A stretch of DNA of 64,000 nt from Candidatus Cloacimonadota bacterium (GTDB taxonomy: Bacteria > Cloacimonadota > Cloacimonadia > Cloacimonadales > PWNZ01). The DNA lies in NCBI GenBank assembly GCA_003564155.1, contig PWOA01000092.1, forward strand, positions 4,375-68,374, written 5' to 3'. Of the stretch, positions 1-64,000 are shown in pieces. Numbering within the stretch: the first letter of the stretch is position 1; the number at the start of each line of letters is the position of its first letter. A program made the translations under genes and the position numbers. The notes beneath the pieces are model-generated. The model ran no database searches and had not been told where the DNA came from. It saw only the letters and a list, made by a program, of their open reading frames with translations.

Positions 1-605
1 AATCCCTTAATACTACTAAGTTTCTTCAAGACATCAATTTTATTAAGATTACTATCCTTGCATTGTTTAACTATATTTTTTATCTCTACTATTGCTTCTT
101 CACCTTCACCTATAAATATGGCATCAAAAAAATCTGCAATAGGTAAAGGGTTTACACTACCCGGACCACCGGCAATAATAATGGGATATTGATCTGTTCG
201 ATCTTTACTGAATAGAGGAATTTCTGCATTATCCAGCATATAAAGAATATTTGTATATGTCAATTCGGATTGTAAAGTGAATCCGATGATATCAAATTCT
301 TTGAGGGAAACCTTATTTTCCAAAGAGAACAAGGGAATTTTGTGTTTTGCCAATAAGTCGGCTAAATCTTTATCAGGAGCATAAACTCTATCACATGTAG
401 CGTCAGTTTCCTTGTTAAGAATATGATATAGAAGTTTCAGCCCCAGATGTGAAAAACCGATTTCATAAATATCAGGAAAGGCTAGGCAAAAATTAATCAT
501 ATTTGTCTGCGGCTTTTTATGAAAACTATTAAGTTCATGGTCAATATATCTTGAGGGTTTGTTAACCGCAGTTAACAGGTGGTCAATATTGTTTTGATTA
601 TGCAT
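1..605 (-). CDS. TIGR03960-like B12-binding radical SAM protein, N-terminal part (runs off window start)
   Basis: Not in ORF track. Manual translation from ATG at 605: MHNQNNIDHLLTAVNKPSRYIDHELN...FCLAFPDIYEIGFSHLGLKLLYHILN..., later IIGFTLQSELTYTNILYMLD and PIIIAGGP, typical of this family's N-terminus. Confidence 0.8.
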   Translation of the reverse strand, partial: MHNQNNIDHLLTAVNKPSRYIDHELNSFHKKPQTNMINFCLAFPDIYEIGFSHLGLKLLYHILNKETDATCDRVYAPDKDLADLLAKHKIPLFSLENKVSLKEFDIIGFTLQSELTYTNILYMLDNAEIPLFSKDRTDQYPIIIAGGPGSVNPLPIADFFDAIFIGEGEEAIVEIKNIVKQCKDSNLNKIDVLKKLSSIKG

Positions 606-681
606 ATTATTCTACTAAAAGTACTCCAAGTATATTATTACACCTTATACACACACTCTTAAGTTTTTCCGATATCAACGA

Positions 682-1383
682 TTAATCATTAATAACGAAC
701 ATTCTAATATATGAGTCTTCGTTATTAATCGGGAAAAGATGATCTGTGTTTATCGATAACAAAGTCTTTAGGTAATTGGGTTTATCAAATTGTTTTTCTT
801 CGTGAGATATCGATTCTATTGTAATGATTGATAACATATTATCTTGATTATCAGTAGTACTTTTTGAAGAAGAATCATGTGACCGGTTATTGGGTAACGG
901 TAACACTTCTCTTTCGTAATCGTCATTATCTGGCAATAATGATTCTCTTTCAATTCCAGGTGTTGTAGATTTGCTATCACCCAAGTTTCTGAAAGGAAAA
1001 TCTATTTGCTGGTTTTTATATAGATTGTATACAGTGATAACGATAACAACAGTTGTTATTATTAGCAATACACAAAGTAATATATTCTTATTAAACATTA
1101 CACGACTAGGAAATAACTCCTTTGAATAATTATCATTGGGTATCCTTACCGAATCTTTCTTAATATTGAACAATTTATTTATTTCTTCTTCACAAAATCC
1201 TATAGCTCGAGCAAAAGATATGAGCATGATTCTTTCATAACCTTCATTAAATAGATCTGAAGATTCACCTTTCTCTAGTGCTTCGAGAACTTTTATCTTT
1301 ATTTTAGTCTTCTCAGAAATTTTTTCTAAACTTATTTCTTGTTCAAGTCTTTTCTTTCTAAGTATATTACCTATATTTTCCAT
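682..1383 (-). CDS. RodZ-like HTH membrane protein
   Basis: N-terminal HTH_25 (IGNILRKKR...ISLEKISEKTKI...LEALEKG), one TM helix near aa 100-120, low-complexity periplasmic tail. Confidence 0.7.
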   Translation of the reverse strand: MENIGNILRKKRLEQEISLEKISEKTKIKIKVLEALEKGESSDLFNEGYERIMLISFARAIGFCEEEINKLFNIKKDSVRIPNDNYSKELFPSRVMFNKNILLCVLLIITTVVIVITVYNLYKNQQIDFPFRNLGDSKSTTPGIERESLLPDNDDYEREVLPLPNNRSHDSSSKSTTDNQDNMLSIITIESISHEEKQFDKPNYLKTLLSINTDHLFPINNEDSYIRMFVIND

Positions 1384-1391
1384 AATTGTAC

Positions 1392-1721
1392 CTATTTTTG
1401 CGCTTGGATTATTATTACTCCCAGAGTGATACCTGCAATATTATAGGCCATGTCATACCAACAGAATCTTGTTTTTTTCAAATATTTATCGGAAAACTCC
1501 TTACCTATACCGATCAAAGAGGTTAAGCTGACAGACATAATAATGTTTTGCTGATGAGAATAATTAAATGATTGATTATTTAGATGATAATTCCAGTATA
1601 ATAGATAAGCACTCCCCAAGAAATGCATTTGCTTGTCATCTGCCACCCAAGGAAATTGTGCTCTTAAAAGAGGCATACTTAACAATAAGATTACTATCGA
1701 TAAAATCAGCAATCTTAACAT
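1392..1721 (-). CDS. YfiM/VanZ-like small membrane protein
   Basis: Motifs DDKQMHF, IGIGKEFSD and DMAYNIAG; hydrophobic N-terminus; start shares one base with the dapF stop. Confidence 0.6.
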   Translation of the reverse strand: MLRLLILSIVILLLSMPLLRAQFPWVADDKQMHFLGSAYLLYWNYHLNNQSFNYSHQQNIIMSVSLTSLIGIGKEFSDKYLKKTRFCWYDMAYNIAGITLGVIIIQAQK

Positions 1722-2605
1722 TAGTTGCTACCTTTATTATAATGATATTTACCATAACATATAAAGCTAACATTACTCGAAAGAGTATATCTATTATTTT
1801 CAAGATTAATATCTATTAGTTTCGAACCTCCCGGAAATGCAACTTCTACATTTCCATCAAGATAGCCATATTTCATACCGGCTAATACAATAGCCAAAGC
1901 CCCGCTGCCACAAGCAAGAGTTTCACCAACACCACGTTCCCAAACTCTAGCTTGTACTTTATTACGTGACAATATCTTTACTAGCTCTACATTAACACCA
2001 TCGGGGAAATGGTTACTTTTACCAATAACCGGGCCAACAATCTCTATCACACTTAAACAAAATAAATCTCGCTTATTCTGTTGATCACATTCGAACATAA
2101 CATAATGTGGATTGCCAATATGTACTGGAATACCATACCAATTACTTTCATTAATAATCTCCCCTATCTGAGGATTATCAATCTTATGATTTGGTAATAT
2201 AATATTACCTACCTCTGTAATGACGAAGCATTTGTCGTTTTTGAAAACCAATTTCCCTTTAGCAAAACCTGCCTTAGTTTTTATCGAGAAAATGTTCTTC
2301 TCATAGTTCTGTTTCTTTGCTAATAAGGCACTTATGGAAGTTATCGCTGAACCACAAAGATCTGATTCACTACCATCCGGATTAAATATTCTTATATATA
2401 CATCAGCTTCCTTATCATTAAAAATTAAAACAATCCCATCGGAACCTATACCGTAATTTACATCTGAAACTATCTGGGCTAAATGTGTATAATCTATATC
2501 CGTTGATCTCTGATTGCGCAGATCAAAATAAACAAAACTATTACCTTGTGCTTCAATTTTAAAAAATTCTAAGAGTATTGGCTCTTCCTTCGCTCCACAA
2601 TTCAT
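1721..2605 (-). CDS. dapF: Diaminopimelate epimerase
   Basis: GIGSDG, IFNPDGSESDLCG, GNPH, GVNVE, RVWERGVGETLACGSG; both catalytic Cys present; follows dapB. Confidence 0.9.
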   Translation of the reverse strand: MNCGAKEEPILLEFFKIEAQGNSFVYFDLRNQRSTDIDYTHLAQIVSDVNYGIGSDGIVLIFNDKEADVYIRIFNPDGSESDLCGSAITSISALLAKKQNYEKNIFSIKTKAGFAKGKLVFKNDKCFVITEVGNIILPNHKIDNPQIGEIINESNWYGIPVHIGNPHYVMFECDQQNKRDLFCLSVIEIVGPVIGKSNHFPDGVNVELVKILSRNKVQARVWERGVGETLACGSGALAIVLAGMKYGYLDGNVEVAFPGGSKLIDINLENNRYTLSSNVSFICYGKYHYNKGSN

Positions 2606-2669
2606 ATTTCCTCCGTTAATATATTATCCCTGATAAAAATTCTATCACAGATACCCGGATTTTATCTAT

Positions 2670-3419
2670 TTAACTCTTTATTACTTCTACAAATACATCG
2701 CTATAGTTATAAGTCCCTTCTTTGTTTGTTATCCAATGAGCAGCTTTTAAGGCTCCTATAGCAAACCCGTCTCGATTTCTTGCTGTATGAGTGCATTCGA
2801 TATTATCAAATGGTGAATCAAAACCGAAAGTGTGAGTGCCGGGAATACTACCAGCCCGGATACTGGCAAAATGAAGTTCACTCTCTTCAATTTTTCTGTC
2901 TAATTTATCGTAAACTGTTTTCTTTTTTTTAGGGAAAGAGCGAACTAAAATCTCTGCCAAATCTTTTGCAGTCCCCGATGGACTGTCAACTTTCTTATTG
3001 TGATGTTTCTCATAACCATAAGCATCATATATTCCTGAATCGGCAACCATACCGGCTATTTGTTCTGCAAAATAAAAAAATATGTTCATGCCAATTGAAA
3101 AGTTTGAGGCATAGATTAATCCCGTATTATTCATTCTCACAATACTTTCTACACTACTCAACGACGCAAACCACCCTGTTGTTCCTAATACAACTTTTTT
3201 ACCTGTTTTACAAATACTCTCAACATTGCCTATAACATGATCAGGTAATGAAAAATCTATACACACATCTGCATTAAATAGAGTTTCACGATTAATCTCA
3301 TGGTTATACTCTTCATAACTGGGATCAATTATTCGTACAACACGGCAATCATACTCAGGGGCTAATTTATCAATTATTTTCCCCATCTGGCCATAACCAA
3401 TAAGAGCGATATTTAACAT
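2670..3419 (-). CDS. dapB: 4-hydroxy-tetrahydrodipicolinate reductase
   Basis: IALIGYGQMG, DFS, GTTG, ASNFSIG, EKHHNKKVDSPSGTA. Start moved to the ATG at 3419 (MLNIALIG) to avoid overlap with the upstream gene. Confidence 0.93.
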   Translation of the reverse strand: MLNIALIGYGQMGKIIDKLAPEYDCRVVRIIDPSYEEYNHEINRETLFNADVCIDFSLPDHVIGNVESICKTGKKVVLGTTGWFASLSSVESIVRMNNTGLIYASNFSIGMNIFFYFAEQIAGMVADSGIYDAYGYEKHHNKKVDSPSGTAKDLAEILVRSFPKKKKTVYDKLDRKIEESELHFASIRAGSIPGTHTFGFDSPFDNIECTHTARNRDGFAIGALKAAHWITNKEGTYNYSDVFVEVIKS

Positions 3420-3450
3420 TGTCTCATCCTTGAAATCTTTATAAAAATAT

Positions 3451-4578
3451 TTACTTATGCTCACCTAACATAATCAATATTAATTTTATCCATTGTGCAC
3501 CTTGCTCAAGATCACTTACCTTAATATTTTCATCAGTCGTATGAACATCATTCATACCTGTGCCTAAAACGATCGAACCTATTCCTTTTTTATTAAATAT
3601 ATTTGCATCACTACCACCACCACCTTTGTAGGTTAAAGGATTCATCCCTAAAGCTTGAGAAGCCTTCTTGGCAACATTTAGTAAAAAATCGGATTCATCA
3701 ATATAAAACGATGAATAATTTTTTTCAACTTTAATATCAACTGTGGCACTAGTATCTCCCACTTTATAATTTGCTGCAGTATCTCTAAAAACTTGAGTAA
3801 CTTTATCGGTTATCACATCTAATTGCTTATCCGAATGAGAACGAATTTCTCCCTTTAAATAAATATTATCCGGAATAATATTGGTCGCTTCTCCTCCATT
3901 AATTGTTCCAATATTCGAGGTAGTTTCCTCATCTATTCGCCCTAAAGGTATTTTAGTTATCGCATCAGAAGCAACTAAGATCGCATTGATTCCTTTATCC
4001 GGGTCGGTACCTGCATGAGCTTTTTTACCCCTAACATTTATAAACAAATTATTCTGTGACGGTGCACCTATCAAGATTGTACCAATATCATGTGTATCCA
4101 ATACCATACATTGCTTAGACCTAAACAACGATAAATCAGCATTTTGAACACCAAGTAACCCGATCTCTTCACAAACAGTAAAAAGTATCTCAATCGGAGG
4201 ATGAGGTTTACCGCTGAGTAAAAGTTCTTTGACTCCGAATATTATCTGAGCAACTCCCGACTTATCATCAGAACCTAATATCGTCGATCCATCACTAAAG
4301 ATTATACCATCCTTGATTACAGGCGTAACATTTTTCCCCGGAACAACTGTATCTAAATGTGCTGAAAGTAAAACTGGCTCAAGGCTTTCATCACCTTCAA
4401 TAAAAGCATATAAATTACCGGTATTGCTCCCGGTAAATGAGGTTGTATCATCAAAGGTTACTTTCGCACCTAAATCTTCAAGATCCCGGCTTATTTTTAA
4501 TGCAATTTCTAACTCATTCTTTGATTCACTATCAACCTGAACCAGAGACAAAAAATAATTGACTATGTTTTGTTCCAT
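3451..4578 (-). CDS. M20 family metallopeptidase (PepT-like tripeptidase)
   Basis: SAHLDTV, LGSDDKSG, CEEIG, GGGSDAN and VHTTDE motifs. Confidence 0.88.
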   Translation of the reverse strand: MEQNIVNYFLSLVQVDSESKNELEIALKISRDLEDLGAKVTFDDTTSFTGSNTGNLYAFIEGDESLEPVLLSAHLDTVVPGKNVTPVIKDGIIFSDGSTILGSDDKSGVAQIIFGVKELLLSGKPHPPIEILFTVCEEIGLLGVQNADLSLFRSKQCMVLDTHDIGTILIGAPSQNNLFINVRGKKAHAGTDPDKGINAILVASDAITKIPLGRIDEETTSNIGTINGGEATNIIPDNIYLKGEIRSHSDKQLDVITDKVTQVFRDTAANYKVGDTSATVDIKVEKNYSSFYIDESDFLLNVAKKASQALGMNPLTYKGGGGSDANIFNKKGIGSIVLGTGMNDVHTTDENIKVSDLEQGAQWIKLILIMLGEHK

Positions 4579-4928
4579 TTAAACTACCTTCTTATTTTAA
4601 TTATCGTACAGGTTCTATATCACAGGCTACTGTCAAGAGAAAAACAATCGACTTGATATTCATAAATTTTGATAAATGTTTTTGCCATACTAACACATAT
4701 TTTTAGTCTTTTAAATAATGATTTAGACTAATCATAACAATAATATTAGTATGTGTAGTTGTTATACCACAATACAGATGTCAATAGTTCTAAAATAATA
4801 ATAATCAACAATTAAGCATAATATCTTATCTCGGACTTGACCATCCCGTTATAGGCTCACAAGCTAATATCAATATATTCTGGAAAGATATCTTCAGTGT
4901 TTTTCATTATAGCTAAAGCAGGAATATA

Positions 4929-6197
4929 CTAGTAAGAAATATTAGGCGCAGATTGGTAAATTATTTTACCGTTTTTAATAACTGTATCTACATTATTAGA
5001 GCCAAAATGATATGGTAAATAGCGATACGACGGCATGTCCATAATTAGTATATCACCTTGTTTACCTGGTTCGATACTACCGGTATTATACCGTTGAAGT
5101 GAGTAAGCTGCGTTTACTGTAGATGCAGTTATAGCTTCAGCAACTGTCATTTTCATTTGTAATGTCGCTAAAGTTATTATGAACTGCATGCTATCACAGT
5201 TACAACTCCCGGGGTTGTAATCCGTAGCTAAAGCTACCGTTACACCTCGATCAATCATATCTCTAGCACGGGCATAGTTTTTCATTCCAAGGCTGAAGAT
5301 TGTTCCCGGTAATAAAACAGCAACTACATTCTTATCTTTCAATGCCTGAATACCTTTATCTGATGCAGCTCCCAAATGTTCTGCTGATACTGCTCCCATC
5401 TCAGCAGCTAATTCTGCACCTCCTAAAGGTTTTATTTCGTCAACGTGCATTCTTATTTTAAAACCAAGATCTTTAGCACGATTTAGGATATCTCTCGATA
5501 ATTCGATGCCATAAACATGATCCTCAGTGAATATATCACAAAATTCCGCTAAATGATCATGTATGACTTGTGGCATCATTTCTTCTTTTAAGATTCGCAC
5601 ATACTCGTCTTTATTGTTAATATATTCATTAGGAAATTCGTGAGCTCCCATAAAGGTCGGTATAATGTCAATCGGCAATTCCTCGTCAAGCCTCTTAATT
5701 ACTCTTAACATTTTAAGTTCACTTTCAGTCGACAAACCATAACCGCTTTTTGCTTCCAATGTAGTGGTTCCTTGTGTTATCATCTTCAATATGCGTTTTT
5801 TTGCCAACTGAAATAATTGATCTTCTGATGCTTTTCTTACCGCGGCTATACTGGAACGAATACCTCCTCCGGATTGTGATATTTCGACATATGATTTACC
5901 TAATATTCGCATCTCGAACTCATTCTCTCTTGTATGATAAAATACAGGGTGAGTATGAGGATCAACAAATCCAGGCATTACAATTTTACCTTCAACATCA
6001 ATAACATTATCCGATTCATACTTATCTAAAATAGCTTCTGTCGTACCAACAGCTTTGATTTCTCCGGAAGATAAGGCTACAGCACCATTTATGATGATTC
6101 CCAGATCATTCATTTCTTTACCTATTCTGGGTAAATGACTTCCCTTAAGACTAAGTAATTCTCCAGCATTAATTATTATTAAATCTACTTGTATCAT
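4929..6197 (-). CDS. hutI: Imidazolonepropionase
   Basis: PGFVDPHTH, GGGIRSS, GTTTLEAKSGYGL, FMGAH, MHVDE, ATDYNPG. Confidence 0.93.
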   Translation of the reverse strand: MIQVDLIIINAGELLSLKGSHLPRIGKEMNDLGIIINGAVALSSGEIKAVGTTEAILDKYESDNVIDVEGKIVMPGFVDPHTHPVFYHTRENEFEMRILGKSYVEISQSGGGIRSSIAAVRKASEDQLFQLAKKRILKMITQGTTTLEAKSGYGLSTESELKMLRVIKRLDEELPIDIIPTFMGAHEFPNEYINNKDEYVRILKEEMMPQVIHDHLAEFCDIFTEDHVYGIELSRDILNRAKDLGFKIRMHVDEIKPLGGAELAAEMGAVSAEHLGAASDKGIQALKDKNVVAVLLPGTIFSLGMKNYARARDMIDRGVTVALATDYNPGSCNCDSMQFIITLATLQMKMTVAEAITASTVNAAYSLQRYNTGSIEPGKQGDILIMDMPSYRYLPYHFGSNNVDTVIKNGKIIYQSAPNISY

Positions 6198-6277
6198 ATA
6201 GTTTCCTTTAATATTAAGTTTTTCTCGAAGTACTGTTTATCTGCTTAAACATGAGTGTAATATGTCAAAATGTTTTT

Positions 6278-7939
6278 TCAATATTTAAATATGCCTCCTC
6301 CGATAAACTCTCTTAATATGGAGTTTGTCGGCACTAAATCATCAGGAATATCAAGAGCGTGTTCAATCAGCCATATAATTTTTTGTGCTTCAGTGAAAAC
6401 ATTAGAAAATTTTGATATTCTATAAAGCATAGGTAAAGCATGTTTTTTGAATACATTGATTTCATAAGTTAATCCGCTGTTGAAAATTAAATCTGCTTCT
6501 TCTTGGAAAGGGAATATATTCAAGTGCTCACCTTCACTAATATGTGACCACCTTTTTAAGGTCATTTCGGCTGAATAACCTCGAAAATAATTATCTCTAA
6601 CCAACCTTCTGATTTTTCTAAAATAAGTAGTCGCTATCCTGTTATGTCTGTCAATATTCAGTTGATTTAAGCAACTAATATAGATTTTAACTTTTTTTTG
6701 AGCCGGAACAGCTTTTGTCAATTCATCACTTAGTGCATGTATACCTTCAATCAATAGTACATTATTTGCTTCCATTTTGAGATTTTGATTACTTTTTTTC
6801 CTGGTTCCTGAAACAAAATCATACTTTGGAAGCTCGATTGTTTTATCTTCAAGTAGAGATTTGAGATGGTTGTTAAATAGCTCTAAGTCTATAGCTCGAA
6901 TACTTTCAAAATCGTATTCACCATTTTCTTTCCGGGGAGTTATCTCTCTGGGATGAAAGTATTCATCCAATCCAAGAATAATTGGTTTGATACCATTAAC
7001 TTGCAATTGTATTGAGAGTCGTTTAGAAAATGTTGTTTTACCTGATGAAGAAGGTCCTGCAACCAAAATAACTTTCACGTCTTTTCTCGCAGATATCTCG
7101 TCAGTAAAAGCTACTAGTTTTTTCTCATGTAAAGCTTCCTCAATCTGTATGTCTTCTGATATATTATTACTTTTAACTTTTTTGTTCAGATCACCAATAT
7201 TACGTATATCCAATATATTAAGCCACCTGTCAGCTTCTTGATGAATATTAAACAATTTTCGAGGATAATTAAACACAGGCTTAACCTGTCTCGTAGATAT
7301 CAATGGAAACCTTATGCAAAAGCCCGGAGATATATAATTAAGATCATACTCGGATATTATTCCAGTATTATCAGATAATTGCCTTATATAATAATCATAG
7401 TAATCACCACACCTGAAGACTACTGTGTAGCCAGTTTGATTAAACTGGAAGTTCTTGATTATATCATCTCTGCCTTGTTGTTGAAAAATATTTGTAGCAT
7501 CATCTACTGTCATCTCTACTCTTTCTATATATAGTTCCCGGCTGACGTTTCTTGCAAACTCTTTCCTCAAAATATCTAAATGCTGCTCTAAAAATATCTC
7601 TTCTCCTTCAGCTTCGCAATATATTCCATCGCCAATCGAATGCTTAACTATAAGATTCCACCTACGATCAAACAACTCATGGAATACTTTAGCCATAATA
7701 AATATCGCAGAATCTTGATAAATACGGAAACCTTCCTCTGAGTTAAAACCAATGCAATCTAAAACAGCATCTTCAGCAATAATTTTATTACTGTTGACGA
7801 ATTCATTATTCAGTTTGAAGATAATAGTATCCAATCCTGATAAACTGTGTCGAGAAATGATTTCCTTTACTGTTACTATCGCTTCACATTCGTAACTATC
7901 GACAAAATCACCGTTTAGCGAAAGCTCAACCTTAAACAT
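6278..7939 (-). CDS. Uridine/nucleoside kinase-like P-loop protein with N-terminal TGS/ThrRS-editing-like domains
   Basis: Walker A AGPSSSGKTT, EGIHAL, RRLVRD..FRG and IFPFQEEAD; N-terminal KHSIGDGIYCE segment. Confidence 0.8.
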   Translation of the reverse strand: MFKVELSLNGDFVDSYECEAIVTVKEIISRHSLSGLDTIIFKLNNEFVNSNKIIAEDAVLDCIGFNSEEGFRIYQDSAIFIMAKVFHELFDRRWNLIVKHSIGDGIYCEAEGEEIFLEQHLDILRKEFARNVSRELYIERVEMTVDDATNIFQQQGRDDIIKNFQFNQTGYTVVFRCGDYYDYYIRQLSDNTGIISEYDLNYISPGFCIRFPLISTRQVKPVFNYPRKLFNIHQEADRWLNILDIRNIGDLNKKVKSNNISEDIQIEEALHEKKLVAFTDEISARKDVKVILVAGPSSSGKTTFSKRLSIQLQVNGIKPIILGLDEYFHPREITPRKENGEYDFESIRAIDLELFNNHLKSLLEDKTIELPKYDFVSGTRKKSNQNLKMEANNVLLIEGIHALSDELTKAVPAQKKVKIYISCLNQLNIDRHNRIATTYFRKIRRLVRDNYFRGYSAEMTLKRWSHISEGEHLNIFPFQEEADLIFNSGLTYEINVFKKHALPMLYRISKFSNVFTEAQKIIWLIEHALDIPDDLVPTNSILREFIGGGIFKY

Positions 7940-8041
7940 AACTAACCCCTCACATGATATTTTATTATGGAAGATTATGATCTGACAATATTACATGATT
8001 TAATTATTGAACGACAACTACTCTGAAAACAAACAATTAAC

Positions 8042-8079
8042 ATTAGAGGCTACCTATTAAACATTAGGTAGCCTCTAAT
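8042..8079 (-). terminator. Stem-loop (likely terminator) after serC
   Basis: Perfect 15-bp inverted repeat ATTAGAGGCTACCTA / TAGGTAGCCTCTAAT with an 8-nt loop, 25 nt past the serC stop. Confidence 0.7.
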
Positions 8080-8104
8080 TAAATTATCGAATAATCAAAA
8101 CTTA

Positions 8105-9196
8105 TTAAGCTGGATTATTATTCATAAATTGAATCATAAACTTTGCAAGCTCTTTAGTAGCTTCTAGGGGTAAGGCGTTATAAGTTGATGCCCTACAGCC
8201 TCCAACACTTCTATGACCTTTTAATCCACTAAAATTGTTTGCTGCTGCTTCTTTTATGAATTTTGCTTCTAAATCCTCGGAAGGTAAACGCCAGGTGATG
8301 TTCATTAAAGAACGATCTTCTTTGGCTACCGTTCCTCGATAGTAGTTATTAGAGTTATCAATCGTGTCGTATAGATTTGATGCCTTTTATTGATTGTGCT
8401 TTTCGATTGCTGCAAGACCACCTTTGTTTTCCAACCATTTCATAACTAAACCGATAATATAGATTATAAAAGTTGGTGGTGTATTATGCATAGAACCTTT
8501 TTTAATATGTGTCTGGTATGACATCATAGTGGGTAAATCCGGTTGTAAGCGTTCTATCATATCTTTCCGGATAAGTACCAAAGTTGCTCCAGCAGGTCCG
8601 ATGTTTTTTTGAGCACCGGCATATATTAGACCAAACTTATTAACATCAATAGGCTTACTCATGATATCTGAAGACATGTCGCAAAATAGAGGTATATCTT
8701 GAGGTAATTCTGGATATTTATGATACTGAGTACCTGCAATCGTATTATTTGAGGTTATATGCAGATATGCTGGATTATCCGAAAGTTTAAACTCTTTGGG
8801 GATATAACTAAAATTCCTATCTTCCGAACTGGCTGCTAAATTAGCTGTTTTACCTATTATTTTTGCTTCTTTATAGGCATTATTTGCCCAGGTACCTGTA
8901 TTAATAAAATTAGCTTCCTTGTCAGGTGGGCAGAAGTTAAGTGCAGACATCAAAAATTGAGTCGTAGCTCCTCCACCTAAAAACAAAACTTCAAAATTAT
9001 CTCCTAAACCAAACACTCTTTTAACAGATTCAACAGTTTCATTAAAAATTGCTTGGTAATCTTTTGAGCGATGGCTCATCTCCATGACAGACATACCTTT
9101 GCCCTTGTAATTCAATAGATCCTTTTGAATTTCCAACAATACTTCAACCGGTAAAACCGCTGGTCCGGCACTAAAGTTGTGAACTCTTTCTTGCAT
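8105..9196 (-). pseudogene. serC: Phosphoserine aminotransferase interrupted by one in-frame TAA at 8387-8389
   Basis: HNFSAGPA, EMSHRS, DMSSD, YAGAQKN, TPP. The frame continues past the stop as IEKHNQ*KASNLYDTID...RSLMNITW...GLKGHRSVGGCRAS. Start taken at ATG 9196 after GGAGG. Confidence 0.85.
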
Positions 9197-9291
9197 TATA
9201 AACCTCCAGTTTTCTATTTTTTTCATTATTTACAATCGGTGTTCTAAGGCAAGCTTTTTTTACTTAATGACATACACATCTTTACTCTCTA

Positions 9292-10497
9292 TTAATAGAT
9301 AATCCATATCAAAATGGCAATCATTGTGAATGGGATCATTATTAAAGGAAATAGCTTCTTGAAAACTTGAATATATTTTGTCTCAAAATACTCTAAACTA
9401 AAAGCCATACACGGGTGTAAAGGGGAAATCAAATAACCTGCAAAAAGTGAAAAATATATAAACGAAAATAGAATACCCGGTATTACTTCCGAACCAAAAG
9501 CTACAAAAAGTAAAGGATAAACAATTGAAAGAGCTATCTCGATCCTGCCACTTATAAAACTCAGTAAAAAAGCTAACAAGCCAACGAAAACTAAAGGTGG
9601 CGAATAACCGACAAATATTGTATCTAATTTATCATAAGCCATTATCGTATTAATGAAAAGTAACAAAAAAAGAAATAATAACGAAAATTGATCTACTTTG
9701 CTGCTGGAGATTATTTTAAATAGTTTCTTTATACTAATCTTGTTTATTACTGTTGCCAAGATAACACTTACTGTCATGGATATAAAAAAAGACAACTGTT
9801 CTCGACTTCTTAATAAAGTACTGACTAAAACAACATGTAGAATGGGTGCGGATAATAATACCAACGCTATATAAAAAACATCCCTTTTCCTATTCTTTTT
9901 ATATTTAATGTCACCTGTCAAACTCTCATTTTTAATGTTTCGTAAAAGTACTAAATAACCTACAATAAATACTATTGCCGAAAAAGGTAACATATGTATT
10001 ATGGCAGTTGTTATTGTTAAACCGGCAAGTTGGGAAGCGATAATCAAAGAGCTACTTAAAGGATAAACAATAACTAAAATATGCCTAAACCATATATTGA
10101 TTGCCACATAATTATCATTTGATATATTCTTGTCAAAACCTTTAAGTAAGGGACAAGAAAGCAAGGCCCCGCCTGGAATAGGTATCAAACCAAAAAGAGC
10201 AGGTGTCATTATGAGATACTGTTTTTTATTTTTCCTGAGATTGGAAAGAACCGCATTCATGTGTATAGAGTTTCTGATTATGCCACCTAAAACAGGAATT
10301 AATCCCACAGCAATGACAAGCAGCCAATTATTAATATTTTTAATGGTTACCCAAAAAACGAATAATAATTCACCTACCCCTAAGTTTATTACACCAAACG
10401 TTAGAGCACCAGCTAAAACACCTATCCATAACTTCCAACGAGAAAATAACAATAATAATATAAAAGTAACCGTTAAACTAATAATGAAACTTGTCAT
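9292..10497 (-). CDS. DUF401 family multi-pass membrane protein (putative transporter)
   Basis: PALFGLIPIPGGALLSCP, NIWFRH...YPL, GYLISPLHPC; about 11 hydrophobic segments. Confidence 0.75.
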   Translation of the reverse strand: MTSFIISLTVTFILLLLFSRWKLWIGVLAGALTFGVINLGVGELLFVFWVTIKNINNWLLVIAVGLIPVLGGIIRNSIHMNAVLSNLRKNKKQYLIMTPALFGLIPIPGGALLSCPLLKGFDKNISNDNYVAINIWFRHILVIVYPLSSSLIIASQLAGLTITTAIIHMLPFSAIVFIVGYLVLLRNIKNESLTGDIKYKKNRKRDVFYIALVLLSAPILHVVLVSTLLRSREQLSFFISMTVSVILATVINKISIKKLFKIISSSKVDQFSLLFLFLLLFINTIMAYDKLDTIFVGYSPPLVFVGLLAFLLSFISGRIEIALSIVYPLLFVAFGSEVIPGILFSFIYFSLFAGYLISPLHPCMAFSLEYFETKYIQVFKKLFPLIMIPFTMIAILIWIIY

Positions 10498-10892
10498 ATG
10501 GATATATGAATACTCCTGTTTCTGGGTCCATCGAATTCACAAAAAAATATTCCTTGCCAGGTGCCGAGTAACATTTTGCTATTAAGTACAGGGATATTTA
10601 GACATGATCCCGTTATTATTGCTTTAATATGCGCCGATGAATTACCCTCTTTATGTAAATATTTCCTGTCGGATGGAACTAATATGTCCAAATATTCTTT
10701 TAAATCAATGGCAACATTTGGATCGGCACATTCATTTATCATTAATCCTGCAGTAGTATGAGGTACAAAAACATGTACTGTTCCTTCTTTAACATCTTCT
10801 TTAGTTATGAGACGATCAATAATGGAGGTAATGTTAATAAACTCCTCTTTGTTGTCCGTAACAAGAGAAATTGTCTTTATCGTCATTATCAT
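10494..10892 (-). CDS. YjbQ/UPF0047 family protein
   Basis: PHTTAGL.INE.ADP, HKEGNSSAHIK, LGTWQGIFFCEFDGPR. Confidence 0.9.
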   Translation of the reverse strand: MIMTIKTISLVTDNKEEFINITSIIDRLITKEDVKEGTVHVFVPHTTAGLMINECADPNVAIDLKEYLDILVPSDRKYLHKEGNSSAHIKAIITGSCLNIPVLNSKMLLGTWQGIFFCEFDGPRNRSIHISI

Positions 10893-11454
10893 CTCCTCTT
10901 ATTATATTAATGTTTGATTCTTTATTTATTATTTATTGAGTGTCATGAAAAAAAAACATGTACTAACGTCAACCGCTTTGTTTCTTCTCTTTGGGTGGTA
11001 AAAGTAAGTTCATTAATCAACATGATCGTATAATTTCAAATGCTCAAATAAAATCCTGTCAGTCTGAGATACCATAATGCTAATTATTACGATTTGTTTT
11101 GAACTGATATCGGACAGTAAAAACTTCTATTCATATATCTCTAAACAAGTGATGAGACTCGCTTCTTCCTAATTGGAAGCCAAACTCTTTGGGGTGGTGT
11201 AAGAATGCCCCAAGTAATCGATAAAGTAATTTTCATATCATTTTTAATTATTTTGACCAAATATTTAATATCTCTTTAATCTTAGAGTATAGTTCTATAA
11301 GTGGTTGCATCCTCCGTTTATTTCTCATTTACTGCAAAGAATTAAAGGTAAACGGTTCATATGATGACAATCAAATATCTGAAAAGTAATAATTATCTTG
11401 ACTAATTCTATACTATATTTAATTATTGATACAGAAATGGTTAAGGAGTTGGTT

Positions 11455-11928
11455 ATGTCTATTTTTTCTTTATTGTCCCGGATTAGTGTAAAAATTATGT
11501 TTCTACTAATTCTAGCTTCATCTTGTGTTGTGCTATCTGGTACTCAATTAGAAGCCATGGAAACATCAGGTATAAGAAACGCCGGAATCTACGACTATCG
11601 TGATTCCGGTAATAATTTTATCTATAATGATAATACCACTTACTACAAACAATTGAGTGTCATGGGTATATCTACTCAAAACAACAATAGGGTTGGTAGA
11701 CTCGATATAATTATCGTTTCTGCACTTTCGTTTATTATATTTTACATTCTTTTTAAGTTTTTATTTAAGATTGGGGTAACAATACTTGTTTTAACAGTTG
11801 GATATTTATTGTATGACATCATTCGTTATGACACTGACTATTCGAATATGCACTTAAAAATAATTCCAATAATTGCGGGTGTGTTTGTATTTTGGTTTAA
11901 TTATCGTGGGGTAAATTGGCAAGGGTAG
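11455..11928 (+). CDS. Hypothetical membrane protein
   Basis: AGGAG RBS before ATG 11455; signal-like N-terminus and three C-terminal hydrophobic helices. Confidence 0.5.
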   Translation: MSIFSLLSRISVKIMFLLILASSCVVLSGTQLEAMETSGIRNAGIYDYRDSGNNFIYNDNTTYYKQLSVMGISTQNNNRVGRLDIIIVSALSFIIFYILFKFLFKIGVTILVLTVGYLLYDIIRYDTDYSNMHLKIIPIIAGVFVFWFNYRGVNWQG

Positions 11929-12007
11929 TACAAAGATACTAAAAGAATAACATTATTTAAGACCTTTACATAATTTTATGTAAAGGTCTTTATATTAAAA
12001 TGCTATG

Positions 12008-12547
12008 CTAAAAAGGATAACCAATGTATACACCTACAGACATTTGAAGTTGTTCAATCCCTGAAACAAAGTAACGCGGCTCGACATATATCCTGAGACG
12101 TTCCATTTGATAACGATCTACTTGAGGTAATCCAAACTCTACACCCCCACCAATACCAAAAGCTACTTCGCTATTATTACGATTAAACCGTCCTTCGTGA
12201 GTTCTCCATTCTTCATAATGGAAATGATATCCTACGGATATCAACGGATAACACTTTAACCATCCCTCATCAATTAGAATATAATGATAATTAAAGTTAA
12301 TCTCCGCTTTTGTTCTTCTTTCGAAACTTTTATCGTCCACAAACCACCAAACTAACTCTCCTCCTAAACGGTGATTTGTATCAGTAAAGTGAGACATTGT
12401 GCCAAATTGGAAACCATACTCTTCAATTTCTGATCCGAAACAAAGACCTGCTTTAGTATCCGTATTTTCAAACCATAAGTCTTCGGAAGCAACTAGTTTA
12501 ACTAAAAGTAACGTAATCATAAGGATAACAATACTTAATATTTTCAT
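12008..12547 (-). CDS. Small outer-membrane beta-barrel protein
   Basis: Signal peptide MKILSIVILMITLLLVKLVAS, alternating beta-strand pattern, C-terminal aromatic beta-signal (VGVYIGYPF). Confidence 0.65.
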   Translation of the reverse strand: MKILSIVILMITLLLVKLVASEDLWFENTDTKAGLCFGSEIEEYGFQFGTMSHFTDTNHRLGGELVWWFVDDKSFERRTKAEINFNYHYILIDEGWLKCYPLISVGYHFHYEEWRTHEGRFNRNNSEVAFGIGGGVEFGLPQVDRYQMERLRIYVEPRYFVSGIEQLQMSVGVYIGYPF

Positions 12548-12957
12548 GCTCTCTCTCCTAAATATGATATATTGTTTTGTGTTTTTTAAACCACATATTG
12601 TCAATTACTTTCTTTGTTAGTGAAAAGTCCTCTTTATCTATCACAAAAAGTATACTAAGTCGACCTGTGGTTATCTGCTCTCTCTAGTTATGATTGACTG
12701 GCAATAAATCACCCGGAAATCAAATCTAAGACAAATAATATGCTTTTTTTGACTGGATTTCGGTTAATAACTTGCACAAATAATTCCGTTAAAAGGAAGA
12801 ATAATTAAAAAACTTGTCAAAAAGACGAAAGCCTTTTCTTTGTTTGTATAGTGATAATAAATCGTTAAACGTGTAATTAGATTTACGATATCAAGTTTTA
12901 ACCTAAAAGAATCGAAAAACTGATGAGAATATTTAATACTAATGGATGGAGGTTTAC

Positions 12958-13440
12958 ATGGAAATTTTAGTTGAAAAAATTTGTGTGCCGGAGGATTGTA
13001 ATATAATCTTAGGTCAATCCCATTTTATAAAAACAGTCGAAGATTTATATGAAGCAATGATTAACTGTATCCCTGATGTTAAATTTGGTCTAGCTTTCAG
13101 TGAAGCATCGGGTCCTAGATTAATCAGAAAAGATGGAACAAGTAACGAAATGATTGCATTAGCTGTTAAGAATCTTCAAAGATTAAAAGCAGGTCATGTA
13201 TTTCTTATAGTTATGGAAAACTACTTCCCCATAAATTTTTTGCCAGCTATAAAAGATTGTCGAGAAGTCACCTGCATCTTTTGTGCAACAGCAAATCCGG
13301 TAGAAGTGATATTAGCTCAAACAGAACAAGGAAGAGGTGTTTTAGGCGTGATAGACGGTTATTCTCCAAAGGGTATTGAAATTGATTCTGATATAACAAA
13401 CCGGAAAAAACTATTATTGAACTTAGGGTATAAACGTTGA
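12958..13440 (+). CDS. DUF355 adenosine-specific kinase family protein
   Basis: NIILGQSHFIKTVEDLYE, FGLAFSEASG, AGH, CATANP, GRGVLGVIDG; GGAGG RBS before ATG 12958. Confidence 0.85.
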   Translation: MEILVEKICVPEDCNIILGQSHFIKTVEDLYEAMINCIPDVKFGLAFSEASGPRLIRKDGTSNEMIALAVKNLQRLKAGHVFLIVMENYFPINFLPAIKDCREVTCIFCATANPVEVILAQTEQGRGVLGVIDGYSPKGIEIDSDITNRKKLLLNLGYKR

Positions 13441-14084
13441 CTAAAAATAATTCATTAAGATCATTTGTAGCTCTTGACATACCACGAGCTTTTAGAGCAG
13501 AATTATCAAACATCTTGACAGATTGCCGAAAAATTTGTCCTTATGGAATTCGTTGGATTGAACCTGAAAATCTACATTTTACCTTACATTTTTTAGGAAG
13601 TATTGAGCTGAATAAGTTGAATCAGATAAAAGTCCGGCTTAATAAGATTTTTGAAGAACAACCTATTTTCAGTGTATTCAACCCTCAAATAGAAATATTC
13701 CCTTATTTACATTACACTTCACCTGATTTAAATGATGTTTCCAGAAGGAGCCGAGTGATATCTAATGAAAATGTTCATAAAGCGCGTCTGGTTTGGGTAA
13801 AATGCGATTATCAAGATAACTGTATTGAGCATTCGGTCCATAATTTACGACAACTCATAGATGATCTTTCCCTCACTACAGATAAAAAACCATTTAAGAT
13901 GCACCTTACGCTTGGTAGAATTAAAAAAAAAGTTAAGGGTAGCACATTAGAACAGATACTAAGCTTAAATCTCCAGGATAAGAAGTGGAAAATTAAAGAT
14001 GTAACCCTTTACGAAAGTCGTCTCCACTCATATGGAGCAGAATATATTAAACTTGAAACATACCGATTAAAAGATAATATATAG
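13437..14084 (+). CDS. thpR: RNA 2',3'-cyclic phosphodiesterase (2H phosphoesterase)
   Basis: RSFVAL, two HxT motifs (NLHFTLHFLG, MHLTLGR), LYESRL...GAEY; TTGA overlap with the upstream gene. Confidence 0.85.
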   Translation: MTKNNSLRSFVALDIPRAFRAELSNILTDCRKICPYGIRWIEPENLHFTLHFLGSIELNKLNQIKVRLNKIFEEQPIFSVFNPQIEIFPYLHYTSPDLNDVSRRSRVISNENVHKARLVWVKCDYQDNCIEHSVHNLRQLIDDLSLTTDKKPFKMHLTLGRIKKKVKGSTLEQILSLNLQDKKWKIKDVTLYESRLHSYGAEYIKLETYRLKDNI

Positions 14085-14116
14085 CATCAGTTATTTCCAA
14101 GTTTAGGGAGGTATTA

Positions 14117-15214
14117 ATGAATACTACGTTCACAGTCAAAGATTTATGCCTTTATTTAGACAAAATTGCACCTGTAAAGCTATCTGCTTCCTGGGATAAT
14201 TCCGGTCTTTTAGCAGGTCTAATGGATGATAAAATCGAGAATATTCTTCTTGCCTTAGATGTTACATCAAAGGTAGTTGATTATGCAATCGAAACTGGTG
14301 TCGACTTAATTATTAGCCATCATCCCTTGTTTCTTAATCCTTTAAAGAAAATTAATGACCCACTACTGGTAAACCTTATTCGCCATAAAATCGGACTTTA
14401 TTGTATGCATACTAATTTAGACTTCGTAAATAATGGTGTAAATACAGAATTAGCTGAGCTTTTAAACTTGGAAAAGACAGTTTTCTTATCACAACTACCG
14501 GATATCATTAACTATCATGTCGCTATATACACTCCCCCCCACGCTGAAGATGCTGTCAAAGAAGCAGTTTTTTCTGCCGGAGGTGGAATTATAGGCAATT
14601 ACAGTCATTGTCTTAACAAATATCACGTCGACGGACAATTTAAACCTAATACAGGCAGCCATCCAACTGTCGGGAAAAGAGGATTAATCGAAGAAGTTCA
14701 AGAACTAAAAATTGAGTTTTTTACGGACTCTGTTCATCTGGACAGAGTTTTAGCAGCCATGATTGAATCACATCCCTATGAAACTCCAGCATATACTGTT
14801 TGCGAACTAAACCAACCTTGCCTTCACTATGGATTAGGTTTAGTCGGTGAATTACCTCAACCATTAACCCTAAAGGAGTTAGCGTTATTTGTAAAAAAAA
14901 CATTGGGAACTCCCTTTGTTAAATTATGGTTGGCTGGAAAACCTCAAGATGAGTTAGTTAAAAAAGTAGCAGTATGTGGTGGTAATGGCAGTGATCTTAT
15001 CAATTATGCACAAGAAAAGGCTGATGTTTATATTACAGGTGATTTAAAATACCATACCTTACTAAATAGTTCTATTCCACTAATAGATTCCGGACATTTT
15101 TACACAGAATTTCCTGTTCTATCAAGATTAAAAAAACAATTAGATCCCTTACAAGTTAACGTTGAGCTATTTCCTAAAGATTCAGCTGATATCAGAAATT
15201 TATTATTATTGTAA
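14117..15214 (+). CDS. Nif3-like dinuclear metal protein with PII-like insert
   Basis: WDNSGL, IISHHP, MHTNLD, HPYETPAY, YITGDLKYH, DSGHFYTE. Confidence 0.9.
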   Translation: MNTTFTVKDLCLYLDKIAPVKLSASWDNSGLLAGLMDDKIENILLALDVTSKVVDYAIETGVDLIISHHPLFLNPLKKINDPLLVNLIRHKIGLYCMHTNLDFVNNGVNTELAELLNLEKTVFLSQLPDIINYHVAIYTPPHAEDAVKEAVFSAGGGIIGNYSHCLNKYHVDGQFKPNTGSHPTVGKRGLIEEVQELKIEFFTDSVHLDRVLAAMIESHPYETPAYTVCELNQPCLHYGLGLVGELPQPLTLKELALFVKKTLGTPFVKLWLAGKPQDELVKKVAVCGGNGSDLINYAQEKADVYITGDLKYHTLLNSSIPLIDSGHFYTEFPVLSRLKKQLDPLQVNVELFPKDSADIRNLLLL

Positions 15215-15222
15215 AACAAGTA

Positions 15223-15258
15223 TTTGTTTGAACCGATTTATATCAAACTCCAAACAAA
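15223..15258. terminator. Hairpin between convergent nif3 and FGE-domain genes
   Basis: TTTGTTTG / CAAACAAA stem with a short inner GAT/ATC pairing. Confidence 0.4.
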
Positions 15259-15262
15259 ATAA

Positions 15263-16249
15263 CTATCGTCTTGAGGGTTCAACGGATCTGACACAACGTA
15301 TTCCGCTTCCCGTCCAGGAAAAACTAGGCGCCCAAGCTTGGAGAGTACTAAAATAGGGAGGGTATGATCCCGTGGGATAATTATTCTCCCACGTACCTCC
15401 TCTTACAACGCGAGACATCCTAACGTGGGCATCATACCACCAATCATGAATCCAATTACTGGCATTACCTGACATATCGTATAATCCATAAGGAGATACA
15501 CTATTAATTGTGTTTACTGTCTCTGCATTAATATCAACTGTGTTAATTCCATTGTAATACCCTACTGGAGTTGTTCCGTTGTCAAACGGATCACCACTAT
15601 CTTTATAGTTAGCCATCCTACCATCTATTTTATTGCCCCATGGATATGTATAACCAGTCATACCTCTGGCTGCTTTTTCCCATTCTCTACTATTAGGTAA
15701 CCTCCAGCCATAAAAATCAGCAAAATGCCATGCTCCGAACCATGTCATATCGGTAATCGGATGATTCAAATACTCTCCTTCACTAAAGCCTGAAGGTACA
15801 TCTAGAAAAAAATCACCATCGATGTACCATATTCTGGAAATGTTGTTTTCCCCTATTTCTCGATTCAAACTATAGAGCACATAATTACCTTCATCGTTAT
15901 ATTCATCACCTATATAATAACCCTCAACGACAATCTGATTACTAAATATCCCATATTCAGAATCTACATTTATATCACCGGAATCATAAGCTTGTCTCAA
16001 ATAAGTTAAATATTGTTTATTTGTGACTTCATATTTCATTATTTCATAATCATAATCAATAGTTCTTAAGCCTTTATAGTTTTTATCATTTTCAGGGAAT
16101 CCATAAGTATAAGGTCCGGCAGGTACAAAACACCACTCAAAAGCCGTTGTTGAACCGTTTACATCTTTAGGACCGGTACCATCGCTACAAGACACTATTA
16201 TTAATATTAGATTGGTAGCTATGGTGATAACAGACATGATCTTTTTCAT
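15263..16249 (-). CDS. Lipoprotein with FGE-sulfatase (C-type-lectin-fold) domain
   Basis: Lipobox IIVSC; KYEVTN, HPIT.MTW..A..FA, RLPNSREWEKAARG, YPWG, YGLYDMSGN, RVVRGG.W, GIRCVR; no catalytic FGE Cys pair. Confidence 0.85.
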   Translation of the reverse strand: MKKIMSVITIATNLILIIVSCSDGTGPKDVNGSTTAFEWCFVPAGPYTYGFPENDKNYKGLRTIDYDYEIMKYEVTNKQYLTYLRQAYDSGDINVDSEYGIFSNQIVVEGYYIGDEYNDEGNYVLYSLNREIGENNISRIWYIDGDFFLDVPSGFSEGEYLNHPITDMTWFGAWHFADFYGWRLPNSREWEKAARGMTGYTYPWGNKIDGRMANYKDSGDPFDNGTTPVGYYNGINTVDINAETVNTINSVSPYGLYDMSGNASNWIHDWWYDAHVRMSRVVRGGTWENNYPTGSYPPYFSTLQAWAPSFSWTGSGIRCVRSVEPSRR

Positions 16250-16808
16250 CTATCCTCCCAATAGTTTTGTCTTACCGTTTATGATATGGATAAAATTGTC
16301 AAGTCGTTAAATAGTGCTCCTTTTAGTCCACTTATTTCAGGACACCTCAAATACTGCTGTATATAATTAATTATCCACTTTCCCCCGATAAATATGAGTA
16401 AGTTATGTGTCAAAATAAAGATGGACTAGCAGTTTATTATTTTTTCTGCTAAGATTTACGGATAATACGAAGTTGTATATAATAAAGACTAGTAGTGTAA
16501 AAAAAACAAGTATAATCACCAAACTTACCTAAGTAAAAAACAATCGTTAATAAGATACTGTAACATAGAAGGTAAGCATTAGATAAAAAATTAATTAGCT
16601 CTTCTCAAAAAGTAAATAACACATCCTAAAACATAAAAAGTACGCTATAATTATTTATCAGTCACGATATATGCTAGTTAATGCAACTGGCTTCTGAGCA
16701 TTAGTATCATCCGCAAAGTTTCATTACTTAATTCACTTATATTATCACTTACTTAGTAACAAAACTATGACCAGCAAAGATTTTGAGGTTAATCAGTATT
16801 AAATATTT

Positions 16809-17237
16809 CTAATGTCCGGTAATACTATTTATACGCGCGAGGGATCGCGATAGTGCGGCTTCAGCTCTTCTATAATCAATATCTTCACTTTGTGTAGCCA
16901 GTCTTTCTTTAGCTCTCTTTTTTGCTCTTTCAGCGCGACCTTTATCGACTTCATGGGTGGTTTCTATTACCTCACAAACAATGCGAATGACATCTTTCTC
17001 GACGGTGACAAAACCATCATGAATTGCAAATACAATGTTTTCACCAAGTTTAAACACAGTAAGTACACCTGGCCTTATAGCAGTGATCAAGGGAGTGTGA
17101 TCCGGATAAACACCAAAATCGCCAGCAAATCCGGGAACTATTACATGTTCACATTCTTCGTTGATAACTATTCTTGTGGGTTGTATAATCTTTATCCTTA
17201 ATTTAGACTTTTTCGCATTATTATTATTCTCTGGCAA
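16809..17237 (-). CDS. atpC: ATP synthase epsilon subunit
   Basis: PG..GDFGVYPDHTPLITAIRPG, IHDGF, C-terminal helical hairpin; last gene of the operon. Confidence 0.92.
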   Translation of the reverse strand: MPENNNNAKKSKLRIKIIQPTRIVINEECEHVIVPGFAGDFGVYPDHTPLITAIRPGVLTVFKLGENIVFAIHDGFVTVEKDVIRIVCEVIETTHEVDKGRAERAKKRAKERLATQSEDIDYRRAEAALSRSLARINSITGH

Positions 17238-17255
17238 AATATTCTCCCCAGCAAC

Positions 17256-18683
<1,428 letters not shown>

Positions 18684-18721
18684 TTACTACAATAGCTAGC
18701 TTGAAAATTGTTAGTTTAATT

Positions 18722-19606
18722 TTAATCACTTATTGCTTCCGCACCGGAAGCAATCTCGATTATTTCAGTAGTTATAGCTGATTGTCTAGCTCTATTATGC
18801 ATTAATGTTAATTCATCAATCATTTCAATAGCATTTTCCGTGGCATTATCCATAGCTGTCATTCTAGCTCCTTGTTCTGCAGCACTGGATTCTAACAACA
18901 TTCTCCAAATCTCTACATCTACATATTTTTCACCTAATTCATTAATTATTGTATCTTCATCAGGTTCATATATATAATCTGTCTCTGAAACTACATCGGA
19001 TTCGATCGGTATTATTGGTAGTAGCTGACGTTCAATTATATTTTGCTGAATAGCCGACTTGAACTCGTTATAAATTACATCAATTCTTTGGTAACCTTTG
19101 TTAATAAAAAGATCGATCATTTTATTGCTAATCGACCGTGAAAATTTAAAATCCATTTCGTTGAAAAAATCAAGATATTTGTCAATTATATTATCAGTAT
19201 GCTTTTTTAATTGATCAAATCCTTTCTTACCAATACATACTACATCTACATGTTTATGGTTTTTTAAATAGGTATTAGCTGATCTTATGATATTAGAGTT
19301 AAAAGAACCACATAGACCTCTATCTGCAGTGATAACAATTAACACTCTTCTGGTTTGTTGAACGTCCGAAACAGCATCGTTTTCCTCTGATACATCACAA
19401 CAAAGAAAGGGGTTATCTGTAGCAGGATTTTTATATTTTACTGTTCTAATCATCATGTCTAAATAATCGGCATAAGGACGAGCATTAATAATTTTTTCTT
19501 GAGCTTTTCTAAGTTTAGAGGCAGCTACCATCTTCATAGCATTAGTTATCTGTTTAGTATTTTTGACCGACACTATGCGGTTTTTTATGTCTCTAATATT
19601 AGCCAT
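18722..19606 (-). CDS. atpG: ATP synthase gamma subunit
   Basis: QITNAMKMVAASK, DRGLCGSFN, EQGARMTAMDNATENA, RQSAITTEI. Confidence 0.97.
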   Translation of the reverse strand: MANIRDIKNRIVSVKNTKQITNAMKMVAASKLRKAQEKIINARPYADYLDMMIRTVKYKNPATDNPFLCCDVSEENDAVSDVQQTRRVLIVITADRGLCGSFNSNIIRSANTYLKNHKHVDVVCIGKKGFDQLKKHTDNIIDKYLDFFNEMDFKFSRSISNKMIDLFINKGYQRIDVIYNEFKSAIQQNIIERQLLPIIPIESDVVSETDYIYEPDEDTIINELGEKYVDVEIWRMLLESSAAEQGARMTAMDNATENAIEMIDELTLMHNRARQSAITTEIIEIASGAEAISD

Positions 19607-19644
19607 AATTGTCCTTGTTATTTATCGTGTTTCAATTATTGTTA

Positions 19645-21144
19645 TTATAATTTGCTTTTGACTTTTTTACAAACTTCATGCATCTGTTCCTTAATATCCT
19701 CAGTCAAACCTTCTTGAAGCATTTTTTCTATCAGTTGAGTATATTCGGAATCAATAGTTTGAAATAGTTCAATCTCAGCATCCTTAACTTTCTTTATATC
19801 TAAGTCATCCAGATAACCGTTGTTTGCCATAAATATTATAAAAATCTGCTTAGGGACGGTTAAAGGTTGGTACTGATTCTGTTTTAAAATCTCTATTAAC
19901 CTCTGCCCTCTTTGTAACTGAGCTTGTGTAGCCTTATCAAGATCGGAACCAAACTTAGCAAAGGCTTCTAATTCATTATATTGAGCCAGATCAAGACGAA
20001 GCTGCCCAACAACATTTTTCATAGCTTTAATTTGAGCGCTACCCCCAACACGGGAAACAGATAGTCCCGGATTAATTGCTGGCCTTATTCCTGAATAGAA
20101 TAATCTGCTGCTTAAATAAATCTGTCCATCAGTAATTGATATCACATTGGTTGGTATATATGCAGAAATATCTTCAGCTTTTGTTTCAATAATAGGTAAA
20201 GCAGTGAGAGAACCTCCACCTAATTCATCACTTAATTTAGAGGCTCTTTCAAGTAATCTCGAATGTAAATAAAATACATCACCCGGATATGCTTCCCTGC
20301 CCGGAGGCCTTCTTAATAGCAATGATAGTTCCCTATAAGAGACTGCATGTTTTGATAGATCATCATAAATAACAAGAGCATGTTTACCCTTATCGCGAAA
20401 ATATTCACCTGCTGCACATCCTGCATAGGGTGCTAAATATTGAAGAGCTGGTGTTTCAGAAGCTGTTGCTGAGACAACTATTGTATATTCCATTGCTCCA
20501 TTATCTTGCAATACTTTAACTAAACTGGCTACTGATGACTTCTTCTGACCGATTGCAACATAAACACAAATAACATCAGTATCCTTTTGATTGAGTATCG
20601 TGTCTATGGCTATAGCGGTCTTTCCTGTTTGACGATCACCAATGATTAGCTCCCTTTGTCCTCTGCCGATTGGTATCATGGAATCAATAGCTTTTAAACC
20701 TGTTTGTAACGGCTCTTTAACCGGTTGCCGGGCTACAACACCTAAAGCTTTTCTTTCAATATCACTACGATCTTCTGTATCCATTTCTCCTTTGCCATCC
20801 AGAGGTTGGCCTAAGGGATTAATAACTCTTCCTAATAAGGCCTCTCCAACAGGAATGCTAAGGATAGTATTTGTACGTTTAACTATATCACCTTCTTTTA
20901 TCATTCTCGATTTTTCGAAGAGGATGCATCCGACATATTCTTCTGCTAAGTTGAGAGCCATACCGTAAACATTATTGGGAAATAAGAGCATTTCTCCAGC
21001 CATGACTTTATCCAAGCCATAAATTAAGGCTATACTGTCTCCCACTTCTATTACTTTTCCGGTTTCATCAATATCGATGTCAAACTTAAAGTTATCAATC
21101 TTTTGTTTTAGGATCGAACTAATCTCATCCGGGTGTATCTTCAT
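19645..21144 (-). CDS. atpA: ATP synthase alpha subunit
   Basis: [39 protein letters not shown]. Confidence 0.98.
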
Positions 21145-21188
21145 AAAGACCTCATTTATTTTTTATATTTTCTAAAAATTGGTGTATG

Positions 21189-21716
21189 TTACGAAATTTT
21201 AAAATTTTCCAGCTTATTTTTTATCGAACCGTCAATTAGAGTCCCTCCTACAACAGCTATGAAACCTCCAATTAGTTCCGGCTGAATCACTATATCGACA
21301 ATAATTTTTTTTGACAATTCTTTTTCAAAATGTTTGGTAATTATATCAATAGTTTTTTGTTTATGGTCTCGGGCTAAGTATAAAGTCATATTGAGCTTAT
21401 CCAGTTTAATGAATAATATCTTTTCTATTTCAAAAAGTATGTACAAAATATATCTTTCTCGTTTCTTTTGTGTGATAATAGTAAACAGACCATTCCATAA
21501 ATTAGGGTTATCTGTGTTTTTAGCTATTTGATTAAATACCTCTTCTTTGGCCTCATTTTTGGTAATATCGGAACTTAAGTACTTTAACAATTCGGAGTTC
21601 TCAGCAAAAAGTTTCTTAATCTTCTTTTGCTCTTCCAGCAATTTACTATAATGCTTACTATCAGCATTTTCCATGAATGCTTTAGCATATCTCCCGGCTA
21701 ATATTCGCAAATTCAT
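21189..21716 (-). CDS. atpH: ATP synthase delta subunit
   Basis: AGRYAKA N-terminus, ELIGG...IDGSI C-terminus; lies between atpF and atpA. Confidence 0.88.
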   Translation of the reverse strand: MNLRILAGRYAKAFMENADSKHYSKLLEEQKKIKKLFAENSELLKYLSSDITKNEAKEEVFNQIAKNTDNPNLWNGLFTIITQKKRERYILYILFEIEKILFIKLDKLNMTLYLARDHKQKTIDIITKHFEKELSKKIIVDIVIQPELIGGFIAVVGGTLIDGSIKNKLENFKIS

Positions 21717-21827
21717 AATATAATAGTCCTCAAAACATGGTAGCTAACTCTGATAAACTTCTCACTTAATATATGATCAATTGTAAGGCTACTTTTCATT
21801 TGTCTTTCAAAAGAAAGAGATTTTCAA

Positions 21828-22298
21828 TTATTCTTGCAATAATTTTTCGATTAGTTCGGCATCAATTTTTTGATCTAAGTTCTTACCAATAACTTTTGAC
21901 GTCAGAATTGATACAATCTCGCTCAATCTCCCTTCTACTTCCTTGATAGCTTTAGTCTTTTCTTGCACTAGTTGATTTTCAGTATCAATGAGGACAGCTT
22001 TTTCACGTTCTCTAGCTTCCTTTATTATCTTATCACTTAAAGCTTCAGATTCTTTAGTAGCTTTCTCTTTCATCTTTCTAATTTGTAAAGAAGTCTTTTT
22101 GTAATCTTCTTCTTGTTTCTTTAATAATGTATCTGCTTCTTTTTTCAGGTTATCTGCTGTACTTAAATCCGACGATATTGCTGTCTGACGTTCAGTTAGA
22201 AACTTTTTTATCGGCTTATAAAGAAGATGATTTAATATTATAAGCAGAAAAATAAAGTTCAATATTACAATGATTAAAGTATAATCTACACTAATCAT
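21828..22298 (-). CDS. atpF: ATP synthase b subunit
   Basis: N-terminal TM (ILNFIFLLIIL..LLYKPI...ERQ..I) followed by a long charged helix. Confidence 0.92.
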   Translation of the reverse strand: MISVDYTLIIVILNFIFLLIILNHLLYKPIKKFLTERQTAISSDLSTADNLKKEADTLLKKQEEDYKKTSLQIRKMKEKATKESEALSDKIIKEAREREKAVLIDTENQLVQEKTKAIKEVEGRLSEIVSILTSKVIGKNLDQKIDAELIEKLLQE

Positions 22299-22370
22299 AA
22301 CTACGCTCTCCGTTTATTTTTTTGTTATTTCTGGTTCCGGATAATCAAAAATACTATGTCGATTTATTCT

Positions 22371-22616
22371 TTATCCAGTGGTAAATATTAACAACAATGC
22401 TATAACTAAAGAATATATACCTGTTGATTCTGCTACAGCCTGTCCTAAAAGCATCGTTCTGGTTAACAAAGCTGAGTTTTCTGGAGAGCGAGCTATACCT
22501 TCACAAGCCTTACCGGCAACAAAACCTTGACCAATACCAGGACCCAAAGCCCCTATTCCCATGCATATACCGGCACCCAAAAAAGCAGCCGATCTAACAA
22601 TAAGTGAAAAATCCAT
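22371..22616 (-). CDS. atpE: ATP synthase c subunit, single hairpin, Na+-type
   Basis: GPGIGQG ... R-S-P ... QAVAESTGIY: Q30/E63/S64/T65/Y68 give the full Na+-binding motif; strong GGAGG RBS. Confidence 0.96.
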   Translation of the reverse strand: MDFSLIVRSAAFLGAGICMGIGALGPGIGQGFVAGKACEGIARSPENSALLTRTMLLGQAVAESTGIYSLVIALLLIFTTG

Positions 22617-22715
22617 TATACCTCCGATTTTTTTGTTCTTTTATTTTAATAGTTAACGACAATCTAACTTATTACCCATATATTAAATCTAAATATTTTG
22701 ATATCGTAAACTCTT

Positions 22716-23462
22716 TTAAAGAGCATACATTAATAAGAAAGCTATAACTAATGAATATATTGCAGTAGATTCTGTTACTGCAGCACCGACAAACATAGTT
22801 CGCATAATAGTCGTTCTTTCACGAGGATAACGTCCTATCATATCGCTTGCTTTTCCTGCAACAAAACCAATTGCTGTCCCCGGTCCAAAAGTACCAAAAC
22901 CAATACACAAACCGGCTCCCAAGTAAGATACCGATCTCATAATTTGTTGATTTAAAGTAAGGTGTGAAAATTCGGGAATAGCATACAATAATAATAAAGC
23001 AACAACTAATGCAAATATAGAGCTAGCTTGTGATAATGCTTGACCGATAAGCATATTTCCCATTATCTCGTTACCCTTAGTGGGCATTCTGGAAAGAGCT
23101 GAGCAAGCGTAACCGCCAGCATATCCGGACCCAAATCCAGGACCGACACTGCCCAATCCCATTGCTATTCCTCCAGCTAATAATGCAGCAGCTTTAACTA
23201 TTCCGCCTTCGACATCTAATCCACCAAAAAGGAGTAATAAGGATATTACTAATGAAAATATTGCACCTGTTTCCGTGACAGCTTGACTGACCAACATAGT
23301 TCTGGATAGTTGATCAGAAGTTTTTGGCTGTCTCATTAAAGCAAAGTTAGCTAATCCGGCGGTATATCCTTCTCCGTATCCAGCACTTAATGATGCAAAT
23401 GAAACACTAATCGCCGCTCCCAAGTATGCAGCTATTTGTACTAATTCAATACTATCAATCAT
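22716..23462 (-). CDS. atpE: Triplicated (three-hairpin, 6-TM) ATP synthase c subunit
   Basis: Three tandem c repeats with loops RQP, RMP, RYP; carboxylate positions E64, Q145, E231; located between atpB and the short atpE. Confidence 0.92.
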   Translation of the reverse strand: MIDSIELVQIAAYLGAAISVSFASLSAGYGEGYTAGLANFALMRQPKTSDQLSRTMLVSQAVTETGAIFSLVISLLLLFGGLDVEGGIVKAAALLAGGIAMGLGSVGPGFGSGYAGGYACSALSRMPTKGNEIMGNMLIGQALSQASSIFALVVALLLLYAIPEFSHLTLNQQIMRSVSYLGAGLCIGFGTFGPGTAIGFVAGKASDMIGRYPRERTTIMRTMFVGAAVTESTAIYSLVIAFLLMYAL

Positions 23463-23471
23463 TTTTTTCTC

Positions 23472-24371
23472 TTAATCAAATATTTCTACAGCAATGTAAC
23501 TCATTGCTAACATTGTGAATACAAACGCCTGTAGTGTGCCAATAAATAGTCCAAAAAACATGTTTAATCCTACAGGCAAGATAATAAAACGAACTAAAGA
23601 TGAAATCACTAACAATATAATAGCTCCTCCAAGCACATTACCGAATAGACGAAACGATATCGATATACCCTTGGAGAGTTCCCCAACTACATTAATAGGT
23701 GCCATAGGCAAAAAAGGTTCTGCATAACCTTTTAAATATTTAGTTAACCCCTTATGCTTTAACGACATAAAATGTACAACTCCAACTACTAATATCCCCA
23801 TACCAAAAGGAACGTTTATATTTCTGGTAGGCTCCATGAAACCGGGTATAGGTATCAAGCCAATTAAGTTACAGCTCCATATAAAAATAAATATGGTCAA
23901 AACGTATGAGGTAAAATGAGTTTTATCTTTACCTAAAGTCTCTCTAGTCAGATCTTCGAAAAAACTATACATCATTTCAAACACTATCTGCTTTTTAGTA
24001 GGGATAAGGGCAATGGATTTCCTGACCAGATACACAATAATAAGAAGAACAATATTAACAATGATTAGCATCCTTATTAATTCAAAAGCATAGAGAGTCT
24101 TTTCACCAAAAAAAGTTGCAAAAAAACCATGTAATCTTTCACTACCGTAAATTGTAGGCGTAACTCCTTTGGCTTTAAAATACTCATCAGGTTGAAACTC
24201 TTCCATGATCCTGTCTTGAATAGTCATTGGATATTCACTATTCCAAATCGAAAACTTACCGGTATCTGGATGTAAACCAATATTCAATTTATAATCAATC
24301 CCAAAAGATAGAATTGCTTGAATAACAATAAAAAACAATAACAGTCTAAAAAAAGTCTTCTTGCTCATCAA
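23472..24371 (-). CDS. atpB: ATP synthase a subunit with N-terminal extension
   Basis: NLIGLIP...PT.N.N, ISISFRLFGN (essential Arg), LQAFVFTML...YI. Confidence 0.95.
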   Translation of the reverse strand: MMSKKTFFRLLLFFIVIQAILSFGIDYKLNIGLHPDTGKFSIWNSEYPMTIQDRIMEEFQPDEYFKAKGVTPTIYGSERLHGFFATFFGEKTLYAFELIRMLIIVNIVLLIIVYLVRKSIALIPTKKQIVFEMMYSFFEDLTRETLGKDKTHFTSYVLTIFIFIWSCNLIGLIPIPGFMEPTRNINVPFGMGILVVGVVHFMSLKHKGLTKYLKGYAEPFLPMAPINVVGELSKGISISFRLFGNVLGGAIILLVISSLVRFIILPVGLNMFFGLFIGTLQAFVFTMLAMSYIAVEIFD

Positions 24372-24517
24372 CGGTTCATTTTCCTTATATTCTCGTTAAA
24401 ATGTCTATAAAACATGTTTAGTTATAATTAATAACTCTACTAATACAACATAATCTTTTACGTCCTAACAATAAAATAAAACATAAATCGGTTATTTGGA
24501 TGATAAAAAATAACCAT

Positions 24518-24901
24518 TTACTTTTTCTTCCTATTAACTAATTCGTAAATATAATATCCATAAACAGTTAGTTGAACACTAACTAAAGCCAAACCATAAA
24601 CCAGTATGTCAGGCTTAAGCAATACAACAATTATTACAGAATATACAGCTAATGCTACAAAACGGAAATTAAACAATTTAAAACTGTTTAATTTAGAACT
24701 GTGAGGTTCCTTGCTCATACTGCTATTCACATTATGTGACAGCCAGTAAAAATTCAAACTACTTGCTACAGTTCCGGTAATCCATCCAATTGCCTGACTA
24801 TACATCGAGGGCAAAAACAATATGGCTGGTATATTTGTCAAGCAAACTATGAAAATTATCCGTTTGACATAATTATCATAGCCGGTTTTTATCTTCATCA
24901 T
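24518..24901 (-). CDS. atpI: ATP synthase assembly protein I
   Basis: Four hydrophobic helices, G...S.LNF and RF motifs; directly upstream of atpB. Confidence 0.75.
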   Translation of the reverse strand: MMKIKTGYDNYVKRIIFIVCLTNIPAILFLPSMYSQAIGWITGTVASSLNFYWLSHNVNSSMSKEPHSSKLNSFKLFNFRFVALAVYSVIIVVLLKPDILVYGLALVSVQLTVYGYYIYELVNRKKK

Positions 24902-25118
24902 AGAATTTCTTTAAGTGTTTATAGTTCAAATATATACCTGATAGTACACCTAATACTATACCTATTGCTAAAATAACGTATCCTGTGTTAAATGTTTTTT
25001 CGATGTATAAAAATATGAAGAAAAATACCAACAGACTAATAACTATATTCAAACCTAGACGTCCTATCATACTTATAGAACGAAGTATTTCTTTATCAGC
25101 TAATATTTTTCTTAACAA
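24876..25118 (-). CDS. AtpZ/'gene 1' family two-helix ATP synthase accessory protein
   Basis: 80 aa, two TM helices with IEK.FNT...G..LG..SG pattern; first gene of the atp cluster. Confidence 0.7.
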   Translation of the reverse strand: MLRKILADKEILRSISMIGRLGLNIVISLLVFFFIFLYIEKTFNTGYVILAIGIVLGVLSGIYLNYKHLKKFYDEDKNRL

Positions 25119-25131
25119 ATATCTGACCTAA

Positions 25132-25545
25132 TTACCATTTATCTTGCCAGTTGTTAGCTTTTTCTGTTCCTGCACTTCCTTCTTTTTCACCCGCACTTAA
25201 AATTGGTTTCTTATCTCCGGTATGGCAATGACCTGAAATAATTGCACCTGAGTGAACAGTTAATGTCTTAGCAACAATATCACCTTTTATTCTAGCACTC
25301 TTGTCGAGTTCAAGCTCTTCAGAAACTTTTATATTCCCGTCCAGTTGTCCGGTCACAAGACATTCTTTAGCTGTAATATTAGCTTTTGCCTTGCCGGATA
25401 AACCTATGGCAACAAAACCATCAGCATTTAATGTCCCTTCTATAGTACCATCGATTCTAATTCCACCGCTAATTTTTAGCTCTCCTTTAATGACGCTATT
25501 TTTCCCAATAATTGTCGAAAGTTCAACCTTACGATTTTTTAGCAT
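25132..25545 (-). CDS. Bactofilin (polymer-forming cytoskeletal protein)
   Basis: STIIGKNSVIKGEL...GIRIDGTIEG...GAIISG beta-helix repeats; AAGGAG RBS before ATG 25545. Confidence 0.9.
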   Translation of the reverse strand: MLKNRKVELSTIIGKNSVIKGELKISGGIRIDGTIEGTLNADGFVAIGLSGKAKANITAKECLVTGQLDGNIKVSEELELDKSARIKGDIVAKTLTVHSGAIISGHCHTGDKKPILSAGEKEGSAGTEKANNWQDKW

Positions 25546-25577
25546 TATTGACTCCTTATGCAAAATTTTGAAAATAT

Positions 25578-26291
25578 TTATTCTTTAGTATTGTAATCTA
25601 TATAGTTTGCCAAATTCATCGGATCTGTATTATCTCCTCGATATATGATTTCAAAATGTAAGTGGGGTGCTGGGCTGAAACCTGAACTACCTACCAACCC
25701 AATCGTTTGCCGTTTTTCCACGAATATACCTGGCTCAAAAAATGTTTTTGCTAAGTGTGCATAAAAACTTATATAATGGTTTAAATGATCAATAATCACA
25801 ACATTGCCGAAATACTTATCTTCATATACCGACTTAATAACACCAGCTGCAGTGGCGACAACTTCCGTTCCTAGAGGTGCTGCTAGATCTATACCTTTAT
25901 GGTTATCTGAAAAATATTGGCTAATTTCGAATCTATCAACAATTGGAATAACATTAGGGATAAATCTTTGTTTAAGTTGATAATCATGAAGATCATTCCT
26001 TAACTCTTCCGTTGATACCGATAAGTCCGGATGATATTGTTGGTTATTGTAATCTCTTAAGTAATTCTCCAATAATTCGCGGATTTTTATAGTTTTGGGG
26101 ATATCGAACCTTTGGTTTGAATTTGATTCAAATTGCTTTATTTTATCTTGAAGATTATTTAAGTAAACCATTAATGCTTCGTTCTCTTCTTTGTTACTCT
26201 CGAGTCTACTGTTGAGAGAAATGTTTTCATAGATTAAATACATGTTAGCAAAAAGCAATATTATGCATATAAATATTAAAATCTTCATCAA
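25578..26291 (-). CDS. Membrane-anchored M23 family peptidoglycan endopeptidase
   Basis: N-terminal TM, coiled coil, HKGID, YAHL, HLHFE. Confidence 0.9.
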   Translation of the reverse strand: MMKILIFICIILLFANMYLIYENISLNSRLESNKEENEALMVYLNNLQDKIKQFESNSNQRFDIPKTIKIRELLENYLRDYNNQQYHPDLSVSTEELRNDLHDYQLKQRFIPNVIPIVDRFEISQYFSDNHKGIDLAAPLGTEVVATAAGVIKSVYEDKYFGNVVIIDHLNHYISFYAHLAKTFFEPGIFVEKRQTIGLVGSSGFSPAPHLHFEIIYRGDNTDPMNLANYIDYNTKE

Positions 26292-26368
26292 GCTACCTCT
26301 AGAGATCTTTGCTAAAAAAATTGGGGCAAGTTAGTATCATAATTTCATATATATCCAAGTATATATTG

Positions 26369-27235
26369 TCACAGCTTCTTTCCCGGTATAAAAGTGCTAA
26401 AAAGTTTTTGTAATTCTTCCTCACTTCTATAATGTATAGAAATTTTACCTCCCTTTTTACCTTCTTCAACTTTTACCGGCATGGACAATTTTTCTCCAAT
26501 TTGATGCTGAATATAGCTGAGGTAGGATTTACGTTCCTTATTCTCTTCCGGATCATTATTATTTTTATCTTCTTTGTTCGAAAGTCTTCTTAACCAATGT
26601 TCAGTTTCCCTTACCGAATAATTTCTCTTGATGACCATATCGGCATAATTTGATTGATCTTTAATATCCAATTGTAGTAATGCTCGACCATGTCCGGGGC
26701 TTATCTTGCCTGAGGAGATAAAGTTTTGGACCTTACTGTCCAGTTTAAGTAACCTAACTGTATTAGTTACAGTCACTCTCTCTTTACCCATAAGTTTGGC
26801 AATATCCTGATGTGTTAAATTAAACTGTTCTTGGAGCTGTTGGTATGCTTTAGCTTCTTCAATGGGATTAAGATTCTCTCTTTGAATGTTTTCAATTAAT
26901 GCAAACTGAAGCTGTTCACGGGGTGATACACATCTGATTATTACCGGAACTTCGTTAAAACCTGCAATTTTTGCTGCTTCTAAACGCCTCTCACCAGCTA
27001 TTAGTTCATATTCTGATTTGGAATTCTTTGTGACGATAATAGGCTGTATCATTCCGCTTTCAGCCAGTGAATTGGCTAATTCATTAAGCTTTTCTTCGTC
27101 AAATACATGTCTAGGCTGATAAGGATTAGGATGAATATTCCCAATTTTTATTGTTGCAATCCCCGTATTTTTATCAATTGATTCTTGCCCTGTTGAAATA
27201 AGTGCTTCCAGTCCACGTCCTAATCTTTTATTCAT
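26369..27235 (-). CDS. parB: Chromosome partitioning protein ParB
   Basis: LGRGLEAL, PNPYQPR, IAGERR, ENIQRENL, HTH. Confidence 0.95.
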   Translation of the reverse strand: MNKRLGRGLEALISTGQESIDKNTGIATIKIGNIHPNPYQPRHVFDEEKLNELANSLAESGMIQPIIVTKNSKSEYELIAGERRLEAAKIAGFNEVPVIIRCVSPREQLQFALIENIQRENLNPIEEAKAYQQLQEQFNLTHQDIAKLMGKERVTVTNTVRLLKLDSKVQNFISSGKISPGHGRALLQLDIKDQSNYADMVIKRNYSVRETEHWLRRLSNKEDKNNNDPEENKERKSYLSYIQHQIGEKLSMPVKVEEGKKGGKISIHYRSEEELQKLFSTFIPGKKL

Positions 27236-27990
27236 CTTGTTAATAACTCCGTTGCTAGTTGAAGATAATTTTTTGCACCTGCCGATGTAATATCATAGTG
27301 AAAAATCGGTTTACCAAAACTCGGTGCTTCTCCTAATTTAACGTTACGGCCTATCATGGTATCAAATATTTTCTCTTTAAAATAACGTCTAACTTCCTTA
27401 GCTACTTGTAAGGATAAGTTAAGTCTTTTATCATACATTGTTAAAACAACGCCTAAAATGTTTAATTCAGTATTAAGATTTCTTTTTATCAATCTTATCG
27501 TGTTAAGTAATTGACTAACACCTTCCAATGCATAGTACTCACATTGTATCGGTATTAAAACATCAGTTGCGGCAGTTAAAGCATTAATAGTCAGCAAACC
27601 TAATGAAGGAGGACAATCAATAATCAAGTATTCATAATCATTCTTAACTAAATTTAGTGCCTCTTTCAATTTATTCTCTCGAGCAAATTCTCTTACTAAC
27701 TCTATTTCAGCTCCTGTCAGATCAATATTACTGGGAATAATATCTAAATTCTTCACGTCCGTTTGTCGTATGGCTTCCGTTGCCTTAGATCTATGAATTA
27801 GAACATCATACATATGTTTTTCAAGATTTTCTTTATCAAATCCGAATGCACTGGTCGTATTACCTTGTGGATCCAGATCGAGAAGCAGAGTTCTATGCTC
27901 ATAAATGCCAAGAGCTGAAGCTAAATTTACTGCTGTGGTTGTCTTGCCGACACCACCTTTTTGATTAACGATAGCTACTATTCTACTCAT
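27232..27990 (-). CDS. parA: Chromosome partitioning ATPase ParA/Soj
   Basis: NQKGGVGKTT, DLDPQGN, DCPPSLG, EAPSFG. Confidence 0.95.
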   Translation of the reverse strand: MSRIVAIVNQKGGVGKTTTAVNLASALGIYEHRTLLLDLDPQGNTTSAFGFDKENLEKHMYDVLIHRSKATEAIRQTDVKNLDIIPSNIDLTGAEIELVREFARENKLKEALNLVKNDYEYLIIDCPPSLGLLTINALTAATDVLIPIQCEYYALEGVSQLLNTIRLIKRNLNTELNILGVVLTMYDKRLNLSLQVAKEVRRYFKEKIFDTMIGRNVKLGEAPSFGKPIFHYDITSAGAKNYLQLATELLTR

Positions 27991-28643
27991 GATAAGACTT
28001 TTTGTTTTTTTATCTTAATTAATTTCCTTTCCTTTTCAGGGAAATCTATTCCATCAAATATTTCTGTTTCCAGGTTTACCAATTCCTTTTCTAGCCTTTT
28101 CGCTTTATACAAAATAACATAACCAGTATCATTCAGTAACGACATCATCGTTTTTAATAAAATATTTGTTATTGCAACTGACCTGCAAACAATCACATCA
28201 TAAGCTGTCGTTGCTAAGCCATTGACTAATACTAGTTTTCTTCCAATTTCTTCCAAACGTTTACATAATACATAACAATTATCTAAGTCAAGTTTTTTTA
28301 TCATTATCTCTATTTGTTCAATTTTTTTTAACCTTGAATCCAGTAAATGCATAATCATCTTATCTTGCATTATCGCTAAAGGTATTCCTGGCAGACCTGC
28401 TCCAGTCCCAAAATCTAACACTTTCTTTCCTGAAAAGTCAAATCCGTAAAGTAAAGGTAACAAAGAATCATAAAAATGGTTTAACCAGATATCTTCAGGT
28501 AGAATTTTTCGTGAAAAAAGGTTAATACGTTTATTTGCCTTTATTAAAAGAGTGTGATAATCTTCAAATAATTGCGCAGTTTTACCATAATTTGAAGAAT
28601 TAGCCGCTAAATAATCCATAAAAAAACTTTTCGAATGTTTCAT
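27987..28643 (-). CDS. rsmG: 16S rRNA m7G527 methyltransferase
   Basis: N..INL, HFYDSL, LDFGTGAGLPGIPL, LLDSRLKK; upstream of parA. Confidence 0.9.
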   Translation of the reverse strand: MKHSKSFFMDYLAANSSNYGKTAQLFEDYHTLLIKANKRINLFSRKILPEDIWLNHFYDSLLPLLYGFDFSGKKVLDFGTGAGLPGIPLAIMQDKMIMHLLDSRLKKIEQIEIMIKKLDLDNCYVLCKRLEEIGRKLVLVNGLATTAYDVIVCRSVAITNILLKTMMSLLNDTGYVILYKAKRLEKELVNLETEIFDGIDFPEKERKLIKIKKQKVLS

Positions 28644-28759
28644 TGAATATCTAACCTACATTTATTCTGACTGTCATTATAACTCTAATTCTCCGTCAAA
28701 CAGATAGTTAAATAAGGATAGAAGTCTAAATCTGACATTATTAAGCATAAAAATAAGTC

Positions 28760-29704
28760 TTATTTTTCAATAACAGTACCCGTCTTACCTTCTAACGCAT
28801 CTCCAATCTTCTCGGCTGATGTAATGATAACTTTTGAACCGCCTGCTGTTAAAAAATTGATAGCAGCTTGAATTTTTGGACCCATACTTCCAGCAGGAAA
28901 ATGGCCTTCATCATAAAGCATTTTAGCTTCTTTTACCATTATGTTATCTAAGTCTTTTTGGTTGGGTTTACCAAAGTTAATGGCAACTTTATCAACTCCA
29001 GTCAGGATCATAAGCAAATCGGCCTCAATCTCATTTGCTAGCAAAGCAGATGCAAAATCTTTATCTATAACCGCATCTCCACCTTGTAATAATCCATCTT
29101 CATCGTAATAAACAGGTATTCCTCCACCTCCGCAAGCGATAACTAAAACTCCTTCTTCAACTAACTCTCTAATTATTCCAGCCTGAAGAATATCCTTTGG
29201 TATTGGGGACGGAACTATTTGCCGGTAACCTCTACCGGCATCTTCTCGGATATACCATCCAAATTCTCGGTAAAGCCTTTCCGCCTCTTCTTTAGTATAG
29301 AAGGGACCGACCGGTTTAGTAGGTTTTTTAAAACTTTCATCATCTTTATCTATGACCACCTGAGTTATTATCGTAACCACTTTGTTTGTCAAACCTTCTT
29401 GATGGAGTTTATTCTCAATACATTGACCAATCATATAACCCATAGTACCCTCAGTGGCAGCATTTAAAAAAGATAAAGGAAGAGGTGTAACTCCCATTTT
29501 CACACCGGCATGTTGTTGTATAAGAAGATTGCCTACTTGAGGTCCATTACCATGTGTGATTACCAGTTGATAATCTTTTTTAACTAATTCAATAACACCT
29601 GTTATATTTTCCATTGTATTGTTAAATTGTTCTGAAACTGTTCCTTTTTGTCCAGCTTTGAGTATTGCGTTGCCCCCTAATGCTAAGACAGCTTTTTTTT
29701 TCAT
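28760..29704 (-). CDS. arcC: Carbamate kinase
   Basis: ALGGNA, THGNGPQVG, PTKPVG, GGGGIPV, AVIDKD, GSMGPK. Confidence 0.95.
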   Translation of the reverse strand: MKKKAVLALGGNAILKAGQKGTVSEQFNNTMENITGVIELVKKDYQLVITHGNGPQVGNLLIQQHAGVKMGVTPLPLSFLNAATEGTMGYMIGQCIENKLHQEGLTNKVVTIITQVVIDKDDESFKKPTKPVGPFYTKEEAERLYREFGWYIREDAGRGYRQIVPSPIPKDILQAGIIRELVEEGVLVIACGGGGIPVYYDEDGLLQGGDAVIDKDFASALLANEIEADLLMILTGVDKVAINFGKPNQKDLDNIMVKEAKMLYDEGHFPAGSMGPKIQAAINFLTAGGSKVIITSAEKIGDALEGKTGTVIEK

Positions 29705-29892
29705 GAAACCTCCAATTTTTTATCATTTTTAGGTGCTAAGTGGGAAGAAAATTCGAGTAGAGATAAATATGGGCAGACCTAGATAATATTTTGTCGCTAA
29801 TAAACAACTAAGTATTATTTTCGGTCTGCCCTAATCTCTAAGTTAGCTTTAGCCACTAAGTTAGTGAAGAGATTATGATTATTTAGTTATAT

Positions 29893-29921
29893 ATTTTAGT
29901 TGTCTAAGTACGGTTTGTCAA
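29893..29921 (-). promoter_or_regulatory. Sigma70-type promoter for arcC
   Basis: Minus strand TTGACA (29921-29916), 17-nt spacer, TAAAAT (29898-29893); implies a leader of about 180 nt. Confidence 0.6.
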
Positions 29922-29939
29922 TCAATTATTTAGAATTTC

Positions 29940-31262
29940 TTAGTAAATATTAAAATCCTTCAATATCTCTTCGAAAGTAGGTGAACCAATTTCTTGAGTT
30001 TCGAAAGTTACCCTTGCTATTGGTTTATTCACTTTTATTATTCTGGAAAGATCAATCGGAGTTGCGGAAACTATAACATCACAATCTACATTGTTAATTG
30101 TAGTTTCTAAGTCTTGGATTTGTTGTTGACTGTAACCCATTGCCGGCAACAATAAACCTATGTCAGGATATTTTTCAAAAGTCTCGGCTATAGTTCCTAC
30201 TGCTGCTTCTCGAGGATCAACTAATTCATCAGCTCCAAATTTCATCGCCGCTACAACACCTTCTCCAAACTCCATATTACCATGAGTATGGGTAGGACCA
30301 TCTTCTATAACTAATACTCGTTTACCTTTAATAATTTCCGAATTCTGAACTCTGACTGGTAATGCAGCATCAACTACAGTAGCACCCGGATTGTATTCGC
30401 GGATATTATCGCGTACTTCGATAATTTCATTAAGATCACTGGTATCGATCCTATTGATAACGACAACATCTGCCATAAGAAGATTTGTTTCACCGGGATA
30501 ATAAGTCAGTTCATCACCGGCTCTACGGGGATCTGTTATTACAATGTTTAACTGTTTATCAGAACAATAGAAAGATGAATCATTATTTCCTCCGTCCCAA
30601 ATAATAACATCAGCTTCCTTTTCAGCTTCTTTGAGAATTGCCCCATAATCAATTCCTGCGTAGATTATACTGCCCATCTCGACATGAGGTTCATATTCTT
30701 CCATTTCTTCGATTGTACAGTCATGTTTTTTAAGGTCTTCTAATGATGCAAATCGCTGAACTTTTTGGGCATCTAAGTCACCATAAGGCATTGGATGCCG
30801 GATAGAGACTACCTTTAAACCTTTAGATTTCAATAGTCTAACTATAGGTCTGCTAGTTTCGCTTTTCCCGACTCCTGTTCGAACACCACATACGTTGATC
30901 AAAGGTTTACTAGTTTTAATCATCGTATTTTTGGTACCTAATAACCAGAAATCTGCTCCAATTGCATTTACTAATGATGCTTTATGCATGACCTCTTCAT
31001 GGGTAATATCACTGTAAGCAAAAACCACACAATCAACCTCTAATTCGTCAACAAGATTCTTTAGATTATCTTCGGAATAGATTGGTATTCCTTCCGGATA
31101 GAGTTTACCGGCTAAAGATGACGGATAAGATTTACCGTCAATATTGGGTATCTGCGTTGCAGTAAAAGCTACTACCTCATAAGCATCATTATCACGAAAA
31201 CAGACATTAAAATTATGGAAATCTCTACCTGCTGCTCCCATAATTATTACTCGTTTCTTCAT
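29940..31262 (-). CDS. COG2403 P-loop protein (cDPGS-like), probable arginine synthetase ArcE
   Basis: GAAGRDFHNFN, AFTATQIP, RTGVGKS, RHPMPYG, WDGGNND, EDGPT, PAMGY; directly upstream of carbamate kinase. Confidence 0.75.
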   Translation of the reverse strand: MKKRVIIMGAAGRDFHNFNVCFRDNDAYEVVAFTATQIPNIDGKSYPSSLAGKLYPEGIPIYSEDNLKNLVDELEVDCVVFAYSDITHEEVMHKASLVNAIGADFWLLGTKNTMIKTSKPLINVCGVRTGVGKSETSRPIVRLLKSKGLKVVSIRHPMPYGDLDAQKVQRFASLEDLKKHDCTIEEMEEYEPHVEMGSIIYAGIDYGAILKEAEKEADVIIWDGGNNDSSFYCSDKQLNIVITDPRRAGDELTYYPGETNLLMADVVVINRIDTSDLNEIIEVRDNIREYNPGATVVDAALPVRVQNSEIIKGKRVLVIEDGPTHTHGNMEFGEGVVAAMKFGADELVDPREAAVGTIAETFEKYPDIGLLLPAMGYSQQQIQDLETTINNVDCDVIVSATPIDLSRIIKVNKPIARVTFETQEIGSPTFEEILKDFNIY

Positions 31263-31537
31263 TATAAACCTCCATTTATTTCATAATCAATTATTGTTAC
31301 CAGATTCTTTAACACCCGCTTATGGTCAAGATATTTCGATAAATTACTAATATTATTGAGGATAATACCTTTCTACTTGTTATTATTTAAGAAATTATTA
31401 ACGAATTAAATACACCATAGCAAAGATAATAAATCTGGAAAATACTCCCATAAATACTATAGATAAAGCTAAAGTAGCAAAAATCTCTTGACACTAATCA
31501 ATATAATATGCGCATGTTTACGTAAAAGGAGATAAAA

Positions 31538-32455
31538 TTGCTTGCAGAGTTGATTGAAAATTATAAGAAAGAGCTGTACGCTAAAGGGTCATCAAAACAC
31601 ACTATTAAAGCATATCTGACGGATATACGCCAGTTCTTCGCATTTATCGAACACTATTTCCCCAACAACGACGTTATCCTTAATGATATTTCTAAAATAA
31701 TGATCAGAGATTTTTTAAGAAACTTCTCCTACAGTAATTACTCTAATATTACTCTATCAAGAAAGATAACTGCCATTAAATCATTTTTCAACTATCTGGT
31801 AATTAACAGTATAATAACCGAAAACCCCGCCTTGAAAATCAAACAGCCAAAAATTGATAAGAAAATCCCTACATATTTCACTGAAAAAGAAATGGAATTA
31901 ATGCTTAAAATACCCGATTTGTCAACGAAATTCGGCATTCGTAACCGGGCAATATTAGAACTTATTTATTCGTGTGGCTTAAGAATATCAGAAGTAACCG
32001 GATGCAGATTAGATGATTTAGACATGAATCGTGAATTGATAAAAGTTATTGGTAAAGGGGATAAAACTAGATTCATACCTTTAGGAAGAGTCGCTCAAGA
32101 GTATTTACACAAATATCTTCAGATTAGATATAAATTTCTCACTGAAAAAAGCGACACTTCGCTCTTTCTGTCGAAAAGCGGTAAGCCTTTGTTAGCCGAT
32201 GAATTAAGAGCTATTTTAGCTCGTTACATAAAACTTATTGCCCGTACCAAAGGGTATTCAGCTCATACTATCAGACATTCATTTGCTACTCATTTATTGT
32301 CCAGAGGAGCTGATCTGAGAGCTATTCAAGAAATGTTGGGCCATAAAAATTTGGCTACTACCGAAAAATACACACATGTATCATTCCCTGACCTGCTAAA
32401 AGCATATAAACTCGCACACCCCCGTAGTGGAGAAAAAAATAAGACGTCAAGATAG
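31538..32455 (+). CDS. xerC: Tyrosine recombinase XerC/XerD family
   Basis: YSCGLRISE, GKGDKTR, HTIRHSFATHLL.RGADLRAIQEMLGH...T..YTHV; full catalytic set. Confidence 0.88.
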   Translation: MLAELIENYKKELYAKGSSKHTIKAYLTDIRQFFAFIEHYFPNNDVILNDISKIMIRDFLRNFSYSNYSNITLSRKITAIKSFFNYLVINSIITENPALKIKQPKIDKKIPTYFTEKEMELMLKIPDLSTKFGIRNRAILELIYSCGLRISEVTGCRLDDLDMNRELIKVIGKGDKTRFIPLGRVAQEYLHKYLQIRYKFLTEKSDTSLFLSKSGKPLLADELRAILARYIKLIARTKGYSAHTIRHSFATHLLSRGADLRAIQEMLGHKNLATTEKYTHVSFPDLLKAYKLAHPRSGEKNKTSR

Positions 32456-32635
32456 TAATTATAATAGTTTTCTACAGTGTCTCTTTAGATTATACTCGAT
32501 TAGCATCACGATAAATTCAGACTATCGTAATGAATATTTTAATAGTTTTAAACTAATCGAAGGTTGTTCCATCCAAAGAATATTATTGACAGAATATAAA
32601 TGTAATCGATCATCAAACTAATAATGGAGGATTAA

Positions 32636-33517
32636 ATGAAAATAATAGTTTTTTTAGTATTATTAATGCTAAGTTTCAGTACGGTTTTTGCACAAAATAT
32701 TGATGAAAGACTTCAGGAATTAGGTGAATCATATGCAAAAGAATATATCAAACCACTTGTTACGGCTTTTGGAACAAACCTTAACTCAAGCTTGTACAAC
32801 TCTGCAGAAGTATTAAGCCCAAGTGTAATCAGGCCCGTAAGATTTGGTTTTAGCATGCATGCGATGGTAGCAATGGTCCCAAGTTCGGATCAATATTTTG
32901 AGTTTCAAATTGAGGATGATCATGTTGATTTTGGTACTTACAAAACAGCAACTGTTTTCGGAGATAAAGGCTATAGAGGTGATAACGACGTAACTTTTCC
33001 CGATGGTTTAGATTTATCACTTATTCCGCTCTTTGTACCGCAATTCAGATTTGGCCTACCTAAAGGTAATGAGTTAATGATTCGTTACCTGCCTTCTTTA
33101 GATATGGGAGATTTTGGCTCTCTGGATTTTTGGGGTATCGGATTAAAACATAGTATTGACCAATACATACCATTGTTCCCAGTTCATTTATCTGTTCAAG
33201 GTGCATATCAATCTTTTAGTGTTGGTGATCTCATTGATATTAATACTCTTGCACTTAATGCTCAAGTAAGTAAAAGATTGCTAATGCTTACTATATACGG
33301 AGGACTAGGCTGGGAAGAAACAGAATTAAGCGCTAACTACCAACATATTGATGATAACGGACGTGAACAGAAAATCGATTTTGACATCAAGGGAGACAAT
33401 AATCTCCGCATGACTGCAGGATTCAGATGGGCGATAATCCCCTTTGTTCACATTAACGCTGATTATACTATTTCCTACTATCAAGCATTCAGCTTAGGGT
33501 TAGGATTTCAAATCTGA
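32636..33517 (+). CDS. Outer-membrane beta-barrel protein (DUF6588-like)
   Basis: Signal peptide; GGAGG RBS; PQF..GL, RYLP, WGIGLKHSI.QY; amphipathic strands ending LGLGFQI. Confidence 0.65.
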   Translation: MKIIVFLVLLMLSFSTVFAQNIDERLQELGESYAKEYIKPLVTAFGTNLNSSLYNSAEVLSPSVIRPVRFGFSMHAMVAMVPSSDQYFEFQIEDDHVDFGTYKTATVFGDKGYRGDNDVTFPDGLDLSLIPLFVPQFRFGLPKGNELMIRYLPSLDMGDFGSLDFWGIGLKHSIDQYIPLFPVHLSVQGAYQSFSVGDLIDINTLALNAQVSKRLLMLTIYGGLGWEETELSANYQHIDDNGREQKIDFDIKGDNNLRMTAGFRWAIIPFVHINADYTISYYQAFSLGLGFQI

Positions 33518-33544
33518 TAATTAACTTTATATTTATTTACTAAA

Positions 33545-33581
33545 ATCCGCCGGTTCTATAGGTTATAAGATACCGGCGGAT
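33545..33581 (+). terminator. Stem-loop downstream of the beta-barrel gene
   Basis: ATCCGCCGGT / ACCGGCGGAT 10-bp stem followed by ATTATTAT. Confidence 0.6.
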
Positions 33582-33678
33582 ATTATTATGTCTAATAGTT
33601 ATTTGATTACTAGTAAATGCTAAACGACTATTTTACAAGTCTTATGTTCATTACTTACTAAATATCACGAGGTTATAC

Positions 33679-34239
33679 ATGGAATTTATTGATGTGATTA
33701 AGAGTCGAAAAAGTGTTCGTACTTATAGTGATAAACCTTTGGATGATATACACTTGCAAACAATATTAGAAGCTGGAAGAAATGCTCCTTCATTTCAAAA
33801 TAGACAGTGTTGGCGATTTGTAGTAATTAATGATAAAAACAAGATAAAGTATATCGCATCAAACAGTGGTATCGTTGGAAAGATTAATTTTTTTATCAAA
33901 AATGCTCCTATTTTAATTGTAGCCTGTGCGAATCCAGCTCAAAGTGGGAATATGAATGGACAAAACTATTATCTGGTCGATACTGCCATAGCTCTACAGC
34001 AGATGATGTTAACTGCCTGGAACTTAGGTATTGGAAGTTGCTGGATGGCAGCTTTTAACGAAGAAAAAGTAAAAAGTATTTTATCAATTCCCCCAAAAAT
34101 CAGAATTGTCGCTATGAGTCCATTCGGATACCCAAAGGAAAAAGAAAATATTTACGGTAAAATGATTAAAGTGTTTGCCGCAAGTGATAAGAGAAAAAAA
34201 CAAGATAAAATAATTTGCTACAATGAATGGACGTTATAA
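33679..34239 (+). CDS. Nitroreductase family protein
   Basis: RKSVRTY, APSFQNRQCW, LGIGSCW, GYP. Confidence 0.9.
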   Translation: MEFIDVIKSRKSVRTYSDKPLDDIHLQTILEAGRNAPSFQNRQCWRFVVINDKNKIKYIASNSGIVGKINFFIKNAPILIVACANPAQSGNMNGQNYYLVDTAIALQQMMLTAWNLGIGSCWMAAFNEEKVKSILSIPPKIRIVAMSPFGYPKEKENIYGKMIKVFAASDKRKKQDKIICYNEWTL

Positions 34240-34888
34240 TAGCTTCTGCCCTATCCAAAATAATATACCAATTATGACTCTACCTAAATATTGTTACGTG
34301 GAATATTAAAAATAATAACAATATTGCCATCTAATAATTGTGGTATTATACACATATCTTAATCATTATTTTACATCTATTTAGCTTAAACAAGCAATCA
34401 ACTTTCAATTACCATTAATTTTATATATCTGTATTACTGTATTTTAGTAGACTTGTTATACTATTTACCTCATTGTAGTATCCTATATAACACCTATACA
34501 TGATATTACAATAGTTTAGCACTCAATTTTCTTACACTTAAATTATTGCATACAATAGTATTATACTTGATAAATAATACTCAATCTATGATACTGTATT
34601 ATCATGTCTGTTGTGGTAATGGCTGATAATTTCAATATAAATACAAGTAGTATATACTTAGTAGTTTTGTCAGTTAGGCATTCAAAATATCCTTGATATA
34701 TTGTATAGATAATACATCAGATATTCAGCTCTACTATTTGAAAAGTGTACTGGGTCGTTTTTATCTTAATTAGGAAATATTTGCTGCTTTTTATACATTG
34801 TAATCATCCTCCCATGTCTCTCCTTTATTCTTGCATAAATGACAGCATATATAAATGGAAAGACAAACTATGTGCAAGTTAATCATCA

Positions 34889-35250
34889 GTGGGGAAAGAT
34901 TATTTTTCAACTGAAATCACTGAGCACTTTTCAAATGAAATAAACAATCATCTTTATCTTTTTACTCTTATGCCGAATCACGTTCATATGTTGCTTAAGC
35001 CCGGGAAAATTGATGGTCGAATAATCCCTGTTGGTGAGATATTACGGCTGATAAAAGGAAGGACCGCCAGAAGTATAAATCAGATGTTAGACCAGAAAGG
35101 AACGATATGGCATAGGGGATGTTATGATCATTGAGTTAGAAATCAAGAGGAATAATATCTTCGAGTATATACGGAATAATCCCCTAAAAGCAGGATTGGT
35201 TAATGATGCTTCCGATTGGTCTTGGACGTGGATAAATCCCGAGTACTATT
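34889..35250 (+). pseudogene. Degraded REP-associated / IS200-type Y1 tyrosine transposase (RAYT)
   Basis: HUH motif LMPNHVHML, IKGRTAR.IN, IW...YDH*VRNQEE* (TGA at 35132-35134), then in another frame FEYIRNNPLKAGLV...DWSW; no recognisable N-terminus. Confidence 0.8.
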
Positions 35251-35334
35251 ATAAGGTTTTTTCGAGGTTTCGAGAATTTGTTAAATACCGGCTGAAGCTG
35301 GCCGGTTTCTCCAAGCCGCCACTCTAAGATATCC

Positions 35335-35469
35335 TTAGTAGCTTATCAAAAATATTCATGTTTTTTTGGCAAGATATTCTCATTGTAGGGGCTGGGCTTG
35401 CCCCTGCCCGATAAAGGGACAAACGCAAGGGTTGCCCCCACATTTTGGTTCCAGCTTGTCCGGGTTAGG
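35335..35469 (+). repeat. 135-bp REP-containing dispersed element, copy A
   Basis: Contains TGTAGGGGC...GGGCTTGCCC...CAAACGCAAGGGTTG...GCCCCCACA. About 86% identical (hand alignment: 17 substitutions, 2 indels) to the reverse complement of 52330-52464. Confidence 0.9.
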
Positions 35470-35861
35470 GTAACCTAGAGGATAAATCTTTGAAATATAT
35501 TATAATCACTCCAACAATTACTATCGAAAAAGTTAAGGGCGAAGAGTGTACCAATTATATCAAGAAAATATCTCTGCTCGAAAACATGTGTTACTTTTAT
35601 ATCTTAATGAAAATAACATATAATTTGATATGTTGTAGTAAAAAATGGCAATTGATGAGATTGCCCTTAGATATATTTTAATAATGATTTTTCCACACGC
35701 ATAGGAGCAATAATAGAGTTGATTATAACAATAATTATCAAAACAGTTTATAATTAAATATTAATTCTATTTACAATTCAAATATTTACGGTGACAATCA
35801 AAGTCAGTCAATCCTTTGACCTGGTAAATAAATAACCGAATCAAATCAAATCAAAAAATGG

Positions 35862-35892
35862 TTGACACTAAACCCATCATTGAAGTGATGGG
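35862..35892 (+). promoter_or_regulatory. Hydrogenase operon -35 box and downstream palindrome
   Basis: TTGACA at 35862-35867; CCCATCA-N6-TGATGGG at 35873-35892 covering the expected -10 position. Confidence 0.45.
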
Positions 35893-35938
35893 AGACGATA
35901 ATAAAATCTATAATAAATATAAATACAAGGAGTAAAAC

Positions 35939-36301
35939 ATGAAATCTTTGGAAGAACTTCGTAAGATTCGAGAGAAAGCGCAACAAGATATGAAACTGCG
36001 CGGTAGTAATTATCGCATCAAGATCGTTGTTGGAATGGGAACCTCCGGTATAGCCGTTGGTGCAAGAGAAGTGATGAAATCATTTCTTGAAGAAATAGAA
36101 AAAAGAGGTTTAAAAGATGTCCAAATCACTCAAACAGGCGAGAAAGGTCTTTCTTCAATGGAACCTGTTGCTGATGTTATTGAAGAAGGAAAGCCTAAAG
36201 TAACTTACGGTTATCTAACAACAGAAAAAGCAAAGAGAATAGTTGCTGAGCATATTGTCAATGGACAGGTAGTATCGGATTATATAGTTGCATCAGAATA
36301 A
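35939..36301 (+). CDS. HydD/HndB-like thioredoxin-fold hydrogenase subunit lacking all cysteines
   Basis: KIVVGMGTSGIAVGA...QTGEKGLSSMEP...VTY...HIVNG matches the family pattern VGM.TCG...TGC.G.C..EP with the Cys replaced. Confidence 0.85.
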   Translation: MKSLEELRKIREKAQQDMKLRGSNYRIKIVVGMGTSGIAVGAREVMKSFLEEIEKRGLKDVQITQTGEKGLSSMEPVADVIEEGKPKVTYGYLTTEKAKRIVAEHIVNGQVVSDYIVASE

Positions 36302-36343
36302 AGAATGAAGCGATTTAACTAACAAAAATAAGAAGGAGAAACC

Positions 36344-36799
36344 ATGTATCAGGAGATATTAAAAAAATATGAACCCACTAAGGATAATTTAATATATATC
36401 CTCCACGACATACAAGACAATGATCCTCAGCACTATGTTTCTGAGTCTGCAGTCCAAAGTGTATCGGAATATTTAAGAATACCGGTAAATCATATTTACG
36501 GTGTTTTAACTTTTTATACTATGTATAGCACCACACCTCGAGGGAAGAATGTTATCCGTCTATGCGAATCACCTCCTTGTTACCTGAGAGGTAGTGATAA
36601 TATTCTTGCAAAATTAAAAAACACCTTAGGTATAAAAACCGGGGAAACTACTTCCGACGGCTTATTTACTTTGGAGTTATGTGCTTGTTTAGGATTATGT
36701 GGTAATGCACCTGTAATGATGATTAATGATGATTTCTATGGAGATTTAACTGACGACAAGATTGATCAAATAATTCATAATATTAGGGAGGCGAAGTAA
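36344..36799 (+). CDS. HydC/HndA (NuoE-like) [2Fe-2S] subunit
   Basis: GVLTFY, CESPPC, CLGLCGNAPVM. Confidence 0.92.
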   Translation: MYQEILKKYEPTKDNLIYILHDIQDNDPQHYVSESAVQSVSEYLRIPVNHIYGVLTFYTMYSTTPRGKNVIRLCESPPCYLRGSDNILAKLKNTLGIKTGETTSDGLFTLELCACLGLCGNAPVMMINDDFYGDLTDDKIDQIIHNIREAK

Positions 36800-38379
36800 T
36801 GAAGTATTTCCGCAGTCATATATTGATAGAAACTGATGAAGCATCAGTACAACAAGGTGCTCGGGAAGTTATGAATGCACTAAAGCAAGAGCTTGCTAAG
36901 CATAATTTAGATCAGGAGGTAAACGTTTTAGAGACCGGCTCTTTAGGTTTCTTTGAACGTGGAGTTTGTATTGCAGTCTACCCTGATGATGTTATATATG
37001 GCAATGTTAAAGTTGAGGATGTTTCTAGTTTAGTTTCGGAACATTTCCTTAAAGGCCGCCCCCTTACACATTTAGTCATAGAGAGATCAGAAAAGAAAAA
37101 TATCCCCTTGGGATATGATAAACGGATTGTTCTCGAAAATTCCGGTAACATAGATCCGGAAGAGATAAATGACTATCTTGGAGTAGGTGGATACTTAGCT
37201 TGGGAGAAAGCACTTTTAGAAATGAAACCGGAAGATATCGTGCAAACTGTAAAGGATTCCGGACTCAGAGGTCGTGGTGGTGCAGGTTTTCCAGCAGGCA
37301 TAAAATGGAGTTTTACATCACCTATTAAGGGAGTCCAAAAATATGTCGTAATTAACGCTGATGAAGGTGAACCTGGAACATTCAAAGATAGGTTGATCAT
37401 GGAAGGTGATCCGCATAAACTATTGGAAGGGACAATGATTGCTTCATTAGCCGTAGGAGCGACCAAAGCATATATATACATCAGAGGCGAATACAAGTTA
37501 TGCATTAACCGTTTGCAGAGAGCAATAGATCAAGCCTATGAATATGGTTTACTTGGTAAAAACATTCTTGAATCAGGATTTGATTTAGACATCGAAATAG
37601 AAACAGGTGCAGGTGCTTACATATGTGGTGAAGAAACTGCTCTGATCGAATCAATGGAAGGTAATCGTGGAATTCCACGAACAAAGCCTCCTTATCCCGG
37701 TGTTAAAGGTTTTATGCAGAATCCTACAGTTGTTAATAATGTTGAAACAATTGCTAATGTACCAGCGATAATCAATAAAGGAGCAGATTGGTATAGAAAT
37801 ATCGGTACTGCTGAAAGCCCCGGAACTAAGGTATATACCATTTTAGGAGATGTTGCGGTACCAGGTCTTTGTGAAGTGCCCATGGGTACGACATTACGAA
37901 CTATAATCAACACTTATGGTGGCGGAATGAAAAAAGGAAGCCGCTTTAAATCTGCTTTAGTTGGTGGTGCAGCCGGTATATTTTTAGGTGATAACATGTT
38001 AGATGTGAAAATGGATTTTCATAATTTAGCTGAATATAAAGCAGTTTTAGGCTCTGGCGCGATATTGGTGATAAATGACTCTGTTAATATTGTTGATATG
38101 TTAGAGTCTGTAATTAAATTTTTCAGACATGAATCCTGTGGCAAGTGTGTACCCTGTCGTAACGGTAATGAACAACTATACAAATCCGTTAGGAAGATAA
38201 AAGCCGGTTATGCAGGAGAAGATGAGTTAGATAAGATGCTCTTAATTGCCGACACCATGCAAAAAACTTCATTTTGTGCTTTAGGGCAATCTTTACTATT
38301 ACCGGTTAAGAGCGCACTGGATATGTTTAAAGATGATTTCTTGTCATATATTAACAAAAAAAAAGCAATAAATAAATAA
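36799..38379 (+). CDS. HydB/HndC (NuoF-like) NADH/FMN-binding subunit, C-terminally short
   Basis: SGLRGRGGAGFP, NADEGEPGTFKD, GAGAYICGEE, ESCGKCVPCR...SFCALG; no C-terminal ferredoxin domain. Confidence 0.93.
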   Translation: MKYFRSHILIETDEASVQQGAREVMNALKQELAKHNLDQEVNVLETGSLGFFERGVCIAVYPDDVIYGNVKVEDVSSLVSEHFLKGRPLTHLVIERSEKKNIPLGYDKRIVLENSGNIDPEEINDYLGVGGYLAWEKALLEMKPEDIVQTVKDSGLRGRGGAGFPAGIKWSFTSPIKGVQKYVVINADEGEPGTFKDRLIMEGDPHKLLEGTMIASLAVGATKAYIYIRGEYKLCINRLQRAIDQAYEYGLLGKNILESGFDLDIEIETGAGAYICGEETALIESMEGNRGIPRTKPPYPGVKGFMQNPTVVNNVETIANVPAIINKGADWYRNIGTAESPGTKVYTILGDVAVPGLCEVPMGTTLRTIINTYGGGMKKGSRFKSALVGGAAGIFLGDNMLDVKMDFHNLAEYKAVLGSGAILVINDSVNIVDMLESVIKFFRHESCGKCVPCRNGNEQLYKSVRKIKAGYAGEDELDKMLLIADTMQKTSFCALGQSLLLPVKSALDMFKDDFLSYINKKKAINK

Positions 38380-38399
38380 AATAACTTTAGGGAGATGAA

Positions 38400-40178
38400 A
38401 TGAATAAAATGATAAACCTAATGATAGACGGAATAGATGTTAAGGTTTCCCAAGATACTTCAATAATTGAAGCCGCTTCATCAGTAGGCATAAAAATACC
38501 TTCCTTATGCTACCACCAAGATCTTTTACCAAGTGCAGGTTGCGGAATATGTGTTGTCGAAATTGAAGGGCAGCCACTTCCCAAACGTGCTTGCTGTACC
38601 CCGGTTTATGAAGGAATGAAGGTTAAAACAAATAGTATCGAATTGAGAAGTCTCAGAAAGATGTTGTTAGAAATGATTTTAGCAGATCATTATGTGGATT
38701 GTCCAACTTGTATATCTAATAATAAGTGTGATCTACAAGACTTAGCATATATTATGGGTGTTAAGACTGAAGAAAATGCGCCTTTACAAACCAGAAAACC
38801 AATCGATGAATCTAGTGTATCGATTATTAGAGATCCCAACAAGTGTATCAATTGCGGTAGATGTGTAACCGTATGTAACGATATACAAACAGTTTATGCA
38901 CTAACAACAGTTCACCGTGGTTTTGAATCCGAAATCAACACCCCTTTCAGTAAAGGAATGGCTGAAAGTACTTGTATTAATTGCGGGCAATGTGTTGTAT
39001 TCTGCCCAACTGCCGCCTTGACTGAAAAGACACATACTGAACAGGTATGGAATGAACTGTTAAACCCTGCTAAACATCTTGTTATCCAAGCTGCACCTGC
39101 AGTCAGAGCAACATTGGGTGAAGAGTTTGGTATGGAGGAAGGTTCTCTGTCAGTCGGTAAAATGTATGCTGCTTTTCGTAAACTGGGATTCAATGCAGTG
39201 TTTGACACTAACTTTACGGCAGATTTAACTATCATGGAAGAAGGTACAGAATTTGTTAACCGGTTCACATCAGGTGGTACTTTACCATTAATAACATCAT
39301 GTTCACCCGGATGGATTAAATTCATGGAAACTTTCTATCCTGATTTAGCTGATAATGTTTCGACCTGTAAATCACCTCAGCAGATGTTTGGTGCTTTAGT
39401 TAAAACTTATTATGCTGAAAACAAAAATGTGAATCCTAAAGATATTGTTTCGGTATCAATAATGCCTTGTACTGCTAAAAAATTCGAAGCAAATCGTCCC
39501 GAGATGCAAGATTCAGGATATAAGGATGTCGATTATGTTCTCACTACCCGGGAAATTGCGCGTATGATTAAAGAAGCCGGTATCGACTTTGCGAAATTAG
39601 AAGATGAAAAAGCTGATGATTTAATGGGTATCTATACCGGAGCAGCAACAATATTCGGTGCGACAGGAGGCGTTATGGAAGCAGCCTTGCGATCTGCTTA
39701 TTATCTGATAACTAAAGAGAATTTACCGTCACCTGAAATCAAGGCAGTTCGTGGTATGGAAGGGATCAAAGAAGCTATCGTCGATGTCAAAGGAACCAAA
39801 GTCAAAATTGCGGTTGCTCACAGCTTAGGAAAAGCTCGTGAATTAATGGATAGAATCCGTCAACAGATCCAAGAAACCGGAAAATCAGATTATCACTTCA
39901 TTGAAGTTATGGCGTGTCCGGGTGGATGTGTCGGCGGTGGCGGGCAACCATTCCAAAGCAATCTTGCTGCTCGTGCTAGACGCGGTGAAGCCTTATATAA
40001 AGAAGATAGTGAGTTAGAATTAAGGCTTTCTCATGAAAATCCCGCAGTTGTAGAAGTTTACGAAAAATTCCTTAAAGCTCCGGGCTCTGAGATCGCCCAT
40101 AAACTTTTACACACTAATTATTTCAAACGTGATATAATGAGTGGTGATATCATCGAAGAAGCCACTCATAAACACTAA
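38400..40178 (+). CDS. hydA: [FeFe]-hydrogenase catalytic subunit (group A3-type)
   Basis: N-terminal [2Fe-2S], His-ligated [4Fe-4S] (H...CPTC...C), 2x[4Fe-4S]; H-cluster motifs TSCSPGW, MPCTAKKFE, EVMACPGGCVGGGGQP. Confidence 0.96.
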   Translation: MNKMINLMIDGIDVKVSQDTSIIEAASSVGIKIPSLCYHQDLLPSAGCGICVVEIEGQPLPKRACCTPVYEGMKVKTNSIELRSLRKMLLEMILADHYVDCPTCISNNKCDLQDLAYIMGVKTEENAPLQTRKPIDESSVSIIRDPNKCINCGRCVTVCNDIQTVYALTTVHRGFESEINTPFSKGMAESTCINCGQCVVFCPTAALTEKTHTEQVWNELLNPAKHLVIQAAPAVRATLGEEFGMEEGSLSVGKMYAAFRKLGFNAVFDTNFTADLTIMEEGTEFVNRFTSGGTLPLITSCSPGWIKFMETFYPDLADNVSTCKSPQQMFGALVKTYYAENKNVNPKDIVSVSIMPCTAKKFEANRPEMQDSGYKDVDYVLTTREIARMIKEAGIDFAKLEDEKADDLMGIYTGAATIFGATGGVMEAALRSAYYLITKENLPSPEIKAVRGMEGIKEAIVDVKGTKVKIAVAHSLGKARELMDRIRQQIQETGKSDYHFIEVMACPGGCVGGGGQPFQSNLAARARRGEALYKEDSELELRLSHENPAVVEVYEKFLKAPGSEIAHKLLHTNYFKRDIMSGDIIEEATHKH

Positions 40179-40196
40179 TATTTTGATTATATGATC

Positions 40197-40233
40197 TTAG
40201 AGACCGTTATTTTTTAACGGTCTCTAATTTTTT
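40197..40233 (+). terminator. Rho-independent terminator between hydA and hydG
   Basis: TTAGAGACCGTTA / TAACGGTCTCTAA 13-bp stem followed by TTTTTT. Confidence 0.8.
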
Positions 40234-40258
40234 AATACTATAACTACAAGAGGGAAAA

Positions 40259-41647
40259 ATGGATTCTGCTTGTTTCATAAACGAAAAACAGATTTTTGAG
40301 TTACTAGAAGCAAATAATAAACCCGACCATCATCAAATTGAAGACATTCTGGCAAAAGCTGAAGCGAAAAGAGGTCTTTCTTTAGAAGAAACTGCCATTT
40401 TACTCAGTATTCAAGGAGAAGATCAATTAAATAAGCTTTATCAAACAGCAAAAAAGATCAAAGATGAAATCTACGGTAACAGAGTCGTTATTTTTGCACC
40501 ACTTTATGTTACTAATGAATGTGCTAACGTTTGTGAATATTGCGGTTTTCGTGCTGATAACACCGATCTGCACCGTAGGACACTAACTAAGGATGAATTA
40601 CAGTTAGAAACACAAATTCTAACGGCAACAGGACATAAACGATTACTATTGGTTTACGGCGAACACCCGAAATTTACACCTCAATGGATTGCTGAATCAA
40701 TAGAAGCTGTTTATGAAACGGGTGACAATAAGAACAAAATCAGACGTATAAATGTTAATACCGCTCCTATGGATGTTTCCGGATTCAAAATTATCAAAGA
40801 AGCCGCTATAGGTACTTATCAATGTTTTCAAGAAACTTATCACCGCTCTACATATGAGAAAGTACATCTTAAAGGAATGAAAAAAGATTATCTCTATCGT
40901 CTATATACCCATCATAGAGCAAACCAAGCAGGTATTGACGATACCGGATTGGGAGTTCTCTTCGGTTTATACGATTGGAAATTTGAGATATTAGCGCTCT
41001 TGCAACACTCTTTTGATTTGGAAAAAGAATTTGGTGTTGGACCTCACACGATTTCTTTCCCACGAATAGAACCGGCATTGAATGCTCCCTTGTCTGAATG
41101 CCCCCCCTCTTTAGTAACTGATAATGATCTCAAGAAAATCATTGCTGTTGTCAGATTAGCTATACCTTATAGTGGTATAATTTTAACCACTAGAGAACAA
41201 GCAGAATTTCGGAAAGAAGTATTGGAACTCGGTGTATCACAAATATCAGCAGGATCAAGAACTTATCCAGGAGCTTATAAAGATGAAAAAGAAAACAAAC
41301 GTGATATGCAGCAATTCACTATCGGCGATACCAGATCTTTAGACGATACTATAAAGGATATTATCCAACAAGGATTCCTACCTTCGTTCTGTACTTCTTG
41401 TTATCGTAAAGGAAGAACAGGACACACTTTCATGGAGTATGCTAAACCTGGTGATATCCACAAATTTTGTCAGCCTAATGCTGTTTTTACTCTATTGGAA
41501 TATTTACTTGATTATGCTTCACCTGAGACTAAAGAGTTAGGCTTAAAAAGAATTCAGTCAGAAACGTCTAATTGCGGTATTTTCAATCATATAATTAGCG
41601 ACATGTATAATCGTGCCCTAGCTGGAGAACGTGATTTAATGCTCTGA
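40259..41647 (+). CDS. hydG: [FeFe]-hydrogenase maturase HydG
   Basis: FAPLYVTNECANVCEYCGF, FQETY, GVGPHTISFPR, SFCTSCYR.GRTG...FC (second cluster site). Confidence 0.95.
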   Translation: MDSACFINEKQIFELLEANNKPDHHQIEDILAKAEAKRGLSLEETAILLSIQGEDQLNKLYQTAKKIKDEIYGNRVVIFAPLYVTNECANVCEYCGFRADNTDLHRRTLTKDELQLETQILTATGHKRLLLVYGEHPKFTPQWIAESIEAVYETGDNKNKIRRINVNTAPMDVSGFKIIKEAAIGTYQCFQETYHRSTYEKVHLKGMKKDYLYRLYTHHRANQAGIDDTGLGVLFGLYDWKFEILALLQHSFDLEKEFGVGPHTISFPRIEPALNAPLSECPPSLVTDNDLKKIIAVVRLAIPYSGIILTTREQAEFRKEVLELGVSQISAGSRTYPGAYKDEKENKRDMQQFTIGDTRSLDDTIKDIIQQGFLPSFCTSCYRKGRTGHTFMEYAKPGDIHKFCQPNAVFTLLEYLLDYASPETKELGLKRIQSETSNCGIFNHIISDMYNRALAGERDLML

Positions 41648-41689
41648 TTTTTATGCAATTAATAACAATTAAAAGGTATTGTTAAACAT

Positions 41690-42940
41690 ATGAAGAAAAC
41701 ACCGGTTTCAATGAGACCACATATCGGTATTTTCGGCGTCAGAAATGCCGGAAAATCTTCTTTAATTAACGCTATAACCGGTCAAAACACTGCTATAGTC
41801 TCTACAACTCCGGGAACCACAACTGATCCCGTCGGAAAAGCCATGGAAATCCTTCCTTTAGGACCGGTGTATATATTAGACACTGCAGGATTAGACGATA
41901 CAGGCGAACTGGGAGATAAGAGGATAAAAAAGTCTTTATCAGCTTTACGAAGAACCGATTTGATATTATTAATTACGACAATTGATAGCTTTGGTATTTG
42001 GGAAAAGATCTTTATTGAAGAGCAGTCTCTTATTCAAAAAGATAATCGAAAAAGAAATATTATTGTCGTTTTAAACAAAAATGATCTAACTTATGCAAAA
42101 GATAAAGAAAAGCAAGTTACCGATTATTTAACTTCTATAGGTATTGATTATATATCCGTTTCAGCAGCAACGGGTAAGAACATACCTGAATTGCGGTTAA
42201 AGCTTGCGCAAAGGCTTCCGGAAGTAATCGGCTCAGACACAATCATTGGTGACTTAATAGAAGCGGAAGACATAGTATTGCAAATAATACCCATAGATTC
42301 TGCAGCACCTAAAGGGCGTATCATATTACCCCAAGAACAAGTATTACGCGAAGCTTTAGATACTCACTGTATATCAATATGTATTCAACCTCAACAAATT
42401 GATCAGGTAATGTCTCACTTAAATAAAAGACCAAAATTAGTAATAACTGATTCTCAAGCTATAGAATACGTCGCCGAACATGTGCCCGGTGATATCCCTC
42501 TAACGACGTATTCAATTGTCTTTTCTCGTTTGAAGGGAGAACTCATACCTTTCATAGAGGGTTTATCAGCACTCCCCCACCTTAAAGATGGAGACAAAAT
42601 CCTCATTGCTGAGGCATGTACTCACCATAGTCAACCGGACGATATAGGCAGAGTTAAAATACCGGCCTGGTTGAATAAGTTTACCGGTAAGCAGTTAGAT
42701 TACATCCTAAACCCTGGTAAAATGATTCATCAAGATATAGATAACATAAAACTAATAATCCAATGCGGTGGGTGTATGATCAATCGTCAAGAGATGTTAT
42801 CACGTATCGATTTGGCTCGCAAGAACAAGATACCTATTACTAATTATGGTGTCTTAATATCACATCTGCATCATTCTTTAATCAGGACGATCAAACCTTT
42901 CCCCAAGGCTTATCAAATATATAAACAAACAGTTAGTTAA
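41690..42940 (+). CDS. hydF: [FeFe]-hydrogenase maturation GTPase HydF
   Basis: GVRNAGKSS, GTTTDPV, DTAG, NKND, EACTHH, CGGCM, TNYG. Confidence 0.95.
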   Translation: MKKTPVSMRPHIGIFGVRNAGKSSLINAITGQNTAIVSTTPGTTTDPVGKAMEILPLGPVYILDTAGLDDTGELGDKRIKKSLSALRRTDLILLITTIDSFGIWEKIFIEEQSLIQKDNRKRNIIVVLNKNDLTYAKDKEKQVTDYLTSIGIDYISVSAATGKNIPELRLKLAQRLPEVIGSDTIIGDLIEAEDIVLQIIPIDSAAPKGRIILPQEQVLREALDTHCISICIQPQQIDQVMSHLNKRPKLVITDSQAIEYVAEHVPGDIPLTTYSIVFSRLKGELIPFIEGLSALPHLKDGDKILIAEACTHHSQPDDIGRVKIPAWLNKFTGKQLDYILNPGKMIHQDIDNIKLIIQCGGCMINRQEMLSRIDLARKNKIPITNYGVLISHLHHSLIRTIKPFPKAYQIYKQTVS

Positions 42941-42969
42941 CGATACTCCTCAGAGTTTTATTTAAACCT

Positions 42970-43998
42970 TTAGTCGTTAATTCTAAACTCTGTTATTCCT
43001 TGATATCTGCCGGCAGTAAAAAGTTTACCGTTGCTAATTTCAACAAAATATACATAGTCTGTATGGTATGAAGTAACTCTTTCCAGCAGCTTTGGTTTTT
43101 CAGGAGTCTCTCCGATATCAAATAAATATGCACCTCCACCACCGGAACCAACTGCTAAATAATTATCATTAGTAGCAACTGATTGAGCCCAGCCGGTAGT
43201 TTCATGAGAATAAACCCACTCAGGATTAAGTGGATCAGCAATATTTACAACCAGTAATCCTTCCTGTTTAGCCACAATATAGGCATAGTCACCTTTTACA
43301 GCGATATCTAAAGCATCGCCGGTAAGATTTATTTCTACTACAAAAGATCTTGAGTTCCGATCGAAAACATACATTCCTCTTTGGGATGCAGAAAAGAACA
43401 CGTAATCATCTGTAATTCTGAAGGAACTTAAGTTGTTGTATGCTGGATATGAACGATAAACAAAGTGATAAGGAAACATATCATCAGGTGGGTTAACCGT
43501 TCCGTATTGAAATATACTATTAGACATTGCTACACCTAAAATTATCTCATCATCTTCTGTTATCGTTCTTATCACTCTAGCGCTTCCAATATCACCACCT
43601 TGATAAGTCGCTACAAATACCGGTTGGTCAGGTTCGCTTATATCCCATCCATCAACTGCACTACGACCGCCCCATCTATTATACACCAACAAGGAATTAT
43701 ATCCATCGAGATAAGATACTTGCCTTACATTACTGTATGGTGCTGATTCGGCATATTCAGTCTTTCTGGATTCTAACTGTTTAGTTTCCCTGTTAAAAAT
43801 ACTGAATCCAGCTTGATCTTCAGCTACAAAAACGAATTGATCACTTACTTTAAGATCGTAAGGGATACCGACAGTTTCATATACATGAACTTTCGATAGT
43901 ACCTTACTTTCTTCCACATTTTCAGCTGGATCTGTAGGTTCTGCACAGCCAAAAAAGATCAAGGCTGTAAGTATCGGAAAAAGAATAATATATTTCAT
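42970..43998 (-). CDS. LVIVD-repeat beta-propeller lipoprotein
   Basis: Lipobox IFFGC; repeats such as IAVKGDYAYIV...GLLVVNIADPLNP. Confidence 0.8.
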   Translation of the reverse strand: MKYIILFPILTALIFFGCAEPTDPAENVEESKVLSKVHVYETVGIPYDLKVSDQFVFVAEDQAGFSIFNRETKQLESRKTEYAESAPYSNVRQVSYLDGYNSLLVYNRWGGRSAVDGWDISEPDQPVFVATYQGGDIGSARVIRTITEDDEIILGVAMSNSIFQYGTVNPPDDMFPYHFVYRSYPAYNNLSSFRITDDYVFFSASQRGMYVFDRNSRSFVVEINLTGDALDIAVKGDYAYIVAKQEGLLVVNIADPLNPEWVYSHETTGWAQSVATNDNYLAVGSGGGGAYLFDIGETPEKPKLLERVTSYHTDYVYFVEISNGKLFTAGRYQGITEFRIND

Positions 43999-44083
43999 GA
44001 GATAACCTCCTGTTATTTATCAAATATCATTACGTATAAATGAAGCAATTTCTGTTCCTTAACATCTCACAGATCATTTATCT

Positions 44084-45271
44084 TTAATTGTTATTTATGA
44101 CTTTCAATTCTGTACCAATTTCTTGAAATTTATCTAATGCCATGTCTAATTGATCTTTCGTATGGGTTGCCATAAAACTGCACCGGATTAAACCTTGGTT
44201 AGGTGGTACTGCCGGAGGGACTACCGGATTGACAAACACTCCTTCTTCGGCTAATCTTTTCCACACTCTGAAAGTAGTAATCATATCACCAATATGTAAA
44301 GGTATAACCGGTGTACACGAATATCCACAGTTAAACCCCATAGATTTTAGTGCATTGTGCATATAGTAAGTATTATTCCATAGTTTTGTGATACGTTCCG
44401 GTTCTTCTTCCATTATCTTAAGCGCTTCCAAAACACTTGCAGCAGAAGCAGGAGGTAAAGAAGCACTGAATATTAGGGATCTTGAATGATGTTTCAAGTA
44501 ATCAACTATTTGCTTATCTGCAGCAATAAATCCACCTACTGATGCTAGAGATTTACTGAAAGTACCCATTATAATATCTGTTTGTTGGGTACAGTTAAAA
44601 TGCATAGCTGCTCCGGCACCGGATTTATGCAGTACACCAAGAGAATGTGCTTCATCGACCATAAGTTTAGCATCATATTTTTCACATAGTTTCACTATAT
44701 TGGGTAAGTCGGCTATATCTCCTTCCATACTGAAAATTCCATCTACAATTACGATGGAGTTGTTGACAGCTGTTTTATGTAGAATTCTTTCTAGACTACT
44801 CATGTTATTATGCGCATATCTTAGCATTGTACCGTTTGAAAGTTTACACCCGTCGATAATAGAGGCATGATCATACTTATCGGTTATAATATAATCTCCT
44901 TTCATTATTAGAGCAGATATGGTCCCGATGTTTGCTTGGTAACCTGTTGCATATACTAAGGCAGCCTCTTTACCGACCAGTTTTGCTAATTCTTCTTCTA
45001 AGGTAATATGAATATCTAATGTTCCGTTCAAAAACCTAGATCCGGCACATCCTGAACCATATTTATTTAATGCGTCAATTGCAGCTTTCTTAACACGAGG
45101 ATGAGTTGTAAGCCCTAAATAACTATTAGATCCCATCATCAGCATTTTCTTGCCGTTTACTAGCACCACTGTGTCTTGTTCTGATTCTATAACTCTAAAA
45201 TACGGATAGTATCCCAAACTTCTGATTTTTTCCGCTTCCTGAAAATTATAACATTTATCAAATATTCCCAT
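44084..45271 (-). CDS. Alpha-oxoamine synthase, serine palmitoyltransferase-like
   Basis: GYYPYFRVIESEQDT, GSNSYLGL, GSRFLNGTLDIH, DEAHSLG, MGTFSKS (PLP lysine). Confidence 0.8.
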   Translation of the reverse strand: MGIFDKCYNFQEAEKIRSLGYYPYFRVIESEQDTVVLVNGKKMLMMGSNSYLGLTTHPRVKKAAIDALNKYGSGCAGSRFLNGTLDIHITLEEELAKLVGKEAALVYATGYQANIGTISALIMKGDYIITDKYDHASIIDGCKLSNGTMLRYAHNNMSSLERILHKTAVNNSIVIVDGIFSMEGDIADLPNIVKLCEKYDAKLMVDEAHSLGVLHKSGAGAAMHFNCTQQTDIIMGTFSKSLASVGGFIAADKQIVDYLKHHSRSLIFSASLPPASAASVLEALKIMEEEPERITKLWNNTYYMHNALKSMGFNCGYSCTPVIPLHIGDMITTFRVWKRLAEEGVFVNPVVPPAVPPNQGLIRCSFMATHTKDQLDMALDKFQEIGTELKVINNN

Positions 45272-45301
45272 AAATATCCTCTAATCAATATCCATCGTCC
45301 G

Positions 45302-46177
45302 TTAGTTTATTTCATACTTCCTTTTATTTTTAATCATAATGATTTTGTATAAAAAAAATAGTGTTAAAACGGTCAAGGCAATAATTGCTCCCGTACTTCC
45401 CATCAAACTGAGAGTAGTTACAATAATACTCGATATTAAAACTCCCATAAATATACATAATATTGATTTCCAGAACTTTAACCCTACTAAATAGGCTGCT
45501 AAAGATCCTGTCCAGGCACCTGTTATAGGCAATGGTATAGCTACAAAAAAAATCAGAGCTAATTCCTCGTATTTTTCCACCAACTTCGTCTTCTTTCTAG
45601 TCCGTTCAAAAAGAAGATCTAATAATTTTTTCAGATAAGCATTTCTGCTCAATAGACGGACAACTCCATCAAAAAATAATAAAATAAAGAAGATTGGAAT
45701 CATATTGCCAACGATACTCATTAAATAAACAACGACGGGATCAAGCCGAAAATAGTTTATGCCTATTGGTATTGAACCTCTTAATTCGAATATTGGCAGC
45801 ATAGATATCACGAATGTAGTCAGGTAAGGCGGGAACAAATTTTCTAAAGTGTTAAGAATCTCACGTCTCAGAGAAGATTCCGGTTTAACTTTTTCTTCAA
45901 GCATATAATCCTTAGAGGCTAAAGGCTTGGAAGAAGATCTCTCCTTATCATCAGACGAAGGTTCACTATCAGCTACGAGATAATTATTGTTATGAGTTTT
46001 TTCGGTTGAGACTAAAACGTGATCATTATAATTAAACAAATCACCCGAATTTGAATAAGATTCATCATTGACAAGTATTTGAGAACCGTTAATATCAGTA
46101 TTAACACTCAAAATGATACAAACAAACAGTATTATTAATAGATACGGCTTATTGATTGTTCCAGCCCTCATTACCAA
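45302..46177 (-). CDS. COG2426 'small multidrug export' membrane protein with N-terminal soluble extension
   Basis: SMLPIFELRGSIP, FVAIPLPITGAWTG. Confidence 0.8.
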   Translation of the reverse strand: MVMRAGTINKPYLLIILFVCIILSVNTDINGSQILVNDESYSNSGDLFNYNDHVLVSTEKTHNNNYLVADSEPSSDDKERSSSKPLASKDYMLEEKVKPESSLRREILNTLENLFPPYLTTFVISMLPIFELRGSIPIGINYFRLDPVVVYLMSIVGNMIPIFFILLFFDGVVRLLSRNAYLKKLLDLLFERTRKKTKLVEKYEELALIFFVAIPLPITGAWTGSLAAYLVGLKFWKSILCIFMGVLISSIIVTTLSLMGSTGAIIALTVLTLFFLYKIIMIKNKRKYEIN

Positions 46178-46805
46178 TTAACGGTACAAAAGTACATTGT
46201 CCGTATTCTTTTTTTTCCAACTTGTTTCCCTGCTTAGTAACCTGTAACAATTTCTGCCAATAACGACTACCTGCAGGGATAATTAATACTCCATGATCCG
46301 ATAATTGATCCAATAGTTTTTGGGGAATATCCGGTGCTGCTGCAGAAACAACAATTTTATTAAAAGTTTTTCTGACCGGAAAGGCTTTCTCCCAACCTCT
46401 GGTTCCATCACCAACACGATAATAAACATTTTCATATCCTAAACTATCAATGATATCTCTGGCTTTTGATAATAATTCCGGTATTCTTTCGACAGTAAAT
46501 ACTTGCTTAACAATTTCAGCTAATAGTGCTGTTTGATAACCTGATCCGGTTCCAATCTCCAAAACGGTATCTTCCTCATTTAAATCTAATAGATCAAGCA
46601 TCAGGGCTACAATAAAGGGTTGAGAAATTGTCTGTCCTTTCCCAATACTTAAAGGACTGTCTTGATATGACAGTCTTTGTAATTCTTCCGGCACAAAAAT
46701 GTGCCGTGGGATTTTCTCGAAAGCTGCTAATATTTTCGGATTATCTATGCCACGTCCAGCAATATGACGTTCCACCATAATTCGTCTTTGGTCTTCAAAT
46801 TTCAT
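46149..46805 (-). CDS. pcm: Protein-L-isoaspartate O-methyltransferase
   Basis: PRHIFVP, GQTISQP, LEIGTGSGYQ, GDG..G, FVPLIG; follows surE. Confidence 0.95.
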   Translation of the reverse strand: MKFEDQRRIMVERHIAGRGIDNPKILAAFEKIPRHIFVPEELQRLSYQDSPLSIGKGQTISQPFIVALMLDLLDLNEEDTVLEIGTGSGYQTALLAEIVKQVFTVERIPELLSKARDIIDSLGYENVYYRVGDGTRGWEKAFPVRKTFNKIVVSAAAPDIPQKLLDQLSDHGVLIIPAGSRYWQKLLQVTKQGNKLEKKEYGQCTFVPLIGNEGWNNQ

Positions 46806-46872
46806 AATAAAAAACCTTTTTTCAATAAATCAGATTAAAAAATACATTCATAAATCTCAAAATCTCATATAA

Positions 46873-47637
46873 CTACCTTTCTTTGTTTAAATTATCCTCT
46901 ATCCAGTTGTTTAGTTTAGGCCATGATTCATAGTTGGTGAAATTTGGTGACACCGGAGTTAATGATATAAAATTGTTTTTAGTAGCAGCAATGTCGGTTT
47001 CTTCATCCTGCATCCACTCAGGTTTATCTCCACCCAACCAATAAACTTCTCTGCCTCTAGGATCTTTTTGAACGGTTACAAAGTTCTTGTATCTTCTGTT
47101 TCCTGTTTTTGTTATTTTGATGCCTCGAATCTCCTCTATCGATACTGCGGGAACGTTAACATTCAAAATCTCACCTTTGGCAATTACTTTTTTTATGTTT
47201 TTCTTTAGCAATTGATCGATGTAGTAGGCAGCAGTTTCGTATTGCATGATAGTTTTCGAACATAAAGATACAGCTATTGCCGGTAATCCGAAATACATAG
47301 CTTCAATTGCAGCTGCTACTGTTCCTGAGTATAATATATCCTCTCCGAGGTTAGGCCCGCTGTTTATACCGGAGATAACAATGTCGAAATCATTCTTCTT
47401 AATCACCTCTAAAGCTAATATAACACAATCTGCAGGACTCCCGGTTACTGAAAAACGATTCTGTTTAGTTTCGATAATACGCAAAGGCAGATTGAGAGTT
47501 ATGGAATGTGAAGAGGCACTTTTCTCAACATCCGGCGCAACCACCAAAATATCATGTTTTTTCTTTTCAAGATAATCAGCTAAAATATTAAGACCGGGAG
47601 CGTTAATTCCATCATCATTTGTTAATAGTATTTTCAT
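46873..47637 (-). CDS. surE: 5'/3'-nucleotidase SurE
   Basis: LLTNDDG, GSPADCV, SGIN.G.NLG, YSGTV. Confidence 0.96.
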   Translation of the reverse strand: MKILLTNDDGINAPGLNILADYLEKKKHDILVVAPDVEKSASSHSITLNLPLRIIETKQNRFSVTGSPADCVILALEVIKKNDFDIVISGINSGPNLGEDILYSGTVAAAIEAMYFGLPAIAVSLCSKTIMQYETAAYYIDQLLKKNIKKVIAKGEILNVNVPAVSIEEIRGIKITKTGNRRYKNFVTVQKDPRGREVYWLGGDKPEWMQDEETDIAATKNNFISLTPVSPNFTNYESWPKLNNWIEDNLNKER

Positions 47638-47885
47638 CTAAAATTCCTCGTTCGATATTCTCAGGTAGTATGCTCTAACAACTTCTAAATCTTCTATTTA
47701 TGTGTTATAAATTAACAGAGGGCTATTATTGCAAGCAAAAATTCAAGGGTTACTGGATATTTTGTCAATTTTTACTCTGTTATAAAGGCACAAACTGCAG
47801 TCCATTACAACGTTACGTCTATATCAATGCATTTCCATAACAGCAATTGTTGTGGTTATTATAGCTGTCCGCACTAGATCTAAGT

Positions 47886-49892
47886 TTAAAGCAGTCCCCA
47901 TTTCTTTCTGAAAAATATCTCTAAACAGAAAGATAATAAAAACAAGGTAATAATTAACCAGTGACGGTAGAGTGAAATTTCGAACTTTACTCTTTCGGTT
48001 TTTTGGGTAGCTGCATCGGTTGTAAAACTGTCGATATCTTCATGATGAATTATTTCCCCGCCGGTTTGACGTGAAATAAACGATAGCAATGGATAATTAT
48101 AGCCTCTATATCTTCCTTGAGAATGAACATCGGAAACCAAAAAGTCACCTTCGGCAGTTTTATCTATAGTCTCTTCCACAATTCTATAAGTGTATTGACC
48201 TGAGGAAAGATTAGTTATCGCAGTCAAATAATTCTGATTCGCAAATGACATATATTCTTCTTCTACCAAAGAATCATCTTTGTCAAATAGCTGTAACCGG
48301 GGGTTTAGATTCGGATTTGCTGAAAGAGTCTCATCGAGGGCTGTAAGTTTTATGGTTACCTTTTCACCCAGGAAATAGCTGTTTTTGTCGGTTTGAGCAA
48401 AAAAATCAGCGCCCGCAGGGTTTGCTAACCAAGTTGAGAGATTAGCCATGAATGTATTGTACTGATCGTCTTCAGCTCTCATTTGCCAACGCCATAGGTC
48501 GAAAAAAGGCATATAGATAACTCGTCCTTGCCGGTATTGATTGTAGATTATTGCAGGGCTTCGTTCTTCATTATTAAAGGCAGCTAAAATTTCCGGATGC
48601 AGCATGGTAGAAACATAATAGTAATTAACTGTGGGAATATTATCAGCGTTAATGTTATTAAACGTCTGATATTTATCACTGCTCGATGATAAGGAAATAG
48701 TACTTCTGAATGACCTGTCAATACCCATATCGGTTGAAGCTTTAATCTCTTGTAGAGATTCTTTCGGCTTACCAACAAATAGTAAACCGCCACCATTACC
48801 TACAAACCTGTCAATTAACTGTAATTGATCATCATCAAAATCCAAATCTCCATGGTTTACAATCACCAGCAACTGCATATGATCTTGGAATATATCATGA
48901 AATTGAATTGATTGATTTGCCTCATAAAATCTATTATTATGAAAAGTAAATAATGAGATCTCTTTACGATCATCTCTACTGAGGGCATTATTAATGTATC
49001 TGACATCCCAATTCAATCTGTCAGTTAGAATACTGATTCCGCTTCTTTTGTCAATAACACGAATTGCTCCAGGATAAACATTATTATTTAGGTTACTCTC
49101 TTCTTGATCGTAATCCGTCGCTTCAATTTCAACATACATTGAATAAAGCCCGGGATCATCGAAAGTATAATCAAATGTAACTTGCCGGAATGACTCTTCA
49201 CTAAAGTCCACTTCTTGAGTGTCAATCAATTCATCTTCCAAAAATAAACTTACCAGACCTTTATCAGTATAATTATCAGCAAATACCTCTGCAATTATTG
49301 TCACTTCTTCTTCGGTATAAGCTATTTGATTATAAAGCAATCTATTAATTCCTAAATCAAAATCTTCTAATTCATAATCAGGATGAATAGTAGTAATCGG
49401 AATATTAAAACGATTCACAATATCCATCTCTTCATCGGAAAACCATCCATCGGATAACAAAAATACTTTTTCAATATTATCCAAAGAAAGCCTTTCAGTA
49501 AGATTTTCCAGTGTAAGTGAAATATTTGAACCGGTTCTTTCCCCGTCTATACCATCGGCAAAAGTGAAATGATGAGTATTAAAATTACTGTCTTCAATGA
49601 CATGGATTAACTGATTACTATAATTATCCATAACTTTAGCTTTTGTTTCCTTCCCTACCGACAAATCCATACTCAAGGAATTATCGGTAAGAAATACAAT
49701 ATCGGGATAATATCTATGATTTCTGTTAAAGCTGATAACAGGATTAAAAAGAAGCATCAATAAGATTATTATTGTCACGAATCTCAAAATTCGCAGTAAT
49801 GTTCTTTGCCTTCCCGTTATAACCGGAACGGTACTTTTGTAATAATAATAAACCAGTGCTATAACCGGTATTATAAAAAATAAAATCAGCAC
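47886..49892 (-). CDS. Membrane-anchored vWA / Ig-like / GATase-like domain protein
   Basis: Two N-terminal TMs, MIDAS-like DNSLS and LSDG, Ig-like segment ending E....NN, LWRW motif, C-terminal TM with RKKWGL. Confidence 0.65.
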   Translation of the reverse strand: MLILFFIIPVIALVYYYYKSTVPVITGRQRTLLRILRFVTIIILLMLLFNPVISFNRNHRYYPDIVFLTDNSLSMDLSVGKETKAKVMDNYSNQLIHVIEDSNFNTHHFTFADGIDGERTGSNISLTLENLTERLSLDNIEKVFLLSDGWFSDEEMDIVNRFNIPITTIHPDYELEDFDLGINRLLYNQIAYTEEEVTIIAEVFADNYTDKGLVSLFLEDELIDTQEVDFSEESFRQVTFDYTFDDPGLYSMYVEIEATDYDQEESNLNNNVYPGAIRVIDKRSGISILTDRLNWDVRYINNALSRDDRKEISLFTFHNNRFYEANQSIQFHDIFQDHMQLLVIVNHGDLDFDDDQLQLIDRFVGNGGGLLFVGKPKESLQEIKASTDMGIDRSFRSTISLSSSSDKYQTFNNINADNIPTVNYYYVSTMLHPEILAAFNNEERSPAIIYNQYRQGRVIYMPFFDLWRWQMRAEDDQYNTFMANLSTWLANPAGADFFAQTDKNSYFLGEKVTIKLTALDETLSANPNLNPRLQLFDKDDSLVEEEYMSFANQNYLTAITNLSSGQYTYRIVEETIDKTAEGDFLVSDVHSQGRYRGYNYPLLSFISRQTGGEIIHHEDIDSFTTDAATQKTERVKFEISLYRHWLIITLFLLSFCLEIFFRKKWGLL

Positions 49893-50159
49893 TTAGCTCT
49901 CCATATTATTTGTTATTTGCATGTAACTACAAGATTATTGTTTATATTAAGTTTGAATTGCATATAAAAGTTCCTATATTACTCCTTTTCCCTCATATAT
50001 GTAAATGATCTTTTTTACCATATGTTATAATATCTGATAATCGTTCAGAATCGCTCTTGAACATTAGAACGAAAATTGTTAGACCTTGTTTCCTGATAAA
50101 AAATTAGCAGTCGTTACCAGGTAAGCAATTCTTCAAAGCAAAGTGACTTGGAAATGTTT

Positions 50160-51203
50160 TCACCAAGTGTTGGCCGGATGTTGCTTTGTTAATCTAAATT
50201 CTTTCAGGGATAACTCTTTATCAACTATCACAGGGAGAGTGGACGTTCCCCAGATAGCTTTGATTTTATGTAATAGTTGTCGGTTATGACCCCAAAAAAG
50301 GGAGACTGCTTTATCGGAAATGACCAAGGTAAATGGATTGTTTTCAGGAGATTTTTCTTGCTCTATTTCATATAATTTGAGTTTATCCTTAACTGAACGG
50401 TAATAAACTTCAATAACGACTAATTCACCAAATGAAGGATGGTAAGGACCGGCCACTACTGCCTCTTCAGTTAGTGATAAGTCTGAGTGCAAACCGGTTT
50501 TGATGACCTTAATATTATGCTTATCGAATTCTATCTTCATATCAGCACAGATGTCAATAGCTTGTTCGAGCTTTAAAGGTTGGTATATACCTTCTTCATA
50601 ATAGGATGCTAACTCTGTGTCACGCAATACTATTGTGGGATATATCCTAACATAGTCAGGTTTAATAGCAATTGTTTTAGATACTGTTTCAGCTAATGTT
50701 TGTCGATTGCTTTTAAACAAACCCGGCATAAGTTGAATTCCAAGTTTAATCTTGTTACGCTTGATCATATTGCATGATTCTATCGCTCGCTCGCTACCAT
50801 AAATTCGTTTATTAGCTGCTAATACTTGATCTGAAAAACTCTGAATACCTAATTCAATAGTTTTAATATTATGACTTTGACAAAATCGTAAAACATTCAT
50901 ATTTATACCATCAGGTCTTGTTGAAACACGAATACCGGAGGTATACTTAGAATACTTTTCGATCCCCTTTAATAACTTCGCTTGTATCTGGAAGTCAAGT
51001 AGGGTAAAAGAACCACCATAGAATGCTATTTCAATATCTTCTTTTTTATATTTTCGGCAGAATGTGTCTAATTGTTCAATAAGATTATCAATCTTGATTT
51101 CTCTCTCCGAAATGTCCTTTTGGTTGGTGATAAACCCTTGTTGACAATATATACATCTTAGAGGACATCCCAAAAAAGGTATAAATATGGGGAATATTTT
51201 CAT
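50160..51203 (-). CDS. Radical SAM protein (Elp3-related, rnc-linked)
   Basis: PIFIP..GCPLRCIYCQQ, AFYGGSFT, STRPD, ELGIQS, RIYPT, AGPYHP. Confidence 0.85.
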   Translation of the reverse strand: MKIFPIFIPFLGCPLRCIYCQQGFITNQKDISEREIKIDNLIEQLDTFCRKYKKEDIEIAFYGGSFTLLDFQIQAKLLKGIEKYSKYTSGIRVSTRPDGINMNVLRFCQSHNIKTIELGIQSFSDQVLAANKRIYGSERAIESCNMIKRNKIKLGIQLMPGLFKSNRQTLAETVSKTIAIKPDYVRIYPTIVLRDTELASYYEEGIYQPLKLEQAIDICADMKIEFDKHNIKVIKTGLHSDLSLTEEAVVAGPYHPSFGELVVIEVYYRSVKDKLKLYEIEQEKSPENNPFTLVISDKAVSLFWGHNRQLLHKIKAIWGTSTLPVIVDKELSLKEFRLTKQHPANTW

Positions 51204-51976
51204 ATCTTAAGTTTTAAACATCCTTCTTTAGCAGCATCCTGCTCAGCATTTTTTTTCGTATAACCGTTTCCTTCTCCGACTTTTTTACCCTGGACGAACA
51301 GAGTAACTTTAAAGAGCTTTTTATGATCGGGACCTTCAGTTGAAACTACTTTATAAACAGGCAATTGCTTATACTTTAATTGACAGTATTCCTGTAATCT
51401 ACTCTTGTAGTTTATATGAACATCGCTACTCAATTCCAGTCTGTAGCCTTTTAAGACATAATTTATAATAAATTCTTTAGCTTCATGATACCCACTATCG
51501 AGATAGATTGCACAGATCAATGATTCCATCATATTTGACAGAATAGATTTTTTTTGATATCCTTTATCCCTAAACTCTTCGTCTCCGAGAATAATATACC
51601 TGCCTAATCTAATTGATCTTGCTTTAGATGAGAGGTAGTTTTCCGATACAATCTGAGATTTAAGTTTTGATAAAAAACCTTCTTGTTTATTGGGATATTT
51701 ATAATACAAATACTCCGAAATCACTAGTCCCAATATCGAGTCTCCTAAAAACTCCATTCTTTCGTATTCAGACACAGGAATACTCTTAACCCCATTGTTG
51801 TAAAAAAAAGAAGTATGGGTCAAAGCTACTTTTAATATCGAGGAATCATTAAATGTATATCCTATTATAGATTGAAGACCTTTAAGATTATTAATAATTT
51901 GTTCTTCATCATCATAATAGGAAAGATCTTTCTTAACTGAAAGGCTATTTACAAAGGCTTGAATAATTTTTTTCAC
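51200..51976 (-). CDS. rnc: Ribonuclease III
   Basis: ALTHTS, ERMEFLGDS, C-terminal dsRBD (YKS.LQE...GPDH...KK.AEQ). Confidence 0.95.
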   Translation of the reverse strand: MKKIIQAFVNSLSVKKDLSYYDDEEQIINNLKGLQSIIGYTFNDSSILKVALTHTSFFYNNGVKSIPVSEYERMEFLGDSILGLVISEYLYYKYPNKQEGFLSKLKSQIVSENYLSSKARSIRLGRYIILGDEEFRDKGYQKKSILSNMMESLICAIYLDSGYHEAKEFIINYVLKGYRLELSSDVHINYKSRLQEYCQLKYKQLPVYKVVSTEGPDHKKLFKVTLFVQGKKVGEGNGYTKKNAEQDAAKEGCLKLKI

Positions 51977-52329
51977 ATTTCCTTCTCTCTTCTTGTTAAT
52001 TATTTACTAAGCTGTGGCCTTTGATCTTTCAATATATAAATCATAACTCCGGAGTAACTTACCTGTCGTATACAATTCAAACGTGTCTTCTTTATGACAA
52101 GTAAACCCATCATAAGATTTAGATACTAATCATTTTCAATATATTGCATGAATAATCAATATTAATAATGATTGGTATCTGAACATTGTTAAGAACTAAA
52201 AGCAACAACGAAGTGCTGCCAATAAGTTTAAAACCTTCTGACTTACGAGCAACATGATCAATTCCACTAATAACGAGCAGCAATTAAAATAAGCTGTTAA
52301 CTGCTGCCCATTAACATTTATAATATATT

Positions 52330-52464
52330 CCTAAACCGGGCAAGCCGGAAACAAAATGTAGTGGCAACCCTTGCGGTTGCTCTTTATCGGGCATGGGCAA
52401 GCCCAGCACCCACAATAAGAATATCCAGCCAAAAAAAGCATGAATATTTCTGACAAGGTACTAA
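52330..52464 (-). repeat. 135-bp REP-containing dispersed element, copy B
   Basis: Reverse complement aligns end to end with 35335-35469; lies in the fabF-rnc gap. Confidence 0.9.
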
Positions 52465-52522
52465 TAATTGTCATCAATATCAATTACCACAAAATCTTAA
52501 GAACTATTATTTTTTTCTTCTA

Positions 52523-53767
52523 CTAATTATCATATTTTTTTAGAACCAGAGCACTATTATGTCCGCCAAATCCTAATGAATTACTGAGGGCAATATTAAC
52601 AGGGTATTCAATATATTTATTGGGTACATAATCTAAATCACACTCGGGATCATCCACTTCATGGTTAATTGTGGGATGAATGATTCCTGTCTCCATTGAT
52701 TTGATGCATGTAATTGCCTCAATTCCGGCAGCAGCACCTAAACTATGACCAAGCATAGATTTAGTAGAGTTAATCTTAAGTTTATAAGCATAATCTTTAA
52801 AGATGGTTTTAATTGCCATAGTTTCCGTCTTATCGTTTAATGGAGTTGAAGTCCCGTGAGCATTAACATGGTCAACATCCGCCGGATCAATTTTAGCATC
52901 TTGCAAAGCTTTTCTGATTGCTTGAGCCGTTCCATCTCCTGCTTCTTGAGGAGCTGTAATATGATAAGCATCTGAACTACCGGCAAAGCCAATAACTTCT
53001 GCATAGATTTTTGCATCTCTTTTCAGAGCATGTTCTAAGTCCTCGAAAACTAACAAAGCTGCACCTTCACCCATAATAAAGCCATCTCTCTCCTTATCAA
53101 AAGGGCGACATGCTTTTTGCGGTTCGTCATTTCTGGTACTTAGAGCTTTCATCGCGCAGAATCCACCAAAAGCCATCGGAGTTATAGCTGCTTCACTACC
53201 ACCTGTTAAGACTGCATCGGCATCGCCGTATTGGATTGCCCTATAGGCCGATCCCATAGCATGATTAGCTGAAGCACATGCTGAAACACAAGTATAATTA
53301 ATCCCTTTAAGACCGTACTTTATAGATAAATGAGCTGCGGCAATATTTGATATCATTTTCGGTATAAAAAAAGGACTTATTCGGCGTGGTCCTTTTTGAA
53401 ACATCTTATAAGCTTCTTCGGTAAAGGTTGTTATCCCTCCGATACCGGCTCCTATTATAACACCAAACATTTCAGGATCAAAATTATTTTTCAATAATCC
53501 GGAAACTTCTAAAGCTTCTTGGCCTGCTATCATTGCATATTGAGTATATAAATCAAATCTTTTTATTTCTTTTTGGTCAAAATGGTCTTTGGAATCATAA
53601 CCTTTTACTTCCGCAGCTATTTGACTGGGAAGATTCTCTACATCAAATCGAGTAATACGGTCAATACCACTATCACCTTGGACAAGTTTTTCCCAAGTAT
53701 CAGTCACATTATTTGCCAATGCATTGATAGTTCCGATTCCTGTTACAACCACGCGTCTTTTATTCAT
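52523..53767 (-). CDS. fabF: 3-oxoacyl-ACP synthase II
   Basis: SACAS, NAHGTST, KSMLGH, SNSLGFGG. Confidence 0.96.
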   Translation of the reverse strand: MNKRRVVVTGIGTINALANNVTDTWEKLVQGDSGIDRITRFDVENLPSQIAAEVKGYDSKDHFDQKEIKRFDLYTQYAMIAGQEALEVSGLLKNNFDPEMFGVIIGAGIGGITTFTEEAYKMFQKGPRRISPFFIPKMISNIAAAHLSIKYGLKGINYTCVSACASANHAMGSAYRAIQYGDADAVLTGGSEAAITPMAFGGFCAMKALSTRNDEPQKACRPFDKERDGFIMGEGAALLVFEDLEHALKRDAKIYAEVIGFAGSSDAYHITAPQEAGDGTAQAIRKALQDAKIDPADVDHVNAHGTSTPLNDKTETMAIKTIFKDYAYKLKINSTKSMLGHSLGAAAGIEAITCIKSMETGIIHPTINHEVDDPECDLDYVPNKYIEYPVNIALSNSLGFGGHNSALVLKKYDN

Positions 53768-53920
53768 TATAAGTCACCTCTTACAGTTGATTTTTTATAC
53801 TAATTTGGTAATATATATTTAAGTTCTTTTCAAAGTATAGAATAATCTGTATATCTATGCCGGAATACTAATCTTATCCGGCCGATAATGGAAATTCTAC
53901 AAAACTCTATCCAATAAACT

Positions 53921-53961
53921 AAAAAAAGATTGCTCAGCCAAATCTATGGTTGAGCAATCTT
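53921..53961 (-). terminator. Terminator after acpP
   Basis: Minus strand AAGATTGCTCAACCA-N6-TGGCTGAGCAATCTT followed by a T run. Confidence 0.75.
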
Positions 53962-53968
53962 AAAAAAA

Positions 53969-54202
53969 CTAATTGAGTTTAGATTTCAAATACTCAACAG
54001 CATCTCCAACAGTTTTCAAGTTACCGGCATCTTCGTCCGGAATATCTACTTCAAAAGATTCTTCCAGTTTCATGATCAGTTCTACAGTATCGATAGAATC
54101 GGCTCCAAGATCTTCAATAAACCTTGCTTTTTCTGTGACTTGAGATCCGTCTACACTTAACTCACTAACGATCAATTCTTTAACCTTTTCAAATACATCC
54201 AT
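53969..54202 (-). CDS. acpP: Acyl carrier protein
   Basis: DLGADSIDTVEL, EESF...IPDE. Confidence 0.96.
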   Translation of the reverse strand: MDVFEKVKELIVSELSVDGSQVTEKARFIEDLGADSIDTVELIMKLEESFEVDIPDEDAGNLKTVGDAVEYLKSKLN

Positions 54203-54221
54203 TGAACTCTCCTTTATTTCT

Positions 54222-54965
54222 TTACATTATTAGTCCACCATCAACATTAACGGTCTGACCTGTTATATAACAAGCTTCTTCCGAAGCTAAAAATACACAA
54301 AGATTTGCTACATCGTCAACTGAACCCAATCTATTTAAAGGGATACTTTCTTGATATTTGGTAACAACTTCTTCAGGTAAAAATGCCGTCATCTCAGTCT
54401 TGATAAAACCGGGTGCAACGGCGTTAACCCGGATATTTCGGGAGGCAAATTCTTTTGCCGCCGATTTTGTTAAGGCAATCACACCCCCTTTCGAGGCTGC
54501 ATAGTTTGCCTGACCGGCATTACCGGTTATTCCAATAACCGAAGCTATATTGATGATTGAGCCTTCTTTTTGCTTTAGCATATAACGACTTGCTTTTTGG
54601 GTACATATGAAAGTGCCTTTTAGATTAATATCAATAACTCTTGCCCATTCCTCTTCTTTCATCCTTAAAATTAGATTATCACGAGTGATCCCGGCATTAT
54701 TTACTAAAATATCAATTCTGTGGTGTTCTTTTACTATTTCTTTCATGATAGCTGCAATCTTCTCCGTATTGACTACGTCGGCTTCATAACCGTAAGCTTT
54801 TATCCCTGCAGTTTGCAACTCATCTATTGCTGAATCGATCATCTCTTGTTGGATATCAATCAAGATTGGTGTTGCACCTTCCGAACCAAAGGCTTTAGCT
54901 ATGGCAAAACCTATACCTCTGGCGGATCCGGTAATTAGAGCAATCTTTTCATTCAAACGTTTCAT
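54222..54965 (-). CDS. fabG: 3-oxoacyl-ACP reductase
   Basis: TGSARGIG, NNAGITRD, YAASK, GQ...VDGG. Confidence 0.95.
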   Translation of the reverse strand: MKRLNEKIALITGSARGIGFAIAKAFGSEGATPILIDIQQEMIDSAIDELQTAGIKAYGYEADVVNTEKIAAIMKEIVKEHHRIDILVNNAGITRDNLILRMKEEEWARVIDINLKGTFICTQKASRYMLKQKEGSIINIASVIGITGNAGQANYAASKGGVIALTKSAAKEFASRNIRVNAVAPGFIKTEMTAFLPEEVVTKYQESIPLNRLGSVDDVANLCVFLASEEACYITGQTVNVDGGLIM

Positions 54966-55052
54966 GGTAAAATTCCTTCATTTTTAATCTTTATTGTGTT
55001 AATATTGACTATATGTAATCTTATACTAAAAATACAACCAATCATTGCCAAT

Positions 55053-56000
55053 TTAGCTTATAGACTCTTTCAATGTAAGCAAATCTTCATATTTGTCTAT
55101 TGAGATAACCTCAACGTTTCTGTCAATCTTTTTAATCATGCCGGCGATTATCTTTTTAGGGCCGAACTCAAAAAATAAATCGACTCCCAAACCGGTTAAA
55201 TAATTTATGCTGTCTACCCATAACACTGAAGAAGTTACCTGTTTTGCCAAATTATGTTTTATTGTCTCAGGATCTGTATAAGGTTGAGCGTCAACATTAG
55301 CTATAACAGGTATAGCGCTTTTATGGAAGGTTATCTTATTCATTTCTTCGATCAACCAGTCGCTTGCCCGGGCAATTAATGGAGAATGAAAAGCACCGCC
55401 GACAGGTAAGGGAAGAGCTCTTTTAGCTCCGGCTTCTTTAGCTGCCTGGCATGCTTTAGCAACTCCGTCGGCAGTTCCCGAGATTACCGTCTGTTCCGGT
55501 GTATTATAATTTGCCACAACAACGAGATCTTGTTCGGATATTTTTTTACAAATACTTTGTAGTTTTTGGGTATCAAGACCGATTATTGCCGCCATAGCGT
55601 AAGGAGTATCCTCATTGGCTTTTATCATAAACTGGCCTCTTTTATGGACCAAATAAAGTGCATCTTCGGCTTTCAAGACGCCGTTAGCAACTAAGGCTGT
55701 AAATTCTCCTAATGAATGTCCGGCAACATAATGGGGTTTAACAGCGATCGATTTCAACATACTATTCAGCGCAGTTATGCTATGAAACATAATAGCAGGC
55801 TGAGTCCACTTGGTTTCTTTTAAAGTTTCTGCCGGACCATTTTTAATGATTTCATAAAGATTAGTGCTATTATTTTTATCGAAATCAAGTAATGGTTGTA
55901 AGAGAGTTTCATCATTCTCGACAAAATCCATACCCATCCCGACATACTGTGCTCCCTGTCCGGGAAATACAAAAGCTATTTTTCTGTTTTTAAAAAACAT
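55053..56000 (-). CDS. fabD: Malonyl-CoA:ACP transacylase
   Basis: FPGQGAQ, GHSLGE, GAFHS. Confidence 0.95.
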   Translation of the reverse strand: MFFKNRKIAFVFPGQGAQYVGMGMDFVENDETLLQPLLDFDKNNSTNLYEIIKNGPAETLKETKWTQPAIMFHSITALNSMLKSIAVKPHYVAGHSLGEFTALVANGVLKAEDALYLVHKRGQFMIKANEDTPYAMAAIIGLDTQKLQSICKKISEQDLVVVANYNTPEQTVISGTADGVAKACQAAKEAGAKRALPLPVGGAFHSPLIARASDWLIEEMNKITFHKSAIPVIANVDAQPYTDPETIKHNLAKQVTSSVLWVDSINYLTGLGVDLFFEFGPKKIIAGMIKKIDRNVEVISIDKYEDLLTLKESIS

Positions 56001-56081
56001 ATTAACTCCTTTAGATATCGATTGTTAATTATTATCATCAATACTTCGCATATCTTTGAATATATCTCTATAGTTAATCGG

Positions 56082-57077
56082 TTAAAATCTCAGCAAAATA
56101 CTGCCTGATGTTAACCCTGCTCCAAAGGCAACTAATAAAACCAAATCTCCTTTTCTGATCTTTTTGGATTTTATAGCTTCATCAAGAGCTATGGGAATCG
56201 TGGATGATGATGTATTGGCATATTTATCGATTGTGACAATAACTTTTCCGCTATCTATATGAAGTTTCTTACCCAAAGTCTCGATAATCCGGAAATTTGC
56301 CTGATGCGGTATAAGCCAATCAATTTTTTTGATATCTAAGTTATTGCGTTTAAGAATTTTCTCACAACTGGCTTGCATTGAACGTACCGCCAGCTTAAAA
56401 ATTTTGTTGCCTTCCATATACAGAGTATGCTTATTATTCTTAACCGATTCGATTGATGCCGGACAACGTGATCCGCCCGCTTCTTGAATAAGAAGTTCTC
56501 CGAATGTACCGTCTGATGAAAGATCGCTGTCCAAAATCTTAGAGACATCATTTCTTTCCGTTCTGGTAAGAATAGCTGCTCCCGCTCCATCTCCAAAAAG
56601 AACTGCAGTTCCTCTATCTTGCCAATTTATCAAAGTAGTAAGAATTTCCACACCGACTACAAGAACATTTTTATAATTTCCGGTACTGATGAATTGGAGA
56701 GCAACAGACGTCGCATAAATAAAACCGGAACAACCGGCTGATAAATCAAATGCAGGTATATCTTTAATGCCCAGTTTTTTTGATAGAATACAAGCAGTTG
56801 ATGGGAATGAATGATCTGGGGAAATAGTTCCTACAACTACCATATCCAAATCTTTTGCCTTAAGATTTGCCGCTTCTAAGGCTCTAAGCGCAGCTTCATA
56901 TGCTAAATCTGAAGATGCTTCATCCTCAGATTTATATCTGCGTTCCCACATTCCGGTTCTAGTACGGATCCATTCGTCACTTGTATCTAACTTCTTTTCT
57001 AAATCCAGATTATTAACTATCTTTTTCGGAACATATTTTCCTGTCCCGGCTATCTTAGCATCATATAATGGATTCAT
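56082..57077 (-). CDS. fabH: 3-oxoacyl-ACP synthase III
   Basis: AGCSGF, FGDGAGA, PHQAN, NTSS, AFGAG. Confidence 0.95.
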   Translation of the reverse strand: MNPLYDAKIAGTGKYVPKKIVNNLDLEKKLDTSDEWIRTRTGMWERRYKSEDEASSDLAYEAALRALEAANLKAKDLDMVVVGTISPDHSFPSTACILSKKLGIKDIPAFDLSAGCSGFIYATSVALQFISTGNYKNVLVVGVEILTTLINWQDRGTAVLFGDGAGAAILTRTERNDVSKILDSDLSSDGTFGELLIQEAGGSRCPASIESVKNNKHTLYMEGNKIFKLAVRSMQASCEKILKRNNLDIKKIDWLIPHQANFRIIETLGKKLHIDSGKVIVTIDKYANTSSSTIPIALDEAIKSKKIRKGDLVLLVAFGAGLTSGSILLRF

Positions 57078-57144
57078 ATAACTACTCCTTCTATTGTACC
57101 GGATTTAGTCCATCATTCCGGATAAATACAATGGTTTCTTCATA

Positions 57145-58146
57145 CTATTCTGAATCAGTTGAAAAATTTTGCTGCATATTACTTACTAATTCGGTCTTAG
57201 ATATCTTTGATGCAAATCTAATTGCATTTTTGATTGATTTGGAATCAGAACTGCCATGAGAAACTATTGGTAAACCGTTAAGACCTAGTAATAAAGCTCC
57301 GCCGTATTCACTTTTATCGAGCTTCTTCTTCAAGTAAGTATATACCGGAAAAGAGAGTAAAGCTCCTATTTTCGATATCCAATCCTTATTGAACTGTTCT
57401 TTCATTATCGCAAATATAGATATAAATACTCCTTCAATAGTCTTTAAAATTATATTACCGATAAAACCATCACAAACAATAACATCAGTTACTCCTCGTA
57501 GTAATTCCTTACCTTCAATGTTACCAATAAAATTTATCTTGTCGTTATTTTCCAATTGGATATAAGCAGTTTTTATCTGCTTACTACCTTTAACACTTTC
57601 TTCACCTATGTTGAGCAATGATACCCGCGGCCTACTGACATTAAGCATTTCTCTGGCATATAAACTGCCCATCTCTGCAAACTGTACTAAATGTTCGACT
57701 TCACAGTCAACATTAGCTCCCACATCCAGAATTATCTCAAAGTTATCGTGGGTAGGCAATGTCAGTGCTATAGCCGGACGTAAAACATTTTTGATTCTTC
57801 CCAGATAAAATAACGAAGCAGCCATTACTGCACCGGTATTACCTGCACTGATAAAAGCATCGGCTTCTCCGTCTTTATGTAGAAATAGAGCTTTAACCAA
57901 AGAAGAATCTTTTTTTGCTTTAGCGGAAGCCGAGGGTTCATCGGTCATTGTTATTACCTCGGAAGCATCGATTATTACTATTCTTTCCCGGTCATAATAA
58001 TACTTCTCTAACTCCTTATTCAGAACATCCTCTTTGCCTACCAAAAAAATTGTCTGGCAAATATTCTCTCTTATAGCCTGAATCGCTCCTTCAATTTCCG
58101 GGAAAGGGGCATTATCAGTACCAAAGGCATCTAAAGCTATTCTCAT
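57145..58146 (-). CDS. plsX: Phosphate acyltransferase
   Basis: IALDAFG.D.AP, SAGNTGA, LDVGAN, NIGEE..KG, HGSS. Confidence 0.95.
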   Translation of the reverse strand: MRIALDAFGTDNAPFPEIEGAIQAIRENICQTIFLVGKEDVLNKELEKYYYDRERIVIIDASEVITMTDEPSASAKAKKDSSLVKALFLHKDGEADAFISAGNTGAVMAASLFYLGRIKNVLRPAIALTLPTHDNFEIILDVGANVDCEVEHLVQFAEMGSLYAREMLNVSRPRVSLLNIGEESVKGSKQIKTAYIQLENNDKINFIGNIEGKELLRGVTDVIVCDGFIGNIILKTIEGVFISIFAIMKEQFNKDWISKIGALLSFPVYTYLKKKLDKSEYGGALLLGLNGLPIVSHGSSDSKSIKNAIRFASKISKTELVSNMQQNFSTDSE

Positions 58147-58353
58147 ACAGTTATCTACTTTGAATTTGTACGTATATTCGTGTGTCGGTTAAAAAAACTT
58201 AACAAACAAACTGTCCTTCTATTCCATCTTCTCATACAAAACTAATATATATATAGAACAGAATATCCGCTATATAAATCAGAAAAACAAATCTAACTAA
58301 CCTGTAAAAGATTTGTTGATTAATGATAATCTATCTAGATACGATATTAATGA

Positions 58354-58533
58354 TTAATCAGTTGCGTTTAAAAATTTCTTCCCTTTATAGTAACCGCATT
58401 TTTCACAAATGTTGTGGGGACGCATATGTTCGCTACACTGTGGGCAACTCGTCCAAGTCGGCATTTTAGCCTTATCATGTGTTCTTCTTTTATCACGTCT
58501 TGTACGTGAAACCTTCCTTTTAGGAACAGCCAT
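58354..58533 (-). CDS. rpmF: 50S ribosomal protein L32 (Zn-ribbon type), 59 aa
   Basis: Below the ORF-track cutoff. Manual translation MAVPKRKVSRTRRDKRRTHDKAKMPTWTSCPQCSEHMRPHNICEKCGYYKGKKFLNATD; AGGAG RBS. Confidence 0.95.
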   Translation of the reverse strand: MAVPKRKVSRTRRDKRRTHDKAKMPTWTSCPQCSEHMRPHNICEKCGYYKGKKFLNATD

Positions 58534-58723
58534 TGTATCTCCTTTATTCTATTTTATTTATGTTTTATTCACTATTTTTTCTACTTTGTATTTCAACATT
58601 TTTCAAGTCAAGTCTTCTGTCAAGTAAATAGAGTTTTGACGCCACCCTTTAAGTGAAAATATCTTGCCTAAAAGCATCCTCATAAAATAATGTCTTAACT
58701 TAAGTAGATAATTGGAGGATTTG

Positions 58724-59488
58724 ATGAGAAAAGTTTTTATCGCCGGTAATTGGAAAATGAATAAAACACTACCGGAAACTATCAATTTTGTTAATAAATT
58801 ACGTAATTTCGTTTCGCAGACTGATTTTGATAAAGTTATTCCTGCAATCTTCCCGCCTGCGCTTTATTTAGATCGTTGCCAAGATTTACTACAGGGAACA
58901 TCGATCTTTGTAGGTTCTCAAGATGTAAGTAAACGTGAAGGCGGAGCTTATACAGGAGAGATATCGGCTATTATGCTTAAATCTATGGGTATTAAATATT
59001 CATTAGTAGGTCATTCTGAAAGCAGAGAGTATCATTATGAAACTAATCAAGATGTAAATTGTAAAGCAAAAATCCTCTTAAAGCATGGAATTGTTCCTGT
59101 CGTATGTGTCGGAGAGCAAGAAACCGAACGTGATAAAGGTATCACTGATACAATTATCCTTAAGCAATTGCAGGAATCGCTTACCGGTATTAAGCCCGAC
59201 GATAATTTCGTTATTGCATACGAACCGGTATGGGCTATCGGAACAGGGAAAACAGCTACCCCCGAAATAGCCCGGCAAGTTCACCAACTGATCAGAAATT
59301 GGCTTACTTCAACCTATGGACAGAAAAAAGCAGAAACCACCTATATCCTCTACGGGGGAAGTATCAAGACTGATAACTTAGCATCATTGTTACAACAAGA
59401 AGATATTGACGGTGGATTAGTTGGCGGAGCTTCTCTTTCCATAGACAGCTACTGTCGTCTATTAGAAATCAGTTCCCATTTGGAATAG
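58724..59488 (+). CDS. tpiA: Triosephosphate isomerase
   Basis: AGNWKMN, GAYTGE, GHSE, AYEPVWAIGTG, YGGS, LVGGASL; GGAGGA RBS before ATG 58724. Confidence 0.96.
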   Translation: MRKVFIAGNWKMNKTLPETINFVNKLRNFVSQTDFDKVIPAIFPPALYLDRCQDLLQGTSIFVGSQDVSKREGGAYTGEISAIMLKSMGIKYSLVGHSESREYHYETNQDVNCKAKILLKHGIVPVVCVGEQETERDKGITDTIILKQLQESLTGIKPDDNFVIAYEPVWAIGTGKTATPEIARQVHQLIRNWLTSTYGQKKAETTYILYGGSIKTDNLASLLQQEDIDGGLVGGASLSIDSYCRLLEISSHLE

Positions 59489-59681
59489 AACTTTTCCGGA
59501 ACAAACTTGACAAAGACGATAGTATTCTAAGACTTTACGAAAAATATTACAAATAGATGATTTATTAAGTGTTTAATTGTAGTCTTCATACCGTATCGAT
59601 TTTTCTGTTATGGTGCAGGTCATGAATATAATCATCACCCAATAAGTCCTAATAATAACATGTAAAAAAGGATCATACTTT

Positions 59682-60962
59682 ATGTTGGATATTAAGTATA
59701 TAAGAGATAATACTGAAAGAGTTAAGAAAGCGGTACATCAAAAGAATGCTCAAATAGATATTGACCGGTTACTTCATTTGGATTCCGAGAAACGTCAACT
59801 ACAATATGATTTTGATCACCGACGAGCTCATCAAAAGAAAATATCTAAAGAAATACCACTTATGAAAAAAAGCGGAGAAGACACTACAAACGTGTTAAAT
59901 GAAATGCAAACTTTAGCTGCCGAACTTAAGTCAATATCTAATAATATAACCAACCTGAGTGAAACTATTGAACAGATAATGATCGGTATCCCGAATACAC
60001 CTCATCCTTCCGTACCGGAAGGACAAAGTGAACAAGACAACGTAATTGATAAAGATGTCAACTCTATCCCTGAAGACAATAAGTCTGCAGATTACCGGAA
60101 ACATCATATTATTGCCGAACAGCTCGGTTTGATAGATCTTATCAGAGGAGCAAAAATTACCGGATCGGGATTCCCGGTTTATAAAGGTCAAGGAGCACAA
60201 TTAGAAAGAGCATTAAGCAATTTTATGTTAGATTTTCATTGTCACAATCATAACTATCAAGAAGTAGCCGTTCCCTTTGTTGTTAACCGGAAAGCTATGA
60301 CCGGAACAGGGCAGTTGCCCAAACTTGAAGATGATATGTATCATATTGATCAAGATGACCTGTTTCTTATACCTACAGGTGAAGTACCAGTAACTAATAT
60401 TTTCGCCAACGAAATTCTTCCTTACTCTGTGTTGCCGGCAAAATTTGTTACTTTAACTCCCTGTTTTCGCAGAGAAGCCGGATCATACGGTAAAGATACC
60501 AAAGGCTTACAACGAATTCATCAGTTTAATAAAGTAGAATTAGTTCGCTTTGTCCAACCAGCAGATTCATATGCAGCTTTGGAAGAGATGGTGAATGAAG
60601 CTGAAACGATTTTGGATGCTTTAAATCTCCCCTATCGCCGTACTCTGTTATGTGCCGGAGACATGAGTTTTGCTTCTGCTAAAACTTACGATTTAGAAGT
60701 ATGGGCTCCCGGAGCCCGTAAATTCTTAGAAGTTTCTTCGTTAAGTAATTTTGAAGATTTTCAAGCAAGACGTGCTTCCATCAGGTTCCGTGATGATAAA
60801 GGGACGGTTCGTTTTCTTCATACCCTTAACGGCTCCGGTTTAGCTACTCCCCGGACATTCATCGCTATTTTAGAAAATTATCAAAACCCGGACGGCTCGG
60901 TAACAGTTCCTCAAGTTCTGAGAAAGTATATGGATGGCCGGGATAAGATCACTGGTATTTAA
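59682..60962 (+). CDS. serS: Serine--tRNA ligase
   Basis: MLDIK.IR, GTGQLPK, PTGEVP, FRREAGSYGKD, HQFNKVE, HTLNGSGLA. Confidence 0.97.
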   Translation: MLDIKYIRDNTERVKKAVHQKNAQIDIDRLLHLDSEKRQLQYDFDHRRAHQKKISKEIPLMKKSGEDTTNVLNEMQTLAAELKSISNNITNLSETIEQIMIGIPNTPHPSVPEGQSEQDNVIDKDVNSIPEDNKSADYRKHHIIAEQLGLIDLIRGAKITGSGFPVYKGQGAQLERALSNFMLDFHCHNHNYQEVAVPFVVNRKAMTGTGQLPKLEDDMYHIDQDDLFLIPTGEVPVTNIFANEILPYSVLPAKFVTLTPCFRREAGSYGKDTKGLQRIHQFNKVELVRFVQPADSYAALEEMVNEAETILDALNLPYRRTLLCAGDMSFASAKTYDLEVWAPGARKFLEVSSLSNFEDFQARRASIRFRDDKGTVRFLHTLNGSGLATPRTFIAILENYQNPDGSVTVPQVLRKYMDGRDKITGI

Positions 60963-61064
60963 GTAAATGTGATTAATAATTTACGATTGTAAATTACAAA
61001 AGATTATTATATATATGCCAGTATAATAAAGTACAGTTAAATAAATCAAATACGGATAATAATT

Positions 61065-63173
61065 ATGACAAGTCAATTAGAAAAAAGAGTATTCATTCTT
61101 TTCTTTGTCATCACCTTCGTTATGATATTCCTACTTATCTTAATATCCTGGCAGATAATAGCATTCAGTATCCGCCAAAATGAAGACAGAGAAATTAAAG
61201 ATAGATTCACCAAAATCGAAACCAGTATAAAAAATTATTCGCAAAATAGAAATCACATGTTAAGCGAAATCAGTAATCATCAAGAATTACAACAAGCTTT
61301 TCTGCTTAATGATTCTCTCAAAATCCGGCAATTATTTGATTCTCTCCGAACTCCGGAACAAAGAGGAATATTCTACCTTTATGACGAACAGGGAGAAAAG
61401 ATATACGGTGATAGATTCCCTATAGCTGAATTGCAGATTAACAGAATTTTTGAAACAGCTGCTTTCGCTTACGACAGCTTTTTACCTATCGCCGTAGGAA
61501 GAGAAATTTTTATGCTTTTTGTTAAAAAAACAGTCATTCCTGCTGATCATTCCGATTTAATTTATTATCTCTTTCATTTAGAGCAATTTGATAATTCATT
61601 AGTCAGATTACCCTCAGATTTACAAGCTTTTTTCTTTACTAATCCTGAAAACTTGGGAAATATCAACTTGCCGGATAATTATAAGCAAAGCAGTCATCAA
61701 CTGCAAGCAGCAGTTAATAGGGCAGTTGATAACACCGGTAAATCACACTTTATTCGTCTTTCTCTTGAGTTAGGTGGTGCTGTGCTTATTTACGAGGATA
61801 TATTCAATCATCCTGCGATGATAGTATTCTCTCCTTATTACCGGAATCTGAATCAATTTGCTCATCAAGGATTACTATTTGTCTTTCTTATTCTTACCGG
61901 TATAGCTCTTTTGATGATTACATTATCTGCTAACTGGTTTAAGGGAAAAATTATTGCACCGGTCAAAGAAGTTAGCCACAAAATGAAAACCATCGCAAGT
62001 AATCCAACTACAATTATGCCTCCCGGAAAAAAATATAGCGGTATATTAGGTGACATGATTGATACTTTCTATAATATGAATAATGCCCTGCATAATTATG
62101 GTAATTCATTAATGGTATATAAAACCATCACCGACCATTTAGATTCCGGTATCCTTTGGATGGATGCCGATATGAAAATCATTATCTGTAATCCCAGTAT
62201 TCTAACAATTTTCGACTATACGAACATAACCGAGGTTATCGGTCTTCGGCTTGACGAGTTACTAAATGTTGACCAGCACATTATTGATGATGCTAAGTCG
62301 CAAGGAGTATATAATCCCCGTTTAGAAATTAAAATAGGCAAAGCTAGTAAGTTTGTTAGATTTGTTGTTTTTAGTGTTAAGCAAACAAATGATAAATCCG
62401 GTATCAGACATATTGCCAGTATTTACGATATAACCACTGAGATTAAGGAAGCTGCAGCTCGTGAAAGATTAGAGTTTGAACTTATCAAGAGTAATCGACT
62501 TGCTGAATTGGGCCGTTTGGCGGAAGGAATTGTCCATAATATTAACTCTCCTCTTAATAATATCGTCGGATATGCTCAGCTTATCAAGAAAAATTATCCT
62601 GAGAATAAGGACATCGAAAAAATTCTCAGCGTCGGAAGCTCCATTGCAGCTTCCGTAAAAAAACTTCTTAGTAAGGTCAGAGAAGACAATATCTCCATGA
62701 TAAGACCGATCGATATCAATAATCTGATTACCTTGGAACTTGATATGTGCCGGCATAATATTTTCTTCTCCCAAAATATTAAACTTAAAACTGATCTCGC
62801 TCCCCGATCATTGATGACAGATGCTTCACATGGTGATATTAGTATCTGTATTGCTAACATAATAAATAATGCAATATATGCTATGCAGGAAACAGACAAA
62901 AAAGAATTATCGGTTGCAACTGCAAAGAAACATAGCCGGATTATCATCAAAATTGCAGATACCGGCACCGGCATTGACCCCCGGTATATCAACAAAATAT
63001 TCAATCCCGACTTTACTACCAAAAATGTCGATTCTGCAGGTGGCTATGGTTTAGGGTTAGCTATAAGTAAAAGTATTATTGAAAAGTATAACGGCAAAAT
63101 TGAAGTTCAGTCTGAATTGGGTTCCGGCAGTTCTTTTACCATCTATCTCCCCTACAGTTCGACGGCAACATAG
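61065..63173 (+). CDS. Membrane sensor histidine kinase (TM-periplasmic-TM-HAMP-PAS-HisKA-HATPase)
   Basis: H-box GIVHNINSPL, N box NIINNA, DTGTGI, FTTK, GYGLGL. Confidence 0.9.
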   Translation: MTSQLEKRVFILFFVITFVMIFLLILISWQIIAFSIRQNEDREIKDRFTKIETSIKNYSQNRNHMLSEISNHQELQQAFLLNDSLKIRQLFDSLRTPEQRGIFYLYDEQGEKIYGDRFPIAELQINRIFETAAFAYDSFLPIAVGREIFMLFVKKTVIPADHSDLIYYLFHLEQFDNSLVRLPSDLQAFFFTNPENLGNINLPDNYKQSSHQLQAAVNRAVDNTGKSHFIRLSLELGGAVLIYEDIFNHPAMIVFSPYYRNLNQFAHQGLLFVFLILTGIALLMITLSANWFKGKIIAPVKEVSHKMKTIASNPTTIMPPGKKYSGILGDMIDTFYNMNNALHNYGNSLMVYKTITDHLDSGILWMDADMKIIICNPSILTIFDYTNITEVIGLRLDELLNVDQHIIDDAKSQGVYNPRLEIKIGKASKFVRFVVFSVKQTNDKSGIRHIASIYDITTEIKEAAARERLEFELIKSNRLAELGRLAEGIVHNINSPLNNIVGYAQLIKKNYPENKDIEKILSVGSSIAASVKKLLSKVREDNISMIRPIDINNLITLELDMCRHNIFFSQNIKLKTDLAPRSLMTDASHGDISICIANIINNAIYAMQETDKKELSVATAKKHSRIIIKIADTGTGIDPRYINKIFNPDFTTKNVDSAGGYGLGLAISKSIIEKYNGKIEVQSELGSGSSFTIYLPYSSTAT

Positions 63174-63229
63174 AGAGAATTAGCTTTACCGTTACCACTG
63201 GGGGACTAAAGAAACATGAGGTAACTAAT

Positions 63230-64000
63230 ATGATCGATAAACCGAAATTACTTATCATTGACGATGAATTAGACACTTTAGAGATCTTTAGCCGTCATTT
63301 ACAACCCGGCTATGATGTCGATACCGCTACCAGTGCTGATGAAGCTTTACGTAAACTATCAGAGAAACAATACCATATTGCCATGACGGATTTAGTCATG
63401 CCGACTATAGATGGCTTGGAATTACTCTCCAAAATAAAAAGTAGTCATCCTGAAACTGCAGTTATTGTTATCAGCGGGAAGGCAACAATTAGTATGGCCG
63501 TTAAGGCTATCAAAAACGGAGCTGAAGATTTCATTGAAAAACCGGTCGAAGATTTAGATCTGATCAATATCACTGTTGATAAAATCATGAAAATGCATTG
63601 GCAGGCTGAAGAAATTGTCCGTCTGAGACAAAAACTGTCAGCTTCTTTCGATACTCAGAATATTATCGGTAATAGCTTAGCTCTGCAAAAAATCATCGAA
63701 AATGTCAGACTTATAGCTCCTTTAGACACTACCGTCGTCATTAGCGGAGAAACAGGTGTCGGCAAAGAACTTGTCGCTGAATTAATTTACCGAAACAGCA
63801 AGCGGAAAAATAATAAATTTGTCACCCTTAATTGTGGCTCTCTACCGGAAACCCTATTAGAAAGCACGCTCTTCGGGCATAAAAAAGGATCTTTTACCGA
63901 TGCTATTCGTGATAGAATGGGTTATTTTGAAGAAGCCGACGGCGGAACTCTGTTATTGGATGAAATCACTGAAACTTCACCAGCTTTTCAAATTAAACTT
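63230..64000 (+). CDS. NtrC-type sigma54-dependent response regulator (runs off window end)
   Basis: Manual translation: LLIIDDE...TDLVMP..DG...FIEKP receiver; Walker A GETGVGKE; ESTLFGHKKGSFTDA; LLLDE. Confidence 0.9.
   Translation, partial: MIDKPKLLIIDDELDTLEIFSRHLQPGYDVDTATSADEALRKLSEKQYHIAMTDLVMPTIDGLELLSKIKSSHPETAVIVISGKATISMAVKAIKNGAEDFIEKPVEDLDLINITVDKIMKMHWQAEEIVRLRQKLSASFDTQNIIGNSLALQKIIENVRLIAPLDTTVVISGETGVGKELVAELIYRNSKRKNNKFVTLNCGSLPETLLESTLFGHKKGSFTDAIRDRMGYFEEADGGTLLLDEITETSPAFQIKL

Follow-up and report, generated by a model that had tools for sequence, protein, structure and literature searches.

The window (the whole stretch of 64,000 nucleotides that was analyzed) carries on its minus strand an ATP synthase operon in the order atpZ-I-B-E1-E2-F-H-A-G-D-C, in which a long and a short gene of subunit c follow each other. 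Its genes and features are given below.

24876..25118, minus strand: atpZ (ATPase gene 1), PF09527
24518..24901, minus strand: atpI, PF03899 with 24.4 bits, slightly below the cut-off of 25.1
23472..24371, minus strand: atpB, subunit a, 299 aa, PF00119 on residues 101-293
23468..23473, minus strand: AAGAGA, weak Shine-Dalgarno-like site of the long c that shares bases with the atpB stop codon, -2.9 kcal/mol
22716..23462, minus strand: atpE1, long c, 248 aa, three c hairpins (six transmembrane helices), open reading frame with three PF00137 stretches
23226..23450, minus strand: repeat 1 of the long c, residues 5-79, with an intact acceptor half of the two-carboxylate Na+ type (E31, E64)
22983..23201, minus strand: repeat 2 of the long c, residues 88-160, no carboxylate (S112, Q145)
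22725..22955, minus strand: repeat 3 of the long c, residues 170-246, Glu231 with Ile198 at the Gln32 position, a Glu-only site
22621..22625, minus strand: GGAGG, strong Shine-Dalgarno of the short c, -10.1 kcal/mol
22371..22616, minus strand: atpE2, short c, 81 aa, single hairpin, one PF00137 stretch
21828..22298, minus strand: atpF, subunit b, 156 aa, PF00430 and TIGR01144
21189..21716, minus strand: atpH, delta, PF00213 and TIGR01145
19645..21144, minus strand: atpA, alpha, TIGR00962 above cut-off, N-type TIGR03324 below
18722..19606, minus strand: atpG, gamma, TIGR01146
17256..18650, minus strand: atpD, beta, TIGR01039 above cut-off, TIGR03305 below
16809..17237, minus strand: atpC, epsilon, start codon uncertain, PF02823 and PF00401

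The genes for subunits a, b, c, delta, alpha, gamma, beta and epsilon are all present in canonical order, which marks the enzyme as F-type. The preliminary description of this DNA had claimed a complete F-type operon with two c genes, a 248-aa long c made of three c repeats with no stops and with E64, Q145 and E231, and a short c with the full Na+ motif behind a GGAGG; the gene calls, the Pfam/TIGRFAM models and the expected three PF00137 stretches bear this out, the motif of the short c being Q30/E63/S64/T65/Y68. The long c starts 9 nt past the atpB stop behind a weak AAGAGA, also as described, and it may be added that this hexamer overlaps the stop codon. In the alignment the atpB product shows the conserved Arg motif and is about 75 aa longer at its N-terminus. 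In the source genome, which is 82.6% complete, a tblastn search found atpE1 and atpE2 as the only c-like genes, the alpha, beta, a and epsilon subunits each matched this operon alone, and there was no match to the V-type subunit a (PF01496); the atp operon is the sole rotary ATPase found in it. When an internal promoter or a terminator was sought between the two c genes, the hits were about as many as chance gives (46 where 41.9 were expected, and 5 where 4.6 were).

The long c is a real and conserved gene. The PF00137 profile gave 138 bits over its three stretches, and the AlphaFold2 model, for which the input included 103 homologues, has three helical hairpins with a mean pLDDT of 94.5 and a pTM of 0.88; the closest solved structure is 4bem_J, both by sequence (E 4.5e-30) and by fold. 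The aligned-base identity between the repeats ranges from 126/246 to 148/270, and since about half of the DNA is identical, the repeats have diverged and are not a collapsed or duplicated repeat of the assembly. A contig of run X1, possibly from the source sample, covers 21828-23603 without gaps, including both c genes, and its single listed difference inside the long gene (position 22914) is synonymous; a contig of a separate study (X3) covers 23083-23756, again gap-free. The listed DNA matches with the larger share carry salt-lake and soda-lake metagenome labels; the runs X4 and X5, with a small share, are left aside for the habitat. No RNA data set appears among the listed matches, which speaks neither for nor against expression.

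The named homologues of the long c are Cloacimonadota, and 101 of the 178 genomes of this phylum match it. Outside the families f3, f4 and f5 there are matches in 98 of 99 genomes, 94 of them near-full-length without stops; G124, G145, G158 and G183 have partial or short-c matches and one further genome has none. The three families themselves (79 genomes) gave 3 weak matches. Four of the five non-matching genomes that were checked have a two-hairpin c in one frame and nothing longer, in line with the split given in the accessible text of PMC12590816, where Cloacimonadota clade B has the F-type and clade A the V/A-type ATPase. Ten pairs of relatives show purifying selection in each of the three repeats, with pN of 0.006-0.15, pS of 0.38-0.91 and, where unsaturated and computable, dN/dS of 0.007-0.073.

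The ion sites were read as half-sites. The Na+ site is shared between two hairpins, one of them supplying positions 32 and 65 and its neighbour Ser66 and the Val63 backbone, and Tyr70 bonds to Glu65 in the Na+ site of Fusobacterium nucleatum (PMC3692424, accessible text). The direction is set by Enterococcus hirae NtpK, where the donor hairpin comes before the acceptor (PMC2359735), and the same rule is given for double hairpins in the accessible part of bioRxiv 10.64898/2026.10.01.756066. In the register used here, Gln/Glu32 and Glu65 form the acceptor half, and Ser66 and Tyr70, with Thr67 following the V-type K arrangement, belong to the preceding donor hairpin.

Beside its intact acceptor half, repeat 1 has a degraded donor half (T65, G66, F69), and its helix-1 Gly/Pro motif is changed to S21, A23, S26 and A27; equivalents of Gly25 and Pro28 are absent from this helix in 103 of the 103 listed three-repeat homologues. 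The donor half of repeat 2 is degraded as well (A146, S147, F150), and that of repeat 3 is intact (S232, T233, Y236). The junction from short c to repeat 1 therefore combines, by this register, the S/T/Y ligands with E31/E64 into a complete two-carboxylate Na+ site; the junction from repeat 1 to 2 (T65/G66/F69 with S112/Q145) is dead, that from repeat 2 to 3 (A146/S147/F150 with I198/E231) is a Glu without Na+ ligands, and that from repeat 3 to short c (S232/T233/Y236 with Q30/E63) is again complete.

The same arrangement is kept among the 103 listed three-repeat homologues, where position 65 of repeat 2 is Gln in 102 and its position 70 is Phe in all 103, and repeat 3 has Ile/Val32 in 102, Glu65 in 89, Ser66 in 103 and Tyr70 in 101; a complete internal junction occurs in 0 of 206. 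Judged by these motifs, the long c contributes one complete Na+ site, one dead site and one Glu-only site. The earlier expectation of fewer ion sites than hairpins stands, but two glutamates do not make two equal Na+ sites, because E231 is paired with Ile198 instead of Gln/Glu32 and only one Na+ site is left.

The short c is by its motif of the Na+-coupled type, and it aligns motif for motif with the subunits of I. tartaricus (1yce) and F. nucleatum (3zk1). Its helix 1 has one residue more than the subunits which form c11 rings, and it aligns without gaps to 2wie. It follows the long c in 29 of 30 Cloacimonadota loci, the short-c match of the remaining one (G010) being on a separate contig; 25 of these 29 short subunits have the E/E, S-T-Y motif and the rest have Q/E. 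The ribosome sites of the two genes are unequal. With duplex energies calculated on a generic anti-SD motif, the site of the short c is the strongest among the 10 operon genes scored, and the predicted site is stronger for the short c in 25 of 29 Cloacimonadota loci, which are kin and not independent, with medians of -9.5 kcal/mol for the short and -6.1 kcal/mol for the long c. The same holds in 77 of 77 Desulfobacterota loci (from the best 80 of 408), likewise related to each other. In the five closer pairs of relatives pS is lower for the short c (0.22-0.36 against 0.38-0.77), as expected if the short c is the more highly expressed.

The best explanation of these data, and in our view a probable one, is a Na+ F1Fo ATP synthase containing a hybrid rotor of the Acetobacterium type which has a longer ion-poor arc. 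The c-ring would consist mostly of single-hairpin c, with the three-hairpin c present once or a few times, and the long c would slot in between short subunits, completing a Na+ site on each side. The repeat-1 Glu is lost in 43 of the 103 listed three-repeat homologues (3 changes on the tree), and all 43 keep the S-T-Y of repeat 3, the 2 exceptions to S-T-Y both retaining the repeat-1 Glu. A donor half that is preserved after the long c has lost its own acceptor can serve only the short c, which points, at the level of sequence, to a ring in which one-hairpin and three-hairpin subunits are mixed. The mixed ring with few long copies, as had been proposed in the preliminary description, gains support from the sequences.

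A structure prediction of the long c with two short c subunits lends weak support, with a complex score of 0.59 against 0.06 for the best control, which may reflect likeness to solved c-rings; of 157 solved pairs 116 came up to the mark for such a complex, as did 2 of the 215 mismatched ones, and those past the mark with a score of 0.60 or less comprise 18 of the 157 solved pairs and both mismatches. The prediction runs of long and short c agree in at least 95% of the contacts, and the partner pLDDT is at least 83.

Each copy of the long c would take two Na+ sites out of the ring and keep its diameter. Arithmetically, one long c would give 3.0 instead of 3.67 Na+/ATP in an assumed ring of 11 hairpins and 4.0 instead of 4.67 in one of 14, so that the long c probably lowers the sodium spent per ATP. 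The enzyme would most likely make ATP from a Na+ gradient generated by Rnf. The source genome encodes RnfD, a membrane pyrophosphatase and two antiporter-like PF00361 subunits, and the 64-kb window holds a multi-subunit [FeFe] hydrogenase cluster, which together fit a fermenter that makes ATP in this manner; the beta subunit of a Na+-pumping decarboxylase was not found in the 82.6%-complete genome. The earlier suggestion that the rotor favours pumping loses ground, since this is the only rotary ATPase found there, an Rnf subunit is present and the hybrid enzyme of A. woodii synthesises ATP (PMC9171764, accessible text).

Some observations count against the hybrid rotor as the best explanation, among them that the long c lacks the N-terminal extension of c1 of A. 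woodii. One E56Q exchange in a fused c10 was enough to stop ATP synthesis in Bacillus PS3 (PMC8809890, which cites Mitome 2004; accessible text), so ion-blind positions are not always tolerated, and the consecutive positions without a Na+ site would be two here and up to five in the listed six-hairpin relatives. The interface from repeat 3 to repeat 1 of the window protein is by its sequence also a complete Na+ site, by which contacts between long subunits are possible.

The hybrid rotor may be extended by a second ion, a reading which is possible but doubtful. The site between repeats 2 and 3 would then be a working H+ site, and the ring would carry n Na+ and one H+ per long c in each turn. 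E231 lies in a hydrophobic pocket (Ile198, Ala146, Phe150), and the listed three-repeat homologues preserve this setting with the Glu in 89 of 103, Ile/Val32 in 102 and the donor Phe70 in all. The accessible text of PMC7594442 reports that hydrophobic sites favour H+ and that the choice of ion is not set by subunit a, and the available part of bioRxiv 10.64898/2026.10.01.756066 takes a lone Glu as the minimal requirement of H+ transport. Against this, the repeat 3 Glu is lost in 14 of the 103 (6 changes on the tree), 4 of the 103 have no Glu in any repeat, and Thr/Ser66 is still found in 87 of 103 donors, so that relatives may have a weak Na+ site here; F. nucleatum has a permanently protonated Glu which is not involved in transport (PMC3692424, accessible text). 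We tentatively suggest the more general picture of gene-encoded 'gear blocks', in which a fused c of 3-6 hairpins may act as an ion-poor arc in a Na+ ring, with hairpins and sites varying by lineage, and the Cloacimonadota block may in addition hold an H+-only site (Glu231/Ile198), so that both gradients would be used in each turn.

It is also conceivable, though on balance rather improbable, that the long c is mainly structural, being a pre-folded arc which nucleates ring assembly together with AtpI or fixes the size and curvature of the ring, with the ion count as a secondary matter. The protein is kept even in the 4 of 103 listed homologues without any Glu, in the repeat tree every repeat position falls into a supported clade of its own, and atpI is present in the operon; the Gly25/Pro28 equivalents gone from repeat 1 in all 103 belong to a glycine motif linked to ring size (PMC7594442, accessible text). 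Nucleation, however, needs no loss of ligands, and yet none of the 206 listed internal junctions is complete. Such a role is compatible with the hybrid rotor and not exclusive of it.

Two separate rings, or a variable ratio with several copies of the long c serving as a gear shift or for Na+ pumping, are unlikely. The complete repeat 3 to repeat 1 interface of the window protein and the missing N-terminal extension of the long c would permit a homo-ring, which would have one Na+ site per three hairpins as against one per two in V-type K. A homo-ring of any of the 43 homologues without the repeat-1 Glu would have no Na+ site at all; the ribosome site of the long c is weak, and the genome (82.6% complete) has no other rotary ATPase among its matches and has Rnf alongside. 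Finally, an assembly artefact, which the preliminary description had named as a possible refutation, a pseudogene or a silent fusion can practically be dismissed, as the weak ribosome site of the long c is outweighed by a frame that stays open throughout the phylum in the full-length matches listed (94 of the 99 genomes outside f3, f4 and f5 have it nearly complete), the gap-free contigs, the diverged repeats and the strong purifying selection.

Long c subunits form a wider family. A set of 231 distinct homologous proteins was assembled from the best 120 of 1198 and the best 120 of 2023 matches, and it contains three hairpins in 103, four in 51, five in 59 and six in 18 proteins. In the listed forms with 4-6 hairpins the first repeat keeps Glu65 in 127 of 128 and the last repeat always has S-T-Y, and most of them have one or two complete Na+ sites. 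A scan of genomes gave 63 four-hairpin and 17 five-hairpin proteins among the best 80 of 408 loci (one was scored six through a partial match), whose titles are Desulfobacterota lineages or broader proteobacterial labels, with subunit a before the long c in 79 and a short c after it in 77. No F1 genes were found beside the long c in the flanking DNA of these 80 loci, apart from one weak beta-like match on the opposite strand. In the best 80 of 408 loci the 4-5-hairpin forms belong to separate Fo-only operons of Desulfobacterota.

Four cultured strains are among the carriers of these loci, namely Desulfatibacillum alkenivorans, Desulfosarcina variabilis, Dethiosulfatarculus sandiegensis and Desulfocarbo indianensis. 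All five genomes examined contain another Z-a-c locus, whose motif is Q/E, S-L-Y, and F1 beta is present in one copy in three of them and in two copies in the other two; the F1 operon lies apart from the 4-5-hairpin c locus in 4 of the 4 genomes where it was retrieved. The accessible text of PMC4154653 reports an ectopic second Fo locus in Desulfococcus oleovorans and does not mention a long c in it. Further lineages with 2-5 hairpins, one of them named candidate division TM6, appear among the best 150 of 3392 matches in a 50%-identity library.

The origin of the fusions was approached by repeat trees of 67-68 columns, in which three alternative groupings received AU p values of 0.40, 0.38 and 0.39, which allows the fusions of Cloacimonadota and Desulfobacterota to have arisen either once or separately. 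A grouping of repeat 3 with the Cloacimonadota short c appeared in a quick tree only and was dropped, being absent from the careful tree. Subunit a of Cloacimonadota and of Desulfobacterota falls on one side of the starred branch against 6 other rows, with one long branch. The co-evolution of half-sites was also considered in the listed 4-6-repeat proteins, where Tyr70 against E32/E65 of the next repeat gives raw counts of 55/9/14/401; after kinship correction on 127 of 128 rows (P0161 left out) there are 3 changes with a sign test p of 1, and this candidate was rejected.

The ratio of ions to ATP determines how much energy is at the disposal of anaerobes that live close to the thermodynamic limit, and metabolic models derive this ratio from how large the c-ring is. 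The three-hairpin c is standard in most Cloacimonadota families, and sulfate reducers, cultured strains among them, commonly carry the 4-5-hairpin forms. The question is raised how a rotor crosses two to five consecutive positions free of Na+ sites when one blank stopped that of PS3, and, should Glu231 indeed be a proton carrier, one and the same ring would run on two ions, each with sites of its own.

The preliminary description knew of no characterised example, in agreement with the searchable literature, where we found no description of an F-type c with three or more hairpins (the 2015 hybrid-rotor survey lies outside its coverage). This survey, by Brandt and Muller, reportedly lists roughly a dozen species that combine an F-type c with a two-hairpin c; D. 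alkenivorans may be one of them. In the searchable literature, as far as its accessible text goes, hybrid F-type rotors are those of A. woodii and Clostridium aceticum only, with a two-hairpin c1. Long c subunits are not mentioned in the accessible portions of PMC5109826, PMC11887813, PMC4103992, PMC2702500 and PMC9324843. The main text of bioRxiv 10.64898/2026.10.01.756066 (Mulkidjanian and colleagues), so far as available, cites A. woodii as the sole mixed ring and speaks once of 'several multi-hairpin structures' without names, with no match to Cloacimon or Desulfobact. To the preliminary description the analysis adds the half-site register, the single Na+ site with a Glu-only site, the argument from the 43 homologues and the cultured carriers of 4-5-hairpin forms.

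Among known systems, the three fused hairpins recall subunit K of the A1Ao enzyme of Methanocaldococcus jannaschii, whose triplication, noted in the preliminary description, is stated in PMC2359735 (accessible text). This K belongs to an A/V-type enzyme, whereas the window operon is F-type. M. jannaschii is not known to have a separate short c. An identity of the long c as A/V-type subunit K was rejected, since it scores 59.5 bits with NF004913, whose cut-off is 211, and reaches the cut-off of none of the K models; a V-type subunit placed in an F-type operon was likewise rejected, as F-type c models match far better and PF01496 has no match in the source genome (82.6% complete). NtpK of E. hirae (PDB 2BL2), the second-best fold match, also has fused hairpins and fewer sites than hairpins, but there the complete site lies inside the chain, where hairpins 1 and 2 meet (PMC2359735, accessible text), while the long c shows the reverse with its internal sites degraded and the outward halves intact, and a K of this type was discarded with 0 of 206 complete internal junctions in the listed three-repeat proteins. 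F. nucleatum c11 (PDB 3ZK1) has Glu at 32 and 65 as in repeat 1, in a homo-oligomeric ring of single hairpins unlike the hybrid proposed here. The N-ATPase is described with no delta, with atpR, a long b and a distinct gene order (PMC4154653, accessible text); the short c resembles TIGR03322 below its cut-off, and the N-type is ruled out by delta, the 156-aa b, the canonical order, and alpha and beta below the N-type cut-offs.

The nearest system is that of A. woodii (c1 with nine c2/3; PDB 4BEM), where the long c gene likewise stands directly before a short Na+ c in an F-type operon with atpI. Its c1 shows the same pattern of intact outward and dead internal halves, with Q/E and T-S-F followed by Q/Q and T-T-Y. 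It has two hairpins, and the long c of the window has three, with two degraded internal sites, one Glu without Na+ ligands and a two-carboxylate first site (E31/E64); there is one extra helix-1 residue here, and the phylum is different. The long c has no counterpart to the N-terminal extension seen in A. woodii c1, whose first hairpin match begins at residue 23. This extension reportedly limits c1 to one copy. C. aceticum also has a hybrid rotor, with c1 and c2.

The A. woodii c1 is established in a c9:c1 ring, whose enzyme synthesises ATP from about 90 mV, a low threshold (PMC9171764), with n = 3.3 (PMC5662883), and the published rationale of the hybrid rotor is that ring size is kept and sites are dropped (PMC9171764, PMC7911925; accessible text in each case). 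A figure legend of PMC7911925 names AtpI as an assembly factor, consistent with the need for AtpI stated earlier for A. woodii. The window operon shares with these rotors the presence of both a fused and a single-hairpin c gene in an F-type operon, and the loss of the internal carboxylate (Q145) with intact outward halves, and it departs from them in having three hairpins instead of exactly two. The new type of hybrid rotor predicted in the preliminary description would therefore be new in its three-hairpin form but not in its principle, which is that of A. woodii, and the system is a variant of the known hybrid rotor and not a new kind of system.

The site residues of the c subunits were compared across the 30 Cloacimonadota loci that carry a three-hairpin long c, which in 29 of them is followed by a single-hairpin short c. 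Repeat 2 of the long c carries Glu65 in a single locus only (L029, from the relative genome G007; Ser at position 32 and Ser-Gly-Phe at positions 66, 67 and 70), which gives this long c three site glutamates. Position 32 of the short c is Gln in the window (22371-22616, minus strand) as well as in L004, L005, L006 and L024, and Glu in the other short c subunits. Subunit a is at least 296 aa in all 30 loci (window atpB at 23472-24371, minus strand), and the alignment places an additional hydrophobic segment and a polar domain of about 75-110 aa at its N-terminus.

Further features of the window are as follows.
16809-17255, minus strand: atpC, with a tentative start; the longest frame begins with TTG and the Pfam domain starts from residue 13.
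25132-28643, minus strand: rsmG, parA, parB, M23 peptidase and bactofilin, directly upstream of atpZ and on the same strand.
28760-31262, minus strand: amino-acid-kinase-family protein, presumably a carbamate kinase, and an adjoining 440-aa P-loop protein which gave no match in the Pfam search.
36799-42940, plus strand: [FeFe] hydrogenase cluster with NuoF-like subunit, large subunit, radical SAM protein with BATS domain, and HydF.

The Desulfobacterota (loci L031-L110, the best 80 of 408, and L119-L130) have a separate Fo-only operon in the order Z-I-a-c4/5-c1-b-b', and their subunit a is 223-229 aa and, unlike that of Cloacimonadota, lacks the N-terminal segment and polar domain. A second Z-a-c locus, whose c has Gln32, Glu65 and the Ser-Leu-Tyr motif, was also found in the five genomes examined, and since F1 beta is single in three of these five, one F1 may serve both Fo modules. 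Next to one four-hairpin c gene (L064, 7998-8975), neither subunit a nor a short c was detected; the same MAG contains a full Fo locus at another place (L070).

Among the matches listed from the 50%-identity library (best 150 of 3392), a large group of four-hairpin proteins, P0331, P0440, P0328 and many of 307-329 aa, was present, with the pattern Q/E, S/Q, L/E, S/D at positions 32/65; one cluster of the group is named candidate division TM6 / Vermiphilus and its representative carries an unrelated glycosyltransferase name. Three single chains have Glu in nearly all hairpins and are possible one-gene rings: P0317 (1139 aa, 15 hairpins, recorded as Promethearchaeota archaeon), P0321 (968 aa, 12 hairpins) and P0418 (631 aa, 8 hairpins).

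Two cases can be compared with Acetobacterium woodii. The five-hairpin P0289 (435 aa) has a single Glu and its site pattern resembles A. woodii c1; all five repeats form one supported clade in the repeat tree, which points to a separate expansion. In L104, a Desulfobacterota locus, two short c genes (9009-9613) lie downstream of the four-hairpin c, as A. woodii likewise has two short c genes after c1.
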